NCBI GenBank assembly: GCA_964658305.1
Contig: OZ210885.1
Coordinates: forward strand, 6,200,001 to 6,264,000
Length of the DNA: 64,000 bases
Direction: 5' to 3'
From: Leptogorgia sarmentosa
Lineage: Eukaryota
A program made the position numbers and the translations under genes. Under the pieces are notes generated by a model. The model saw nothing but the letters and a program-made list of their open reading frames with translations. It was not told the origin of the DNA and did not search any database. This document shows, piece after piece, positions 1-64,000 of the stretch. Position 1 is the stretch's first letter; each line of letters begins with the position of its first letter.

Positions 1-354
1 TGCATCATTTCTTCTATTTGCACCGTTCAATCAAAAGGTGTAATGCATATACACAAAGGTGCTATAAACGAAACAAGAACCCTGTCTTGCCAAAATTGAG
101 CAAGGACCACTATAAAAAAACAGCAAACCGAGTTGGTTGAAACAACCAACCAAATTTTGTTGATTCTTTCAACCTTTTTCAAAATGCTCAAAGGTATAAA
201 ATTGTAGATATAGTCCCAGTATAATTATTAAAAAGAAAGTTCAAGTCTAAAATACCTAAGACTGCAGAGTTGGGCACTTTTCGACGAGATCTCGGCTGCG
301 GAAAATCTTGAAAATCCGGGTGCGGGTGCGCAAATAGGCCGCTGAGCGCACCAT

Positions 355-1200
355 TTTCCCAGTACAAACACAGTCTTGTCGTCATGTACAGTCATATAAT
401 TCAAATCAAGAGCACGAAGGTCTGATGACCTTCCTGCTGAAGCAAGAACTAAAAGCATGCTTAGTTGATGGGTCAACTGTTTATCTGAAAGAGTGTTGTT
501 TGCTCCAAGACTGCAGATATGATTTAAAACCATATCAACATCCCACATGACAACATATCTTGGTTGGGGTGGTTTAACATTAGAACAGGCATTCATCACT
601 TTAGAAACTAATTCATGTTGGCCAACCTTGCATGCATCAATTGGTTTATGAAAAGCAGAAATGGCCGACCTGTGGTTGTTAATTGTGCGGTAGCATCTCC
701 CTTTGTTGAGTAGCTCTGTAAGGTAATCAGCTACAGCGGCCACAGTGGAGCAAAATGGATCAATTTTCCGTTGGATACACCAGCTACTCCACTGTGACCA
801 GGCGCTTTTGTAAGCACAATTGGTACCTTTGCGCCAGGCATGGGAGTTGAGTAACTCTGCAGTTTGTTCCGAAACTCCTGTTGCAAAGATACTTTCCCTG
901 AAACCATCCAAGCCGCTAATGTGAGGCTCCCTTGTTGCACTAGTGGGTGTAGGTGATGTGAGGGAGACAATATTAGATCCTCCAGGGGAGGAAGCAAAAT
1001 TGGATGTCTGCATGACATCTCTAGAAGCATGGGATACCATACCTGTGTGGGCCATGTTGTAATGATCATGACCAATGTAGCTTGGTCCTTCCTGATTTTG
1101 GCCAGGTAATGGCAAGTTAGTGAGAAGGGTGGGAAGCTGTACCCCTTCAGATCTCCCCACGAAATCTGAAAGGCATCGGTTCATTCGGTTGCCACATTCC
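355..1200 (-). mobile_element. Truncated DIRS-type retrotransposon fragment: end of the RT/RH-methyltransferase-like ORF overlapping the tyrosine recombinase ORF
   Basis: ORF 228..1202 has AWRKGT..AYKSAWSQWSSWC, YRTINNHRSAISAFH, PPQPRY..WDVD.VL and LASAGRSSDL (N-half of a tyrosine recombinase). An overlapping frame reads DAFQISW..GYSFPPF..WPTQVWYP..LAAWMVSG, the typical DIRS overlapping-ORF layout. The C-terminal catalytic H-x-x-R/Y part is missing. Confidence 0.85.
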
Positions 1201-1602
1201 AAGATCTGGGCTTATACGGATCGAAAGCTTTACGATAATGTAAGCCTAATTACGTGTTGTAAACTACAAACATTATATTCTGCGTTCTGAACTACTGTCC
1301 CACTGAGCGCTATATAAAAACTATTAGAGTTTCACCTATACTGCATGCTCAGATGGCTCATAGGCTATGTATATATACAATACGGTTGAAGTGAAAAACA
1401 GTCCTAATAGACCCAAACCTCAATAGTGAATAATAACAATTTTTTCAATCTTCACAGAATACTGGTATACAAACTAGATCAACCAAAGGGGAAACAGACC
1501 CAGTATTCAGGCCAACTTTTTGCTTGCTTATGTTGCTACCATAAATTTGATCTCTTCGCCAAATAATAAGTAAATTTTATACCCGTTTTTAATGCGCTAT
1601 AT

Positions 1603-1860
1603 AGGAAACAGCCCTTGAACTTGATATGGCAGCTGCAAAAAATTGGAGTGACAGCTACCAATTGCCAAAGATCGAATCTTTCGCTAAGGGTACAGGATGC
1701 AATCAGAAGGAAATATATGCCAGGGAAGATCAGAAATGAGTTTCTGAGATCCATCTGTTACAGCATCGGGCATTACACAATGCACCCGAAAAAAATGGAG
1801 AGGTTGGCAGTGGCGCGAAATATTATTGAAAAATATCCGTTTCTGGAAAATGGTGGGATT
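1603..1860 (+). pseudogene. Isolated exon resembling SAMD3-like/transposon-associated proteins
   Basis: Reads IRNEFLRSICYSIGHYTMHPKKMERLAVARNIIEKYPFL, with an AG acceptor before it and a GTAAGT donor at 1861. Family resemblance only. Confidence 0.35.
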
Positions 1861-2173
1861 GTAAGTATACCATAGATTAATATTTATTATTATACATTTA
1901 AAATTTATTCTCGTTCCTGATTGGTCAGAAATCACCGGCGAATTCTTAGTATTCAGTATTTATTACGTATTTTCCGCCGATGACGTCAACAGCGTCCATT
2001 AATTATTTTTTTGGATCGAACTTGCATCCAAAACAAATATTACTGGACTCACTCGTGCCCAAGCCCTAGCGCTGTCGAAAGCTTGAAGATAAAAGCGCGC
2101 GAAAAAACAAACAATGGCCTGCAGCAGATTTGCTTCGCTGAATGAAAGTGAACTCTCTTTTAAATGTATAATA

Positions 2174-2296
2174 AAACAATTATTGGATTCGGCTTTCGCA
2201 TGATATCAAGAATTATTCAGATCTCGGATAACAATAACATTGACCTCAGTCTGAATAATTCTTGATATCATGCTCAGCCTCATCCAATAATTGTTT
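2174..2296. repeat. Imperfect palindrome (~48-bp arms), probable terminus of a non-autonomous repeat
   Basis: AAACAATTATTGGAT..GCATGATATCAAGAATTATTCAGA is followed by its reverse complement TCTGAATAATTCTTGATATCATGC..ATCCAATAATTGTTT. Confidence 0.85.
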
Positions 2297-3359
2297 AATA
2301 CTTAAGTCCAGTGGCATAGGATCTAAATAACGGGAAGTTAAACAACTTGTGCACCATTTCTTGTTAGTATGTAATATGAAATGAACAGCAACATCTATCG
2401 AGACTTAAAATGTCTGTAACTCTTTTGTTAAAAAATGGATCGATTTCGGAAATACTTGTTCGTCATCTGAAATTCCAAATTTGACAACTGACAACCAATT
2501 GGAGAGAGAGGCATATTCATATTAATCATATAGTGACCGACCACAAAAACAATTGATTTCAAAAGAAATTAGACGAAATATATAAATATGCCTCCCAACC
2601 CCCAATTATCATATTGCTACGCCACAGATTAACAGCAAAATCAGGACGCTATAGCCTTTGCCATCACAGTAGTTTTCATTAATTGTTGAAATAAACGTCA
2701 GTTATTATATTATAAAAGAGAAGTCATTTCCATTGAATTACCAGCACGTAAGACATGCCTAATGAATGCATTCTTATAGGAATCAATCGAGCAAGCAAAC
2801 GAATCCAGATTTAAGTATCTGAGGAAAACAAATCAACTTAAAAAAAGGTTCGTCATAAGCATGCAGGGTTCAAGGAAAGGTTACACTTTTGTTAATACAC
2901 CATTTTCCACTCTTTTTATAGTATGTAAATAGTTTTGTGCAACACAAAGCATAATTAATATACATCAAATTCCTCACTCGCTCAGTCCAAATCATAGCAA
3001 CAAAGCAATCAAATAAGCAAGATTGAATTTATTTGATATCTGTGACGTAGAAATATCATGATAATCTACACTGTACATGCGAACTGTTATCTGAAAATAT
3101 TGGCGTGTTGTTAGTAACATATGATATACCTGTTATATATATTATATGCATGTTATATTGGCTTCTTGTTGATCCTTATTACGGGACCGGTCATAATTAA
3201 AGGCAATCTTTATTCCAAATGGAGTGATTTTTCATCCGATAATGGAGTAATCTTTATTCCTTTACTCCTTTTAGGAGTAAAAATTACTCCGTAATTAAAC
3301 CGTTAATTTAACTAATTTAATAATTATGCCTCTACGGGCATCTCTAAATTATTTACAAA

Positions 3360-3855
3360 AATTGGAAGACAGTATAAATATTACTTACAAAAACCTCTAT
3401 AACAATATATATCTATTAGTCTATATATATAAAAACATTGTCAAATATTTAAAAACCTAAATTCTATTAAAAATCTCATCTGATAAGTCTCAATACCCAT
3501 GAGCGCCGTCTCTACCTAGATTGGTCAATTTATGATACTCTAGTTTTGCCTTAAAATCGTTCACTGAAGTTGCTTCTTTTACTTCACTTGGCAACATATT
3601 CCAATACTTAACTACGCTTAAATAGGTCCACACTACTACCGGGCTTATAACTTAAAGTATGTAAAAGATTTCTTCCTGATCTCGAATGACAGAAAAAACT
3701 CCATAATTTACTATTCCTTTTATAATTTTAAAAGTTTCAATCAAATCGCCACGAGCACGGTGTTCTAGTAATGTAGTAAGACCAAGCCTTAATAACCTTT
3801 CTTTGTACGTCAAGTGTTCCAAATCCTCAATTCGCTTCGTGAATCTCCTTTGAAT
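3360..3855 (-). mobile_element. CR1-group LINE 3' fragment
   Basis: The minus strand translates QRRFTKRIEDLEHLTYKERLLRLGLTTLLEHRARGDLIETFKIIKG, the conserved CR1 ORF2 C-terminus. Confidence 0.8.
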
Positions 3856-3857
3856 CT

Positions 3858-3957
3858 CCTTTGAGTAATTTTTATTCCTTTGAGGAGTAATTTTTACTCC
3901 TTTGAGGAGTAATTTTTACACCTTTGAAGAGTAATTTTTACTCCTTCGAGGAGTAAC
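3858..3957. repeat. ~22-bp minisatellite (GAGGAGTAATTTTTACTCCTTT-like), with related units at 3220-3292
   Basis: 4-5 tandem, internally palindromic units. Similar units occur on the other side of the CR1 fragment. Confidence 0.75.
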
Positions 3958-4375
3958 AATTATTTTTAGCACTTGAAGTTGAAGAAGCCAATCTTTGTTG
4001 GGTATGTAATACAGAAGTCGGCAGCGCACATCAATGTGTGTCACACAAACATTTTGTTCACATATTCTGTGGTGAACCACTGGAGAGTCAAGATGAAGGA
4101 TATGGTCAGAAGTTAAACTTTGCTCGCTGTCTCAAACAAAAAGGTAGATTTGAGGTTTGAATGATGCTTATAAATCCAAAGCTGAATTGGTCAAGGCTTC
4201 ATGCTATGCTGCAATGGGCGCACGCCGTGGCACCGGGCAGTGCGCGCACGCCGCACAGTGGGCCACAGCTGACAAGTGACAGATTTTTACATATCTGCCA
4301 GATTGTCATCAACCTAGTAACCTACCACTTTACAATTTGTAGACACCCCGGAGAAACTGGTACCTAAAGAAAAGC

Positions 4376-4902
4376 ATGATCCTTGGTCTGCATTTAAGAG
4401 GGTATCAGTTTGTAGTGGCAAGAATCCTGTTGCAAAGAAACCGAAAAAAGATGAGCCTACCAAGAGCAGTAGTAAAGGAATACCTGATCCACATATATGC
4501 CTGGTATGTGGTAGTCAAATATCAAGGGGGGCAAGATTACAACAAGAAACGTCATTGGCAGCAAAAACATCCTGAACAACCACCAGAACGTTATGCAGAG
4601 CAGATTGTTCCAAGAAAACATGAACTTGCCAGAAAACTTGTTGCAGAACGTATGACCAAGGAGACTAGTGCCCTACAATCATCAGCAATCACCCCAAATG
4701 TCACTGATGTAGGCAGTAAAAACGATGTTGCAGATGGTAGTATCCAAAAATCCCTACAGAGTTTTGTGGTAGCTGAGGAGAAATCAGAGGTGTCACCAGT
4801 GGAGCAAGTGCAGGGTGACATTAATTGCATTTTAGTGATGCTAGAATCTCAATCTTCGACTCTCTCAGAGAAGGACAAGAAACATGGTGAAGGATCAATT
4901 AA
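4376..4902 (+). pseudogene. Decayed BED-type zinc-finger ORF (possible hAT transposase N-terminus), interrupted by the Sola3 insertion
   Basis: HICLVC..(frameshift in a G-run)..YNKKRHWQQKH. The frame resumes after the Sola3 TTAA at 14186 (GEGSIN|YLMAIFNQLQR). Confidence 0.45.
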
Positions 4903-5983
4903 GAGGCATTGTACGTAATTGTCAAACAAGGCTGGCCAACCTTCAAATTTCGATTTCGCTGATATTTTCCGTATTGGTAGAGTATTATGTCCTAAGAATC
5001 ATCGCGTAGTTTGTTTGTTTAAATATTTTGTTTTTAGGTAGAAAACGGTATTCTTTCATTGACCGTCAGAAATGCTAATTTTAACGGTAAAATTTGGGTG
5101 AACTTTCGAGACGTCCCATAAAAAATCTGTTTATTTTACGGACACCAAACCACGTAATCCTAGTAATACTATCCGTTTTTTCTCTTTGGGGTTGCCTTTC
5201 AAGCGATTGGTTAGATTTAACCGATCAAAGTTATTATGTTCCCGAGGCAGGTAATTTGACTCCATAAAAATATATGTCACGGATATTCATGCTGTGATTG
5301 TGCGTAACCTTTAAATCTCTTGAAACTTTAGTAAATACAAGTCTAGATGATATACTTTTCAATTATATAAAGATTTTCCTGGGCAATTGATCGTGCATAG
5401 GATCGTACGGCGGCCGTACTGACAATGTAAACAACGAACATGTAGTAGAAATGCTCGATAGACTTTGGGTATATCACATATTAAACACGAACTGGAACTA
5501 AATAAAACTTACACAGCATAAGAATACTTACATATACGCATTGAAAAGTTGCTTTAAATATGTGGTAAAGTTTGAAGAAAACGTCTGATTTTTGTGTTCA
5601 CATAAAATATGTCGAATTGTTTTGACATTACCGTAACACAGAGGACCCACGACACATGTGCAGCGCATTTCATTTCCCCCTTTTCAATTGCAAAGCCAAT
5701 TTAATGCACGAATGCGGAATGCCTTTGTAGAGGAGACAGTGTAACCAACAAAATGTAGTCAATATAATAATGTAGTAAATATCGCAGTGTTTCTTCGATC
5801 AAGGCAGTAATATGATTGCTAATGGACACTGGACAGGCTTCGAATCAGAGTTCAAGAGTTTTAGTCACGTTCGTCGACTGGATAAATGGTGGTCCTTGCA
5901 AGTGATAACAAAGTTCCATGTGTTCCAACAGTTGACGAACGACAAAAAGTATTGCAGCTTTGTTTCGTTTGGAGTTACATTGT

Positions 5984-7093
5984 TCAATAAGCTGGACCTG
6001 ACTGGCACGAGCACAATTTTACCAAGTTTGACAAAATATCTATATATGGCTTCTTTCTTTTCTGCTTAATACTGGATGTATCAAGGTCAAACTGCGCACA
6101 AATTTGTTTCAGAATCGTTACTGAGAATTTCGTGAGCTTATCTCCTGATGCCAACCCACAGATGTTGTATGCGTCATATAAAATTGGATGCTTGATTGAT
6201 ATTTCGTTTAAAATATCCAACCGCATCTGATGAAATTCTCTTTCTTCCACTGCTGACAACTGGTCGTCCTCATCACTATCATCATCACTGGTATTTATGT
6301 ATGGGACAGATTTCTTCGATGCAAGACGAGAAAAAAAGCTTGAAATCTGCTTTGATGTTAAATATTCATCATTCTGAAACCGAGGTGTCCCATCAGCATG
6401 CTGCGCTTTTCTCAAAGATTTTGCCACTTCATCTGCATCTGCCTTTCGTCCTGTTAGGCAGCTCTTTTGGTTCTTCGACAGGCGGCGGCGACTGGCAGAA
6501 ATCTTTAAGGCCCTAATTGGCAACGGCATCGTCAGAACGGATGACGATGGCAAATCACTCTCGTCGATCTCAGTGTCGATAGCAGATTGCCCACTTTCTA
6601 ATTTTTGTGCATATTGACCGACTGCAACTCAGTATCGGCTATAATGGACAAGATTTGTCGACGACTACTCCAGTGGTTACAGTTTTCGTACCATTCCACT
6701 AATGCTTGTAGAAGTGAAGAATGCATTCTGCCACTCTCATGTCCTTTAGACTTTATGGCACTCAGTAGCATCTCAGAATTGGTAGGTGCCAGTTCTTCAA
6801 GGGTGGCTAAAGCAACAAGTTTTCCTTTACTGATATATCTTCGTTTTGTGCGCTCCAATGCTATATCCCACGAAGAGGTCATTGATGTACGAATTGGGCT
6901 GACATCTCTTGCAACAAGAAAGCGATTTAAATTTTCTCTTGGAGTACTTGTACGGTGCCCTGCTTCACCCACTATTTCGTCAAGTTGAGAAGCATGAGAT
7001 AACGCTAACGGGGTAAATAATTGGGAATTCACTTCAGATTGCTCTGGTGTCAATGGTGGAAGAATCTTGAAAGTTATCTCTTTCGAATCATCC
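5984..7093 (-). pseudogene. Sola3-type transposase remnants (N-region joined to C-terminus, catalytic core deleted)
   Basis: ORF 6598..7053 (YENCNHWSSRRQILSIIAD) is directly followed by ORF 5984..6553 (TGRKADADEVAKSLR..YLTSKQISSFFSRL). No DDD core lies between them. Confidence 0.65.
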
Positions 7094-7296
7094 TAAAATT
7101 GCATAATTTAATTCGAAACAATTTATTTAAGTCAAAAGAAAGAATGGCATGACTGCTTGTGAACAAACATTGTAATGTGTTACGTTTATTCAGCTTGAAA
7201 TATATGGTTTATGTTTCATACACAACTTGTAAGTCTCTTACATTACATGTCACGCGTGTTTGAGCGCACGCTCTGGTGACATCACCTCTAACGTCG

Positions 7297-7556
7297 GGGG
7301 GCTTTGGTGGCGCAATCGTCAGAGCAAGCGCCTTTCACCTCTGAGATCGTGGGTTCGATCCTCACATCAGACCAATGACACTTACGTGAAAAGAGTTAGT
7401 CAACGCTCTACCGAAAGTCGTGGGTTTTCTCCAGGTACTCCGGTTTCCTCCCACAGGGAATGTTGACAGGGTGGGTTGGGATTAGCCCCCTAACTGACCC
7501 TTCCACCGTAGCTGTGCTCCTTGAATCAGACATGAGTCATAAGGTGGCTGCCAGAG
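7297..7556 (+). mobile_element. tRNA-derived SINE with a conserved central (Deu/Nin-like) domain
   Basis: A-box TGGCGCAATCG, B-box GGTTCGATCC, followed by GGGTTTTCTCCAGGTACTCCGGTTTCCTCCCA. Confidence 0.8.
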
Positions 7557-9910
7557 ACTTGATGTAAGATGCCTGAACTGCCAATCTCGTGCAAATGTCG
7601 AAAATTCTGTGGCGGGAAAATGGGGCCCATTATCCGTTACCACTGTATCCGGGATACTGTGTCGTGCAAACTGGACTTTGCAGGCTAATATTACTTTATC
7701 AGCGGTGGTTCTCGTGAGTTCTTGGACCTCGAAGCCGCTCCAGTGGTCCACAAGGAGAACAAAGTGCTGTTTTCCCAGCTCGAAAAGATCCATACTGACC
7801 GTTTCCCAAGGGCGGAATGGTATTGGGTATGGTTTTAATTCTTCACGACATTGGGCAGGCTGATGTGCCTGACAGATGGGGCATTTTGCAACTAGGTCTT
7901 TAACTTCCGCGTTCATGAGTGGCCAATATAGTACCTCGCAGGCTCTCTGAAGACATCCTTCGATGCCAATATGGGAACGGTGAATCTGCGTCAGCATGTC
8001 TTTTCGCATTGATGTGGGGACGACTAGGCGCTCTCCAGCGAAAACTAGTCCATTATCTACAATTAGTTCAGTTCTTTTGTCGTAGAACGGCGCCAATTCC
8101 TTGCTGCACTGTCTCTTAGATGGAGGCCAGCTGTTTCTCACCACACCGATGATATTCTGCATGGTTTTGTCAGTCGTAGTTACGCGTCGGAACTGCTTGA
8201 GTCTGTCTGGGGAAATAGACAGGTTTTCTGCATGGTTTATTTCTTCCAGGGCACATACTTGGGTCGTGTCATGACGCCAAGATTCAGTTGTGTTTCGATA
8301 CGCCCGACTCAGCGTATCCGATATCCACCACATGAGTTTTCCTTTCTTGTACTGCACGTTGAGATTGTAATGTTGAAGGGCCAACACCTTTATCCTCGAG
8401 CTTTCTCAGCGGTTCGGTCATGTCCGATAAAAATGGTAAAAATTTTGCCAAATAGTTTACCATTCCGAGGAATCTTTTAAGGCCTTTTATATCGTTCGAC
8501 CTTGGCCGGGTCAGCTTTAAGGCCATCTGCTGTGATGAGATGTCCCATGAAACGGATTTCTGTCTGCGATCTCTTCATCTTCGATTTGCTTAACTTAAGG
8601 TTTCCCTCGCGACATTTCTGGAAGAATGCATGTTCATTTGCTTCCAAACTTCGATCGACCTCCTCTTCTGTTTCGCCGTACCCCGCAATCAGAAAGTCGT
8701 CCGCTATGACTTCAACTCCATTGAGATCTTGAGCAAACTCGTGCATGCGCCTTTGCCAAACTTCGGGTGCACTCGATATACCGAAGGGTAGGCGAGTCCA
8801 ACGGTACTGACCAAAGGGGGAGTTGAAAGTTGTCAAGTAACTTGAGGGCATGTCAAGTTTGATTTGGTGAAACCCGTCTTTAGCATCACAAAGGGTAAAT
8901 TTCTTGGCGCCCGTTAATCTTGAAGTGACTTCATGGACAGTAGGCAGTTAATAATGCTCTCGTCATATCACACGATTTAGGTCTCGTGGGTCGATGCATA
9001 TGCGAATTTTTTTCGGCTTGACAACTGCTAACATGCTGGACACCCAGCGGGTGGGTCTGTGACAGGGACGATGGCTCCTAGCTCGACTAATTCATCCAGT
9101 TTGGCTTTGATTTTAGATCGCAATGCGACAGGTACCCGTCGAGGGGCGTCGATTACTGGCTTCGCCGTGTCTTCTATAGTTATTGTGTGAGCTCCTGGTA
9201 TTTCGCCCAGGCAATCAAAGACGTCAGCGTACTCTTCTGTTACAGACGAGTTGTCTTCTGGAAGCTTTATTGTGAGTGCCAGAATATCACATTTGCTCAA
9301 ATTGACTACGCCAAGTGCGATGCTGGTATCTAGTGATAATACTGGTTGATAATCGCCGTTAATAATGCTAAAGTTTAAAGCTCTTCGCTGATCTCCGAAC
9401 CACACCGGCAATTTGGCTTTCCCGGCTATTTTACGACGTTCCCCTGTATATGAGACGATTTCCTTCCTGCACCTCTGTAGGCGTTGCAGTTGATTATCCT
9501 TAGTAACTTGGATGTAGTGACTTACCGGAAGAATGTCACATTGCGAACCAGTGTCAATTTGAAATTGAACCGTGTTCTCCGCCGCTGGTTTCGAGATTTG
9601 CAGATTGATCACCGCTTTGCGTGCTTTAGGCTCGTTGCCGCCCAAAATAGAACTGATGCAATACTGATCTTCTGGTGTTTGCTCGATCTCTGTAGTTTGG
9701 TTGACTTGTCCCGCTTTGTTCTTCTTTCATCTACATTTTCGCGCGAAATGGTTCATCTTTTCACAGTGAAAACACTTTTTTCCGAAAGCTGGACAATTCC
9801 GTTCGTCGTGAGTATTACTACAATTTCCACACTCCGTACTCGATTCTCCCTGCTGGCGGTTTCGATTTGGATATCTTGTCCTCCGAGATTGTTTACTATC
9901 TGACGAAGAT

Positions 9911-11525
9911 TAATTGAAGAAGAAGTCTTTGCCTCTCTGAATGGCGTCAAGCTTGGAAAATCCAGTGGCCCAGACCGTTTGCCCAACTGGGTTTTAAAGA
10001 AGTTTGCTATAATCCTGGCAAAGCCTATTTCAATAATTATAAACGCTTCATTTAAGGAAAATCGTGTGCCTACCTGCTGGAAATTGGCTGATATCTGCCC
10101 AATTCCGAAAAGTAAGCAGGTAGTGGACATTAATAAAGACCTAAGACCTATATCCCTCACCTCAACACTTAGTAAGATTGCTGAAGATGGTATAATAAAA
10201 TATGATCTAAAACCCGCAATAATGAACCGCCTAGACTGTAACCAATTTGGTTTTATACCAGGTTCTAATACCACTCTGGCTCTAATTACCCTAATCCATC
10301 GTTGGTCAATGACAGTAGACAGAGAGGGAGGATGTGTGCGGGCATTGTTTACAGATTATCGGAAGGCTTTTGATCTCATAGATCACAACATTCTATATGC
10401 AAAACTTCAGGGAATAGGATTAAAAACATCAACCTTAAATTGGATCGCAGATTTTTTAAAGGGTAGATTACAAAGGGTCAAACTCTCCTCAAACTGTTTC
10501 TCAAATTGGAAGCCTGTTAGAGCCGGTGTCCCCCAAGGAACGAAGCTTGGTCCATGCCTCTTTTTGCTCATGATAAACGACCTTGTAATTCCTGATAACC
10601 ATTTTGGTGGAAATATGATGAAATATGCAGATGATACTAACGTTTCGGAATACATTACTGATCAGTCAGAAAGCAGTTCTCTCCAAGAGGTAACTAATTC
10701 CATTGTCGATTGGTCGGAAAGAAACAAATTTCAGCTCAATCCATCTAAATGTAAAGAATTTGTTGTGTCTTTCAAACGGAAAGACCCCAATTTCCCTCCC
10801 ATCAGTATTGACGAATCAGAAATTGAACGAGCTGACAAATTATCGATTCTTGGTCTTACAATCACAAACGACCTAAAATGGAACGATCACGTGGAAAAAA
10901 TAGTTAAAAAAGCGTCCCAGCGAATCTACCTGTTGAAACAGCTTAAAAAGTTTGGACTCAATGCTAGTGATCTCAAGTGCTTCTACGTCGCTTCAATAAG
11001 GTCAATATTAGAATACTCATGCCAGGTATTCCATTATGGCTTGCCACAATACCTATCTGACATTATCGAAAGGATTCAAAAGAGGGCATTGCACATCATT
11101 TATCCTCAGCTATCATACCAGGATGCTCAAGTGATGTTAGAATTAAAGACATTATCTGAAAGGAGAGATGATTTGTGTAAGAAACTTTTTAAATCAATCT
11201 TGGACAAGGAAAACCATAAACTTCATCACTTACTACCTCCCAAGATGAGATCTAATAGATATAACTTTAGGAATGAAAAACTTTTTAATATTCCGAAATA
11301 TCGCACCAATAGATTTAGAGATACTTTTATAATATCAAGCTTATTAAATTTGTAATTTGTAAATAATAGACAATAGTCAAAGATTAATAATTATATAAAA
11401 TTTTTAGCTTAGCAACCCTGTAACAATTCCTATTAATATTTTATGTACAAATCATGTAATTCAGCCTTTTGGCTGCTAGATGATTTTAATAAACGGATTA
11501 TCTATTTATCTATCTATCTATCTAT
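9911..11525 (+). mobile_element. 5'-truncated L2/CR1-group LINE with an open RT ORF (9979-11355) and (CTAT)n tail
   Basis: 458-aa ORF with LRPISLTS, NQFGF, DYRKAFD, GVPQGT.LGP and KYADD. The 3' end has AATAAA followed by (CTAT)n. Confidence 0.95.
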
Positions 11526-12589
11526 CTGAGCGTGTTTACCAGATCCTCACCAGTGCTCATGAGCTTAACTTGTTGCTGTGTTTGCTCCGCAGCTTTGATA
11601 GTGTTGACTGCTCTCTGCAGTGTGAGATCGTTTAGTCTCAATAAACTTTCTCGGACGTGGTCATCGCGAATGCCTAGAACCAGCCGATCTCGTAAAATTT
11701 CGTCTGGTGTGATTGAATGGTGAGTACAATTTCTGGCAATTGTTCTCAGTGCCGTTAAATAGATTACGATGGATTCTCCTGGTGCCTGGTTTCTATTGTT
11801 GAACCGGTATCGTTCATAGATTATTTGCATTATAGGTGAACAATATTCATCAAACTTTCTAAGTACAATATCAACATCATTTTGATTCTCCTCTTCGCCC
11901 CAAGTAAAAGTATCATATGCCTTAACGCCGTCCTCTCCGATTACGCTTAATAAGGTTGATACTCTGACAATACCTTCTTGTTTTTGTACACCAGTTGCGA
12001 TCTCATATCGTGTCCATGATTTCTTCCAAGACTCCCATGTCGTTGCCAAGTTATTGTCGAATATAAGCGGCTTTGGCGGTGGCAAATTCGATGACGCTAT
12101 AAATATTTGTGGCGTCTGGGCCGCTGGTAGCGCTTGGGCTTCTGCTTGTGGCTCGACCATCGTTTAATGTCGATTTAGACTTAACACTCCTGACACCATG
12201 TAACGTGCTACGTTTATTCAGCTTGAAATATATGGTTTATGTTTCATACACAACTTGTAAGTCTCTTACATTACATGTCACGCGTGTTCAAGCGCACGCT
12301 CTGGTGATGTCACCTCTAACATCGTGACAAACATGGCTGTAGCTACAGAGTTTGGGAGTGTATAATTATTCATATAATCGTGTTCTGCCCGACGAATTTC
12401 TTTCGAACTCACCTGTTTTTTAGGTTCATTTCAAGAAAATCAGTAAGGCAGAACACGAATGTATGAATGTACATCCCCCACACAATATTAATGCTCTAGC
12501 CTGTGTATGAACCACTGAACCCAACTGAAAAAATCATCCACTTATTTAATAAACGAATTATAGATGTATACTCTGTGTATCTTACCAGT

Positions 12590-13350
12590 GTTGTTTTAGT
12601 TAGTTGTTCCTCAAACTTGTAGACTTCTAAAAATTCTTTCAACCTGTCAGAGCATTTTCTGCATACTCCTTTGGAAACAAAATAATTATATTGTTTTGGT
12701 TGCACGAGCACATGGTACGAGTCTAGCGATGAAATAGATGAATAAAATGTTTTCTATTTCTTTTATTAAAGAGCCTTTTAAAAGCAATAACAAAGATAAA
12801 TTTTGTTTGTATTTTGCTTTTTAAAAAACAAAACGTATCATTTCATTATCATAACTAATGATTATTGCTACAAATATCAATCAACTTTAGCGCACATTCT
12901 AAATTTAGCACACTGGTACACATTCAAGTTACCCGATCCAGCTTGCACAAAGACACCGGTTTCACATAACACAATCTCCAACTCGAATTTCCCTAGCCCT
13001 CTTTCGCCTTTTGGCCAACTTTTCCTTGTTTCACCGTGATGGGACAAAACAGCTGGAATTCTACACCTTGTACTCCCACCTCTCGACCATCCAAACCCCA
13101 AGTTTTGCACGGTGTAGGGGGAAAATGGTCAGATAATCAACATTATCTGGCTTTGTAAAAATATTTGCAAGGCACAAAATCAAGTCCAGTTCATTTTCTG
13201 GACCAGAAAACAAATATGATGTCAAGTGTTTAGAAATGTCTTTTACACATGACATCAGTGGAATAACTTGAACATCTTGCTCTCGATCTCGAGAATCCGG
13301 GCCACACGCTCCGCCAACAATAGACTTAAACGAACAACAGACCTCCATGT
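12590..13350 (-). pseudogene. 5' exons of the Sola3-type transposase (Cys-rich N-terminus), frameshifted
   Basis: CSFKSIVGGACG..LMSCVKDISKHL..ELDLIL..PLHRAKLG / GWSRGGSTRCRIP, then VCRKC. Lies just inside the right TIR. Confidence 0.55.
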
Positions 13351-14463
13351 TTTGTGAACAAATGAACTGAGCAAATGTAAAGCGGACGTGATGTAACGAT
13401 GGACCACTATGTGCGGCATTAATTGACATGACATAAACATGAACGTTGTTAAATGAACGAGATGTTTTCTTTAAATTAACCACAACAACTTTAAAGCAAC
13501 TCATCAATGCATATATGTAACTATTCTTATGCTGTGTAAGTTTTTATTTAGTTTCAGTTCGTGTGTAATATGTGAAATACCCAAAGTCTATTGAGCATTT
13601 CTGTTCTTTGTTTACATTGTCAGTATGGCCGCCGTACTGGGTCAGACGCAAGCAATTTGTACCAACTTCGAGAATAAATAACGCTACGCACGATCAATTG
13701 CCCAGGCAAATCGTTATATAATTGGAAAGTATATCATCTAGACTTGTATTTACCAAAGTTTCAAGAGATTTAAAGCTTACGCACATTCACAACATGAATA
13801 TTTGTGAGATATATTTTTATCGAGTCAAATTACCTGCCTCGGGAACATAATAACTTTGATCGGTTAAATCTAACCAATCGCTTCGAAGGCAACCTCAAAG
13901 ACAGAAAACGGATAGTATTACTAGGATTAAGTGGTTTGATGTCCGTAGAATAAACAGATTTTTTATGGGACGTCTCGAAAGTTCACCCAAATTTTACCGC
14001 TAAAATTGGCATTTCTGACGGTCAATGAAAGAATACTGTTTTCTACCTAAAAACAAAATATTTAAACAAACAAACTACATGGTGATTCTTAGGACATAAT
14101 ACTCTACCAATACTGAAAATATCAGCGAAATCGAAATTTGAAGGTTGGCCAGGCTTGTTTGATAATTACGTACAATGCCTCTTAACTATTTAATGGCCAT
14201 TTTTAACCAGCTACAAAGACTGTGTTTTGATGATGTAAGGCATTCTCCAGATAATTTCGAAGCTTATGCGGTAAATAGACATGTTTCATCTGTTTACGAA
14301 ATACAGAGAATTCCATCAGTAAACATTACTAGAAGAAACCAATGCATATTTCAACATAGAAATAATGTTGGTGCTAATTTAAATAATCTTGTAATCATTA
14401 CACCCATGAAGAATTTTCCTAAAACTAAAATATACCTATAATATAAAATATAATATATAAAAT

Positions 14464-15547
14464 ATGCTAAATGCCCGTACCTTAAACAACAAGGCCATGT
14501 TTATAAAGGACTGTGTTGTAGAACACCGTGTAGATTGTTTGGCAGTAACAGAAACTTGGTTAAACTCAAACAACACCACCCCCATAGCCTATACTTCATG
14601 GAATATGCATAAATGCATACCCGCGAGGACAGAGTTCATTAATCAAATGATTAATGAACTCTGTCCTCGTGGGTATGCATTTATGCATATTCCACGAAGT
14701 ATAGGCTATGGGGGCGGTGTTGGCTTATTGTATAACAAGAATTACAAGACAGAAAAACAAAATGTTGCCCAATATTCATCATTCGAGTATATGGAAACTT
14801 TAATTAGATCGCCTAGTACAATTCTCAGGATCGGTATAGCTTATCGACCCCCTCCTTCTGCAGAGAATGGACAAACAGTTAACATGTTTTTCGAAGAATT
14901 TTCTGACTTACTTGGACGATTGGCTGTATCCAGCGGCAAACTCGTATTGGTTGGAGATTTAACTTTCACGTTGATGATCTCACAAACCCTCAGGCTGCAA
15001 GATTCCTTTATTTACTGGACTGCTACAATTTAAAGCAGCATATAACTGGTGCAACTCACAAAGCAAATCACACCTTGGATCTTGTGATTACTAGGTCATG
15101 TGAGGATATGATTCACAGCTGGTCATCCATGGACCCCTGGATTATATTGCTCAAGGTTGTCGATTCCTGTGCACCTTTAAATACATGCATAGTAAGTTCA
15201 CGACCGTCTGCACCATGGTATACCGAGAACATTTCTAAGGAGAGATGGAAGTGTCATCAACTCGAAAGACGTTGGCGTAAGTCTGGATTAGATATGGATA
15301 AACAACAGTATAATGATCAGTGCAAACAGGTAAAGGATGCCATCAAGTCGTCAAAAATGAATTATTACTCTGCATTTATTCTTGAAAACAAGTCGGATCA
15401 CAAAGTTTTGTTTAATACAATAGATTGTCTTCTTGCACCGCAAAAATGAAAAACATTATCCCACATGCAATTCTGTCGCTGAACTGTGCAATTCATTTGC
15501 CAACTTCTTTTCTGAAAAAATCGTGGCAATAAGACAAGAGATTGATG
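14464..15547 (+). mobile_element. Decayed L2/CR1-group LINE, APE endonuclease region
   Basis: LNARTLNNK, AVTETWL, GGGVGLL, YRPP, LVGD, TH..HTLDLVIT and APWYT motifs, with frameshifts. Confidence 0.85.
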
Positions 15548-16453
15548 CAAGGGCGTCAATCCGTCCTAAAAAGTGGGGGGGACCATAAGCGTACAGGCTA
15601 CATTTTTTCAGGGGGGCAGAAAGATCTTTGCCCGAATTTGAGGGTAGTGAATGTCACGAGGCGCCACCATGGTTGGCGCCGAGCGAGAAATTTTTGAACT
15701 TTTACAACATCTGGATTGCTGGAAACGGCGATTTCAGAGTCTTAACTCCACTTTCTTGGTACGCTCGTTCAGGTGAACGACTGGAGGATTGTTGACATTA
15801 TTTGAATTTTTTGGGGGGCAGTTGCCAATATAATTTAGGGGCACGCCTCGTACGCCTATGGCGGGGGGGGGGACAAAAATCTGTCTGTTGTAAAATAGTA
15901 ATGAAACGTGCCCCTTTCTAGAAGGGTTTGGGGGCAATCTTCCCCGAAAAATTTTGAAATTTGAAACATCATGCACAAATACCATTTTCAGCGTTCTGGG
16001 AACGATTTTTACCAAAATAATTCCGCCGAATTTCTTGCCTAAATTATATGAGAATTTTTTGTCGATGTCGAATGTGTATTATTCGAATACGTAATATTTT
16101 TCATAAAACAACAAAGATTTTAATCGCAAATGAAATGATTTCTTTAACAATTATATCAATTGTACATAAAATGAACGTGTGTACGTGGCTGAGGTATGTT
16201 TATTGCCTTTACAATTAGGATTTCATTCGCAGAACTATTCGAAGGCTCCGAATAGTTTTCTTCTGATCTAAGATTGTTGATTGTACTTCACAATTCACGA
16301 TGTATAGCATACAGGAATGAGGTTTTAAGATTACCAAAAAACAATTTTTTTCAAACATGATAAAAAGTGGGGGGGATAATTACATATTTGTCCCCCCCAC
16401 TTCAAAAAGTGGGGGGGACGCGTCCCCCCATCCCCCCAGGATTGACGCCCTTG
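15548..16453. mobile_element. Non-autonomous hAT-type element (906 bp)
   Basis: 15-bp TIR CAAGGGCGTCAATCC / GGATTGACGCCCTTG, with a perfect 8-bp TSD GATTGATG (15540-15547, 16454-16461). Confidence 0.92.
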
Positions 16454-16587
16454 GATTGATGATTTACCTAATGCTTATTCAATAAATCAAATCACAAAGG
16501 TTCAATGAAAAAGTATAGAATGATATTATAGTTATAAATTGACTTCACATATTTACAGATAATATACACAATTGTGCAAGTCATGTC

Positions 16588-19500
16588 TAGGCAATCATGT
16601 TTTGTTGCCAAGGCACAGATACATGGTTATTAAAGTAGTTGGTCAAAAGTTCCCTAAGGGTTTTTGCCTTGTTAGATGCATTGCATAATGTTGTTGCTTG
16701 TATGCTGCTCAAAACCGTGTCATTTCTCCAAGTTCCTTGAATCAATGAATGATCTGCCTTCTCTAAATCTGCAGCTGATATGTAGCTCGCTTTGTTTTTG
16801 TTAGTGCTCTCCTTCGATACGAAACTCTGTTTACAGACGTTTTATAATTTATTGTTTTCTCAACGTATTTATTTACATCAAAACCTATCAAACAGTACAA
16901 CCATGCTCATTCCGCATGTCCCACAGGGCACCCACACCCGAACAACAAATATGAACATATATACATATGTATATCCCTATCATTTTTCTCCATCATCAGA
17001 TTATGCAAACAACAGGCTGCAAAAATTAAGTCTGTCACTTTTTCAGGTGACAGCTTAATAGTTGTCAAGAAAACTCTCCATCTATGGGCCAGAATACCAA
17101 ATGCATTTTCGACAACTCTATGTGCTCTTGACGGCCTGTAATTAAGGATAAGATGTGTTTCTCCTTCTCCAAGTTACGATAAGGGAATGGCTTCATCAAT
17201 CTGACATTCAAAGGGAAGGCATCATCTCCCACAACATGATATGATATTTTTGTTGATATCCCTTCTAACTCAACTGCTTCTGGTAGATCCAAACCATTTG
17301 TTGCTAATGCTTTTTTTAATGCTGAATCAGCAAAAACACCAGCATCTCCTGCTCTGCCAGCTGCCCCAACATCAACATCAATAAATTTATAATTTGCATC
17401 AACCATAGCCAGTACAATTATGCTAAAATAATGCTTATAGTTAAAAAACTGATCCTGTGTCTGGTGGTTGTTGAATGGCAACATGTTTTCCATCTATAGC
17501 TCCTAAACAGCCCGGATAATTTTATTTGCTTCTGAATTCCGATGCAATTTGTAACTGTTATGGGCTACTGTGGCTGGTGGCAAGACAGTTCAAGACATAT
17601 ACATAGACAAGTCTGCCATATTGTATAGCTTAAAAATCGTACATATATAATACTTGTTTTATGCTTATTACTTGGTGTCAGGAGTCTCGAATACCACTCC
17701 AGCATTTACCCAACGGACTGCCGATCCTATAGATCAGTCAGGTTTGACAGAACTATTGATTTTCACCGCATTATTTATCACTTGACGCCCACAAATTCAG
17801 TATTTACAATGCCCAAAGACAACGACAGACCCTACTTTGACGCCAGTGCACCAGATCGTCGCCGTGCATTCAAGTTCTTTGTGGCCAATTTTTGAGATTA
17901 TTGTGTCATGGAGGACTATGTCAACCCCTCGGAGGCTGTGGACTCTGACAAATATTGGATAACAGCGAGACGACCAAAAGCACTAGCTGCACTCAGGCGA
18001 GCCTTCCCTCCGGCAGAATTGGATGTCCTTACCACAACCATTGATGCTCAAATAGACACAGAGCGCAAGCTTCATCCTGCCAGGTGGCTCACCCAACTAA
18101 TAAACCACTACCTTGGAGGTGAGCCAATAATACAAAGTACACACAATTTCCTTCGCATTCTAAAACAAGAACCAGGCATGTCTATACAAGATTGGCACAC
18201 TACAGTTCGACTGAACTACCAAAAATGTGATTTCCCAGCAGCTGTTGATGATCGACTCCAACGGGATATTTTTGTTATATTTTCGCAGTGATATTATCTC
18301 CCATGAGAATTTCGGCACACAGACATTCGCTCGAGTCATCACAAAGGCTCGTGACTTCGAAGATAGTCTGAAAATGGAATCTGCTATTACCCAACATCAT
18401 CTGGCGGAGGTTGTCAACAAGGTTTCCTCCATCAAGCCAACACATTCCCAACCCAGCAATGGCTCAAATCCTCACTCTGGCTCTGCTACTTGTCAATGGT
18501 GTGGTCGTGCACCCCACTCCAGTCGCACGAAACCTCGCCCACAAAACGTCCAGGTCATCACTTATGATGTGTATCAGCTGCAACCCACATCCAAAGGCAT
18601 CTTTGTGGATCTGGATGTCAGTTCATCATCTGCACCATCACCCACTCGCCGCGTCAAATTTCAAGTTGACTCTGGTTGTTCTTGCAATACCATGCACATC
18701 ACAGATATAAAGAAAACGGACAACGTTCAAATGCGTCCATCTCGCGCTGTCCTCCGTGACTACTCCAAGGCAACTATTCCCAGGGGCCAAGCGACCCTTC
18801 ACTGCACTCGCCGCAGCCAGGATTACAAAGTGGTGGTCCAAGTAATCACATCACAGTGCTATTATACTCCACTCATGGGTCTCGCTGACAGAACGCGCAT
18901 TTTCACCTACGATGTCAATACAGTCAATCATACTGATGTGGTTACTGGATCAATTCTTCCACCTCCACCTGGTGAGTTAACTCTAAATTATATTAAACAC
19001 TCCTATCCACATCTATTTGTGGGCCTGGGTGACCTGGGTACCCCATACAAATATATGAGACAACAGACAGTACAAGTTTGCAGAGACATTTATCTATTTT
19101 CTATTCATGTTGTTGTTGTTGAAGAAAGAAGAAAGCGTGTTATGGGCTACTGTGGCTGGTGGCAAGACAGTTCAAGATATATACATAGACAAGTTCGCCA
19201 TGTTGTATAGCTTATAAATGGTACATATATAATACTTGTTTTATGCTTATTACATAACCAACCATCTTTGTTGTTTGGGGTCTGAAAATAAAATATTTGT
19301 TGATTGTCTAGGATGCTGGTGCTAGTTGTGGTACTCCATCATCTGGAAGGAGTTATGGAAATAATGATGATGAAGGTCATGATGAATATGGGGATGAGAG
19401 TGATGAAGAATTCTTAAATCCATCAACTCCAGGCAGCACTCAAAGTGTGGATGGTCTGATTCAGTATCTGCAAGATCTACAAGTGAAGAAGAGTACAATC

Positions 19501-20354
19501 TTCCAAGCACAAGCTGGATTACTAACCCAAGAGATGCAAGCGCAAAGAATGGCCCAAACTCAGAGAAATTACTTCCACCCAATCTGAGCCCTCAACCTGA
19601 GATTTATGGAGAGAATAGTAATAGTTTGCAACCGCTAAACACAGCAACTAAACCAGCTAATTTGTATTACTGATGAAATCCTGTTATTGGTTTCTAACTG
19701 TTTACATCTCATTCCATTGTATTGAAGTTTCACTTAACATGATTAAATTTATACCTTTAAATATTTGTCTTTCATTACTTCATAAAGAGCTTTGCATGTT
19801 TCTTCTACAATTCCTGATATGGTTCTCTCCCCGATTCAATATTGAAAAGAAAGACTTCTAAATGTTTCACCTTAAAGAACAAGTACTACTGTAAGATGAT
19901 TGTTATCCCCAGGCTTGCTGCATGGTGTTTCAACAAGTCTGTAAACATCAAGTTGCATCAAGTCTGTGTTTAACAGACAGTGTATTCAATATATATATTT
20001 AGAAGGTAAAATACAAGCCTGTAGCCAAAAAACGTAAAGTCACTGACAGTAGTCGTTCAGTAGGCTTTAAAGAGCAGCGTAATATCGTGTCTTTTTTTTC
20101 AATTAACAGCGATACCAAAGTCAGAATTTCTTGAAATGCATTTCTGTCCAACCGGTGACACTGGCAAAACTTTTCGGAGTCTTCGCAATACAATTCCAGA
20201 ACAATATTGGCCAGTGTGCAACCCAAGACGTTACCCAAGCCTGTCGATTTGCCGCTCTTAAGCGTCTTCTCCTTCGCCTCAGTAGTAAAAGGAAAAGCAA
20301 GGTTTCTTCGTCTTCTAACGAGCTCGAATCGTATGTTTTATCAACATTCGCCAT
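16588..20354 (-). pseudogene. Spliced PIF/Harbinger (HARBI1-like) transposase pseudogene
   Basis: Exon pieces in order: LLSVTLRFLATG (~20016-20354); FRSLSFQY..TISGIV..CKALYEVM (~19755-19870); TPNNKDGWL|QIASEF..CLGAIDGKHV..NYKHYFSIIVLAMVDANYKF..VGDDAFPL (19282-17080, split by an LTR element); C-terminal RELLTNYF..VPWQ (16588-16800). Confidence 0.88.
17556..19254 (+). mobile_element. Internally deleted Gypsy-type LTR element (gag + protease only, 1.7 kb)
   Basis: 117-bp LTRs at 17556-17672 and 19138-19254, 4-bp TSD TAAC, PBS TGGTGTCAGGAGT at 17673, and a purine tract before the 3' LTR. Protease motif FQVDSGCSCN is present; RT and integrase are absent. Confidence 0.92.
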
Positions 20355-20609
20355 CTTGAATGTGATTCACAATTTCATACCAGCGCCTGCGATGCTAATG
20401 GTTTGAATATTTAAAATAAGCGCATGCGTATTGCCGTCGAGACGCGAGCTATTTCCTCATGTTACACGCACACTGTGAGGAAAATTTCTCACCTGGCAAA
20501 ATTATCAAACATGTTGAATATGCTGCGCCGATGGCACGCGTGCCAATAGCGCAGAAAACGACACCGCACACTTGGGGAAGAAGCTTATGCCAACGGTCAG
20601 GACTGACTG

Positions 20610-20927
20610 GTAGCTCAGAATGAATTTGATGAACTTTGATGTCATGACCATTAGGTAAAAGAGCCCCTGACATGTGGATAATCCAGCATTTGCTTCTGTG
20701 TGTCTCAATTAGTTTGTACTTAGAACAGCATGGTTTCAGTACAAGCAGAATACAGACGTGTTGCTTATCGGCAACTTGCACGACTAGGTTGGGAGGTCAT
20801 TGGAAGGCATATTAGGGTAGTACTTCCATCTTGTGGTGTAAGTTGTATCCGAGCCCATTACCCACCACCTGGAGATGAAGATGATCATTCCTATGTTGGT
20901 TATAGACCACCTCAGGAAGAGGACTAA
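20610..20927 (+). pseudogene. KolX / P2X7 ballast-domain-like accessory gene of a Kolobok transposon (decayed)
   Basis: DNPAFASVCLN..VLRTAWFQYKQ and YRRVAYRQLAR.GW.VIGRHIRVVLPSC.VSCIRAHYP, convergent with a Kolobok transposase. Confidence 0.75.
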
Positions 20928-21186
20928 ATAGTTTTGTAGTCAACCAAATTAAAATCCTTATATACATATAGTTGTGAAAAAACAAAATCCTCTGGTGTTA
21001 GAAAGTATTCAACATTGGCACCCTCCACTCAAGATTAAAAAGTAGGATGTTACTTTTTGTCGCAGTTTTTGAATAATACAGTGTTTTTATGCAGGTATTC
21101 GGATCCTGGGCTGTGGTTCAAATAGCTGTATCCTCATTGAGGTTGTGTGGCGGTTGTTGAATAATACAGTGTTTTTATGCAGGTAT

Positions 21187-22900
21187 TCAGATCCTGGACT
21201 GTGGTTCAAATAGCTGTGTCCTCATTGAGGTTATGTTGTAACCAAGGAAGCCAAAATTAGGTTTTCCAGGGGCTGTTGCCAGTGATGGAAAAAAGTTACA
21301 GTCACTTAGGCTGAAACCTGCTGATGTGTGCTCATTCTTTGATTTTTGAGCTCTCTTTGACTTTTTCTTTGGTCTCTCAAATTGTAACACATTTTCCATA
21401 AGCACATCAAGATACTGGTATTTTTTCCCCTCCATAATTGGTTTGACGACCCATGTTTTGGGGACTTTTGGAAAAACTAGGTTATACCGAAGGCTACCTT
21501 GTGATGATCCCTGCTTGACCACAGCTTGTTTTCTGGAACAGTTGTTGTTGTCTAGAGCTGCAAGCTGTGTGCGAGCGATCATTCCTTCATTGCAAAAGTG
21601 TTGTTGTTTTGGAGAGTACTTTAGCATCATGGAATGGTATACTTCAAGGTCACCAGTGTGATGAAACTCAGTAACTAACTTGAGATCCTTCAGCAGCTTT
21701 TTGTCATAAACCACTTCCTCAGGGCCACATGAGCAGCAGTGCCAGTTTGAGGCCAAACCTTCTCTTTGATTTCTTGCTTTGACAATTTGTGATGAACACA
21801 TTTTTTAAAATGCTTAGCACCTCCCCATAAGTGCTTGTGTTTGCAACATGGTTGACAATTGATGTCCATTTCTCAATTAGCAGGTGATAGTTACCATCAC
21901 ATGTTGCTATGCTCCACCAAAAATGAGAAGAAACAGACTGGATCCAAATTGATAACTCCTGGAACTGCTTCTTTTTACTCTTCTTGGACATTTTTTTTAC
22001 TATCCATTCTGAGAGGTGCCAGACATCATACTGGTGTATAATCTCAGCATGTTTCTTCCTCATTTCAGCTGTAATGGTTGTATGCCGATCAGTTGTCAAA
22101 CATCTCACTTCAACTCCTTTCTTCTTCAGATTTTTTAGCACTCTGTTGCCTCCTTCAGCTCCCATTGCATTGGATGATGAACCCTCAGTTATTTGTACTA
22201 CTTCAAAATCAAGCACTTTGTTAGTATTTTCATCCATAACTGTATATGTCCCATACTTTGCACAATGCCCAGGGCTGTCACTCCACCCATCACCACATAG
22301 ATCTTATTTTGGCAATTTTCCTACTTCATTTATTAGGCTGTCTTGGTGATCTTTCCAAGCCTTGTCAACTACAGGAATAACGATGTCCTTTTGGATGTTA
22401 TAAAAGACACTCTTACCAATGAAAGCCAAATTTAAACATTGGACTAAAGAATTTATATTATGAAATGAATTGCCACTAAAGAGTATCGAACCAGCAAGCA
22501 ACATATTTCCAGCCACTCTCGAATCAATCATTGGTTGTGATTGCCCTCTACTCTGGTGTCCATCAACACATAACGAGTGAACTACCACCATGCTACCAAC
22601 AAGAGTTTTAGAGACCTCAGCTGTGGGTTTGGAACAAATAACATATGAGAAAAAACTTATCAAGATTCACTTCAAAAACAATAAATTTTCCTTGTTCAAC
22701 AGCATTTTTACTGGTTCATTGTCACTTTCATTGTCTGATTCAATTTGACTTTCTGCAGAGACAGGCATGTACATATCATCATCAGCAGCAGCAGCAGAAT
22801 CTATATCAGTACTGGTGGATGTCAATTCTGAATATATACTTTTCTGAGGGGATACAATTTCAGAGGTTAGGTAAAAAGTGGTAACAGGTAACAGTAGCAG
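21187..22900 (-). pseudogene. Kolobok DDE transposase, frameshifted
   Basis: GNMLLAGSILFSG, CGDGWSDSPGHCAKYGTYT, LTTDRH, HQYDVWH, HTGDLEVYHS and ARTQLAALD motifs spread across three frames. Confidence 0.85.
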
Positions 22901-23932
22901 TTGTTTGAGTGTGGTAACTTTCGAATGTCGGTTGATTTGTGTAGGTTTGAAACTTGACTTACACCTTGCCATTTCCATGGTAACGTAGCGCATGCACATG
23001 TTTAGGGGTTTAGTTTAGGTTTCGGGTTTCAATGTTACAAAAGGCTGCACGTTAACAGAGCGAGAACGCTAAGCGAACTATTATCAAGTAACGCGGTCGA
23101 AAGATCTATTTTTGTTATACAAGTTGGTGTGCGCCGACCAAAGTAAGTTATATTCACCTTGTCGTATAGTTAGTTTTGGTCTTATCTTATTATCTATAGC
23201 GTAACATGTTGTAGTATTCATGTATATGCATGTTAGTCTTGCGCGCATGCCGTAATCTGTGTAATTCTTTTCCTAATTGTATAGTTCGAACCATACTCAT
23301 TCCATACCAATCCTATTAATCATCTATCTATCGATACCTACAACCTTTAATCTCAACCTGCTATCAAGCTATATCGACAACAGAACATTCATTATTAACT
23401 GGTATTAAAGTTATTGTTTGGTGTGTGTATGTGTGTGAAGTTCGTATTATTGCTGCGCATCATACTTGTATTGGCTCTTGGACATTGCGTCTTTCAATAA
23501 TCTGCCCAGAGAGTCTACAATTTGGAATATCAGTCTGAGTAGCAACAGTAACAAATTTTGGCTGAGATTGAATGGCAACACTTTTTACCATCGGTAGATT
23601 TTTGGATACCAACAGTTCACATTGGATACCTACTTCTTCCTGTGCTGCCATTGGAATGTCGCCTTGGAAGCATTCTCCCAAGGAAAGGATTCTGGGTTCA
23701 AGGGGTCCTTGGAAGTGTTCTGGGTTTTCAATTTGGCATTGTTCCCCTCTGACTGAACCTTGTTCAAGGCAGTCTTGTAGCATCTTTTAATAAAGAAAGT
23801 AACATGCTTTCTAAACAATTTTATCTGCCATTGTTTGGCAATGTATTTTTACATTTCTTTACCATGATTTCTAATAAATTCCATCACATATATTCAAACT
23901 AGGTGTAGATTGTAATACTGCAAGAAAAATTT

Positions 23933-24093
23933 GCTAGAACATTAATTGGGGGGTGCATATTCATATTTTGGCGTTGTGCCGACTGATTTCTTTAGAAATT
24001 AATTCATAAACAACTGATTTCAAAAGAAATCAGTCAGCAGAACGCCAAAATATGAATATGCACCCCCCAATTAACGTTCTGGCGACGGCCCTG
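23933..24093. mobile_element. Short palindromic MITE; related decayed copies at ~2510-2625 and ~12332-12500
   Basis: ATTAATTGGGGGGTGCATATTCATATTTTGGCGTT.. is followed by ..AACGCCAAAATATGAATATGCACCCCCCAATTAA. Confidence 0.75.
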
Positions 24094-24337
24094 ATAACAG
24101 CCCTGATAACAGCATTATCTTCTACTACAGACCTGCCAACCCTTGAGTAGCAGAAATAGTGAGTGCTATCTGAAAAGTCGTGAGATTGACGGAAAAATCG
24201 TGAGACTTCGAAATTTTCAGGTTTGTTCATTAATATGACCAGGGTTAACTTTAACAACACTAGAAAATACGGTGGCCCAAAAGGGCCATAGCATAAATAT
24301 AAATAATAAATACATATATTAAAAAATTCAAGCAAAC

Positions 24338-24708
24338 AATAATAGTCACAACGCGAACAATAATAGTCACAACGCAAACAAATAGTCACAACGCAAACAA
24401 TAATAGTCACAACGCAAACAATAATAGTCACAACGCAAACAAATAGTCACAACGCAAACAATAATAGTCACAACGCAAACAAATAGTCACAACGCAAACA
24501 AATAGTCACAACGCAAACAAATAGTCACAACGCAAACAAATAGTCACAACGCAAACAAATAGTCACAACGCAAACAAATAGTCACAACGCAAACAAATAG
24601 TCACAACGCAAACAAATAGTCACAACGCAAACAAATAGTCACAACGCAAACAAATAGTCACAACGCAAACAAATAGTCACAACGCGAACAAATAGTCACA
24701 ACGCGAAA
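24338..24708 (+). repeat. 19/21-bp tandem array in the left TIR (~19 units)
   Basis: Units AAATAGTCACAACGCAAAC and AATAATAGTCACAACGC(A/G)AAC. Confidence 0.97.
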
Positions 24709-24771
24709 ATGAGACGGAAAATTACAGTGCCCCCAATTGATCCTTATAGTCCCTTTCCATCGCAATACAAA

Positions 24772-26243
24772 ATGGCTGACGCTGAAAGAGAGACCATTAC
24801 ACACTATTTTAACCTTGGTTATTCAAATGAAGTTATTCTACAGTTTCTATCAACATACCATAATATTCAGATTTCTTCACGGACCCTGAAGCGAAGGTTG
24901 CATGATTTGCATTTAAAAAGAAATGGAAATTTAACAGAGGAAATGCAAGAAAGAGCGAGAACGATCATTGAGCGCGAAATCTCAAATGGGTCTGGTGCAC
25001 GTTTGGGTTACAGGTCGATGTGGCACTTGCTACGACTTCAACACCATATCCATATACCTCGTACAGCAGTTGCTCAAATCATAAAAGAATTAGATCCTGA
25101 TGGAGTGGAACAAAGAAGAAGAAGGCGGTTATCAAGGAGACGTTACCTTAGTTTTGGGCCTAACTTTTGTTGGCATATCGATGGTAATTACAAATTACAA
25201 ATTATCTAGTAGAAACATACATAAACTCAATAAATCGAAGCATTATTCAGATTTACTGTTCTTTGTTATTTTCTGAAATATTGAGTGGTTCCTCTCTATG
25301 CTGCTATGAAACTATTTACGCTGCTTTATTAATATTTGTTTCACTTTAATATTTTTTATTAAACAGAAGGTACAGTGCATGTACATGAACTTTCATGTAT
25401 TTGCCCATTTCTTGCGTAGTAATGTACATAGTACAGACAATGACTTTAAATATAGTTTTCCGTATTGTAGGATATGACAAGCTGAAACCATATGGGTTTC
25501 CAATCCATGGGGCTATAGACGGCTACAGCCGAAAAATTATTTGGCTTGAACTTGTGCGGTCTAACAACAGACCTGAAGTTCCTGCGAGCCTATATCTTAA
25601 TGCAGTAAGAAATAATGAGGGTTGTCCTCTTATTGTAAGAAGCGATTGTGGGACTGAGAACGGAACACTTGCAGGTATGCAGTGCTATTTTCGCCAGAAT
25701 GGAAATGACCAATTTGCCGGGAGCAATGCACATAAATATGGCACATCCCCTGCGAACCAAAGAATAGAGAGCTGGTGGTCTCACTTTCGCAGAGCAAGAT
25801 CGGGGTGGTGGATTGATTTCTTTAAGGATATGGTAGCATATGGTATTTTGGAACTTGGAAATGTTTTGCATATGGAGTGCCTTTGGTTTTGCTTTGAGCC
25901 TGTTCTTTCACAGGAGCTTGAAGATATCAAATTGCATTGGAACACACATCGCATTCGTCATACAAGAAATTATGGTACAGTGTCCGGAGTTCCTGATGTT
26001 ATGTTCTTCTTACCACAGCAGTTTGGTGCAGTTGATTGTAAGCGCATGGTTAGCATGCAAAAGATTGAAGAAATGGAACAACATTTACCAGCACATTATG
26101 ACTTGGAATCTGAAACATCAGAAAACTACAGAGAGTATTTCAATTATGTAATTGAAAACGAAAGTCTTTATCTTCCCAATAATGCAGCTGAGGCTTTCGA
26201 GTTGTACCAAAAACTGATTGGTTTTGCTTGCCCTGTGGATTAA
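24772..26243 (+). CDS. IS3EU DDE transposase, 2 exons (24772-25183, 25471-26243), 394 aa, intact
   Basis: A phase-1 GT-AG intron joins WHIDG|YDKLKPYGFPIHGAIDGYSR. The second Asp is in VRSDCGTEN and the Glu in NQRIESWW. The N-terminus is HTH-like (ISSRTLKRRL, LGYRSMW). 1185 nt, no stops. Confidence 0.92.
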
Positions 26244-26289
26244 TTAGGAGTAGGTTAAGGTTTTATAACCGTGGTTTAGTGGTTATATG

Positions 26290-28253
26290 TATAGGATAGA
26301 CAATGATCATGCGTGGTCAGTGGGATATAGAGAATTAGATCCTGAGAATTAGATACACATGAAGGCTGTAGGCCTGAGTGGTCGTCTAACTTACTAAATT
26401 GTAGGGAGTTTATATCCCACTGAACACAAGTGATTATTGTCTATCCGACTTAGAACATGATCTCAGCCACGAGGAATATTTGTCTTTAAAGTTATTTTGT
26501 CTTAAAGTCTAAAATGAAATTATCCTTAGCATTCTTATTGCGGGGTAAAGAAATAAGATTTACTCTTTGATGTTGTGATTTGCTACCTACACTGGCCACG
26601 TTTTTAAGAAATAATAGCACCCGTAGTGACTCTATTTGAGTGACTCTTAGTATGCTCTATATTGAGCATACAAATGAATCAAATAGCCTCGCTACGAGTG
26701 CAAGAATTAATAGTCTATAAGACATAGAGCACTGAAATACTTGTTTCTAATTGGCCTAGTGGCTGTGATTATGTTTCAAATATGACACATGCAGCTGCAG
26801 CTAAAACCTGTATAATTGTGAAGGAACTTGCAGCTTGAGCAAGTCTTAAAGATCATTTGCATGAGAGATTTACACGTTCAATTTCTCAGCTTTTCTGCTT
26901 TAGACATAATCTGGACTAATTATTGAATACATAATTCAAAATGTAGCACTTCAGTACTAACCAAAATGAATATATTTACACAACAATTTATTATATGTTA
27001 TGTTTCAGTTCTATAACTGCAAACAATATGAACACATCTTGGCTATCAAGCCAACACTTGGAATGCATTAATAAGCATTATGCATGTGAACACTCAACAC
27101 AGCATGTATTACATATATAATAATGAAATCAAGTTTGCACTTTCAACAATAATTGTTCTTAGACATGAACATGAGTAATAAGCCCTTTTTGAATTTGGTC
27201 CTAACTGTTGTGAACAATATAACTGTTTATTACTGTGTACAACATTACACTCGATTATTGTACTACGAACATGATCACAGCCAATCAGAAATGAGTATTT
27301 CAGTGGTTTATATCTTAGAGACTATTAATTCTTGCATTCGTAGTAAGTCTATTTGATTCATTTGTATGCTCTACATAGAGCATTATTACTTTGGCTATAA
27401 AATAAAAGAGAACAATAGCCTCTTTAGTGTGCTCTACAGTATATACAGTAAAGCATACGAATGAATCAAATAGACTCACTACCAGTGAGCACTATTATTT
27501 CTTTAAAACGTGGCCAGTGTAGGTAGTGGATCACAACATCAAAGAGCAGCAAGGGTTTTACTCACTACCTAAACGACAAAACATATTCCACGTTTCGAGC
27601 AAAGGCCCTTCGTCTGGAAATTAGTAGTGTACTTTAGTCACTACTAATTCCCGATGGAGGGCCTTCGCTCGGAAGGATGAGGTAGTGAGGGGTAGTGAGT
27701 AAAACCCTAGCTGCTCTTTGATGTTGTGATCCGCTACCTACTGTATACTGGCCACGTTTTAAAGAAATAATACTGCTCACTGGTAGTGAGTCTATTTGAT
27801 TCATTCGCATGCTCTACTGTAAATAAAGCATACTAAAGAGGCTATTTCTCTCTTTTGTTTTATAGCCAAATTAGTATGCTCTAGATCTATACAGAGCATA
27901 CAAATGAATCAAATTATTCAAATAGACTTACTACGAGTGCAAGAATGAATGGTCGAATCTGTTTTATCGTTAAGGTAGTGATTAAAACCCTTATTTTAAA
28001 AAATACTTCTTTACATTACTATAAGAATGCTAATGACAATTTCATTTTAGACTTTAAAGACAAAATTACTTAAAAGACAAATATTCCTAATGTATGTGAT
28101 TTCTGTGATCATGTTCTAAGTCGGATAAACAATAATCACTTGTGTTCAGTGAGGTATAAACTCCCTTGAATTTTGTTAGATGACCACCGAGGCCTACGGC
28201 CCTCTTGGCCGTCTATATCCCACTATACACACATGATTGTTGTCTATCCTATA
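26290..28253. mobile_element. Old fold-back element with ~250-bp inverted ends, each containing a hairpin
   Basis: 26290-26540 (TATAGGATAGACAA..CCGACTTAGAACATGATC..AAAGTCTAAAATGAAATT) is inverted at ~28020-28253. Confidence 0.7.
27324..27950. repeat. ~620-bp palindrome resembling inverted Penelope-like terminal repeats; partial copies at ~26563-26720 and ~30890-30982
   Basis: The arms are reverse complements around a centre at ~27632. Central motif TTTCGAGCAAAGGCCCTTCGTC. Confidence 0.75.
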
Positions 28254-28322
28254 CAGGTACATTGGTCTGCTTGATGTGCTTACACCATTTACCAAACAGG
28301 TGTGAATGACCTTTTTCCTGGT

Positions 28323-31300
28323 CTATAACAGGCCAAACCCAACACAATCCTTTATTGCGGAGGTCATAATTTCCTTCATTTCCTCTCCGTTACAGATGTG
28401 GACTGGCATTTTCACCTGAAGATCACAAGTCGATGTGGTTGGTCGACACCTGCAGTTTTCTTTGCAGCCATGCACAAAAGTGAGGGTGAACTTTTTGGGA
28501 AAGCCAAGAACAGGGACAAACTTGGTTCCTGATATCCATTTCATTAGTATTGAAATGGATATGTCACCTGTAAAAGATTGTGATCATACATGTAAATAAG
28601 ATAACTTGATATTATTTTACTTAAAGTACAGTTTCAGGGCTCAAAATAACAGCCGAAATACATGTATCTCCGATCAAGATGACCAGTCAACCTCATTTTA
28701 GCTCGATCGAATTGGTTATTGACCTGTCACTAATACACATAATTTACACTATTAACGTGAACAAATAATTTGTTTTGAGACACACAAATTCTCTTGTTTG
28801 ACGTTTTAAATGCTGAAGACGTTATCATGCATGGTTACTATAGTGCTTTCGGGGAAATCACCAATGGCAACGTTGGCCAAATACAAATAAAATTTCAGTG
28901 TAGAAGGATGAGCAAATTAATTTTCACTCAACAAAAAATCTCCATCGGTTTAGGGGTTGTCATTACGACTTTTTTAAGCATGGGTGTCTTGTTAAAAACC
29001 CCTAAAAGGGTTGTTTGTCGATTTGAATCATATGATTTTCCCGCCTTCGCAGCATTTTGTGTAGTATGACTACCTTGGACTTGGCATGTACATTCGCTAC
29101 ATTTTCCAACAAGGAAATTTTCTCCGCTGTAACAGGGTGTTTTATCGGACCAAGTGACAGAACATATGTTACAAATTGAAGTCTTGCAAGAAATGTAACG
29201 GTATTTGATATTTTTCTGTCCACACTTCCAACAATCCATAATCGCCTCACAGAAAACAACCTTATTAGAACACTTTTTGAAAACAAAATTGAAACCTTTC
29301 AAGTTCAACCAGGATATAATTATTTACGCTTTTTCAAGAAAAAACACGTTTTGATGGTGTATAGAGTAACTGCATTCTTGACAAGAAATACGCAATCTTT
29401 CCCTGGCAATATTTCAGCAGAACACTGAAAAGAAAACCGACTAATAATTTTTGCGGAAGACGTGAAAATGTGGCCGGTCAAACTGACTGGCAAGGTAAAA
29501 AAGTCAACAGCATTTTTGGCCAGTCATTGTCTGTTGACCTGCTGTTATTTTGAGCCCTACGGGTTTGAATGAAATATTTAAGAGTAAATAGCAATTTTCT
29601 ACTTATTACCTACTACTATGCAATAAAAAGTGAATAGCAACTAGATGGCCACTATATGATATACTGTGATATGATATGTTGTGTGATATGGTACTCTATG
29701 TTTATTAATCGACATCGTACTTTTGTTTTGAGTTTGCTGCAGAGCGATTTATGTAGACCGATTTTGCGTTAACAGTATGAAATGTAGCAGATTAAAGCAT
29801 TAAGGAAAATACCCAATACTTGACCTTCATACATACAATCTACCACAAAATGTGAAGGTCAAAATGTGAAGATAGGTCACCGATGAAACTAATAAGTAAA
29901 ATCATTAAAATTCAAAGAAGATGTAAAATACCCGCTGAAATTCTCCTTACATACTTTACTGGGTGTGTAATTGATATATGTGGCTGCATGTTAGTTGTTT
30001 TTAGTGTCCATGTGACACATATTGAGTCATATCGAAGAACACACAAGGCATAAATTTTGATCTACATTACATACCATCTTCTGGAAGTGATTCCACATAA
30101 TCACAAAAATACTTGTAGGCATCAACCTCCTTTTCCTTGAGTATTTGAGACATACTGAATGATGGGAGAATTTCTTCAATAAGTGCATCTGACGACATAT
30201 GGAATATGGCATTGCTTGGATCAAATATTGGTCCCCATAGCTCAGGGGAATCACGCATAGAGGACAAGATGCTGCAACAACTTAAACCCTCTTCCAACTG
30301 CATTAATGATGGCAGTGCATCAGAAAAGTGCTCTTTCATACAAATGGACCTAAATTTGGTAACAAAAACAGATTCACATAAGTCAAAAATTTTTTTTCAT
30401 GTTATTGCTGATACCTTTAAAGAGAGAACTCTACTCCCAAAACAAGTTGGGCTTATAATGAAAGATCCTATGCTTATTACACAGGGCACAGATTTGCACT
30501 AATTTGCAACCCAGTGCAAAAGTGCCATTGCTGTAATCGCATCAAATTTGCAAGTTTGCAAATATTTTAGCAAATTTAGAAACCAAATTATGGACGAAAA
30601 TACCCACTAATTCACTTGTGCAAATGAAAGGTAATTTTTGCCAAAATTATCCTATACCCACTAACGAACAAGAGAATTCAAAAAAGAGAATTGTATTTAC
30701 CAATATGAGGGTAAAAATTTAATTACCAATCCAAATTTGAACAAAATTTGCACTATAGCAAATTCGATGCGATTACGGCAATGGCAACTTTGCAGGGGGT
30801 TGCAAAGTTGGTGCAAATTTGTTTTTTGTTTGTCACGTGTTGTTTTAATATATTCACTTATATAAAACACATGTTTTTGGCCCGACCCCCACTACTAATT
30901 CCCGACAAAAGCTCTTCGCTCGAAATGACGAATGTTATTGAATCATTTAAGTAGTGAGTAAATTCCTTGCTGCTTTTTGATAGTTATGGGATTTCCTGGG
31001 ACATTTTGAAAAAGATAAAAAACATTTATTCACTTACTTAATGATGTTTGAGACACTTGCTTTAGTCTCTCTTTGAGGAACTCCAGTATACCCAACTTCA
31101 GAAAGTACATCTAATACATCATCACTTACAAGTACTTCTCTCAATTCTTCATCATCAGGTGCACTTGTTATCTGTAATGATATTCATATACTAGACATCA
31201 ATTAACTAGAAATACATGCATGCAGAACCCCCTTGCCTGCACTGAAGGAAAATACACACATCCCAATTTCATTGTAACATGAAGTACCGTATTTTCTCAA

Positions 31301-33846
31301 ATTGGTAAAATAGTGATAAGATATGTCCTTTTAATTATAAAATTATCAAAAGCCTATATCAAAAAAGCTATATGTATGCTATTATGTATTCTTTTAGCTT
31401 TGATATACCGTACCGGTACTGAAAATTCAACTTGACATCTTACAGTATGTAATGCTTTGAAATTTTCATAAAATTTTGCTAGCAGTAATTTCTTGTTATT
31501 TTTCTTGTAAAATGTTAATTAATTATATAATTGACATTTTACAGCAACTAATAAATCTGTTAATATGGGAATAAACATATTGCCTATAACGTACAACTAC
31601 TTCAGCATACCTTATCTACAACTTCCTTATACATTTTCAAGTCTTCTGTGGAGGGCTGCTGTTTTGTGAGGTATCTGTAAACATTTGCATTGAAAAACCA
31701 AGGTGATGGCCCACCCTGAAGAATTGACATGGCAATGACTTCACCAGCTAAACGAAAATCTTGGTTGATCAATGAAACTGTAGAGTTAATTGGCTTTCCA
31801 TCACGAAATAGCCTCCTCTCAATGTATTCCAACAGTTCTAAGTAAAAAATTACAAAAACACATATGTTAAGGTGGCTCGATACAGTTTTTTTAAAAAAAT
31901 GGAAATTTCCGATTTAGATCCGTATTTTTGGAAAATTGTTACCTATTTGTAAATAAGGAGTACTTTTGTTATGTAAAACAACATCTAAATAGTTTGAATT
32001 CTTTCACAAAAGTTGCACAACTGCCGTTGCTATGGCAACAATTACGTTTCAAAATGGCAGATATTTTGGCTTGAAAGTAATTTAACTCGAAAACGACATC
32101 AGTGATCCCCTATTTTTATTTCAGAAAATATTTTCTCTTGGTATATTGAATTGCTTTGTCAACTTTAAAAAAATTCTATCATGCCAAAAAAATTTAAATT
32201 AGGAAAATGCGATTATTAACAAAAACGTTGATTTGGCATGATAGAATTTTTTTTAAATCGACAAAGTAATTCAATATACTAAGCAAAAATATTTTCTGAA
32301 ATAAAAATAGGGGGTCACCAAGGTCCTTTCTGAGTTCAATTACTTTAAAGCCAAAATATCCGCAATTTTGAAACGTCATTGTTGCCATAGCAACGGCAGT
32401 TGTGCAACTTTTGTGAAAGAATTCAAATTAAACCCTTTAGATGTTGTTTTACATAACAAAGGTACTCTTCACCTTCAAACAGATGATAATTTAAAAAAAA
32501 AACGGATCTAAATCGTAAATTTCCATTTTTTAAACAACTGTATCGAGCCACCTTAAGTATGGGTAAAGGCATGAATGCAAAAAAATGACCATTTAAGTAA
32601 AACAAGAACTCAAAATACCAGAAAAAAACTCTCTTTTGGGCCCACCATCATCGATTGCAGGTTCACCAATGAAAGTAATTTTAACCAAATCAGCTGGCGA
32701 AACTTTCCCATTCGACCAATACTTTTTGAAATCGACCCACACATATTTCCTTCTAAGATTTAATCTTGTGACCTTGGTTGTCATTACAGTTTCTTTTATT
32801 TTCAATATCACCTCTTTAACGTTTTCACAGGCCACTGTGGTTGCAGCTGGGGGATTTGGATTTGGCAAATCAGAGTCTTCGCTGCTTGTGTGACCATCAT
32901 TGACAGACCCCACCCAAATATCACAGCACATGTCAGCATGCTCTGCAATACTTTCTAATGGGAAAAAACAATGGCATGTAGGGCATTCAATCAGCTTTTC
33001 CACAACATCTTGATTCTCATTGCAATGGGGATATGTAGATGATACCATTTCGCGATAAGGAGAAACGTCTTGAAGCTCTTTATGCTCACGTGATGTGGAT
33101 GGGTTAGTTCCATTGGTTGGTGGAATACTTGGACTTGGGTTAACAATTCTATAACTGCGATCATTTAACACAAAATCATTTTCAGAATCATCATCATCAC
33201 TATCCCAAGCCAATTTTTTAAGTTTAGACATTTCTGCTTGCATGAAATATGATTTCAACGCAATATAAAGAGTGATGCGGTTATAGTTTTTGCCAATGTC
33301 CTCCTTGTATTTACTCAGTACAAATTCATCATTTGTGCCAGGAAGGGTGATTATTTCGTTGCCATCTCCATTTAACAAAACATGTTCAAGTTCTCCTAAA
33401 ATGTTCTTGTCATGGTTGGCATGCTTCCTTACGGATTTTTCCAAAATTTCATTTCTCCCGGCAAATGATGAAACCTTAATTGGAAGTGTTTTCCCTCGGC
33501 ATTTTTTTAAATTTATGCCATCGTTGTCCAGCTTCATGTAGCCAACATTGATGCTTACTTCTACCTCTGGAATTTTCTCTGAGACTTTAATTTTTTTCTT
33601 TTTGGGCTCAAACTTACTTTGCCGATCTGTTTCCTTTCGCTTCATGAAATCTTTGAAACTAACAGTGCTAGCGCCGGTCTTCTGGCCGATTGTTTTTGCG
33701 ACAGTCGAAGCAACGCTATTTGAGCTTTCTGCCTGCTGACTGTGCTGAGACCCACAGCTTTCTACGTTTGATACAAAAGATTGCCCGCAATTATGACAAA
33801 AATTACCATTTGTTATTCTTTTGGTGCCACATTTACTACAAAACAT
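28323..33846 (-). CDS. Zinc-ribbon + UBZ + HECT E3 ubiquitin ligase (G2E3-like HECT), 5 exons, 702 aa, intact
   Basis: Exons 33846-32619, 31837-31611, 31171-31038, 30349-30075 and 28567-28323. All introns are GT-AG with compatible phases (1,0,2,1), giving 2109 nt without stops. Motifs: FCSKCG..FCHNCG; CPTC..IAEHADMC; FIGEPAIDDGGPKREFFS; FRLAGEVIAMSILQGGP; WISG; RPTTSTC; C-terminal GFGLL*. Confidence 0.9.
28635..29559. mobile_element. Old non-autonomous DNA transposon in HECT intron 4
   Basis: TIR CAGGGCTCAAAATAACAG / CTGTTATTTTGAGCCCT. The TSD is degenerate. Confidence 0.75.
30480..30822. mobile_element. MITE in HECT intron 3
   Basis: ATTTGCACTAATTTGCAACCC..TGCCATTGCTGTAATCGCATCAAATTTGC is inverted at 30759-30820. 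Confidence 0.7.
31871..32552. mobile_element. Kolobok-type palindromic MITE in HECT intron 1
   Basis: TTAA|GGTGGCTCGATACAGTT..AACTGTATCGAGCCACC|TTAA. The arms are complementary over ~330 bp. Confidence 0.9.
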
Positions 33847-34239
33847 TATGCAAATGAACGATCCGACGGATTCAATACGAAGTCAGATTATTTTCGACAA
33901 CAAAGCCCTGTGACAAAGCCAAGAAGGCAAGAAACGAAATTAACGATTGGCTGCTCGTCAGTGCTTCCACTTTCGAATTTCAAATTTCCATATATTTCAT
34001 AGTTATATTCGTGCATCATATGACGTGCATGAACAGTTATTATTTAATGGGGGGGGGGGGGGGGCTACTAGAATTGAGGCGGGCAATGTTTTAATACAGT
34101 AAATTCATATTTAGGGAGGGTCATGTTTTTAAAAACGGCGATTTAGGGAGGGCCCACTCTTTTAAAACCAATGTTCTCTACAGAGTGCATAAAAAAACTC
34201 AACAGATGTGAAATCGCTCTCAACTTCTGGTTAATGTTA

Positions 34240-34540
34240 CAAGGCCGTCGGAAGCGGGGGGGGGGCTGGGGGGGCTTGAGCCCCCCAATAATTTTTACAT
34301 GTACAAAAAAAACCAAAACAAAACACCCAGACTAGAAAAATGCGAACCTGATCTTCAGAATTCTGGAAAATGTACTTCCCAAAACGCTGGAAATCCTATT
34401 TTCGGGGGTTCTAGATTTCAAAATTTTCTACGGGGGGCATACCCCCAAGCAGTGCGAACGCCTTTGGCATTCGCCTAGTGCAGTAGTGCTCAGGCTTTTG
34501 GCGAGCCCCCCCCAATGTATATTTGCTTCCGACGGCCTTG
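34240..34540. mobile_element. hAT-like MITE
   Basis: Perfect 16-bp TIR CAAGGCCGTCGGAAGC / GCTTCCGACGGCCTTG. The TSD is unclear. Confidence 0.8.
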
Positions 34541-35399
34541 ATGTAGATTGTTTGGGTACTTAATTTAAATCATCAGAACCCAGGGGAGGGTGTCGTTTCC
34601 ACCAGAAGAAAAACGGCTTGCGCACGAAATTTAAACGCTTAAAATTAATTTTGAGTTAGTGGACGGAAACCTTGTTGGGTTTTGTATTGCTGCTTAAAAT
34701 TTCAGAAAATTGCTTAAGTTTAAGCCCTTCAAAACGTCGCGCAAACATTTGTTTTGGAATAATAAGCTTTTTATATCCCTAATTACCTAATCTGCATAAT
34801 ACAAATTAGCTATAAGCGAATTTTAGCATGCAAAACGCTAAGTATTGTAAAAAAACGAAAGTTAGCGCAACGTTTTAGGGTTACACTTAAGGGTTACACT
34901 CAAGCAACTTAGATCTTTTAGTGGGTTTCTTTCCGTTTAACACGTGGTTTAACTCGCAGCTCGCATGATTTCATGCATGAATGACTGCTCGGACACTAAA
35001 CGAACAATTGAACCGTTCGTGCATGAAAAACGTTACACGAACTGCGAGGTGAACAGAAAAAAAGCCAAGTTTATTGTCCGCGCGGCGGACTTAATATTCG
35101 TCAAATTTTCTGAAACTTTCATTCGTGATAAAAAATTACCCAAATTTTAGTCCATTAACTTAAAGTGGATTTTAAACCCATCATTCATGTTTGCACAAAC
35201 CATTCAAAATGAGACTTCTACAAAGCGCTCTCTCTTTTGTCCAGGTTAAATTTTCTGTTTGTTCTTAGTGTTAGATTGAACTTAACATGCTAAAGTGCTA
35301 TACTAATACAAATCTTTATGATAATTTGAAAAATTAATAGTATTTTATAGAATTTAGACATTTAAAAATTGTCTACTTTTTTTATACACCCTGTAGTAC

Positions 35400-35552
35400 T
35401 TATAGAGTTTATGGCGTGATGATTTTCCAACTGAATCGGTTTCAAATATCTCAGCAAGATATTTAGCCAAGGCATGCGTTGTTGAACCTTGGGAAGCTGC
35501 AATAGGTCTTAGGGGGACATTGGGCTTATGTATCTTAGGTAAGCCATATATA
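35400..35552 (-). mobile_element. Penelope-like RT fragment
   Basis: YGLPKIHKPNVPLRPIAASQGSTTHALAKYL. Confidence 0.8.
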
Positions 35553-36559
35553 AAAAACCCACTCATTTTTATCTGTTGGAAAAGACACACCCCGGGTATT
35601 GAAAATTTAAATCTCAAATTTTTCTGCTTATTTTTCATTATAAGCCCCCAAAAAATCCAAAAGATGGTACATGCATGCAAAAGAGTACGAAAGTCTTGAA
35701 CGTTTCTGTTTTGGATATGCCAGAGAGAGAAAATTCTCAAACAATGTAAAAAACAATATTGTGTCGAAATTGCGGTAACAATGTTCAGGGCCACGTGTCT
35801 CCTTCCATGTACCAAAGGATGGCAAAAGTATTTTCCATCATTTTAGTAGCCCTCCCCCCAATACATAATTTAATGATAACTCCCAGTGGCATCGCCAGGC
35901 TGTTCAGACTGCGCGGGGGGACGACGCGAGCGCCAAAGACGCAAGACCTTTTTTGGGGGGGGGGGGTTCGGGGGCATCCTCCCCCGCCGAAAAAAATTAT
36001 TTGTAGGGTCTCTATATAACGCTATTTCTCGCATTTTCATGTAAGTTTTATGATGATAAGCTGAAAGACATGCATCGGCACCAGTTTTTACAAAAACAAA
36101 TTTCTGTTGGTAGCTAGTCTAATTAAATGTGTCACCAAGAAGCCACACATTGGCAATTTTTGTTATAAACAAACAGCTTTTACAATTAAGGCAACTTTCT
36201 GTTGCTGGCTAATTTAAATGTGTTAACAAGATTATCCAACTCAGTCTTGTCTGCATTGTCTCTTTTTATTCTGATACGCCGACATATCAAGAAGATTTGA
36301 ACCCATTGCACAATAGCGAAGGTTTTACTTGCGGTCTTGATCTGACGAAATGTTCGTTACGTTATGTTATTCTTCGAGAGGTAAAAGTCTTTTACTTTCG
36401 TTAATACGCATACCGTAAATGATCGATTAAGCGCCACTAGGCTTATTAGGCTACATACCTCTAAATAAAGATGCGGCGCTTTTTACATTATTTTAATTAT
36501 CTTATTTAAGAGTGGCGCTTATTCGACAGCTGCACTTATTTAAAAAGTGAATGAGGCAC

Positions 36560-38450
36560 TGATAAATAACCAAAGTTAAATCTGCAATTCAACTCCAGAA
36601 GAAAAATTTTTATTCTGAGAAAGTACGACACCTTAAAAAGAGCGACTGCAGAACTTGGTGGAACAATCAAACACTAAATCACCAATTCACCTTGAGGAAA
36701 ATGGCACCATCCTTACTAATGATAAATTAGTTACAACTTTAAACCAATTCTTTTTGTCTGTAAATGACGATGTCCCATCCCTAGACCTGCATAGTTTACC
36801 AGCCTTTTTACCTGCTGCTGACCAATCACCTACCATACACCCCTACCAAGTTTGTAAAAAGTTAATTAATCTTAACCCCTTTAAAGCCACTGGCCCTGAT
36901 ACCTTACACCTCGCATCATCAAGGAATTTTCTTACGAATTGTCTGACCCACTTGCACAAATTTTTAACCTATCCTTATCCTCTGCCACTACCCCTTCTTC
37001 TTGGAAGTCCTCGAATATTTTCCCAATCGCAGAAGAAACATCTCCCAAAGAAAAAAGTGATCTACGCCCAAACTCCCTAACGTCATGTATATCAAAAGTT
37101 CTAGAGGAATTTGTCGTTGAATGGATCTTAGAGGATATTGGACATCGTATAGATCCAAAACAATTTGGATGTCTGCGTGGTTCATCAAGTACCTTATGCT
37201 TACTTGATATATTTCATTCTTGGCTTTCCAAACTGGATGTTGATGGATCCTCATTGTGGATTGTCTTACTAGACTAAAGTACGCGGTAAGGCTTTTGCCA
37301 GAATCAAATTGAATGTATTGGTTACTAAACTGATTGACATGGGCCTCCGCGCAGATCTCTTATTCCATTGATATGTGATTTTCTAACTGATCGCACGCAG
37401 AGAGTTAAAATTGGGAAATCAGTCTCTGAGTGGGCACAAGTGAATGCCGGTGTCCCCCAAGGAACTAAATTAGGACCTGTTTTGTTTTTGGTTATGGTGA
37501 ACGATTTGAATACATTACACTCCGATAATTGGAAGTACGTCGATGATCTTACCATCTCTGAAATCATTCCGAAATACAGCCATTCTAACATGCAATATGA
37601 ATTAGACCATATATCTAACTGGTGTGACTTGAACTATATGAAACTTAATTCAAAGAAGTGCAAAGAACTGAGAGTTAACTTTCAACGTAATACGCCAAAT
37701 TTGCTAGAGTTGTCACAGTTCACCATTAATGGAACAGTAATGATTGAAACTGATACTAATCATAAATTGCTAGGTCTTCAAATTCAAAACTTCTTAAAAT
37801 GGAATGCACACGTTGAAAACATTACCAAGAAAGCTGCAAAACGCTTGTGTATTATTCGCATACCAAAGCGTAGTGGAGTACCTGAAGACCTGATACGTAT
37901 ATACATATCCCTCATTCGTTCCATTCTGGATTACGCATGTTCTGTGTGGCATACCCGACTTCCATGCTACCTTATAGAGAAGATTGAACATATACAGAAT
38001 CGCTTCTTTCGCATTATATACCCCGATTTATCTTATCGAGATGCTTTAGCTCTTACTGAATGCCCAAGTCTTGAAGACAATCGCCAAAGATTGTGTTTTA
38101 AACATTTTAATAACCTTATAACCCAACCGGGTTCGAAACTTTCGCACTTAATACCTCGTTCTAAGTATGCATGAATCGCATGGACGATTAGTTCGTAGTG
38201 GACGCAATTTGACTTCGTATAAATGTACGTAGAACGGACAGATTCAAAAATAGTTTTTTCCAGCTATGAAGGTTAGTACTTGTAACCAGCAATAATTAAG
38301 TTTTTATAATATAGAATTCCAGTATTATTACTGTAATGCATAGTTTTATTTTTATCTTAACCTTTAACACGCTTCTAATATATAACGTAATTCACCTTGA
38401 TGGTACGAATTTATATAAATTTTCAATAAAATTCAAATTCAAGTTCAAAT
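36560..38450 (+). mobile_element. Decayed 5'-truncated L2/CR1-group LINE
   Basis: KATGPD, DLRPNSLTS, KQFG, GVPQGTKLGP and KYVDD over several frames. Tail AATAAAATTCAAATTCAAGTTCAAA. Confidence 0.9.
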
Positions 38451-39129
38451 ACGGCACATATTGCCTTGTGGGAATCCAATCAAATTTGGGCCGAGTTAGT
38501 CAGTGGGCCGACGCTTAGCTCTATTTTTCATCCAGCGAACATGCGCTGACTATTTATTCCTTATTTATATGTATTGTATGTAGCAGATATGCAGGGTAGT
38601 AGCCTGAGGAATTTAGACCCTATGTGAGGCGCGGGAGATAATGCCAGCTAGCAGAGTAGCTGTGTATGTCGGGTCGGATTGAGCTCGTTGAATACGAAAG
38701 GTTGTCTGGGTATGCAATCCGAATCCAATCGAAGGGAAGGTCGTCAAATTTTTTTTGGATATCTAATCGCAAAAACATTTGGTGTTAGGCCGAATTTTTT
38801 ACCCAAACTTTTACTATAAAAATTATCGACCATTTTCAAAAAAATGCGCCCACCCCCCTCCCATGCAACTACCATGCATGGTTCTAGTATATAAGTATAT
38901 AGACAGACGATCTCAATTATAAATAAAGTCTAACTCAAAAGTCAGTCCGATCCGATAGAACTTCATTTCAATAATAACTTCATGTGAACAAAAACTTCAT
39001 TTGAATAACTAAGGTTAAAATAGTGTGTGATGAAATGTGATGATCTCTCTTTCAGCGTCAGGCATCTTGTATTGCGATGGGAAGGGACTATAAGGATCAA
39101 TTGGGGGCACTGTAATTTTCCGTCTCATT

Positions 39130-39655
39130 TTCGCGTTGTGACTATTTGTTCGCGTTGTGACTATTTGTTTGCGTTGTGACTATTTGTTTGCGTTGTGACT
39201 ATTTGTTTGCGTTGTGACTATTTGTTTGCGTTGTGACTATTTGTTTGCGTTGTGACTATTTGTTTGCGTTGTGACTATTTGTTCGCGTTGTGACTATTTG
39301 TTCGCGTTGTGACTATTTGTTTGCGTTGTGACTATTTGTTCGCGTTGTGACTATTTGTTTGCGTTGTGACTATTTGTTTGCGTTGTGACTATTTGTTTGC
39401 GTTGTGACTATTTGTTTGCGTTGTGACTATTTGTTTGCGTTGTAACTATTTGTTTGCGTTGTGACTATTTGTTTGCGTTGTGACTATTTGTTTGCGTTGT
39501 AACTATTTGTTTGCGTTGTGACTATTTGTTTGCGTTGTGACTATTTGTTCGCGTTGTGACTATTATTGTTCGCGTTGTGACTATTATTGTTCGCGTTGTG
39601 ACTATTATTGTTCGCGTTGTGACTATTATTGTTCGCGTTGTGACTATTATTGTTT
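39130..39655 (-). repeat. 19/21-bp tandem array in the right TIR (~27 units)
   Basis: Reverse complement of the 24338-24708 array: GTTTGCGTTGTGACTATTT and GTTCGCGTTGTGACTATTATT. Confidence 0.97.
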
Positions 39656-42600
39656 GCTTGATTTTCTTAATATATGTATTTATTATTTATATTATGCTAT
39701 GGCCCTTTTGGGCCACCGTAAGAAAATAATCAATAGATATTCAATCTTAGGATAGTATGCATTTATATTTTGTCATTTTTGTGAAGATAACTGTAATGCA
39801 AGGCTTATTATTAAAAATAGGCGGTTTTTTCTTTGTGGCTTTAGTAAATATAATGATGAAGTGAATTGTGCCTTGCCGTAAATTCCTGCATTTAGGCGCT
39901 TGTTTTCAGGCTTCAGCTGTGCATGCGAGAAGAATGTAAACATTGGAATAAAGGATTAAAGGTGACTCAAGCAATAATAGCATATTTCTTTTTTCCCATG
40001 AATGTTTGGAATCACTTTAACAGAGATTTTGCCAAAAATCGTGAGATTTAAGGACTTAATCGTGAGATCGTGAGAAAGCATCAAAAATCGTGAGTCTCAC
40101 GATTAAATCGTGAGACTTGGCGGGTCTGCTACTACTATGTAGTTTGTATTACTGCAACCGTGTAAATCACACTATAAACTGATGTATAAAATTTGTGATA
40201 AATTTATTAAATATATTCAGCCCGATGTTGAGCGTAAAAATATATAAAGTGGATATGCAATAAGGGTGCTAAAACTTGGGGAGGTTCATACAGGTTTGGC
40301 TGGTTCGTAATTATCAGATCCAAAATGGCTGTTCCTCTTGTAGGGACTTTGACAATTTGCTTCAGGTTATGGCTTGATACTATATTCGATATATCGAAAT
40401 CATTAAAATCACCAAGGACTAGGCCACAGTTGAGATGTTGGTTGCATAATGAATCTATTGTTAAAACTAAAAATTACCATAAACTGAAATCAAGATGGCA
40501 GACAAAATATGAGCTCCAGGTTTAAATCGAAAAAAAAGTTTTTTTTTAAGGTCATTTTTATCTTTGTAGGCAATTTTCTTTGCCTTGAGTGATACGCGAT
40601 AATGAGTAAAACCAAACTTATCACCACAGAAGCCATTTCAGCCATTTTGGACGAGAAATTAAGTCCAATTCTCCTGACTGTTAATGGCCTCAAAGATTCT
40701 GTTCAGTTCCTAAGTAAAAAATTTGATGATGTCTTCAAGAAGGTAGAAGAACTAGACAATAAGGTCTCGCACGTCATTTTAGAAAACAAGCACCTCAAAG
40801 CCGAACTTCTGTGACTTTCAACTATCGTCGATCAACAGAGTAATGAATTAGATGAAATCGAGCAATATTCTCGACGCGACTGCCTTGAGATTTCGGGGCT
40901 ACCTCAAGAGAATGATGAAGATCTGAACAAGTTAGTAGTTAAAATTGGCTCTCTAATGGATGTCGAATTAGACGAGAGGGATATATCTATAAGTCATCGG
41001 CTTCCAAAATCAAGAAGTGAAAACCAGCAAGTAAATCGAAGTGCAGCTAATGCCTCCGCTAAAATCATTGTCAAATTTACACGTCGAGACACCAAAGCTA
41101 AGTTTTATCAAGGTCGTTTACGATTAAAAGATAAAACAACTCGAGATCTTGGTTTTTTGAGGTCACCTGAACACAAATTATATATTTCCGAAAGTCTCAG
41201 CCCGAGGAAGAATCAACTATTCAAGAAATGTCTCAAGTTTAAACGAGACAAATTCTTTCGCTATATATGGACATACAATGGCAGAATTTATTTGAGGAAA
41301 AATTCAACTAGCCCTACACATGCTATTAATGTTGTTGCTGATTTGGAGAAATTATCATCTTAACGATAAGTACTATGTAATTATTATAAGTGCATGATTA
41401 ATTACTATAATAAACATGATTAACTACTATAATTTACCGAAATTTGAACTGACTTCTAGGCTTTCAAATTTACCAAACTTAGATGGTCATGATGTGGAAA
41501 ATCATCTATTGCCTGAGGTTAATTTTAAATATTACTCAACAACAGAGTTCCATAATGCGCAGAGTATCAGCAGGGTAACAATTGGATCTTCGTTCTCTGT
41601 GTTACACTGCAATGTAAGAAGCCTGTCTGCTAATCATGATAGCTTAATGTCATTATTATCTGATTTGGATTTCAAATTTGATGTCATAGGTATTTCTGAA
41701 ACTAAAATAATGCAAGGAAAGGACCCGATCACTAATATTTCAATGCCAGACTATTCATTTAGTTCACAACCCACCTTGTGTATTGCTGGAGGAGTTGGTT
41801 TCTTTATTAAAGATAAAATTAAATTTCATGCTAGAAATGATTTCACTACTACCACTAATGACTTTGAATGTTTGTCAATTGAAATTCACTTAAATAATCA
41901 ATGCAATATTGTGTGCTTGGTGATATATCGACATCCCCATAGTTGTCTTGAAAATTTTTCCAACTATCTTACTCCCATTATTGAAAAGATTTCAAATGAA
42001 AGGAAATACTGTGTATTAATGGGAGATTTCAACCTTAATTTATTGAATTGTGAGTCTCATGGTGGTACTGATGAATTTCTTAACACAATGACTTCTTACT
42101 TTTTTCAACCACATATCTTGCAGCCCACTAGGATTACTGATCATTCTGCTACATTGATCGATAACATCTACTTTAATTCCATTGATCATTTTACCACTAG
42201 TGGCAATATAATTTACGACATTTCCGACCATCTTCCTAATTTTCTTATCATAAGTAAATTGAATTTTAAAATATTTAAAAATGGTGTCTTTGTGAGAGAT
42301 TATTCCCATTATAATGAAGAAGATCTTATAACAGAAACTGGTGATGTGAATTGGGAAACTGTTTATAATAGTGATGATGTAAATTTAGCATTTAATACTT
42401 TTTTTAATAAACTAAACATGATTATTGAGAAACATGTGCCTTTGAAAAAATTGTCTAAAAATAAGGTGAAACTGCTAACCAAACCATGGATTACAAAAGG
42501 CCTCATGATTTCAATCAAGAATAAAAACAAGCTTTACAAGCTGTATCTTAAGTCTAAAAATGGTTATTATCTATCTAAATTTAAATTAGTTAGGAATAAA

Positions 42601-43310
42601 TTAAAACATTTATTGCTTATAAGCAAAAAGAATTATTATAATAATTATTTCTTAATGAAAAAGGACAATATCAAGGAAACATGGAAGGGAATTAAGCAAC
42701 TAATAACACTAAAAAAAGTAAATTATAATTCCTTCCCAACATTAATAAAGGTGAGAAATGAAAGAATTACAGGGGCGGATCTAGCCAATTTCTTGACTGA
42801 TGCTCGGAGAAGACCTTCACCAAATTAGGGAGGTCCGGCATTCCCCCCCGGAAAATTTTTGAAATGTGGACCTCGCAAATGCCATTTCCTGCGTTCTGAG
42901 CAAACCTTTAGTGCAGAAATTCGCATTTTCAAACTGAGTAAAATAAAGGCGCATTTAGCGAAAAAAATAATGTGGATACAATTTCAATGACCAACAATAG
43001 GATGACGCTAATATAGGTTAGGTCAAAATCAAACTAGTTTAACTCTACTTACTAAAACCTACAAAAAATCGGCTTTACCGCTTACCTTATTTGAACAAGC
43101 ATGGCGTGTCTTTTCGATTAATACTCACCTTTAACAGTTACCAGTTAACACTCTAGAGAGCGTGGAACAATAGTGAGAGAGTAGATGCAAAACCATTTTC
43201 TTTCTGTGAAAACACAGTGAGGAAATTGTTTAGGCACCGCCTCCCCCCTATGTGTGGTCGCGTGTGAAGGGTGGCAAGATGTCACTGTTTATAAGGAATT
43301 ATTGTTTCTG

Positions 43311-45125
43311 AGTTTATAAGTAAAATGTTCCAAGGTAGATTTCCACCAACAGCGGCAGCAGGATGATAAGGATAAGTTTATAAGTACAATGTTCCAAGAT
43401 AGATTTCCACCAACAGCAGCAGCAGGATGATAAGGATAAGTTTAATAAGTAAAATGTTCCAAGATAGATTTCCACCAACAGCGGCAGCAGGATGATGAGG
43501 ATAAGTTTAATAAGTAAAATGTTCCAAGATAGATTTCCACCAACAGCGGCAGCAGGATGATAAGGATAAGTTTAATAAGTAAAATGTTCCAAGATAGATT
43601 TCCACCAACAGCGGCAGCAGGATGATGAGGATAAGTTTAATAAGTAAAATGTTCCAAGATAGATTTCCACCAACAGCAGCAGCAGGATGATGAGGATAAG
43701 TTTAATAAGTAAAATGTTCAAAGGTAGATTTCCACCAACAGCGGCAGCAGGATGATAAGGATAAGTTTAATAAGTAAAATGTTCAAAGGTAGATTTCCAC
43801 CAACAGCGGCAGCAGGATGATAAGGATAAGTTTAATAAGTAAAATGTTCAAAGGTAGATTTCCACCAACAGCGGCAGCAGGATGATAAGGATAAGTTTAA
43901 TAAGTAAAATGTTCCAAGATAGATTTCCACCAACAGCGGCAGCAGGATGATGAGGATAAGTTTATAAGTAAAATGTTCCAAGATAGATTTCCACCAACAG
44001 CAGCAGCAGGATGATGAGGATAAGTTTAATAAGTAAAATGTTCAAAGGTAGATTTCCACCAACAGCGGCAGCAGGATGATAAGGATAAGTTCAATAAGTA
44101 AAATGTTCAAAGGTAGATTTCCACCAACAGCGGCAGCAGGATGATGAGGATAAGTTTATAAGTAAAATGTTCCAAGATAGATTTCCACCAACAGCAGCAG
44201 CAGGATGATGAGGATAAGTTTATAAGTAAAATGTTCCAAGATAGATTTCCACCAACAGCAGCAGCAGGATGATGAGGATAAGTTTAATAAGTAAAATGTT
44301 CAAAGGTAGATTTCCACCAACAGCGGCAGCAGGATGATAAGGATAAGTTTAATAAGTAAAATGTTCCAAGATAGATTTCCACCAACAGCGGCAGCAGGAT
44401 GATAAGGATAAGTTTAATAAGTAAAATGTTCCAAGATAGATTTCCACCAACAGCAGCAGCAGGATGATGAGGATAAGTTTAATAAGTAAAATGTTCAAAG
44501 GTAGATTTCCACCAACAGCGGCAGCAGGATGATAAGGATAAGTTTAATAAGTAAAATGTTCCAAGATAGATTTCCACCAACAGCAGCAGCAGGATGATGA
44601 GGATAAGTTTAATAAGTAAAATGTTCAAAGGTAGATTTCCACCAACAGCGGCAGCAGGATGATAAGGATAAGTTCAATAAGTAAAATGTTCAAAGGTAGA
44701 TTTCCACCAACAGCGGCAGCAGGATGATGAGGATAAGTTTATAAGTAAAATGTTCCAAGATAGATTTCCACCAACAGCGGCAGCAGGATGATGAGGATAA
44801 GTTTATAAGTAAAATGTTCCAAGATAGATTTCCACCAACAGCAGCAGCAGGATGATGAGGATAAGTTTATAAGTAAAATGTTCCAAGATAGATTTCCACT
44901 AACAGCAGCAGCAGGATGATGAGGATAAGTTTATAAGTAAAATGTTCCAAGATAGATTTCCACTAACAGCAGCAGCAGGATGATAAGGATAAGTTTAATA
45001 AGTAAAATGTTCCAAGATAGATTTCCACCAACAGCAGCAGCAGGATGATGCGGATAAGTTTAATAAGTAAAATGTTCCAAGATAGATTTCCAGCAACAGC
45101 GGCAGCAGGATTAGTTTAATAAGTA
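43311..45125. repeat. 64/65-bp tandem repeat, ~28 units, downstream of the hAT transposase
   Basis: Unit AGTTTAATAAGTAAAATGTTCCAAGATAGATTTCCACCAACAGCGGCAGCAGGATGATAAGGATA. Confidence 0.97.
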
Positions 45126-45141
45126 TAGTAGATGTTTCGAC

Positions 45142-48100
45142 CTATTCGGACGGATCTGTATTTAGAATGTCAATAAGCTTCATTCGTCTTGGATGACGAA
45201 TGGCGTAACGATTGATTACTTCTTCAACATCAAGATGGATTTCACGATGAACATGCAGTAAAGCAAGATCGTTCAGCCTATTTCCTGTCATAGTGTTCCT
45301 CAAGTATGTTTTCAACCGACGAAGAACAGAAATTGATCTTTCACAAGTGCATGTCGTAACCGGTAATGTAGCCAAAATCTGCATTGCAACGTAAATATTG
45401 GGAAACGTCATTCTGTCAATCGTAGGCAATAGAGCAGATAGCGTCTCTGGTGGTGTACCAACGAGCTGGTTGAGACAGCGTTCTTCCCAGTCTCAATTCT
45501 GTTTCAACATAACGTTGCTCAGGAACGGGAAGGTCATCAACATGCTTTTCGAGATAGCTTGAAAACTTCTTCTTCCAGTCTGGTAGGGAAACAACTTTCG
45601 AAGGGAATGCATAGAATCCATCGAGCTCAGCCACGTTGCGATCAGAAAAACGGGTTTGCAGTTGAATCGTCAAATGATCCAGAAACGGAAGTGTGACAGA
45701 TCTCTCGTAATATTGGCTGATACTATCTGCAGGGGTATTTGCTCTGTGAACTTGTCTCAGCGCGGTGCGAGGTTTAGTGGGAACAACATCAACAGAAGAT
45801 GCAAGTTCCTCAGCTTCACTGTACCACTGGGAATGCAACTCAGATATTTCCAGTCTCATCCGCCTCAAAGTCGCATAGAGGAGTGTGATCTTTTCATTTG
45901 CTGCAACTACATCGAACGTCGTAGACTGAAATTGCTTGGTGAGAGGTCGCGTAACTTCTAGACAGCGAGAGACAGTAACTAGACAAAATATAAACTGAAA
46001 GGCGATAGTCGCGTAGAAGAGTCCACTTGCATCACGGACAGAGTCGGAATTCCATTTGCCTCCAACGTTATCTTTTATTGTTTCAAGAGAACCTACGACC
46101 GGAGAAAAAACTTCTGCAAAAACGTCAAGTCCATCAATCCTGGCCACCCACCTCGTTCGACAAACATCAATAAGGTGATTATGACGAGCACTTGGATTAA
46201 ATTCTTGTATTTTTTGGGTCAAAAGGGAGAATCTCTTTGGACTTACATTGAAAAAATCAGACACGGCTTTAACGTGTCCCATCATGTTACGAACAACTTG
46301 AATATTGCAAGCCGAGGCAACTGAAAGGTTTAGCGCGTGAGACCCACAATGGACGTATGGAGCCTTGGGGTACTTATCCGTAATTCGTTTCGCAGCTCCC
46401 TGGCATTTGCCAGCCATGTTACCTGCACCATCATATCCCTGTCCACGACAAAAGGCCATGTTTAAATTAAGATCTTCAACTCCCTGTAAAATTTTCTCAG
46501 AAATGGCTTCTCCAGATACACCTTCGTCACAAGCAATAAACCCACTGAAAACTTCGGAGATCTCGGAGTTAGAGTTGACATAGCGAATAACCAGGGGCAT
46601 CTGTTCTACATTGCTAACGTCGGCTGCTTCATCTGCTAATACGGAAAAATATTTGGCTTTCTTAACTTCTGACGATAACCTTTCTTTTATCATCTCTCCA
46701 CATATGGCTAAAATTTCGTTTTGCGTCGTCTCGGATCTGTAGGTAGATGATTTCGGTGCATTTGACAAGTGTTCGTAAAAAACAGAATTTTTTCCGTAAC
46801 ATTCCAAATACTTCAAGATCTCCTGCAAATTTCCAGGATTGCTTTTACCATCATCGTAGTGCTGAGCATCATCGCGGTGTCCTCTTAGCGCCAAGTTTTG
46901 CCGACCACAGAGGATAACTGCACCAACAATAGGGGCCAATTTTTCTCTATTTCTTTGAACTTGCTTGTCGACGATTTTGTTCAGTTGGACATCGATAGAT
47001 TTCGCCTTGTTTTCCATGCACTGGCGGAACAATGATGCTCTCAAGCTTGCTGCGTGGTGGATTGGCGATTTCTCCATATGATTTCGAAAATCTTTTAGCG
47101 CATTCCCCCAGCACTGGAAAGGTGAAGTGTAGAGTCGATCTAACTTTGTTGAATTATCCTCGGCAGCAAATAAAATGCAGGTAAGGCAGAAAGCTCCGTC
47201 TAAACTTTTGGAGTAGGCAAGCCAGGGAAATGCTTTGTACCATTTATGTTGAAATCTTCTTTTACGCGCGTTAACAGGATAACAAAAATCTGAGGATGGT
47301 CGGAAATTATCGGGGTTTACCAGCGACTGATATCTTTCTTCGTCACTAAGGGTTTTGACACGGGAAAGCAAGTGTCCTACGTCATCTTTGAAAATGCTAG
47401 GTTGGGAAGAAGTGGATGTGCTGCATTCACCCTTGCTGTCACTGTCATCATCTGTTGTGGACTTTGAAGCTGCTGTTGAAGATGGAGGCGCTGTTGAAGA
47501 AGATGGAGGTGGTGCTGAAGATGGAGGTGGTGCTGAAGATGGAGGTGGTGCTGAAGATGGAGGTGCTGTTACTGTCTTTGGTATTTTTGCTGCAAAATTT
47601 CCAATTAAAAGCTGCTTTCTTTTGCTTGGTCGTTTAGTTGCCACAGATGTAGTGGTTGGGAGATTTCTCTCAATGGTGGTTTCTATGGAGGTTTCTATGG
47701 AGGTTTCTGGCTCAAGTCTCTTTACAAAAGCCACTGGAGGGGCAAACACTATACTTTTTGCATCAGCAGGCATGAGGGCAACAAAATGATCCTTAGTAGA
47801 TGGTAATTTAGAGGTTGTAATGTAATCTACAGACACAGAAGCACAGCGGAATATATGGATGTCATTGTTATGCTCTGAAGGTATCTCTTCCAATAATTCT
47901 GAATTACGGGGACTAACAGTGCAATTGAACATTGTCTCATAAATATCACGAGATGTATCACACTCAATTGGATAATAAGATTCGATTCGTTTACCAATGA
48001 CACTTGACAAAGCAAGCACTGACAAAAAGGAAGAATATGCATAGTTCTTTGCAACGTTCACTGATTCCACAATTACAGCAGGTATACGATCATTTTTTTC

Positions 48101-49067
48101 AAATGACTGGTAGGCAACCTGAGAGATGGTATTGGTGAATATTGTGTTCTCGTTGATTGGTTTACCATGCAATGAGTGGCCGTAGATCATAGGGTGGTTG
48201 GCATAGTAAGATGAATGACTAAACATCTCGATGCTGGTTAAACAACGCAGATATGTACATATTGTTTCATCTCCAATAAGAGCAATTGAGCAGGCATTAA
48301 AAAGACAATTTCCATTCCCACTGACTCTGTAAATTATCAAGATTTCAACTATTGAAAGAATATTCTTAATCTAATCAGCTTTAGAACAACTGTAGGCCAC
48401 CAGCATAGCATTTACTTATAAAATTACAAAGAATAAAAATATTCAAAGGCCATCTTTGAATAATTTTATATTACAAATACTATAGCATGTAATACTAAAC
48501 AATGTTATTTCCCACGTGGTGGCTTCGCAGCCTATGTTTCATAGGCAGCTTGCGGGATTACTAAGTAAATCGTGACTAAATAGTCACGATACTAAATGTG
48601 CAGATATTTTTGAATATCGCTGATCGAAGGTTAATATTATATAAATAATTAATTTTATGTGACTGGCGGCTTGACAGACGCGCTAATATTGCAAATCCTC
48701 TACGAATATTATTATCATCGCATGCATAATAATTATATGCTAATATCTACACACGAATATAACAATAAATTATATTCAATGAAATCGAAACCTAAAACCG
48801 ACGATTATATATATTTTAGATTATACACACTAAGTACCTCACAGGCTGGCGAGATCCACTTCTTCGACGCTCAGACGCAGGAAATTGCATTCTGGCCACT
48901 TCGCAATACCGCAAGCGAGCATTTGCGTTGTCTCCGCTTTCATATATTTTGATTATCTCCGTCAGACATTGAATTTTAATTCTTCGTAAAACAGCTAACT
49001 GACCTTCCGTTGTGTAAACTTTAGTCAGCAAGCAGTCCCTGACACTTTGCAACAGGTTATTCGCCAT
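45142..49067 (-). CDS. hAT (THAP12/ZMYM1, Tip100-like) transposase with an N-terminal OTU/vertnin-like domain; one frameshift near 45480
   Basis: Exon 49067-48838 splices (GT-AG, phase 2) to 48326, giving PVR|VSGNGNCLF. It continues with a TTF-type Zn finger (WLAYS..FCLTC), ALRGH, LADEAAD, GQGYDGA, YVHCGSH, TRW and the dimerisation motif LPVTTCTCERSIS..RLNDLALL. Confidence 0.88.
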
Positions 49068-50417
49068 GTTTACAAGCAGAGTAATAAGGGAATAAAGGGA
49101 TAGTGTAAAATAGTGTAGACTATTATATTCCGACACTTCTCATGCAAGACGCAATGCTATTGGTTTGCATCAGTCGATTCCACACTTTTCATGCAAGACG
49201 CAATGCTATTGGTTTGCATCAGTCGACTGATGCAAGCCAATAGCATTGCGTATTTTGAAGAAAAGTCATTGGCTTGCATCAGTCAGAAGTCTCTTCTCAT
49301 TGGCTTGCATCAGTCAGTTTGAATTCACTGTTGCAAGTGAACGGTTCCCGCATCAGCATGCATCATTCGACAAGTATAGCGCGCTCAGTGGGTGCTGAGG
49401 CCTGTGGGCGCGCATAATGGAAGTGTTTTTCTGAGGGTACTTCGAGTAATTCACATAAAGGGCATTGAAGTTTTATTGAGCGAAGATAATGCATAATTTA
49501 TCGCTCCGAAATACGGAATGACCACAAAACAATATTAGATTTTATTTTGTCACGTTCATTAATGTTTGTCGATGTCGTGACGAAGTGAATAAAAATTTAA
49601 TATATTCGAATTAAAGCTTTTCAGTCAGAATTTGACTGTTGCTCAAGCATCTGTTGCATCAGTCTGGATCCGCCCCTGAATTACTGATGTTGCTGCTATT
49701 GCCAGTGAATTTAATGAATATTTTACTAACATAGGCACCAAGCATGCTGAAAGTATACCAGTGGTTAATTCGTCCTACAAAAAATTCCTAAGAAGACCTC
49801 TTTGTAATAGTTTTATGCTAATTTCGGTCGACTGTAGTGAAATTGCGAACAAGATTGAGAAGCTGAAACTAGGTAAATCAACTGGGCCATTTAGTATTCC
49901 AATAAATCTATTAAAGACAATAAAAATGAATGTATCTGAGCCTTTAACCTATATTTATAATTGGTCATTCTCTTCAGGAACTGTTCCTAATAAACTTAAA
50001 ATAGCGCAAGTCATTCCAATTTATAAGAAGGGGTCAACAACAGATTTATCTAACTATCGTCCAATTTCCCTACTTTCTATTTTTAGCAAATTGCTAGAAA
50101 AATTGATGTATACTAGGCTTATAAATTTTTTCGAAAAAAATGATGTTTTATTTCATGGACAGTTTGGATCTCGAGCAAATCATTCCACAACTCAAGCACT
50201 GATACTTATTACTGATAAAATTCAGAAAGCCATTGAAGAAAAGCTCTTCTCTTGTAATGTATTTCTTGATCTTAGCAAAGCTTTTGATACTGTGGATCAT
50301 AGCATTTTGATAAATAAATTGCAGCATTATGGAATTAGAGGTATCACAAATAAATGGTTTAATTCTTATCTTGATGATAGGAAACAGTCTGTTTCTGTTG
50401 GTACTATCAAATCTGAC

Positions 50418-51112
50418 CTTTGGACTGCTTGCGTTGTCATTGTGATCACGGAATATCTATTATATTTTGACGCTTCGCCATACAGAATGGTTGAAACATT
50501 CAATCCCAGGAAAATAGATTTTGTAGCTTGTAATAAAACGGGTTTGCGCGTTTGTTAAGCGCGAGACAAAACAAAGGAAATCATATATAGTTTCAAGTAT
50601 TCTGTTTTGAACCTACGCGCATACCGATCATACACTCGAGCGTCTAGGCAAATACTGCATGAATGGATAGAATATAGTGCATATAAATATATTATTATAA
50701 TATGGTGGTGAAAAGAGTAAATTTGGTTTTTTGAAAGCCACATTTTTCACAAATAATCGCAAAGCGCTGTCTATATTTTAAGGATGCAATAGCATAAAAT
50801 GCGATATCATATTTCGTCAAGTTTAAATTCATTATGCAATTTGATATGATCGCACGAATTCCAGAATGCGAGATAGTCATGAAAGCTTATATCAAGTATT
50901 GAATACGTCTCACGTCTTAACCATACACAACCTAACGTCTTCAAAGAAATAAGTATTTGCGCTATTCGCCTATTCCCTAGCAGTAAGTCATTTCATACAA
51001 GATCGCGTATTAGGGACATGTGAGATGTGTGTACAGAAAAGCTGAAAACAAATAAGACTTGATCATCGTTGGTGACGCTACATAGGCGCAGATACATGTA
51101 CACTTTGTGTAC
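50418..51112. other. Unclassified ~0.7-kb insertion replacing the GVPQGS region of the LINE RT
   Basis: The RT reads ..SVGTIKSD, then unrelated DNA, then resumes at FLVYIND. The intervening conserved motif is absent. Confidence 0.6.
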
Positions 51113-52309
51113 CTATTTTTTAGTTTATATTAACGATTTCAATAACTCATCTGATTTACTCGACTTTCACCTTTTCGCTGATGATTCAAATCTATTTTAT
51201 GCTCACAAAAATCTAAGGTCTCTTGAAGAACATTTAAATCAACAACTAATAAACATTCACAACTGGTTATGTGTGAATAAGTTATCGTTAAATGTTGATA
51301 AATCGCATTTTGTTATTTTTCATCCAGTTCAAGAGGTAGTTGATTATGCTATTAATCTTAGCATTAATAACAAATATTTAGTTGAAAAAAAGAGTTATAA
51401 ATATCTAGGGGTTATCATTGATTCTAATCTCAATTGGAAAGAGCATATTAATGAACTTTGTAAAAAGATTTCCCGTGGGATTGGCATATTACTAAAGCTT
51501 CGAAATTTTGTTAAGATTGATATATTAATTAAAATTTATTACTCTATCATTTATCCATTTCTAATTTATGGAATAATAATCTGGGGCAATACTTATCAGA
51601 CTAATGTTAAACCTTTGACGGTATTACAAAAAAAAGCAATACGTATCATAACTTTCTCACCCTTCAGAACTCACACTTCTCCTCTTTTCAAAGAACTTAA
51701 CTTATTGAAATTTCCTGATATTGTTCAATTCTGTACAGTTCTATTTATGCATCAGTACCATTGCGACACTCTTCCAATTATTTTTACTGATTTTTTTAAA
51801 GAACATAAGCATAATCATTATAGGCGGTTGTCATCCAAATCTACCTTTGCTTTGCCAAAAGTACGAACAAATTATGGCATTTTTAATATTAGATATTGTG
51901 GTCCAAAAGCATGGAACTCTGTTGATGAATCCTTAAAATTATTAAGTAATAAAGCATTTAAAAGACAAGTTAAAATCTCTTTGATAAGTTTATATTAACT
52001 AGTTACCTAACTCAGATTACTACAATTTAAAAATAACTTTTGATATGAATCAAACTCAAACTTAGATAAAGATCTGAGCTATATTTATCTTTCGTGGATT
52101 TAATGCTATCTTTTTTCGTAATTCTGTGTTTTATTAATGTGTTACTTTAGCAGATCACCTGTCTCGATTAGCCCCTTATGGTTATAATAGGTGATCTTGC
52201 ACACTGTCTTTTGTAAAACTTTCTTTTCTATCTTTCTACTAATTGTATTTTTTCGTGATGTAATTTATGTGTGCAATAAATGATTATTATTATTATTATT
52301 CATTAAGTT

Positions 52310-53850
52310 GGCGGTGGTTTTCTACTGGTAAACCAGGGGGTGATAGACTATGCACACTGCAATACCAGAGAGCGGTCTGGGAAGGCAGGTAGGTTGAAGC
52401 CACAGCCGCAGACATTCTAAATTTTCATGTTCCAAGTCCAACCTACATTTGGCATAGGTGCCCTGTGGTAGATAAACACAAATTCCTCCTGCACAACGGC
52501 TAGAATCATCTTTACGAAAAATATTATATCCGTTTATTGAAACGAGTCCATCCTCAATGTCACTGTTCAACCACAATTCAGTGTCCGCCACTACACTGGG
52601 TTGGCGACAACTTAAAACAAGGTCAGTTCATCTATTTTTCGAAGCAGCAATCTGGCATTAATACAGCAGAAATTAGGTAAATGTGACTTTGAGGACTTTG
52701 TAATACAGGCACTCGACAATATTTTTCAGATTTAGTATGTTAGAGCCACAAGGACTATGGTGAATACTAATTACCGTGCCGTAATTCATGTAGGAATACC
52801 TCTTGCACAGTTGCTGTACAAAGTTCAAATGGCTCAGCCATTCGAGGGATTGGTGGCGATAGCCCGTTCAATAGGGTGGTGGTTTCACTCGATGACGCTT
52901 GGGAAAAGGAAGCTTGTTCGAGGTATTTCCATTAATATATTGGTTATTTTTGCAATTTGATTCATTTGTAGTGCCTTGTTTTGTAAGTCCCCATTAGTAT
53001 CGTGAGACGGCACACTTTCAAGGTCCCTATTATTTACAGGAGCAGGGATGAAAGGTTGGAAACTGACGCTTTGAGGTTTGCATTGATTTAATTCATTGTT
53101 GTTATGATGACCATTGTTTTGGTGACCATTTCTGTTGTTTTTGTTCATAAGAGTGTTTTTATTAATCTTACTATAGTTATTGTTCATCGGAACAGCAAAT
53201 TTAGATGCATTATTATTCTCTAGGGAAACAATGGTCAGATTCAACTTTTCAATTTCAAAGGATCGTTCTTTCACAAATTTAACTCAACCCAGATTCAAGC
53301 TTTTCAGATCTCGCCTTGTCAATTGAAAGTTCACTCCGAAGACAATCAATTTCTTTATCTTTATGAGAATATTTGGTATTGGCATTTGCAATTGAGTCGA
53401 CTCTGTCAGGTAGAGTAGTAATATCTAATTTAATTCCCTCAACATCAGCAGCTAGAAAGTCACACGAACAGCAACAGTTCGACAAATAGTTGGAATTGTC
53501 ACCTATAATGTCTAGACAAACCTGTGATGAGCCATCAACTTGGTTGGCAGGTATCGATATAGGTGTAGGCTCCAAAATATTTATTGGTGGTCAGATCTTT
53601 TACTATTTGACTAACACTAACCAATTGTTGTTTGGGTTTGACTGATGTTTCAGCCAATGCATGAGATAAACAGCTCTCGTCAATATCAGTTTGCTTAACA
53701 CATTTTGAGATCAAAACACTCAACAGCCATGTGTGAAAAGATTCGCCATCCCTTCCGTTAAATGTAAGCGAATTTAGTTTGCCAGGATACCAGGTCATAA
53801 TAAAATTTTTTATATTTTGGTAAAATCAACAAATCGTGACCGTCTGCCAT
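52310..53850 (-). mobile_element. Decayed 5' part of a LINE (ORF1-like coiled coil + APE start)
   Basis: FCCINARLL, TELWLNSDI..INGYNIFRKD..GGICVY and IVYHP, preceded by coiled-coil fragments. Confidence 0.75.
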
Positions 53851-53929
53851 TATAACGCTTTTTCTAATAACTCTAGAGTACAACTTATACCATATATATT
53901 TACTATTTAGTACACATTCAATACTTGTT

Positions 53930-54580
53930 GGCAGTGAGCAGTTGAAGAAGCTGTCAGCCAGCAAAAAAGTCTCTGACGTGCAGGTTCTTGCCATGAAAAC
54001 TGAATGTAAGGAGGCATTGTTAACAATTATTAAGCACCTGTTGCTCAAGTCACCTTGCAGTATAGGCTGGTGAGAGCACTCAACTGTCTGAGTCCTCAGA
54101 TGATTGTAAACAAGTCAGAGAAATGTGTGAATAAGTTCAAAATTGTACTTAAAGTCCTTGTAGATGCTAAGAAACTAAATGAGGGTGACGTTGACCAAAT
54201 AAAACATCAGTTTAGTTGCTTCCTTGATGAAGATGTGTCCCACTACACAGTAAAGCTGGGTTCTTTTGATCATAAGAAAGAAGATCAGCATATTGAGATG
54301 TTGTTTTATGAAATGTTGTCCTCCAAGCAGTGCCACAAGACGTTGTGGGCAGTTATCAAGCGTTTGTTGACTATTTCTCATGGTCAAGCCACAGTCGAGA
54401 GAGGTTTCTCAACCAACAAGCAAGTGTCTGGACAATTTACAGGAGTGCTCTTTTGTGGCCTTGAGGCAAATCAGTGATTATATCAAGACAGTGAATGGTT
54501 CCCTAAATGTCAAGATCACCAAGAGTATGATATCATCAGTTGCAACGGCAAGGCAGAAGTACAAGTACATCGAAGGGCCT
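53930..54580 (+). pseudogene. hAT-family transposase C-terminal fragment
   Basis: KSPLQYRLVRALNCLSP..LWAVIKRLLTISHGQATVERGFSTNK. Confidence 0.7.
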
Positions 54581-55379
54581 GTGAAGGAGCGATAACTTCC
54601 AGCGGCGAATCGGTACAACTTCCGGCCAACCCATCAAAGAGAGCATAACGGTGCAAAACAGAAGCCGATTTTTACCATGTATGTTTACCTGTTGATCTGA
54701 CCAAATTCATATTGGTATTGTAAAATTATTAACAAACCTTCCCACCAAGGAAGAACTCCAATTTAATTTCTTTCCCATTGACATCTATCTTGCCAGCATT
54801 TATTAACTCATTGATCTCTTGAAACAGTTCTCTTCCAGCTGTTTGAAGTAGATTATAGTCTTCTTTTCTATTTACAATGCCAAATGGATGAATACCTTCT
54901 GTTCATATATAATTTAAATAGATTTATGTCATTTTAATTTTAAAAATAATGCATTAAGTTGACATTCAATTTCTAGCGATTTATGTTTCAATAGATCTTA
55001 TCTTCAATATAATTAACATGTAATCGCATGGGGTCCTGGTAAAATTAATTATTTCAGTAAATAAACTTAACTGAAACCAGTACTTACCATCTCAAGAATA
55101 TATACTTGGCATATACCATCTTTCTGCCATATTTCGGTTTTCGTTCTATACATAACTGAAAAAATAATATGAAAATCAATTCAATTGTTGGAAAAATTAC
55201 GTTTAAAACGACGTACATCCTTTAGGATTACCATGCGCTTGAACAGTTGAACCACTTTGTTCAATCAATGTTTCATGTTTGCATCGATGTCAATGTCTGT
55301 TTCTCTTCTTGCCATCATATTATATAATTTGATACAACTTTAAACAGTTATGAAAATAAAATACAATAACAGTTATTAA

Positions 55380-55801
55380 AGTACTATGAAACGAAACTGT
55401 TTGTTGTGAAATATGAGAACTTTTAAAATTGTAGTACAAGTTCTTTTATTCTTTTTTATTACAGTGCCTTGTTGACGAGATATTTCAGTTTGAATCTTTT
55501 CTTTTGCCCGCTAATTACGTCACACATTGCATAATGAGTTGTTGTTTAATGCTAGTTATCTGTGTCCTCAATGAATAAAATTCTTGAAGTAATGGCATAA
55601 TATATAGATTAAGGACAAACAAAACCATATCTTTATAATGAACAACTTTAAAGTCTGATTTTTTATGACTCATGCAATGTGTGACATAATTAGCGGGCAA
55701 AAGAAAAGATTCAAACTGAAATATCTCGTCAACAAGGCACTGTAATAAAAAAGAAAAGTTCTCTCATATTTTGCAAAAAAAATTTTCGTTTCACAGGCAC
55801 T
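55380..55801. mobile_element. Kolobok-type palindromic MITE
   Basis: TTAA|AGTACTATGAAACGAAA..TTTCGTTTCACAGGCACT|TTAA, with near-perfect internal arms 55450-55540 vs 55668-55756. Confidence 0.8.
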
Positions 55802-55953
55802 TTAAAAGCATATTGAGTCATGATCTAACGAGAATTGCTTACCTGTGTATGGATTTATTCGAGATTCAAAATATTCAGAATACTGGCATGTCATCCTCGA
55901 ACACATTTAATATGTGCAGGTAACATTGACAATCTGAAAATATTTCTTGCAGT

Positions 55954-56859
55954 TCATTTCTCTGTCAATCCTCTAACACATCTAAACTGATGCACAGGTA
56001 ACTTCGACAATACTTTACTGATGCTCCACCGAAACAACACAAGTTTCGAACACTGTTTAAGTATTGCTTTGTCATGCATTTTTCCATTTCTTGTCTTTGT
56101 CAGATGGTGCAAACAAATGGTAACGTAGCACTGACAGCGACATTTAATCAGACTGAAGATATGATTGTTCTCTACAGTCGAATCAAACATGTTTTGGTAT
56201 AATGTACTAAAGACCCCACTCTCGACACATACTTGTAACACCGTGTTGGCAATTGCACTTGAAAGTCCGGCACCGTGTGGTAGGCCACCTTCATTCACAT
56301 TGAGCAATTCTCATAACACACTTTTCTGTTTCCTTGCAGATTTTCAGAACTCCATCCGATGGCAATTCTAGACCCCTGTTCGATTTCCAAGTCACAAATA
56401 AGTCAGGTCAAGGCCATTGTACACTGAGCAATGGATCTTTTTCTCCACCATCCTCACCACATACCCTGCAATATAGGATATTGCTGCTACCTTGTACTTG
56501 GATAGCTCTATTGCATTAGAAACATCACAGTAATCGTGATGAGTTGCAACTGGTTGCCTCAACTCCAAGTCGTATCTTCTAGCGATAGCAACATCTGAAA
56601 TCCCAGTTGGTTGGGAGTCAATCTCACACTGGTCTCTCACGCTGTTTAGTATTTCAGTATCATCTTGAGGAGTGCAGTTGCCACATCCTCCTTCGATGTT
56701 ATGCCTCATCAACAGTTGCTTGGAAGCCCCTATAAACTGTTGTGTTGTTGGATTATTGCACCCTCTGGACGCTCGCACCACCCCAAAGAAAAGCTCCAAG
56801 TGATCTTGGCTCATCTTATATGTCAGCAGATACTTAAGGATACGATTCTCGCCGTTCAC
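55954..56859 (-). pseudogene. P-element (THAP9-like) transposase C-terminal fragment
   Basis: KYLLTYKMSQDHLELFFGVVRA..CNNPTTQQF, AISYIAGYVVR, and CYVTICLHH in a shifted frame. Confidence 0.85.
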
Positions 56860-57158
56860 AAGCTGAGGCTCTTACTCAGTTGTCTAGCAGCTTGGCTACT
56901 ATGGGCGAGGCACAAAAGGAGCGAATGGAGATGTGGTTAATGGCTGAGCAGAAAAAAGATGAGGCATTCTTGAAACATCAGGAAAGACAAGCTGAGCTTT
57001 CTCGACAGCATGAGCTGCGTATGCTACAATTTATGGCCAGTCTACAAAATAGAGGGAATTATCAACCTTCAAATCTGGTTCCAATCATGCACAGCAATCT
57101 ACCTATAGGTATGCACACCCAACATCCAATGCAAGATATACAACATCCAAATAGTGAT

Positions 57159-57885
57159 CCCAGGTTGACAATCTTGGCAAGATTCTTGGCAAGATCTTAT
57201 CAAGATCTTATCAAGATCTTACCATGATCATGTCTAAATCCTGCAAGAACCTCCAAGACCTTTGCAAGATCCTGCAAGAAATTGCCATGATCCTGCAAGA
57301 AATTGCCATGTTCTTTTCATGTTCTTTTCATGTTCTTTCCAAGTTCTTTTCAAGATCTTGTCATGATCTTACCAAGATCATGTAATGATCTTGCCATGTT
57401 CTTGACATGTTCTTGCCCTGATCATGGCAAGAACATGTCATTTTCTTACCATGATTTTACCATGATCATGTCAAAATCTTGTAAGATCCTGCAAGAAATT
57501 CCCATGATCTTGCACGAACTTGCCATGTTCTTGTCATGATCTTGTCATGATCTTGGCATGTTGTTGCAATGCTCATGCCAGGATCTTGTCTTGATCTTGC
57601 TATTTTGGTGTCATGATCTTGCCATGTTGTTCCCATGATATGCCATGTTCTTTTCATGATCTTGGCATGTTATTGCCATCACATGCGATAATCTTGCCAT
57701 GTTGTTCTCATGCCATGGCATGATCTTCTCATGGTCTTGCCATGTTTTGGTAATGTTCTTGCTATGGTTTAGCACGACCTTGCTAAGATACATAAGCATG
57801 CATACAAAAAGATATATCTTGCAAGTTATTTGCACAATCTTTTCAAAATCTTGCTAAACATTTCCTGAGCATGTTGCATGTTGAC
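57159..57885. repeat. Subterminal array of CATGATCTTG(C)-type motifs starting CCCAG; probable EnSpm/CACTA-like terminus
   Basis: Dozens of degenerate CATG/ATCTTG/CAAGA units in both orientations after CCCAGGTTGACA. The matching opposite end was not found. Confidence 0.55.
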
Positions 57886-58322
57886 ATGTACAGTTAAATG
57901 TGTTCAAGAATTTAGTCTAAACTGGATTTAGAATATACATATAATTACATAACAGATCAATTATACATAATTACATAGATAACAGATCAATTGCAAAAGA
58001 AACTAAGAAATTACCTTAATGTGCATTTAGCAAATAGATTTCATACACAATGTGAAAGAAATTTCAAAACTCTAGCTACCACAACTTACACAAGTTCTTT
58101 TAAACCAATAATTCCAGTTTGAAACAACCGTAGAATATCTTTTCAACAAAGCTCTATACTAAGGCCACAAAAGTACAAAAATACTTCTGTTATAGTTTTT
58201 AAAAGTTCTTTCACATAATGGGGTAAACAATTCATCTCATAACGCTTCAATTTTATAATAAATGGAACCTAATTATCGAAAATCATCAAAGTCATGCAAT
58301 CAACGTTTAATTAAAAAAATTA

Positions 58323-60048
58323 TTGTTTATCTGTCGAGTCTTGCAGTGCGCTTTTGCTCTTTCTTTTTATGTCCCTGCACTTCTGATTGCATGCATCGAC
58401 AATTGACTGATGGTGCTTTTTAACTTTGTTTTCACCATACTGGGCATAGAGCACATCTAGAATAAAGAATAATTACGTTTTTAACACCGAATAACAATTC
58501 TCACAATTCAGTTGCATTAACCTTTGTATTGCTCTATGAAAAATTGCTTTCACTGTTCCTAGTAATTTTTTTATAGTTGGAACGTTATAATCCTGATTTA
58601 GACATTGTGACGTACGTAGCTATCAGAGATATTTAGTGATCGATAGTTTCCACAATTGGTTTGTCGTAAATACATATTTAAAAATGTGCATTTTTCTATT
58701 TCTCTTACCAAACAATTTGGTAACTCTCTCTGGATCCAGCGCTGGGTTTGGTGACCGCTTAGTTTCAAATAAGATCCCTTCCATTAGTTCCTCGTCGGAA
58801 AATAGTTGGCTGATCAATTTTATGGCACATTTTCCAGGCTCTTTAACGGGTGCACTTACATTCATCAAGTTCACACTATTGTGCCACTATGAAGGAAAAA
58901 TGTTACGTTATTAAAAACACGCTTAATTACAGTTTTTCTTAATTACAGTATGCTCTCTAACAAATTAAAAATGAAATGTTTTTATAATTCCATTTGTCTG
59001 ATTTGTATACTTACTATAGCTGTTGATTCATTCTCACGTCTAACTCGGTTTACAGCACTTGATCCAGGAGATTCTTGATTTATGGCTTGCTGCTGAATAA
59101 AACATGATAAATTAAAACTTAATCAAGTCAGTGATAATTGTACACAAATGCGTAGTTTAAATAGATAAATGGTATAGACAGGTCAATAGCTACAGGAGTT
59201 AGCGAGTTGCCATAACTTGGAATATACAATAAAACTGCAGCTGTAGATGGAGTTAAAAAATACGTGAAATGCGGACAAACAGTTTATCGGTATTGCTCAA
59301 CTATAAACCGTTGAACCGTCTGAATTAAACTGACAAAACCTGGGAATTTTTTTCAAATTTTTACGTCAATTGACCGACCAGATTGCCAAATTACTACATA
59401 CAAGATTGCTGATAGTCATAACTGATGGGCAAACTAACGTAACGCCTCGTACAAAACGCAAAATTATGTGTACGCGTAACCCAAAACGACTGCACTTGTA
59501 AAACATTTACAAACTTTACGGAAAATATAGTTTGCTTAATTGCCATGACGTGACAAAACATGCATGTTTTGAAAACCAATTTTAATGCCGAACAGTCCTA
59601 TAATGTCCATGAAGCACTTTCATTAAAGGTGGCATGATGTAACTAGACTATATATTGTTGATACCTGTAGACTGCACCGAATTATCTGAATCTGAATAGC
59701 TGCTAATAGTCAAATACCGTATACTCACATGTGGTGTCTTTTCTGACGAGTTGTCACGCAATTTTCGCCACTCTTGGACAGTCTTTTCTCTAACGTACTC
59801 AGACTACTCTACGTACCCTTTTTAAAATTTCTCATCATAATCGCTTCTTTCTTTTTTTCTTCCGTTATACCCATCCCCTCAAAATCCATTGTTGGAAGAG
59901 CTGGCAATAACTCTTTTTTACTCTTTTTTGGTGGGACTTGGACCGCACATTCGTCCGAACTGGAGCTTTCTCTTCTTTTCCTTGTCTCGTGATCTGCTTT
60001 TCCTCCCTTGTTTGTATTTCCGTTTGTATCTATATATGGACAGATCAT
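58323..60048 (-). pseudogene. Multi-exon BEN-domain-like gene, probably transposon-borne
   Basis: Exon-like pieces: PGKCAIKLISQLFSDEELMEG..PALDPERVTKLF (58710-58880) and VLYAQYG..IVDACNQKCRD (58323-58458). The upstream exon has an in-frame stop at 59809. Confidence 0.6.
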
Positions 60049-61318
60049 GCATGGGTCCCATTCAGTTCAAATTCATTGTAACGGTGAACCGAACAACATC
60101 CGTATTTCAAATATAGTACAGTGGTTATAGCATGCATGTTGGTGGTTATAGACTAGGACCCGTAGCCTCTAAAAAAACTTCTAGCGGCAAACTGGAGGAA
60201 AAGTTGGTAAACAAACTATTCCCCATAATCTTTGGGTGCTGATTACGAATATCTTGTTTACCATGCGTCAATTTGCGTTTTAAGCCCGTTAATTAGCTAA
60301 TTAACATTAAATCGAGGCTATTTAATGATCCTTCTATTTTTGTTGGTCATTGTTAAACAAATCGAACAAACTAATTGCCAGCACTTTCTAAACAGATATT
60401 TTAGTATAACTGCTATATTATTTATCATAGTTAATTAATTAATTAACCAATTAATTAGTTAATTGATTAACATATTTTATGGAACGAGTCTAAATTCTGA
60501 CATTTTGTTCAAAACCAACAATACACCAACAAGTGTTTTTTCTATAAACAAACTAATATTTTTTCTAGTTCTTGCAGTAACTGATAAGTTTAAAATTACT
60601 CTCTTCTTTCCTCTTGAGTTTCATCAGCATCCTTAACGGAACACGCCTTCATCGGGCTTGTTCACCAGTCTCCTCAACTGCAAGATCACTGAAAAAAAAC
60701 CCGGTTCCATCCAGCTTTAATTTTAGTTAGGCCTTTCTGCATTCGGTGAAGCCTATTTGACTGAAACTACATGTCCAGTTTAAACGGTATAACAAATGAA
60801 ACACTGATACTTTTTTTTGAGATACACAGTATATATCCTCAGTACTTGTTGTAACTGCGTATCAACTTTTATGATTTTATCACGAAATGCATAATTCATG
60901 CACAGATTTGCAGCACATTGTTATCGCCCCTTATGCCGAAGAATAGGTGGTGGATATATTGCACGAAAGGTATAGGTAGCGCTATCCACCCGATAATGAT
61001 TTTATCAACGGTCGTAAGCTATAAAACGGCTGATATTGAAATCCTAACTAATAAAACGGAACTTTAAAAACTTCGAAACTTTCGAAGCCATAAAATGATT
61101 AAATAATTAATTTACTTTACGAAGCACTCAAGCACAATGGTGTAATGATAATAAAACTATGTAAAGACAAAATCAGAAGCAATTTACCTTCCGTTTGTGT
61201 ATCCTATGAGATACAACTCTGTCAACTTCGTAATATTGTGCAGCCATGCTGAACCAACATGGCAGGAAAAAATTGAGCCTGGGCGTCCAGCCGCTGACTG
61301 TCCTTGATTTCTGGCCAT

Positions 61319-62205
61319 GTTTGCATTGACATGTTTATGTGACCGTTAACTTACGTGTTCATACTGATCACGACGACTGTGTGAATTAGAACCACACAGC
61401 TAAAGAATTACCACCAATTAATTATCATTAATTAGATGAGTAATTCTTTAGCTCAGTGATTAGAATAACTCAATGAAGATCTGGGCTTATACAGATCGAA
61501 AGCTTTACGATAATATAGGCCTAATTACGTGGTGTAAACTACAAGCATTATAAATATAAATTTCTGCGTTCTGAACCTAAATATGAATTTCTGTGTTTAT
61601 CCCTGCTTTTAATGCATTACATAGGAAACAGCCCTTAGCAAATCAAAAGACATCAAAACAGACAGTAATTCAGCAACTAACTGGATTACAAGCTATGTAT
61701 TACCAAGTATATGGCTTGAATTGTATCTTAATGAAATGATTTTTCTTATGGAGCTTCAATAGTAATTTGATGTAGGGTAATAATAAATTGATGTAGTTGC
61801 TTGATGAAAAATGTTTGCACAGTTCAACGCCGGATTTGTTGATATGCTTGGGGATTAAACGTGACTAAATTTTGGCTATAAAGAATGCATTTCCATCCAA
61901 TGAAAAGGTGCAGAATAAAACAGATTTTTATTCATAGAAAATACTTAAAACAATACATATATGTTATTGACTGAGTACGAGGTCCGTACTACTGTGTTCA
62001 TTCTTTCAATGTTTGCATGGTGAAGATAATATCATTATGTTTGCATTGACATGTTAATGTGACCGTTTAATTATTAACTTACGTGTTCATACTGATCATG
62101 ACGACTGTGTGAATTAGAACCACACAGCTAAAGAATTACCACCAATTAATTATCATTAATTAGATGAGTAATTCTTTAGCTCAGTGATTAGAATAACTCA
62201 ATGAA
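61319..62205. repeat. ~160-bp direct repeat pair (61319-61477, 62039-62205) containing stem-loops
   Basis: TTTGCATTGACATG..ACTTACGTGTTCATACTGATCA..GCTAAAGAATTAC..GTAATTCTTTAGC..CTCAATGAA occurs twice. Confidence 0.9.
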
Positions 62206-63527
62206 TAATTTTTCAAAAGCATTCAAAAAACGCACCTATGTTAGGCCTATGTTAAGGTGTATACAGTATATGTACGATATTTACCTTAAAGGTGCCCTCC
62301 ACTCATAATGTAAACAAATGCTTTGTTGACATTTTGAACAGCTATATTTGTAAAATATGATAATACTAACCGCATATCTAACGCTGTTATGGTTTGCTAT
62401 GGTCATAAATGGATATAAACCAGAGTTTTGATTCAAAAAAAGTTCGGAACATTACAAAATTTTTGCAATGTTATATCTGCGGGTCCCGATTTGTTATGAG
62501 CAGAACCGATGTGCAGAACGGAGTGGACATCACCTTTAATAATCTCTGTACACTTGTTTAGAATTCCTTTTTCCGCTGCAGGTTATCTGATTCGTGTTAA
62601 AAAGAAAATAGCCAAATTGGAGAATGAGTGCACTTGGTATGAAGAGGAGATTGGTATTTTAGAGACAGAAATGAAAAACTTCATTAAATACTACAGGAAC
62701 AATGTTATTCGGCATATCAAGGCAGAAGAAGCCAACTTGTTACCTCAGCTAAATAATGGTGAGTAATATCCATCAATGTTTTAAAAGTTCCAAAGATGCT
62801 GATCGTTCTTCAGGATTCGTATCTAAACATCTTAATATCAAGTCCCTAAATATCCATCAATGACATATGGGTTTCTTTGAAGTATCATCCAACTTCGTGT
62901 CATAATTGTTTATTTATCAACTACATATTAATGATTGTAGACACATTATGGTAGTACATTAAACTGTTTTCATAAATTTTAGAATTTTCTCAAACATAGT
63001 CGCTTGTATGAATTCAGTTTGAGTAAAAGCGTTGTTACGAAGCTTTCTCTAAATATTTATTTGTTTTATTATTATTTAAAAAGCAACAAAATATCGAAAA
63101 AGGTAAATTTTGTCCCTTGGGAAATTGTATTTAAAATTCGGGAAATTGAGCAACAAAGAATTTCGAACGAATTTAAGCTTTCTGCTTGTAAACATGCCTC
63201 GTTTAACCATTCAACAACGAGTTTGGGTTTGCTTACAATATGCTACCGAAAATAATGCTGAAGAAGTTATACGACGTTGGCCAATTTAATGGGGTAACGT
63301 TCCTTGTCCAAGTAAACCTAGGGTGATAAAAACTTTTAGCTAATTTTGGGACATTTTAAAAATGCAGTTGCAAATTGAAATGCTAATATCTTGAGTAATA
63401 CTTTACGAAAATACATGTATTATACATGAAAATTTAAGTTAGGCTTTTATGCAACTTTAACATTATTTCTGTTAAATAGCCTGTGTGAATGGTGGTTTGC
63501 GAAATAATCGAAATAATGGTGGTTTGC

Positions 63528-64000
63528 AAAATAATCTGGTTCAACCCGCCATATAGTATGAATGTCAGAACAAACATAGCGCGAAAATTCCTTCAACTAC
63601 TAGACAAACACTTTCCCGCAAACCACCATTCACACAGGCTATTTAACAGAAATAACGTTAATGTCAGCTATAGCTGTATGCCGAACACCTCAAGACTCAT
63701 CAAATCTCACAACAGAAAGATCCTCCAAGACCAACCTACCGCTACCACCACTACAGAATGCAACTGCAGAAACAGAGAGACGTGCCCCCTGAAAGGTGAA
63801 TGCCTAACAGAGAACGTAGTATACGTGGCAAAAGTCAACAACAGTAAAAACAACGAGGAGAAAATCTACATTGGCCTCACTGAAAGAACGTTCAAGGACA
63901 GATTTTACAAACACAGAAACTCACTACGTCACCACACAAAAGCCAACGCGACAGAGCTCTCAAAATACGTTTGGGATCTAAACAGAAACATAGAGAAAAT
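63528..64000 (+). mobile_element. Penelope-like element, RT thumb/linker + GIY-YIG endonuclease (runs off the window)
   Basis: Open frame IIWFNPPYS..TNIARKFL..KHFP..SYSCMPN..CNCRNRETCPLKGEC..VVY..KIYIGLTERTFKDRF..H..TELSKYVW. Confidence 0.92.

What the first reader, a model, noticed from the sequence alone, without database searches (positions are those of the whole stretch)
24268..39720. 15.4-kb IS3EU-type transposon carrying an intact five-exon HECT E3 ubiquitin ligase gene
Seen in sequence: two convergent, intact spliced genes lie between TIRs with a perfect 6-bp TSD. One is a 394-aa DDE transposase (+). The other is a 702-aa protein (-) whose five exons join through GT-AG introns in compatible phases with no stop. 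It has an N-terminal CxxC..CxxC zinc ribbon, a CPTC..H...C finger, and a complete HECT domain with catalytic Cys (RPTTSTC) and Phe at position -4 (GFGLL*). Established: the P-x-x-x-T-C cysteine and the -4 Phe are required for HECT ligase activity, and CPxC..H..C is the Rad18-type UBZ4 ubiquitin-binding finger. Inference: this is a mobile unit with its own ubiquitin reader-writer. It could degrade host silencing or repair factors, or control transposase turnover. IS3EU elements are known to have a second ORF, but I cannot verify whether a HECT cargo has been documented.
Basis: partly seen in the sequence, partly recalled or inferred. Interest (0 to 1): 0.88.

Follow-up and report, generated by a model that had tools for sequence, protein, structure and literature searches.

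The report
Transposon carrying its own ubiquitin ligase
This is an intact cut-and-paste jumping gene that carries, beside its transposase, its own gene for a predicted ubiquitin ligase; related gene pairs sit side by side in corals and a priapulid worm, so the ligase is likely a long-standing working part of this transposon group and not a chance passenger.

Summary
Window 24268-39720 has TACGG..CCGTA ends and an exact 6-bp duplication, and contigs of an uninterrupted site carry that hexamer once. It holds a 394-aa IS3EU-type transposase and a convergent five-exon, 702-aa HECT gene whose four junctions score best by homology. The ligase is therefore the lineage's regular second gene, not a recent capture. 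Activity and substrate are untested; my best guess is that it ubiquitinates its own transposition complex. Against: no second insertion was shown in this organism, and the HECT domain of G2E3, a similarly divergent ligase, is reported non-functional. I found no paper on the pairing; Repbase could not be checked. This scan noted the same pairing before in 8 other windows.

The parts
24262..24267 (+). left target-site duplication AGAAAA
   Evidence: single copy in uninterrupted-site contigs
24268..24830 (+). left terminal inverted repeat: unique 60-bp tip, 19 tandem units, start of the transposase gene
24772..25183 (+). transposase exon 1 (weak HTH matches; first catalytic Asp137)
25471..26243 (+). 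transposase exon 2 (Asp196, Glu237; Pfam rva_4)
26288..28255 (.). nested inverted-repeat insertions between the two 3' ends
28323..28567 (-). ligase exon 5: HECT C-lobe, HxCxxxCxC motif, catalytic Cys669 (28427-28425), Phe -4
28636..29558 (.). nested MITE-like insertion in ligase intron 4
30075..30349 (-). ligase exon 4
31038..31171 (-). ligase exon 3
31611..31837 (-). ligase exon 2 (HECT N-lobe)
31867..32556 (.). nested palindromic TTAA-ended MITE in ligase intron 1
32619..33846 (-). ligase exon 1: zinc ribbon, conserved helix, ubiquitin-like domain, acidic linker, UBZ-like finger, start of HECT
32926..32985 (-). UBZ4-like finger, aa 288-307
33229..33573 (-). ubiquitin-like (beta-grasp) domain, aa 92-206, predicted
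36637..38430 (+). nested decayed LINE fragment (RVT_1; frameshifts and stops)
38995..39720 (-). right terminal inverted repeat: 27 tandem units and a decayed copy of the transposase start (16-codon frame)
39721..39726 (+). right target-site duplication AGAAAA
24128..40128 (.). host MITE of about 540 bp split by the insertion (CTACTA on both outer sides)

Best explanation
This is an intact IS3EU-type DNA transposon with two open, convergent genes, a DDE transposase and a predicted HECT ubiquitin ligase, and the ligase likely serves transposition by ubiquitinating the element's own transposition complex. Shown: ends, duplication, uninterrupted site, both reading frames, and shared contig lengths or neighbouring accessions plus co-divergence of the two genes in relatives. 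Predicted: domain order zinc ribbon, helix, ubiquitin-like domain, UBZ-like finger, HECT with Cys669. Inferred, step by step: the transposase binds the repeat arrays in the ends, cuts the element out and inserts it with a 6-bp stagger; the ligase docks through its N-terminal helix and ubiquitin-like domain; the finger binds ubiquitin so that chains can be extended; tagging removes the stable post-integration complex for gap repair and limits transposase dose. My odds: structure 0.95; regular co-inherited gene 0.9; active ligase 0.75; substrate is the own complex rather than a host factor about 0.45.
For: Ends and duplication. In run X1, contigs cover 24128-24269 and continue with window 39729-39750, i.e. 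one AGAAAA and no element. Transposase core reads like Repbase IS3EU-1_HM in the supplement of PMC10045372 (by eye). Relative P0011 (42% identical over aa 1-702) folds as HECT: Z 21.4, rmsd 5.5, 352 aligned to Rsp5. 11 of 15 ligase clusters looked up share a contig length or neighbouring accession with one of 15 transposase clusters; 9 named loci in 6 species. Distances of 14 pairs correlate (Spearman 0.71, p=5e-5; 0.61, p=0.001 for 10 pairs after dropping close kin); trees share 6 of 11 splits, reached by 0 of 20000 shuffles. Domains keep 62-77% identity to the three nearest relatives, linkers 9-42%. Catalytic motif found by pattern in 22 of 23 C-lobe relatives (the other shows it in the alignment) and -4 Phe in 22 of 23. 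CUE stands in place of the finger in 7 of 41 scanned relatives. L001, 99% identical to genomic P0015, lacks introns 1 and 2 and keeps intron 3 at the same site and phase.
Against: No second insertion site of this element was shown in this organism. The version in runs X1 and X5 carries four missense changes in the transposase away from residues that close relatives share with the window, so the family may be decaying here. Four of 15 ligase clusters found no transposase partner among the clusters looked up. Shared contig length is not adjacency on megabase contigs, and I saw no DNA, orientation or ends for those relatives. Five of 11 splits differ between the trees. The HECT is divergent (14-17% identity to solved HECTs), and G2E3's HECT is reported non-functional. 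Co-divergence follows from linkage alone and does not identify a substrate.
Confidence: 0.5

Rival explanations
1. The ligase is active and co-inherited, but its substrate is a host protein: a silencing factor, a histone or a repair factor at the break. It would be an anti-silencing or repair-steering gene.
For: Fungal IS3EU elements carry TET/JBP and alpha-kinase genes, and TET/JBP is proposed to counter methylation (PMC12730594, passages). UBZ4 fingers read ubiquitin at damage sites (recalled). All co-inheritance evidence fits equally.
Against: No chromatin-reader domain was found in exon 1. The N-terminal module stays recognisable from corals to a priapulid and zebrafish, which suits a partner that travels with the element; this is a weak argument.
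Confidence: 0.33
2. The HECT domain is a non-catalytic scaffold or localisation module, as reported for G2E3, and the protein works as a binding cofactor of the transposase.
For: G2E3 and the G2E3-like families are described as extremely divergent, with a non-functional HECT in G2E3. Pfam scores are low (27 bits for exon 5; 44 bits for full-length P0011).
Against: Catalytic Cys and terminal Phe are kept in nearly all of 23 relatives, and a ubiquitin-binding module of either of two types is kept beside them.
Confidence: 0.12
3. A host HECT gene recently captured or merely bracketed by two transposon ends; a passive passenger.
For: GingerRoot elements capture host gene fragments (PMC6839031, passages). 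The element appears to be low-copy here.
Against: Neighbouring accessions in 6 named species, three loci in one coral genome, co-divergence and domain-wise conservation. Captured pieces in GingerRoot are fragments, not whole genes.
Confidence: 0.05

Closest known systems
IS3EU/GingerRoot superfamily (Repbase; PMC10045372 and PMC6839031, passages and a supplement search)
   Same: TA..TA ends, 6-bp duplication, integrase-like DDE core with the same motifs as IS3EU-1_HM and IS3EU-1_DR.
   Different: No HECT or ubiquitin gene is mentioned in the main texts searched. This element is 15.4 kb with inverted repeats of 560-725 bp, against 3.9-12.9 kb and 100-150 bp in GingerRoot.
Rust-fungus IS3EU with alpha-kinase and TET/JBP genes (PMC12730594, passages)
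   Same: TAYGG..CCRTA ends, 6-bp duplication, and a protein-modifying enzyme gene in the opposite orientation to the transposase.
   Different: The second enzyme is a HECT ligase. No alpha-kinase was found among 41 scanned proteins that share the ubiquitin-like domain.
G2E3 and the 'GL-Metazoa' divergent HECT family (PMC3673628, passages)
   Same: [quoted passage not shown]
   Different: No RING/PHD fingers here. That paper's main text does not mention transposons. Membership in GL-Metazoa was not tested.
Helitron-encoded VTD/OTU deubiquitinases (PMC9741609, passages)
   Same: A DNA transposon encoding its own ubiquitin-system enzyme, proposed to protect proteins needed for transposition.
   Different: Rolling-circle elements, and ubiquitin erasers instead of a writer.

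Membership tests
IS3EU/GingerRoot | TA..TA termini (TAYGG..CCRTA) | tested here: met
   TACGG..CCGTA; definition
IS3EU/GingerRoot | 6-bp target-site duplication | tested here: met
   uninterrupted site has one copy
IS3EU/GingerRoot | Terminal inverted repeats longer than 30 bp | tested here: met
IS3EU/GingerRoot | Integrase-like DDE transposase with IS3EU core motifs | tested here: met
   rva_4 E=1.2e-23; D196 and E237 invariant in 20 sequences; motifs compared by eye with Repbase entries
IS3EU/GingerRoot | Placement inside the IS3EU clade in a tree with Repbase entries | not tested
   Repbase sequences were visible only as supplement text and were not brought into a tree
IS3EU/GingerRoot | Dispersed copies at different sites in the same genome | tested here: inconclusive
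   no genome held; contigs show no second flank with certainty
HECT E3 ligase | Two-lobed HECT fold of about 350 aa at the C-terminus | tested here: met
   on relative P0011: Z 21.4, rmsd 5.5, 352 aligned; Foldseek E=6.7e-12; window protein aligns end to end at 42%
HECT E3 ligase | Catalytic Cys and Phe at -4 | tested here: met
HECT E3 ligase | Ubiquitin thioester formation and transfer | not testable with these tools
   needs biochemistry; G2E3's HECT is reported non-functional
UBZ4 finger | C-x2-C..H-x3-C pattern | tested here: met
   aa 288-307, nearly invariant in 17 sequences
UBZ4 finger | Match to the zf_UBZ profile | tested here: inconclusive
   none for the window; below cut-off for relatives, e.g. 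P0224 E=0.036
Ubiquitin-like (beta-grasp) domain | Beta-grasp fold | tested here: met
   block pLDDT 84-98; nearly all of 50 rows are beta-grasp domains, best Z 8.9, rmsd 4.0, 114 aligned; the subfamily is not resolved
G2E3 (vertebrate) | N-terminal RING/PHD-like fingers | tested here: not met
   exon 1 holds a zinc ribbon, a ubiquitin-like domain and a CCHC finger; no PHD or RING hit
GL-Metazoa HECT family | Clade membership in a HECT tree | not tested
   reference sequences not held

The most novel reading that the evidence does not exclude
A HECT ligase is an ancient second component of animal IS3EU transposons and acts as their own disassembly or anti-silencing enzyme. The orphan 'G2E3-like' (GL-Metazoa) ligases of animal genomes are largely these transposon genes, published 'G2E3 expansions' are transposon bursts, and the HECT domain of vertebrate G2E3 is a domesticated descendant.
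Probability: 0.3. Interest if true: 0.8.

Novelty: new variant of a known kind. Interest (0 to 1): 0.55.

Why it matters
IS3EU structure and function are described as largely unexplored (PMC11934779, passage). A two-gene element with its own ubiquitin writer makes a clean test possible: does transposition need the ligase's Cys, and what does it tag? It could also re-read a divergent HECT family once put down to lack of constraint, and warns that multi-copy 'G2E3-like' genes may be transposon genes. One paper reads 20 G2E3 copies in a hadal sea cucumber as deep-sea adaptation (PMC9700323, passages); I did not test those copies.

Tried and rejected
No whole genome is held, so copy number and other insertion sites could not be counted. 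No RNA holder listed. The protein atlas gave no answer. Viral-contig scans with both alignments found no relative. The metagenome scan gave 3 short loci; I read only L001, which holds ligase sequence. A recalled link between this ubiquitin-like domain and alpha-kinases was not supported: 0 of 41 scanned. Pair P0021/P0103 was rejected (contig lengths 990592 and 990596 differ). Three of 17 pairs were dropped before the Mantel test for short overlap. Contig 24 of run X6 starts exactly at the terminus with 69 unlaid letters, but its flank is not shown, so it may be the right end of the same insertion. Summed contig depth was not used as copy number. An upstream in-frame ATG at 24709 lies in the repeat end and was not preferred, because relatives begin at the 24772 position. 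Literature: IS3EU+HECT 0 papers; HECT+transposase+DNA transposon+terminal inverted repeat 7 papers, none on this by listing, one checked; G2E3+transposon+HECT 1 unrelated by listing; HECT+G2E3+Nematostella+expansion 0; one supplement of PMC12730594 has no 'HECT'. Kojima's 2019 review and Brooks 2008 were not held. Repbase entries, which may already annotate this gene, could not be read.

Full report
Observation. The element runs from TACGG at 24268 to CCGTA at 39720, and AGAAAA flanks both ends. The inverted repeats are about 560 and 725 bp, hold 19 and 27 tandem units of 19/21 bp, and reach into the transposase start. The transposase is 394 aa in two exons and matches Pfam rva_4 at E=1.2e-23. 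The minus-strand gene has five exons, 2109 nt, 702 aa and no internal stop. Each of its four junctions is the best of 12, 6, 10 and 5 open GT-AG alternatives when scored against three relatives. 33 of 50 homologue records end within 45 residues of the intron-1 site, as expected of unspliced gene calls. Locus L001, 99% identical to genomic P0015, lacks introns 1 and 2 and keeps intron 3 at the same site and phase; it is a partly spliced transcript or an intron-loss copy of a relative.

It is a real insertion. The element splits a MITE of about 540 bp. Contigs in 4 of 4 runs laid on the left flank have loose ends at 24269. In X1 the consensus of three contigs begins with window 39729-39750, so the uninterrupted site has one AGAAAA; in the other three runs the consensus is a blend of two contigs. 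These contigs may be other copies of the MITE or an empty allele. The flank differs from the X1 contig by 4 letters and 1 gap in 142, while the LINE fragment inside the element has several frameshifts and stops. I infer that the element last moved as a 15-kb unit with its nested repeats. Runs of two studies hold versions about 0.6-1.5% different over the listed pieces (my sums from table 8, which shows only part of the records). Of the 40 variants shown out of 372, I scored 38: four fall in the transposase, all missense, and seven in the ligase, four missense and three silent. At the four transposase sites the window has the residue that close relatives share. No second insertion site was shown.

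Family. TA..TA ends and 6-bp duplications define IS3EU (PMC10045372, passages), and fungal members end TAYGG..CCRTA (PMC12730594, passages). The core motifs match IS3EU-1_HM and IS3EU-1_DR in that paper's supplement by eye. The catalytic triad is D137, D196, E237.

The second protein. Its full-length relative P0011 (42% identical) folds with mean pLDDT 80 and matches solved HECT domains (Z 21.4, rmsd 5.5, 352 aligned; E=6.7e-12). The window's exon 1 folds a confident domain at aa 92-206 whose matches are beta-grasp, ubiquitin-like folds (best Z 8.9); a shared fold shows no function. This module has 813 relatives at E<=0.001 among 50%-identity representatives. Of 41 longer ones scanned, 4 have a HECT hit, 7 a CUE hit and none an alpha-kinase; many of the rest look like first-exon gene calls. 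CUE sits where this protein has its CCHC finger, which suggests that a ubiquitin-binding unit is needed there. The catalytic motif and the -4 Phe are each found in 22 of 23 C-lobe relatives, and 19 of 23 have an HxCxxxCxC motif just before the catalytic loop, possibly a metal site (many of the 23 are close kin).

The pair is old. I looked up 15 ligase clusters and 15 transposase clusters. Eleven ligase clusters share a contig length or neighbouring accession with a transposase cluster; four do not. One family shares 7 of 14 listed contig lengths, four of them 25 kb or less. Named neighbours: three loci in Porites harrisoni, two in Acropora muricata, and one each in P. lutea, Montipora capricornis, A. 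digitifera and Priapulus caudatus. I did not see their DNA. For 14 of 17 pairs with enough overlap, distances correlate (Spearman 0.71, p=5e-5; 0.61, p=0.001 for 10 pairs without close kin). The trees share 6 of 11 splits, which 0 of 20000 shuffles reached; the transposase tree has five nodes under 60% support. Domains are conserved and linkers are not. Ligase exons 2-5 have 8 CpG against 22 expected (p=1.5e-4), a weak hint of gene-body methylation and so of long-term transcription.

Mechanism. Cut-and-paste by the DDE enzyme follows from the family. The ligase's role is inferred. I rank first that it tags the element's own transposition complex, because it travels with the transposase across distant hosts and has docking, ubiquitin-binding and catalytic units. 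That integrase-type complexes need active removal after strand transfer is recalled, not from a call. A host silencing or repair substrate is nearly as likely, given the TET/JBP precedent in fungal IS3EU. A catalytically dead scaffold is possible, as for G2E3 (PMC3673628, passages). A passive capture is unlikely.

Novelty. IS3EU is known, and so are second genes in it. Five searches and term look-ups in five IS3EU, GingerRoot or DDE papers found no HECT gene in such elements; Repbase could not be read and may annotate it. Two HECT surveys do not mention transposons in their main text. This scan noted the pairing in 8 other windows; those notes are unchecked, and the score rests on the tests above. 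Verdict: a new variant of a known kind, interest 0.55.

Noticed in passing
P0219 and P0123 clusters: 20 of 48 near-full-length transposases begin with the same kind of zinc ribbon as the ligase. In the Porites/Acropora family the transposase ribbon's nearest non-transposase match is its own family's ligase ribbon (62%), as if both genes once began inside the inverted repeats.
   Followed up: partly
P0219 and P0123 clusters: One element family falls in single 90%-identity clusters across Porites, Acropora and Montipora (the transposase also in Stylophora), which suggests horizontal transfer among corals.
   Followed up: no
window 28425-28470: HxCxxxCxC motif directly before the catalytic loop, kept in 19 of 23 relatives; possible metal site.
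   Followed up: partly
window 38997-39065 (minus strand): The right inverted repeat holds a decayed copy of the transposase start, a 16-codon frame pointing toward the ligase gene 5 kb away; it may be a leftover promoter or leader.
   Followed up: no
window 45416-48370: 984-aa stop-free frame with DUF4371 (E=2e-18), hAT-like, beside a 65-bp tandem array at about 43250-45230.
   Followed up: no
window 4880-14204: 521-bp inverted arms (93%) enclose decayed LTR-retrotransposon-like and LINE pieces.
   Followed up: no
window 23933-24083: A palindromic MITE in the left flank is absent in contigs of 3 of 4 runs (joint 23928-24107); a presence/absence polymorphism.
   Followed up: partly
P0031, P0032: Relatives with the same finger and HECT start but a different N-terminal domain.
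   Followed up: no
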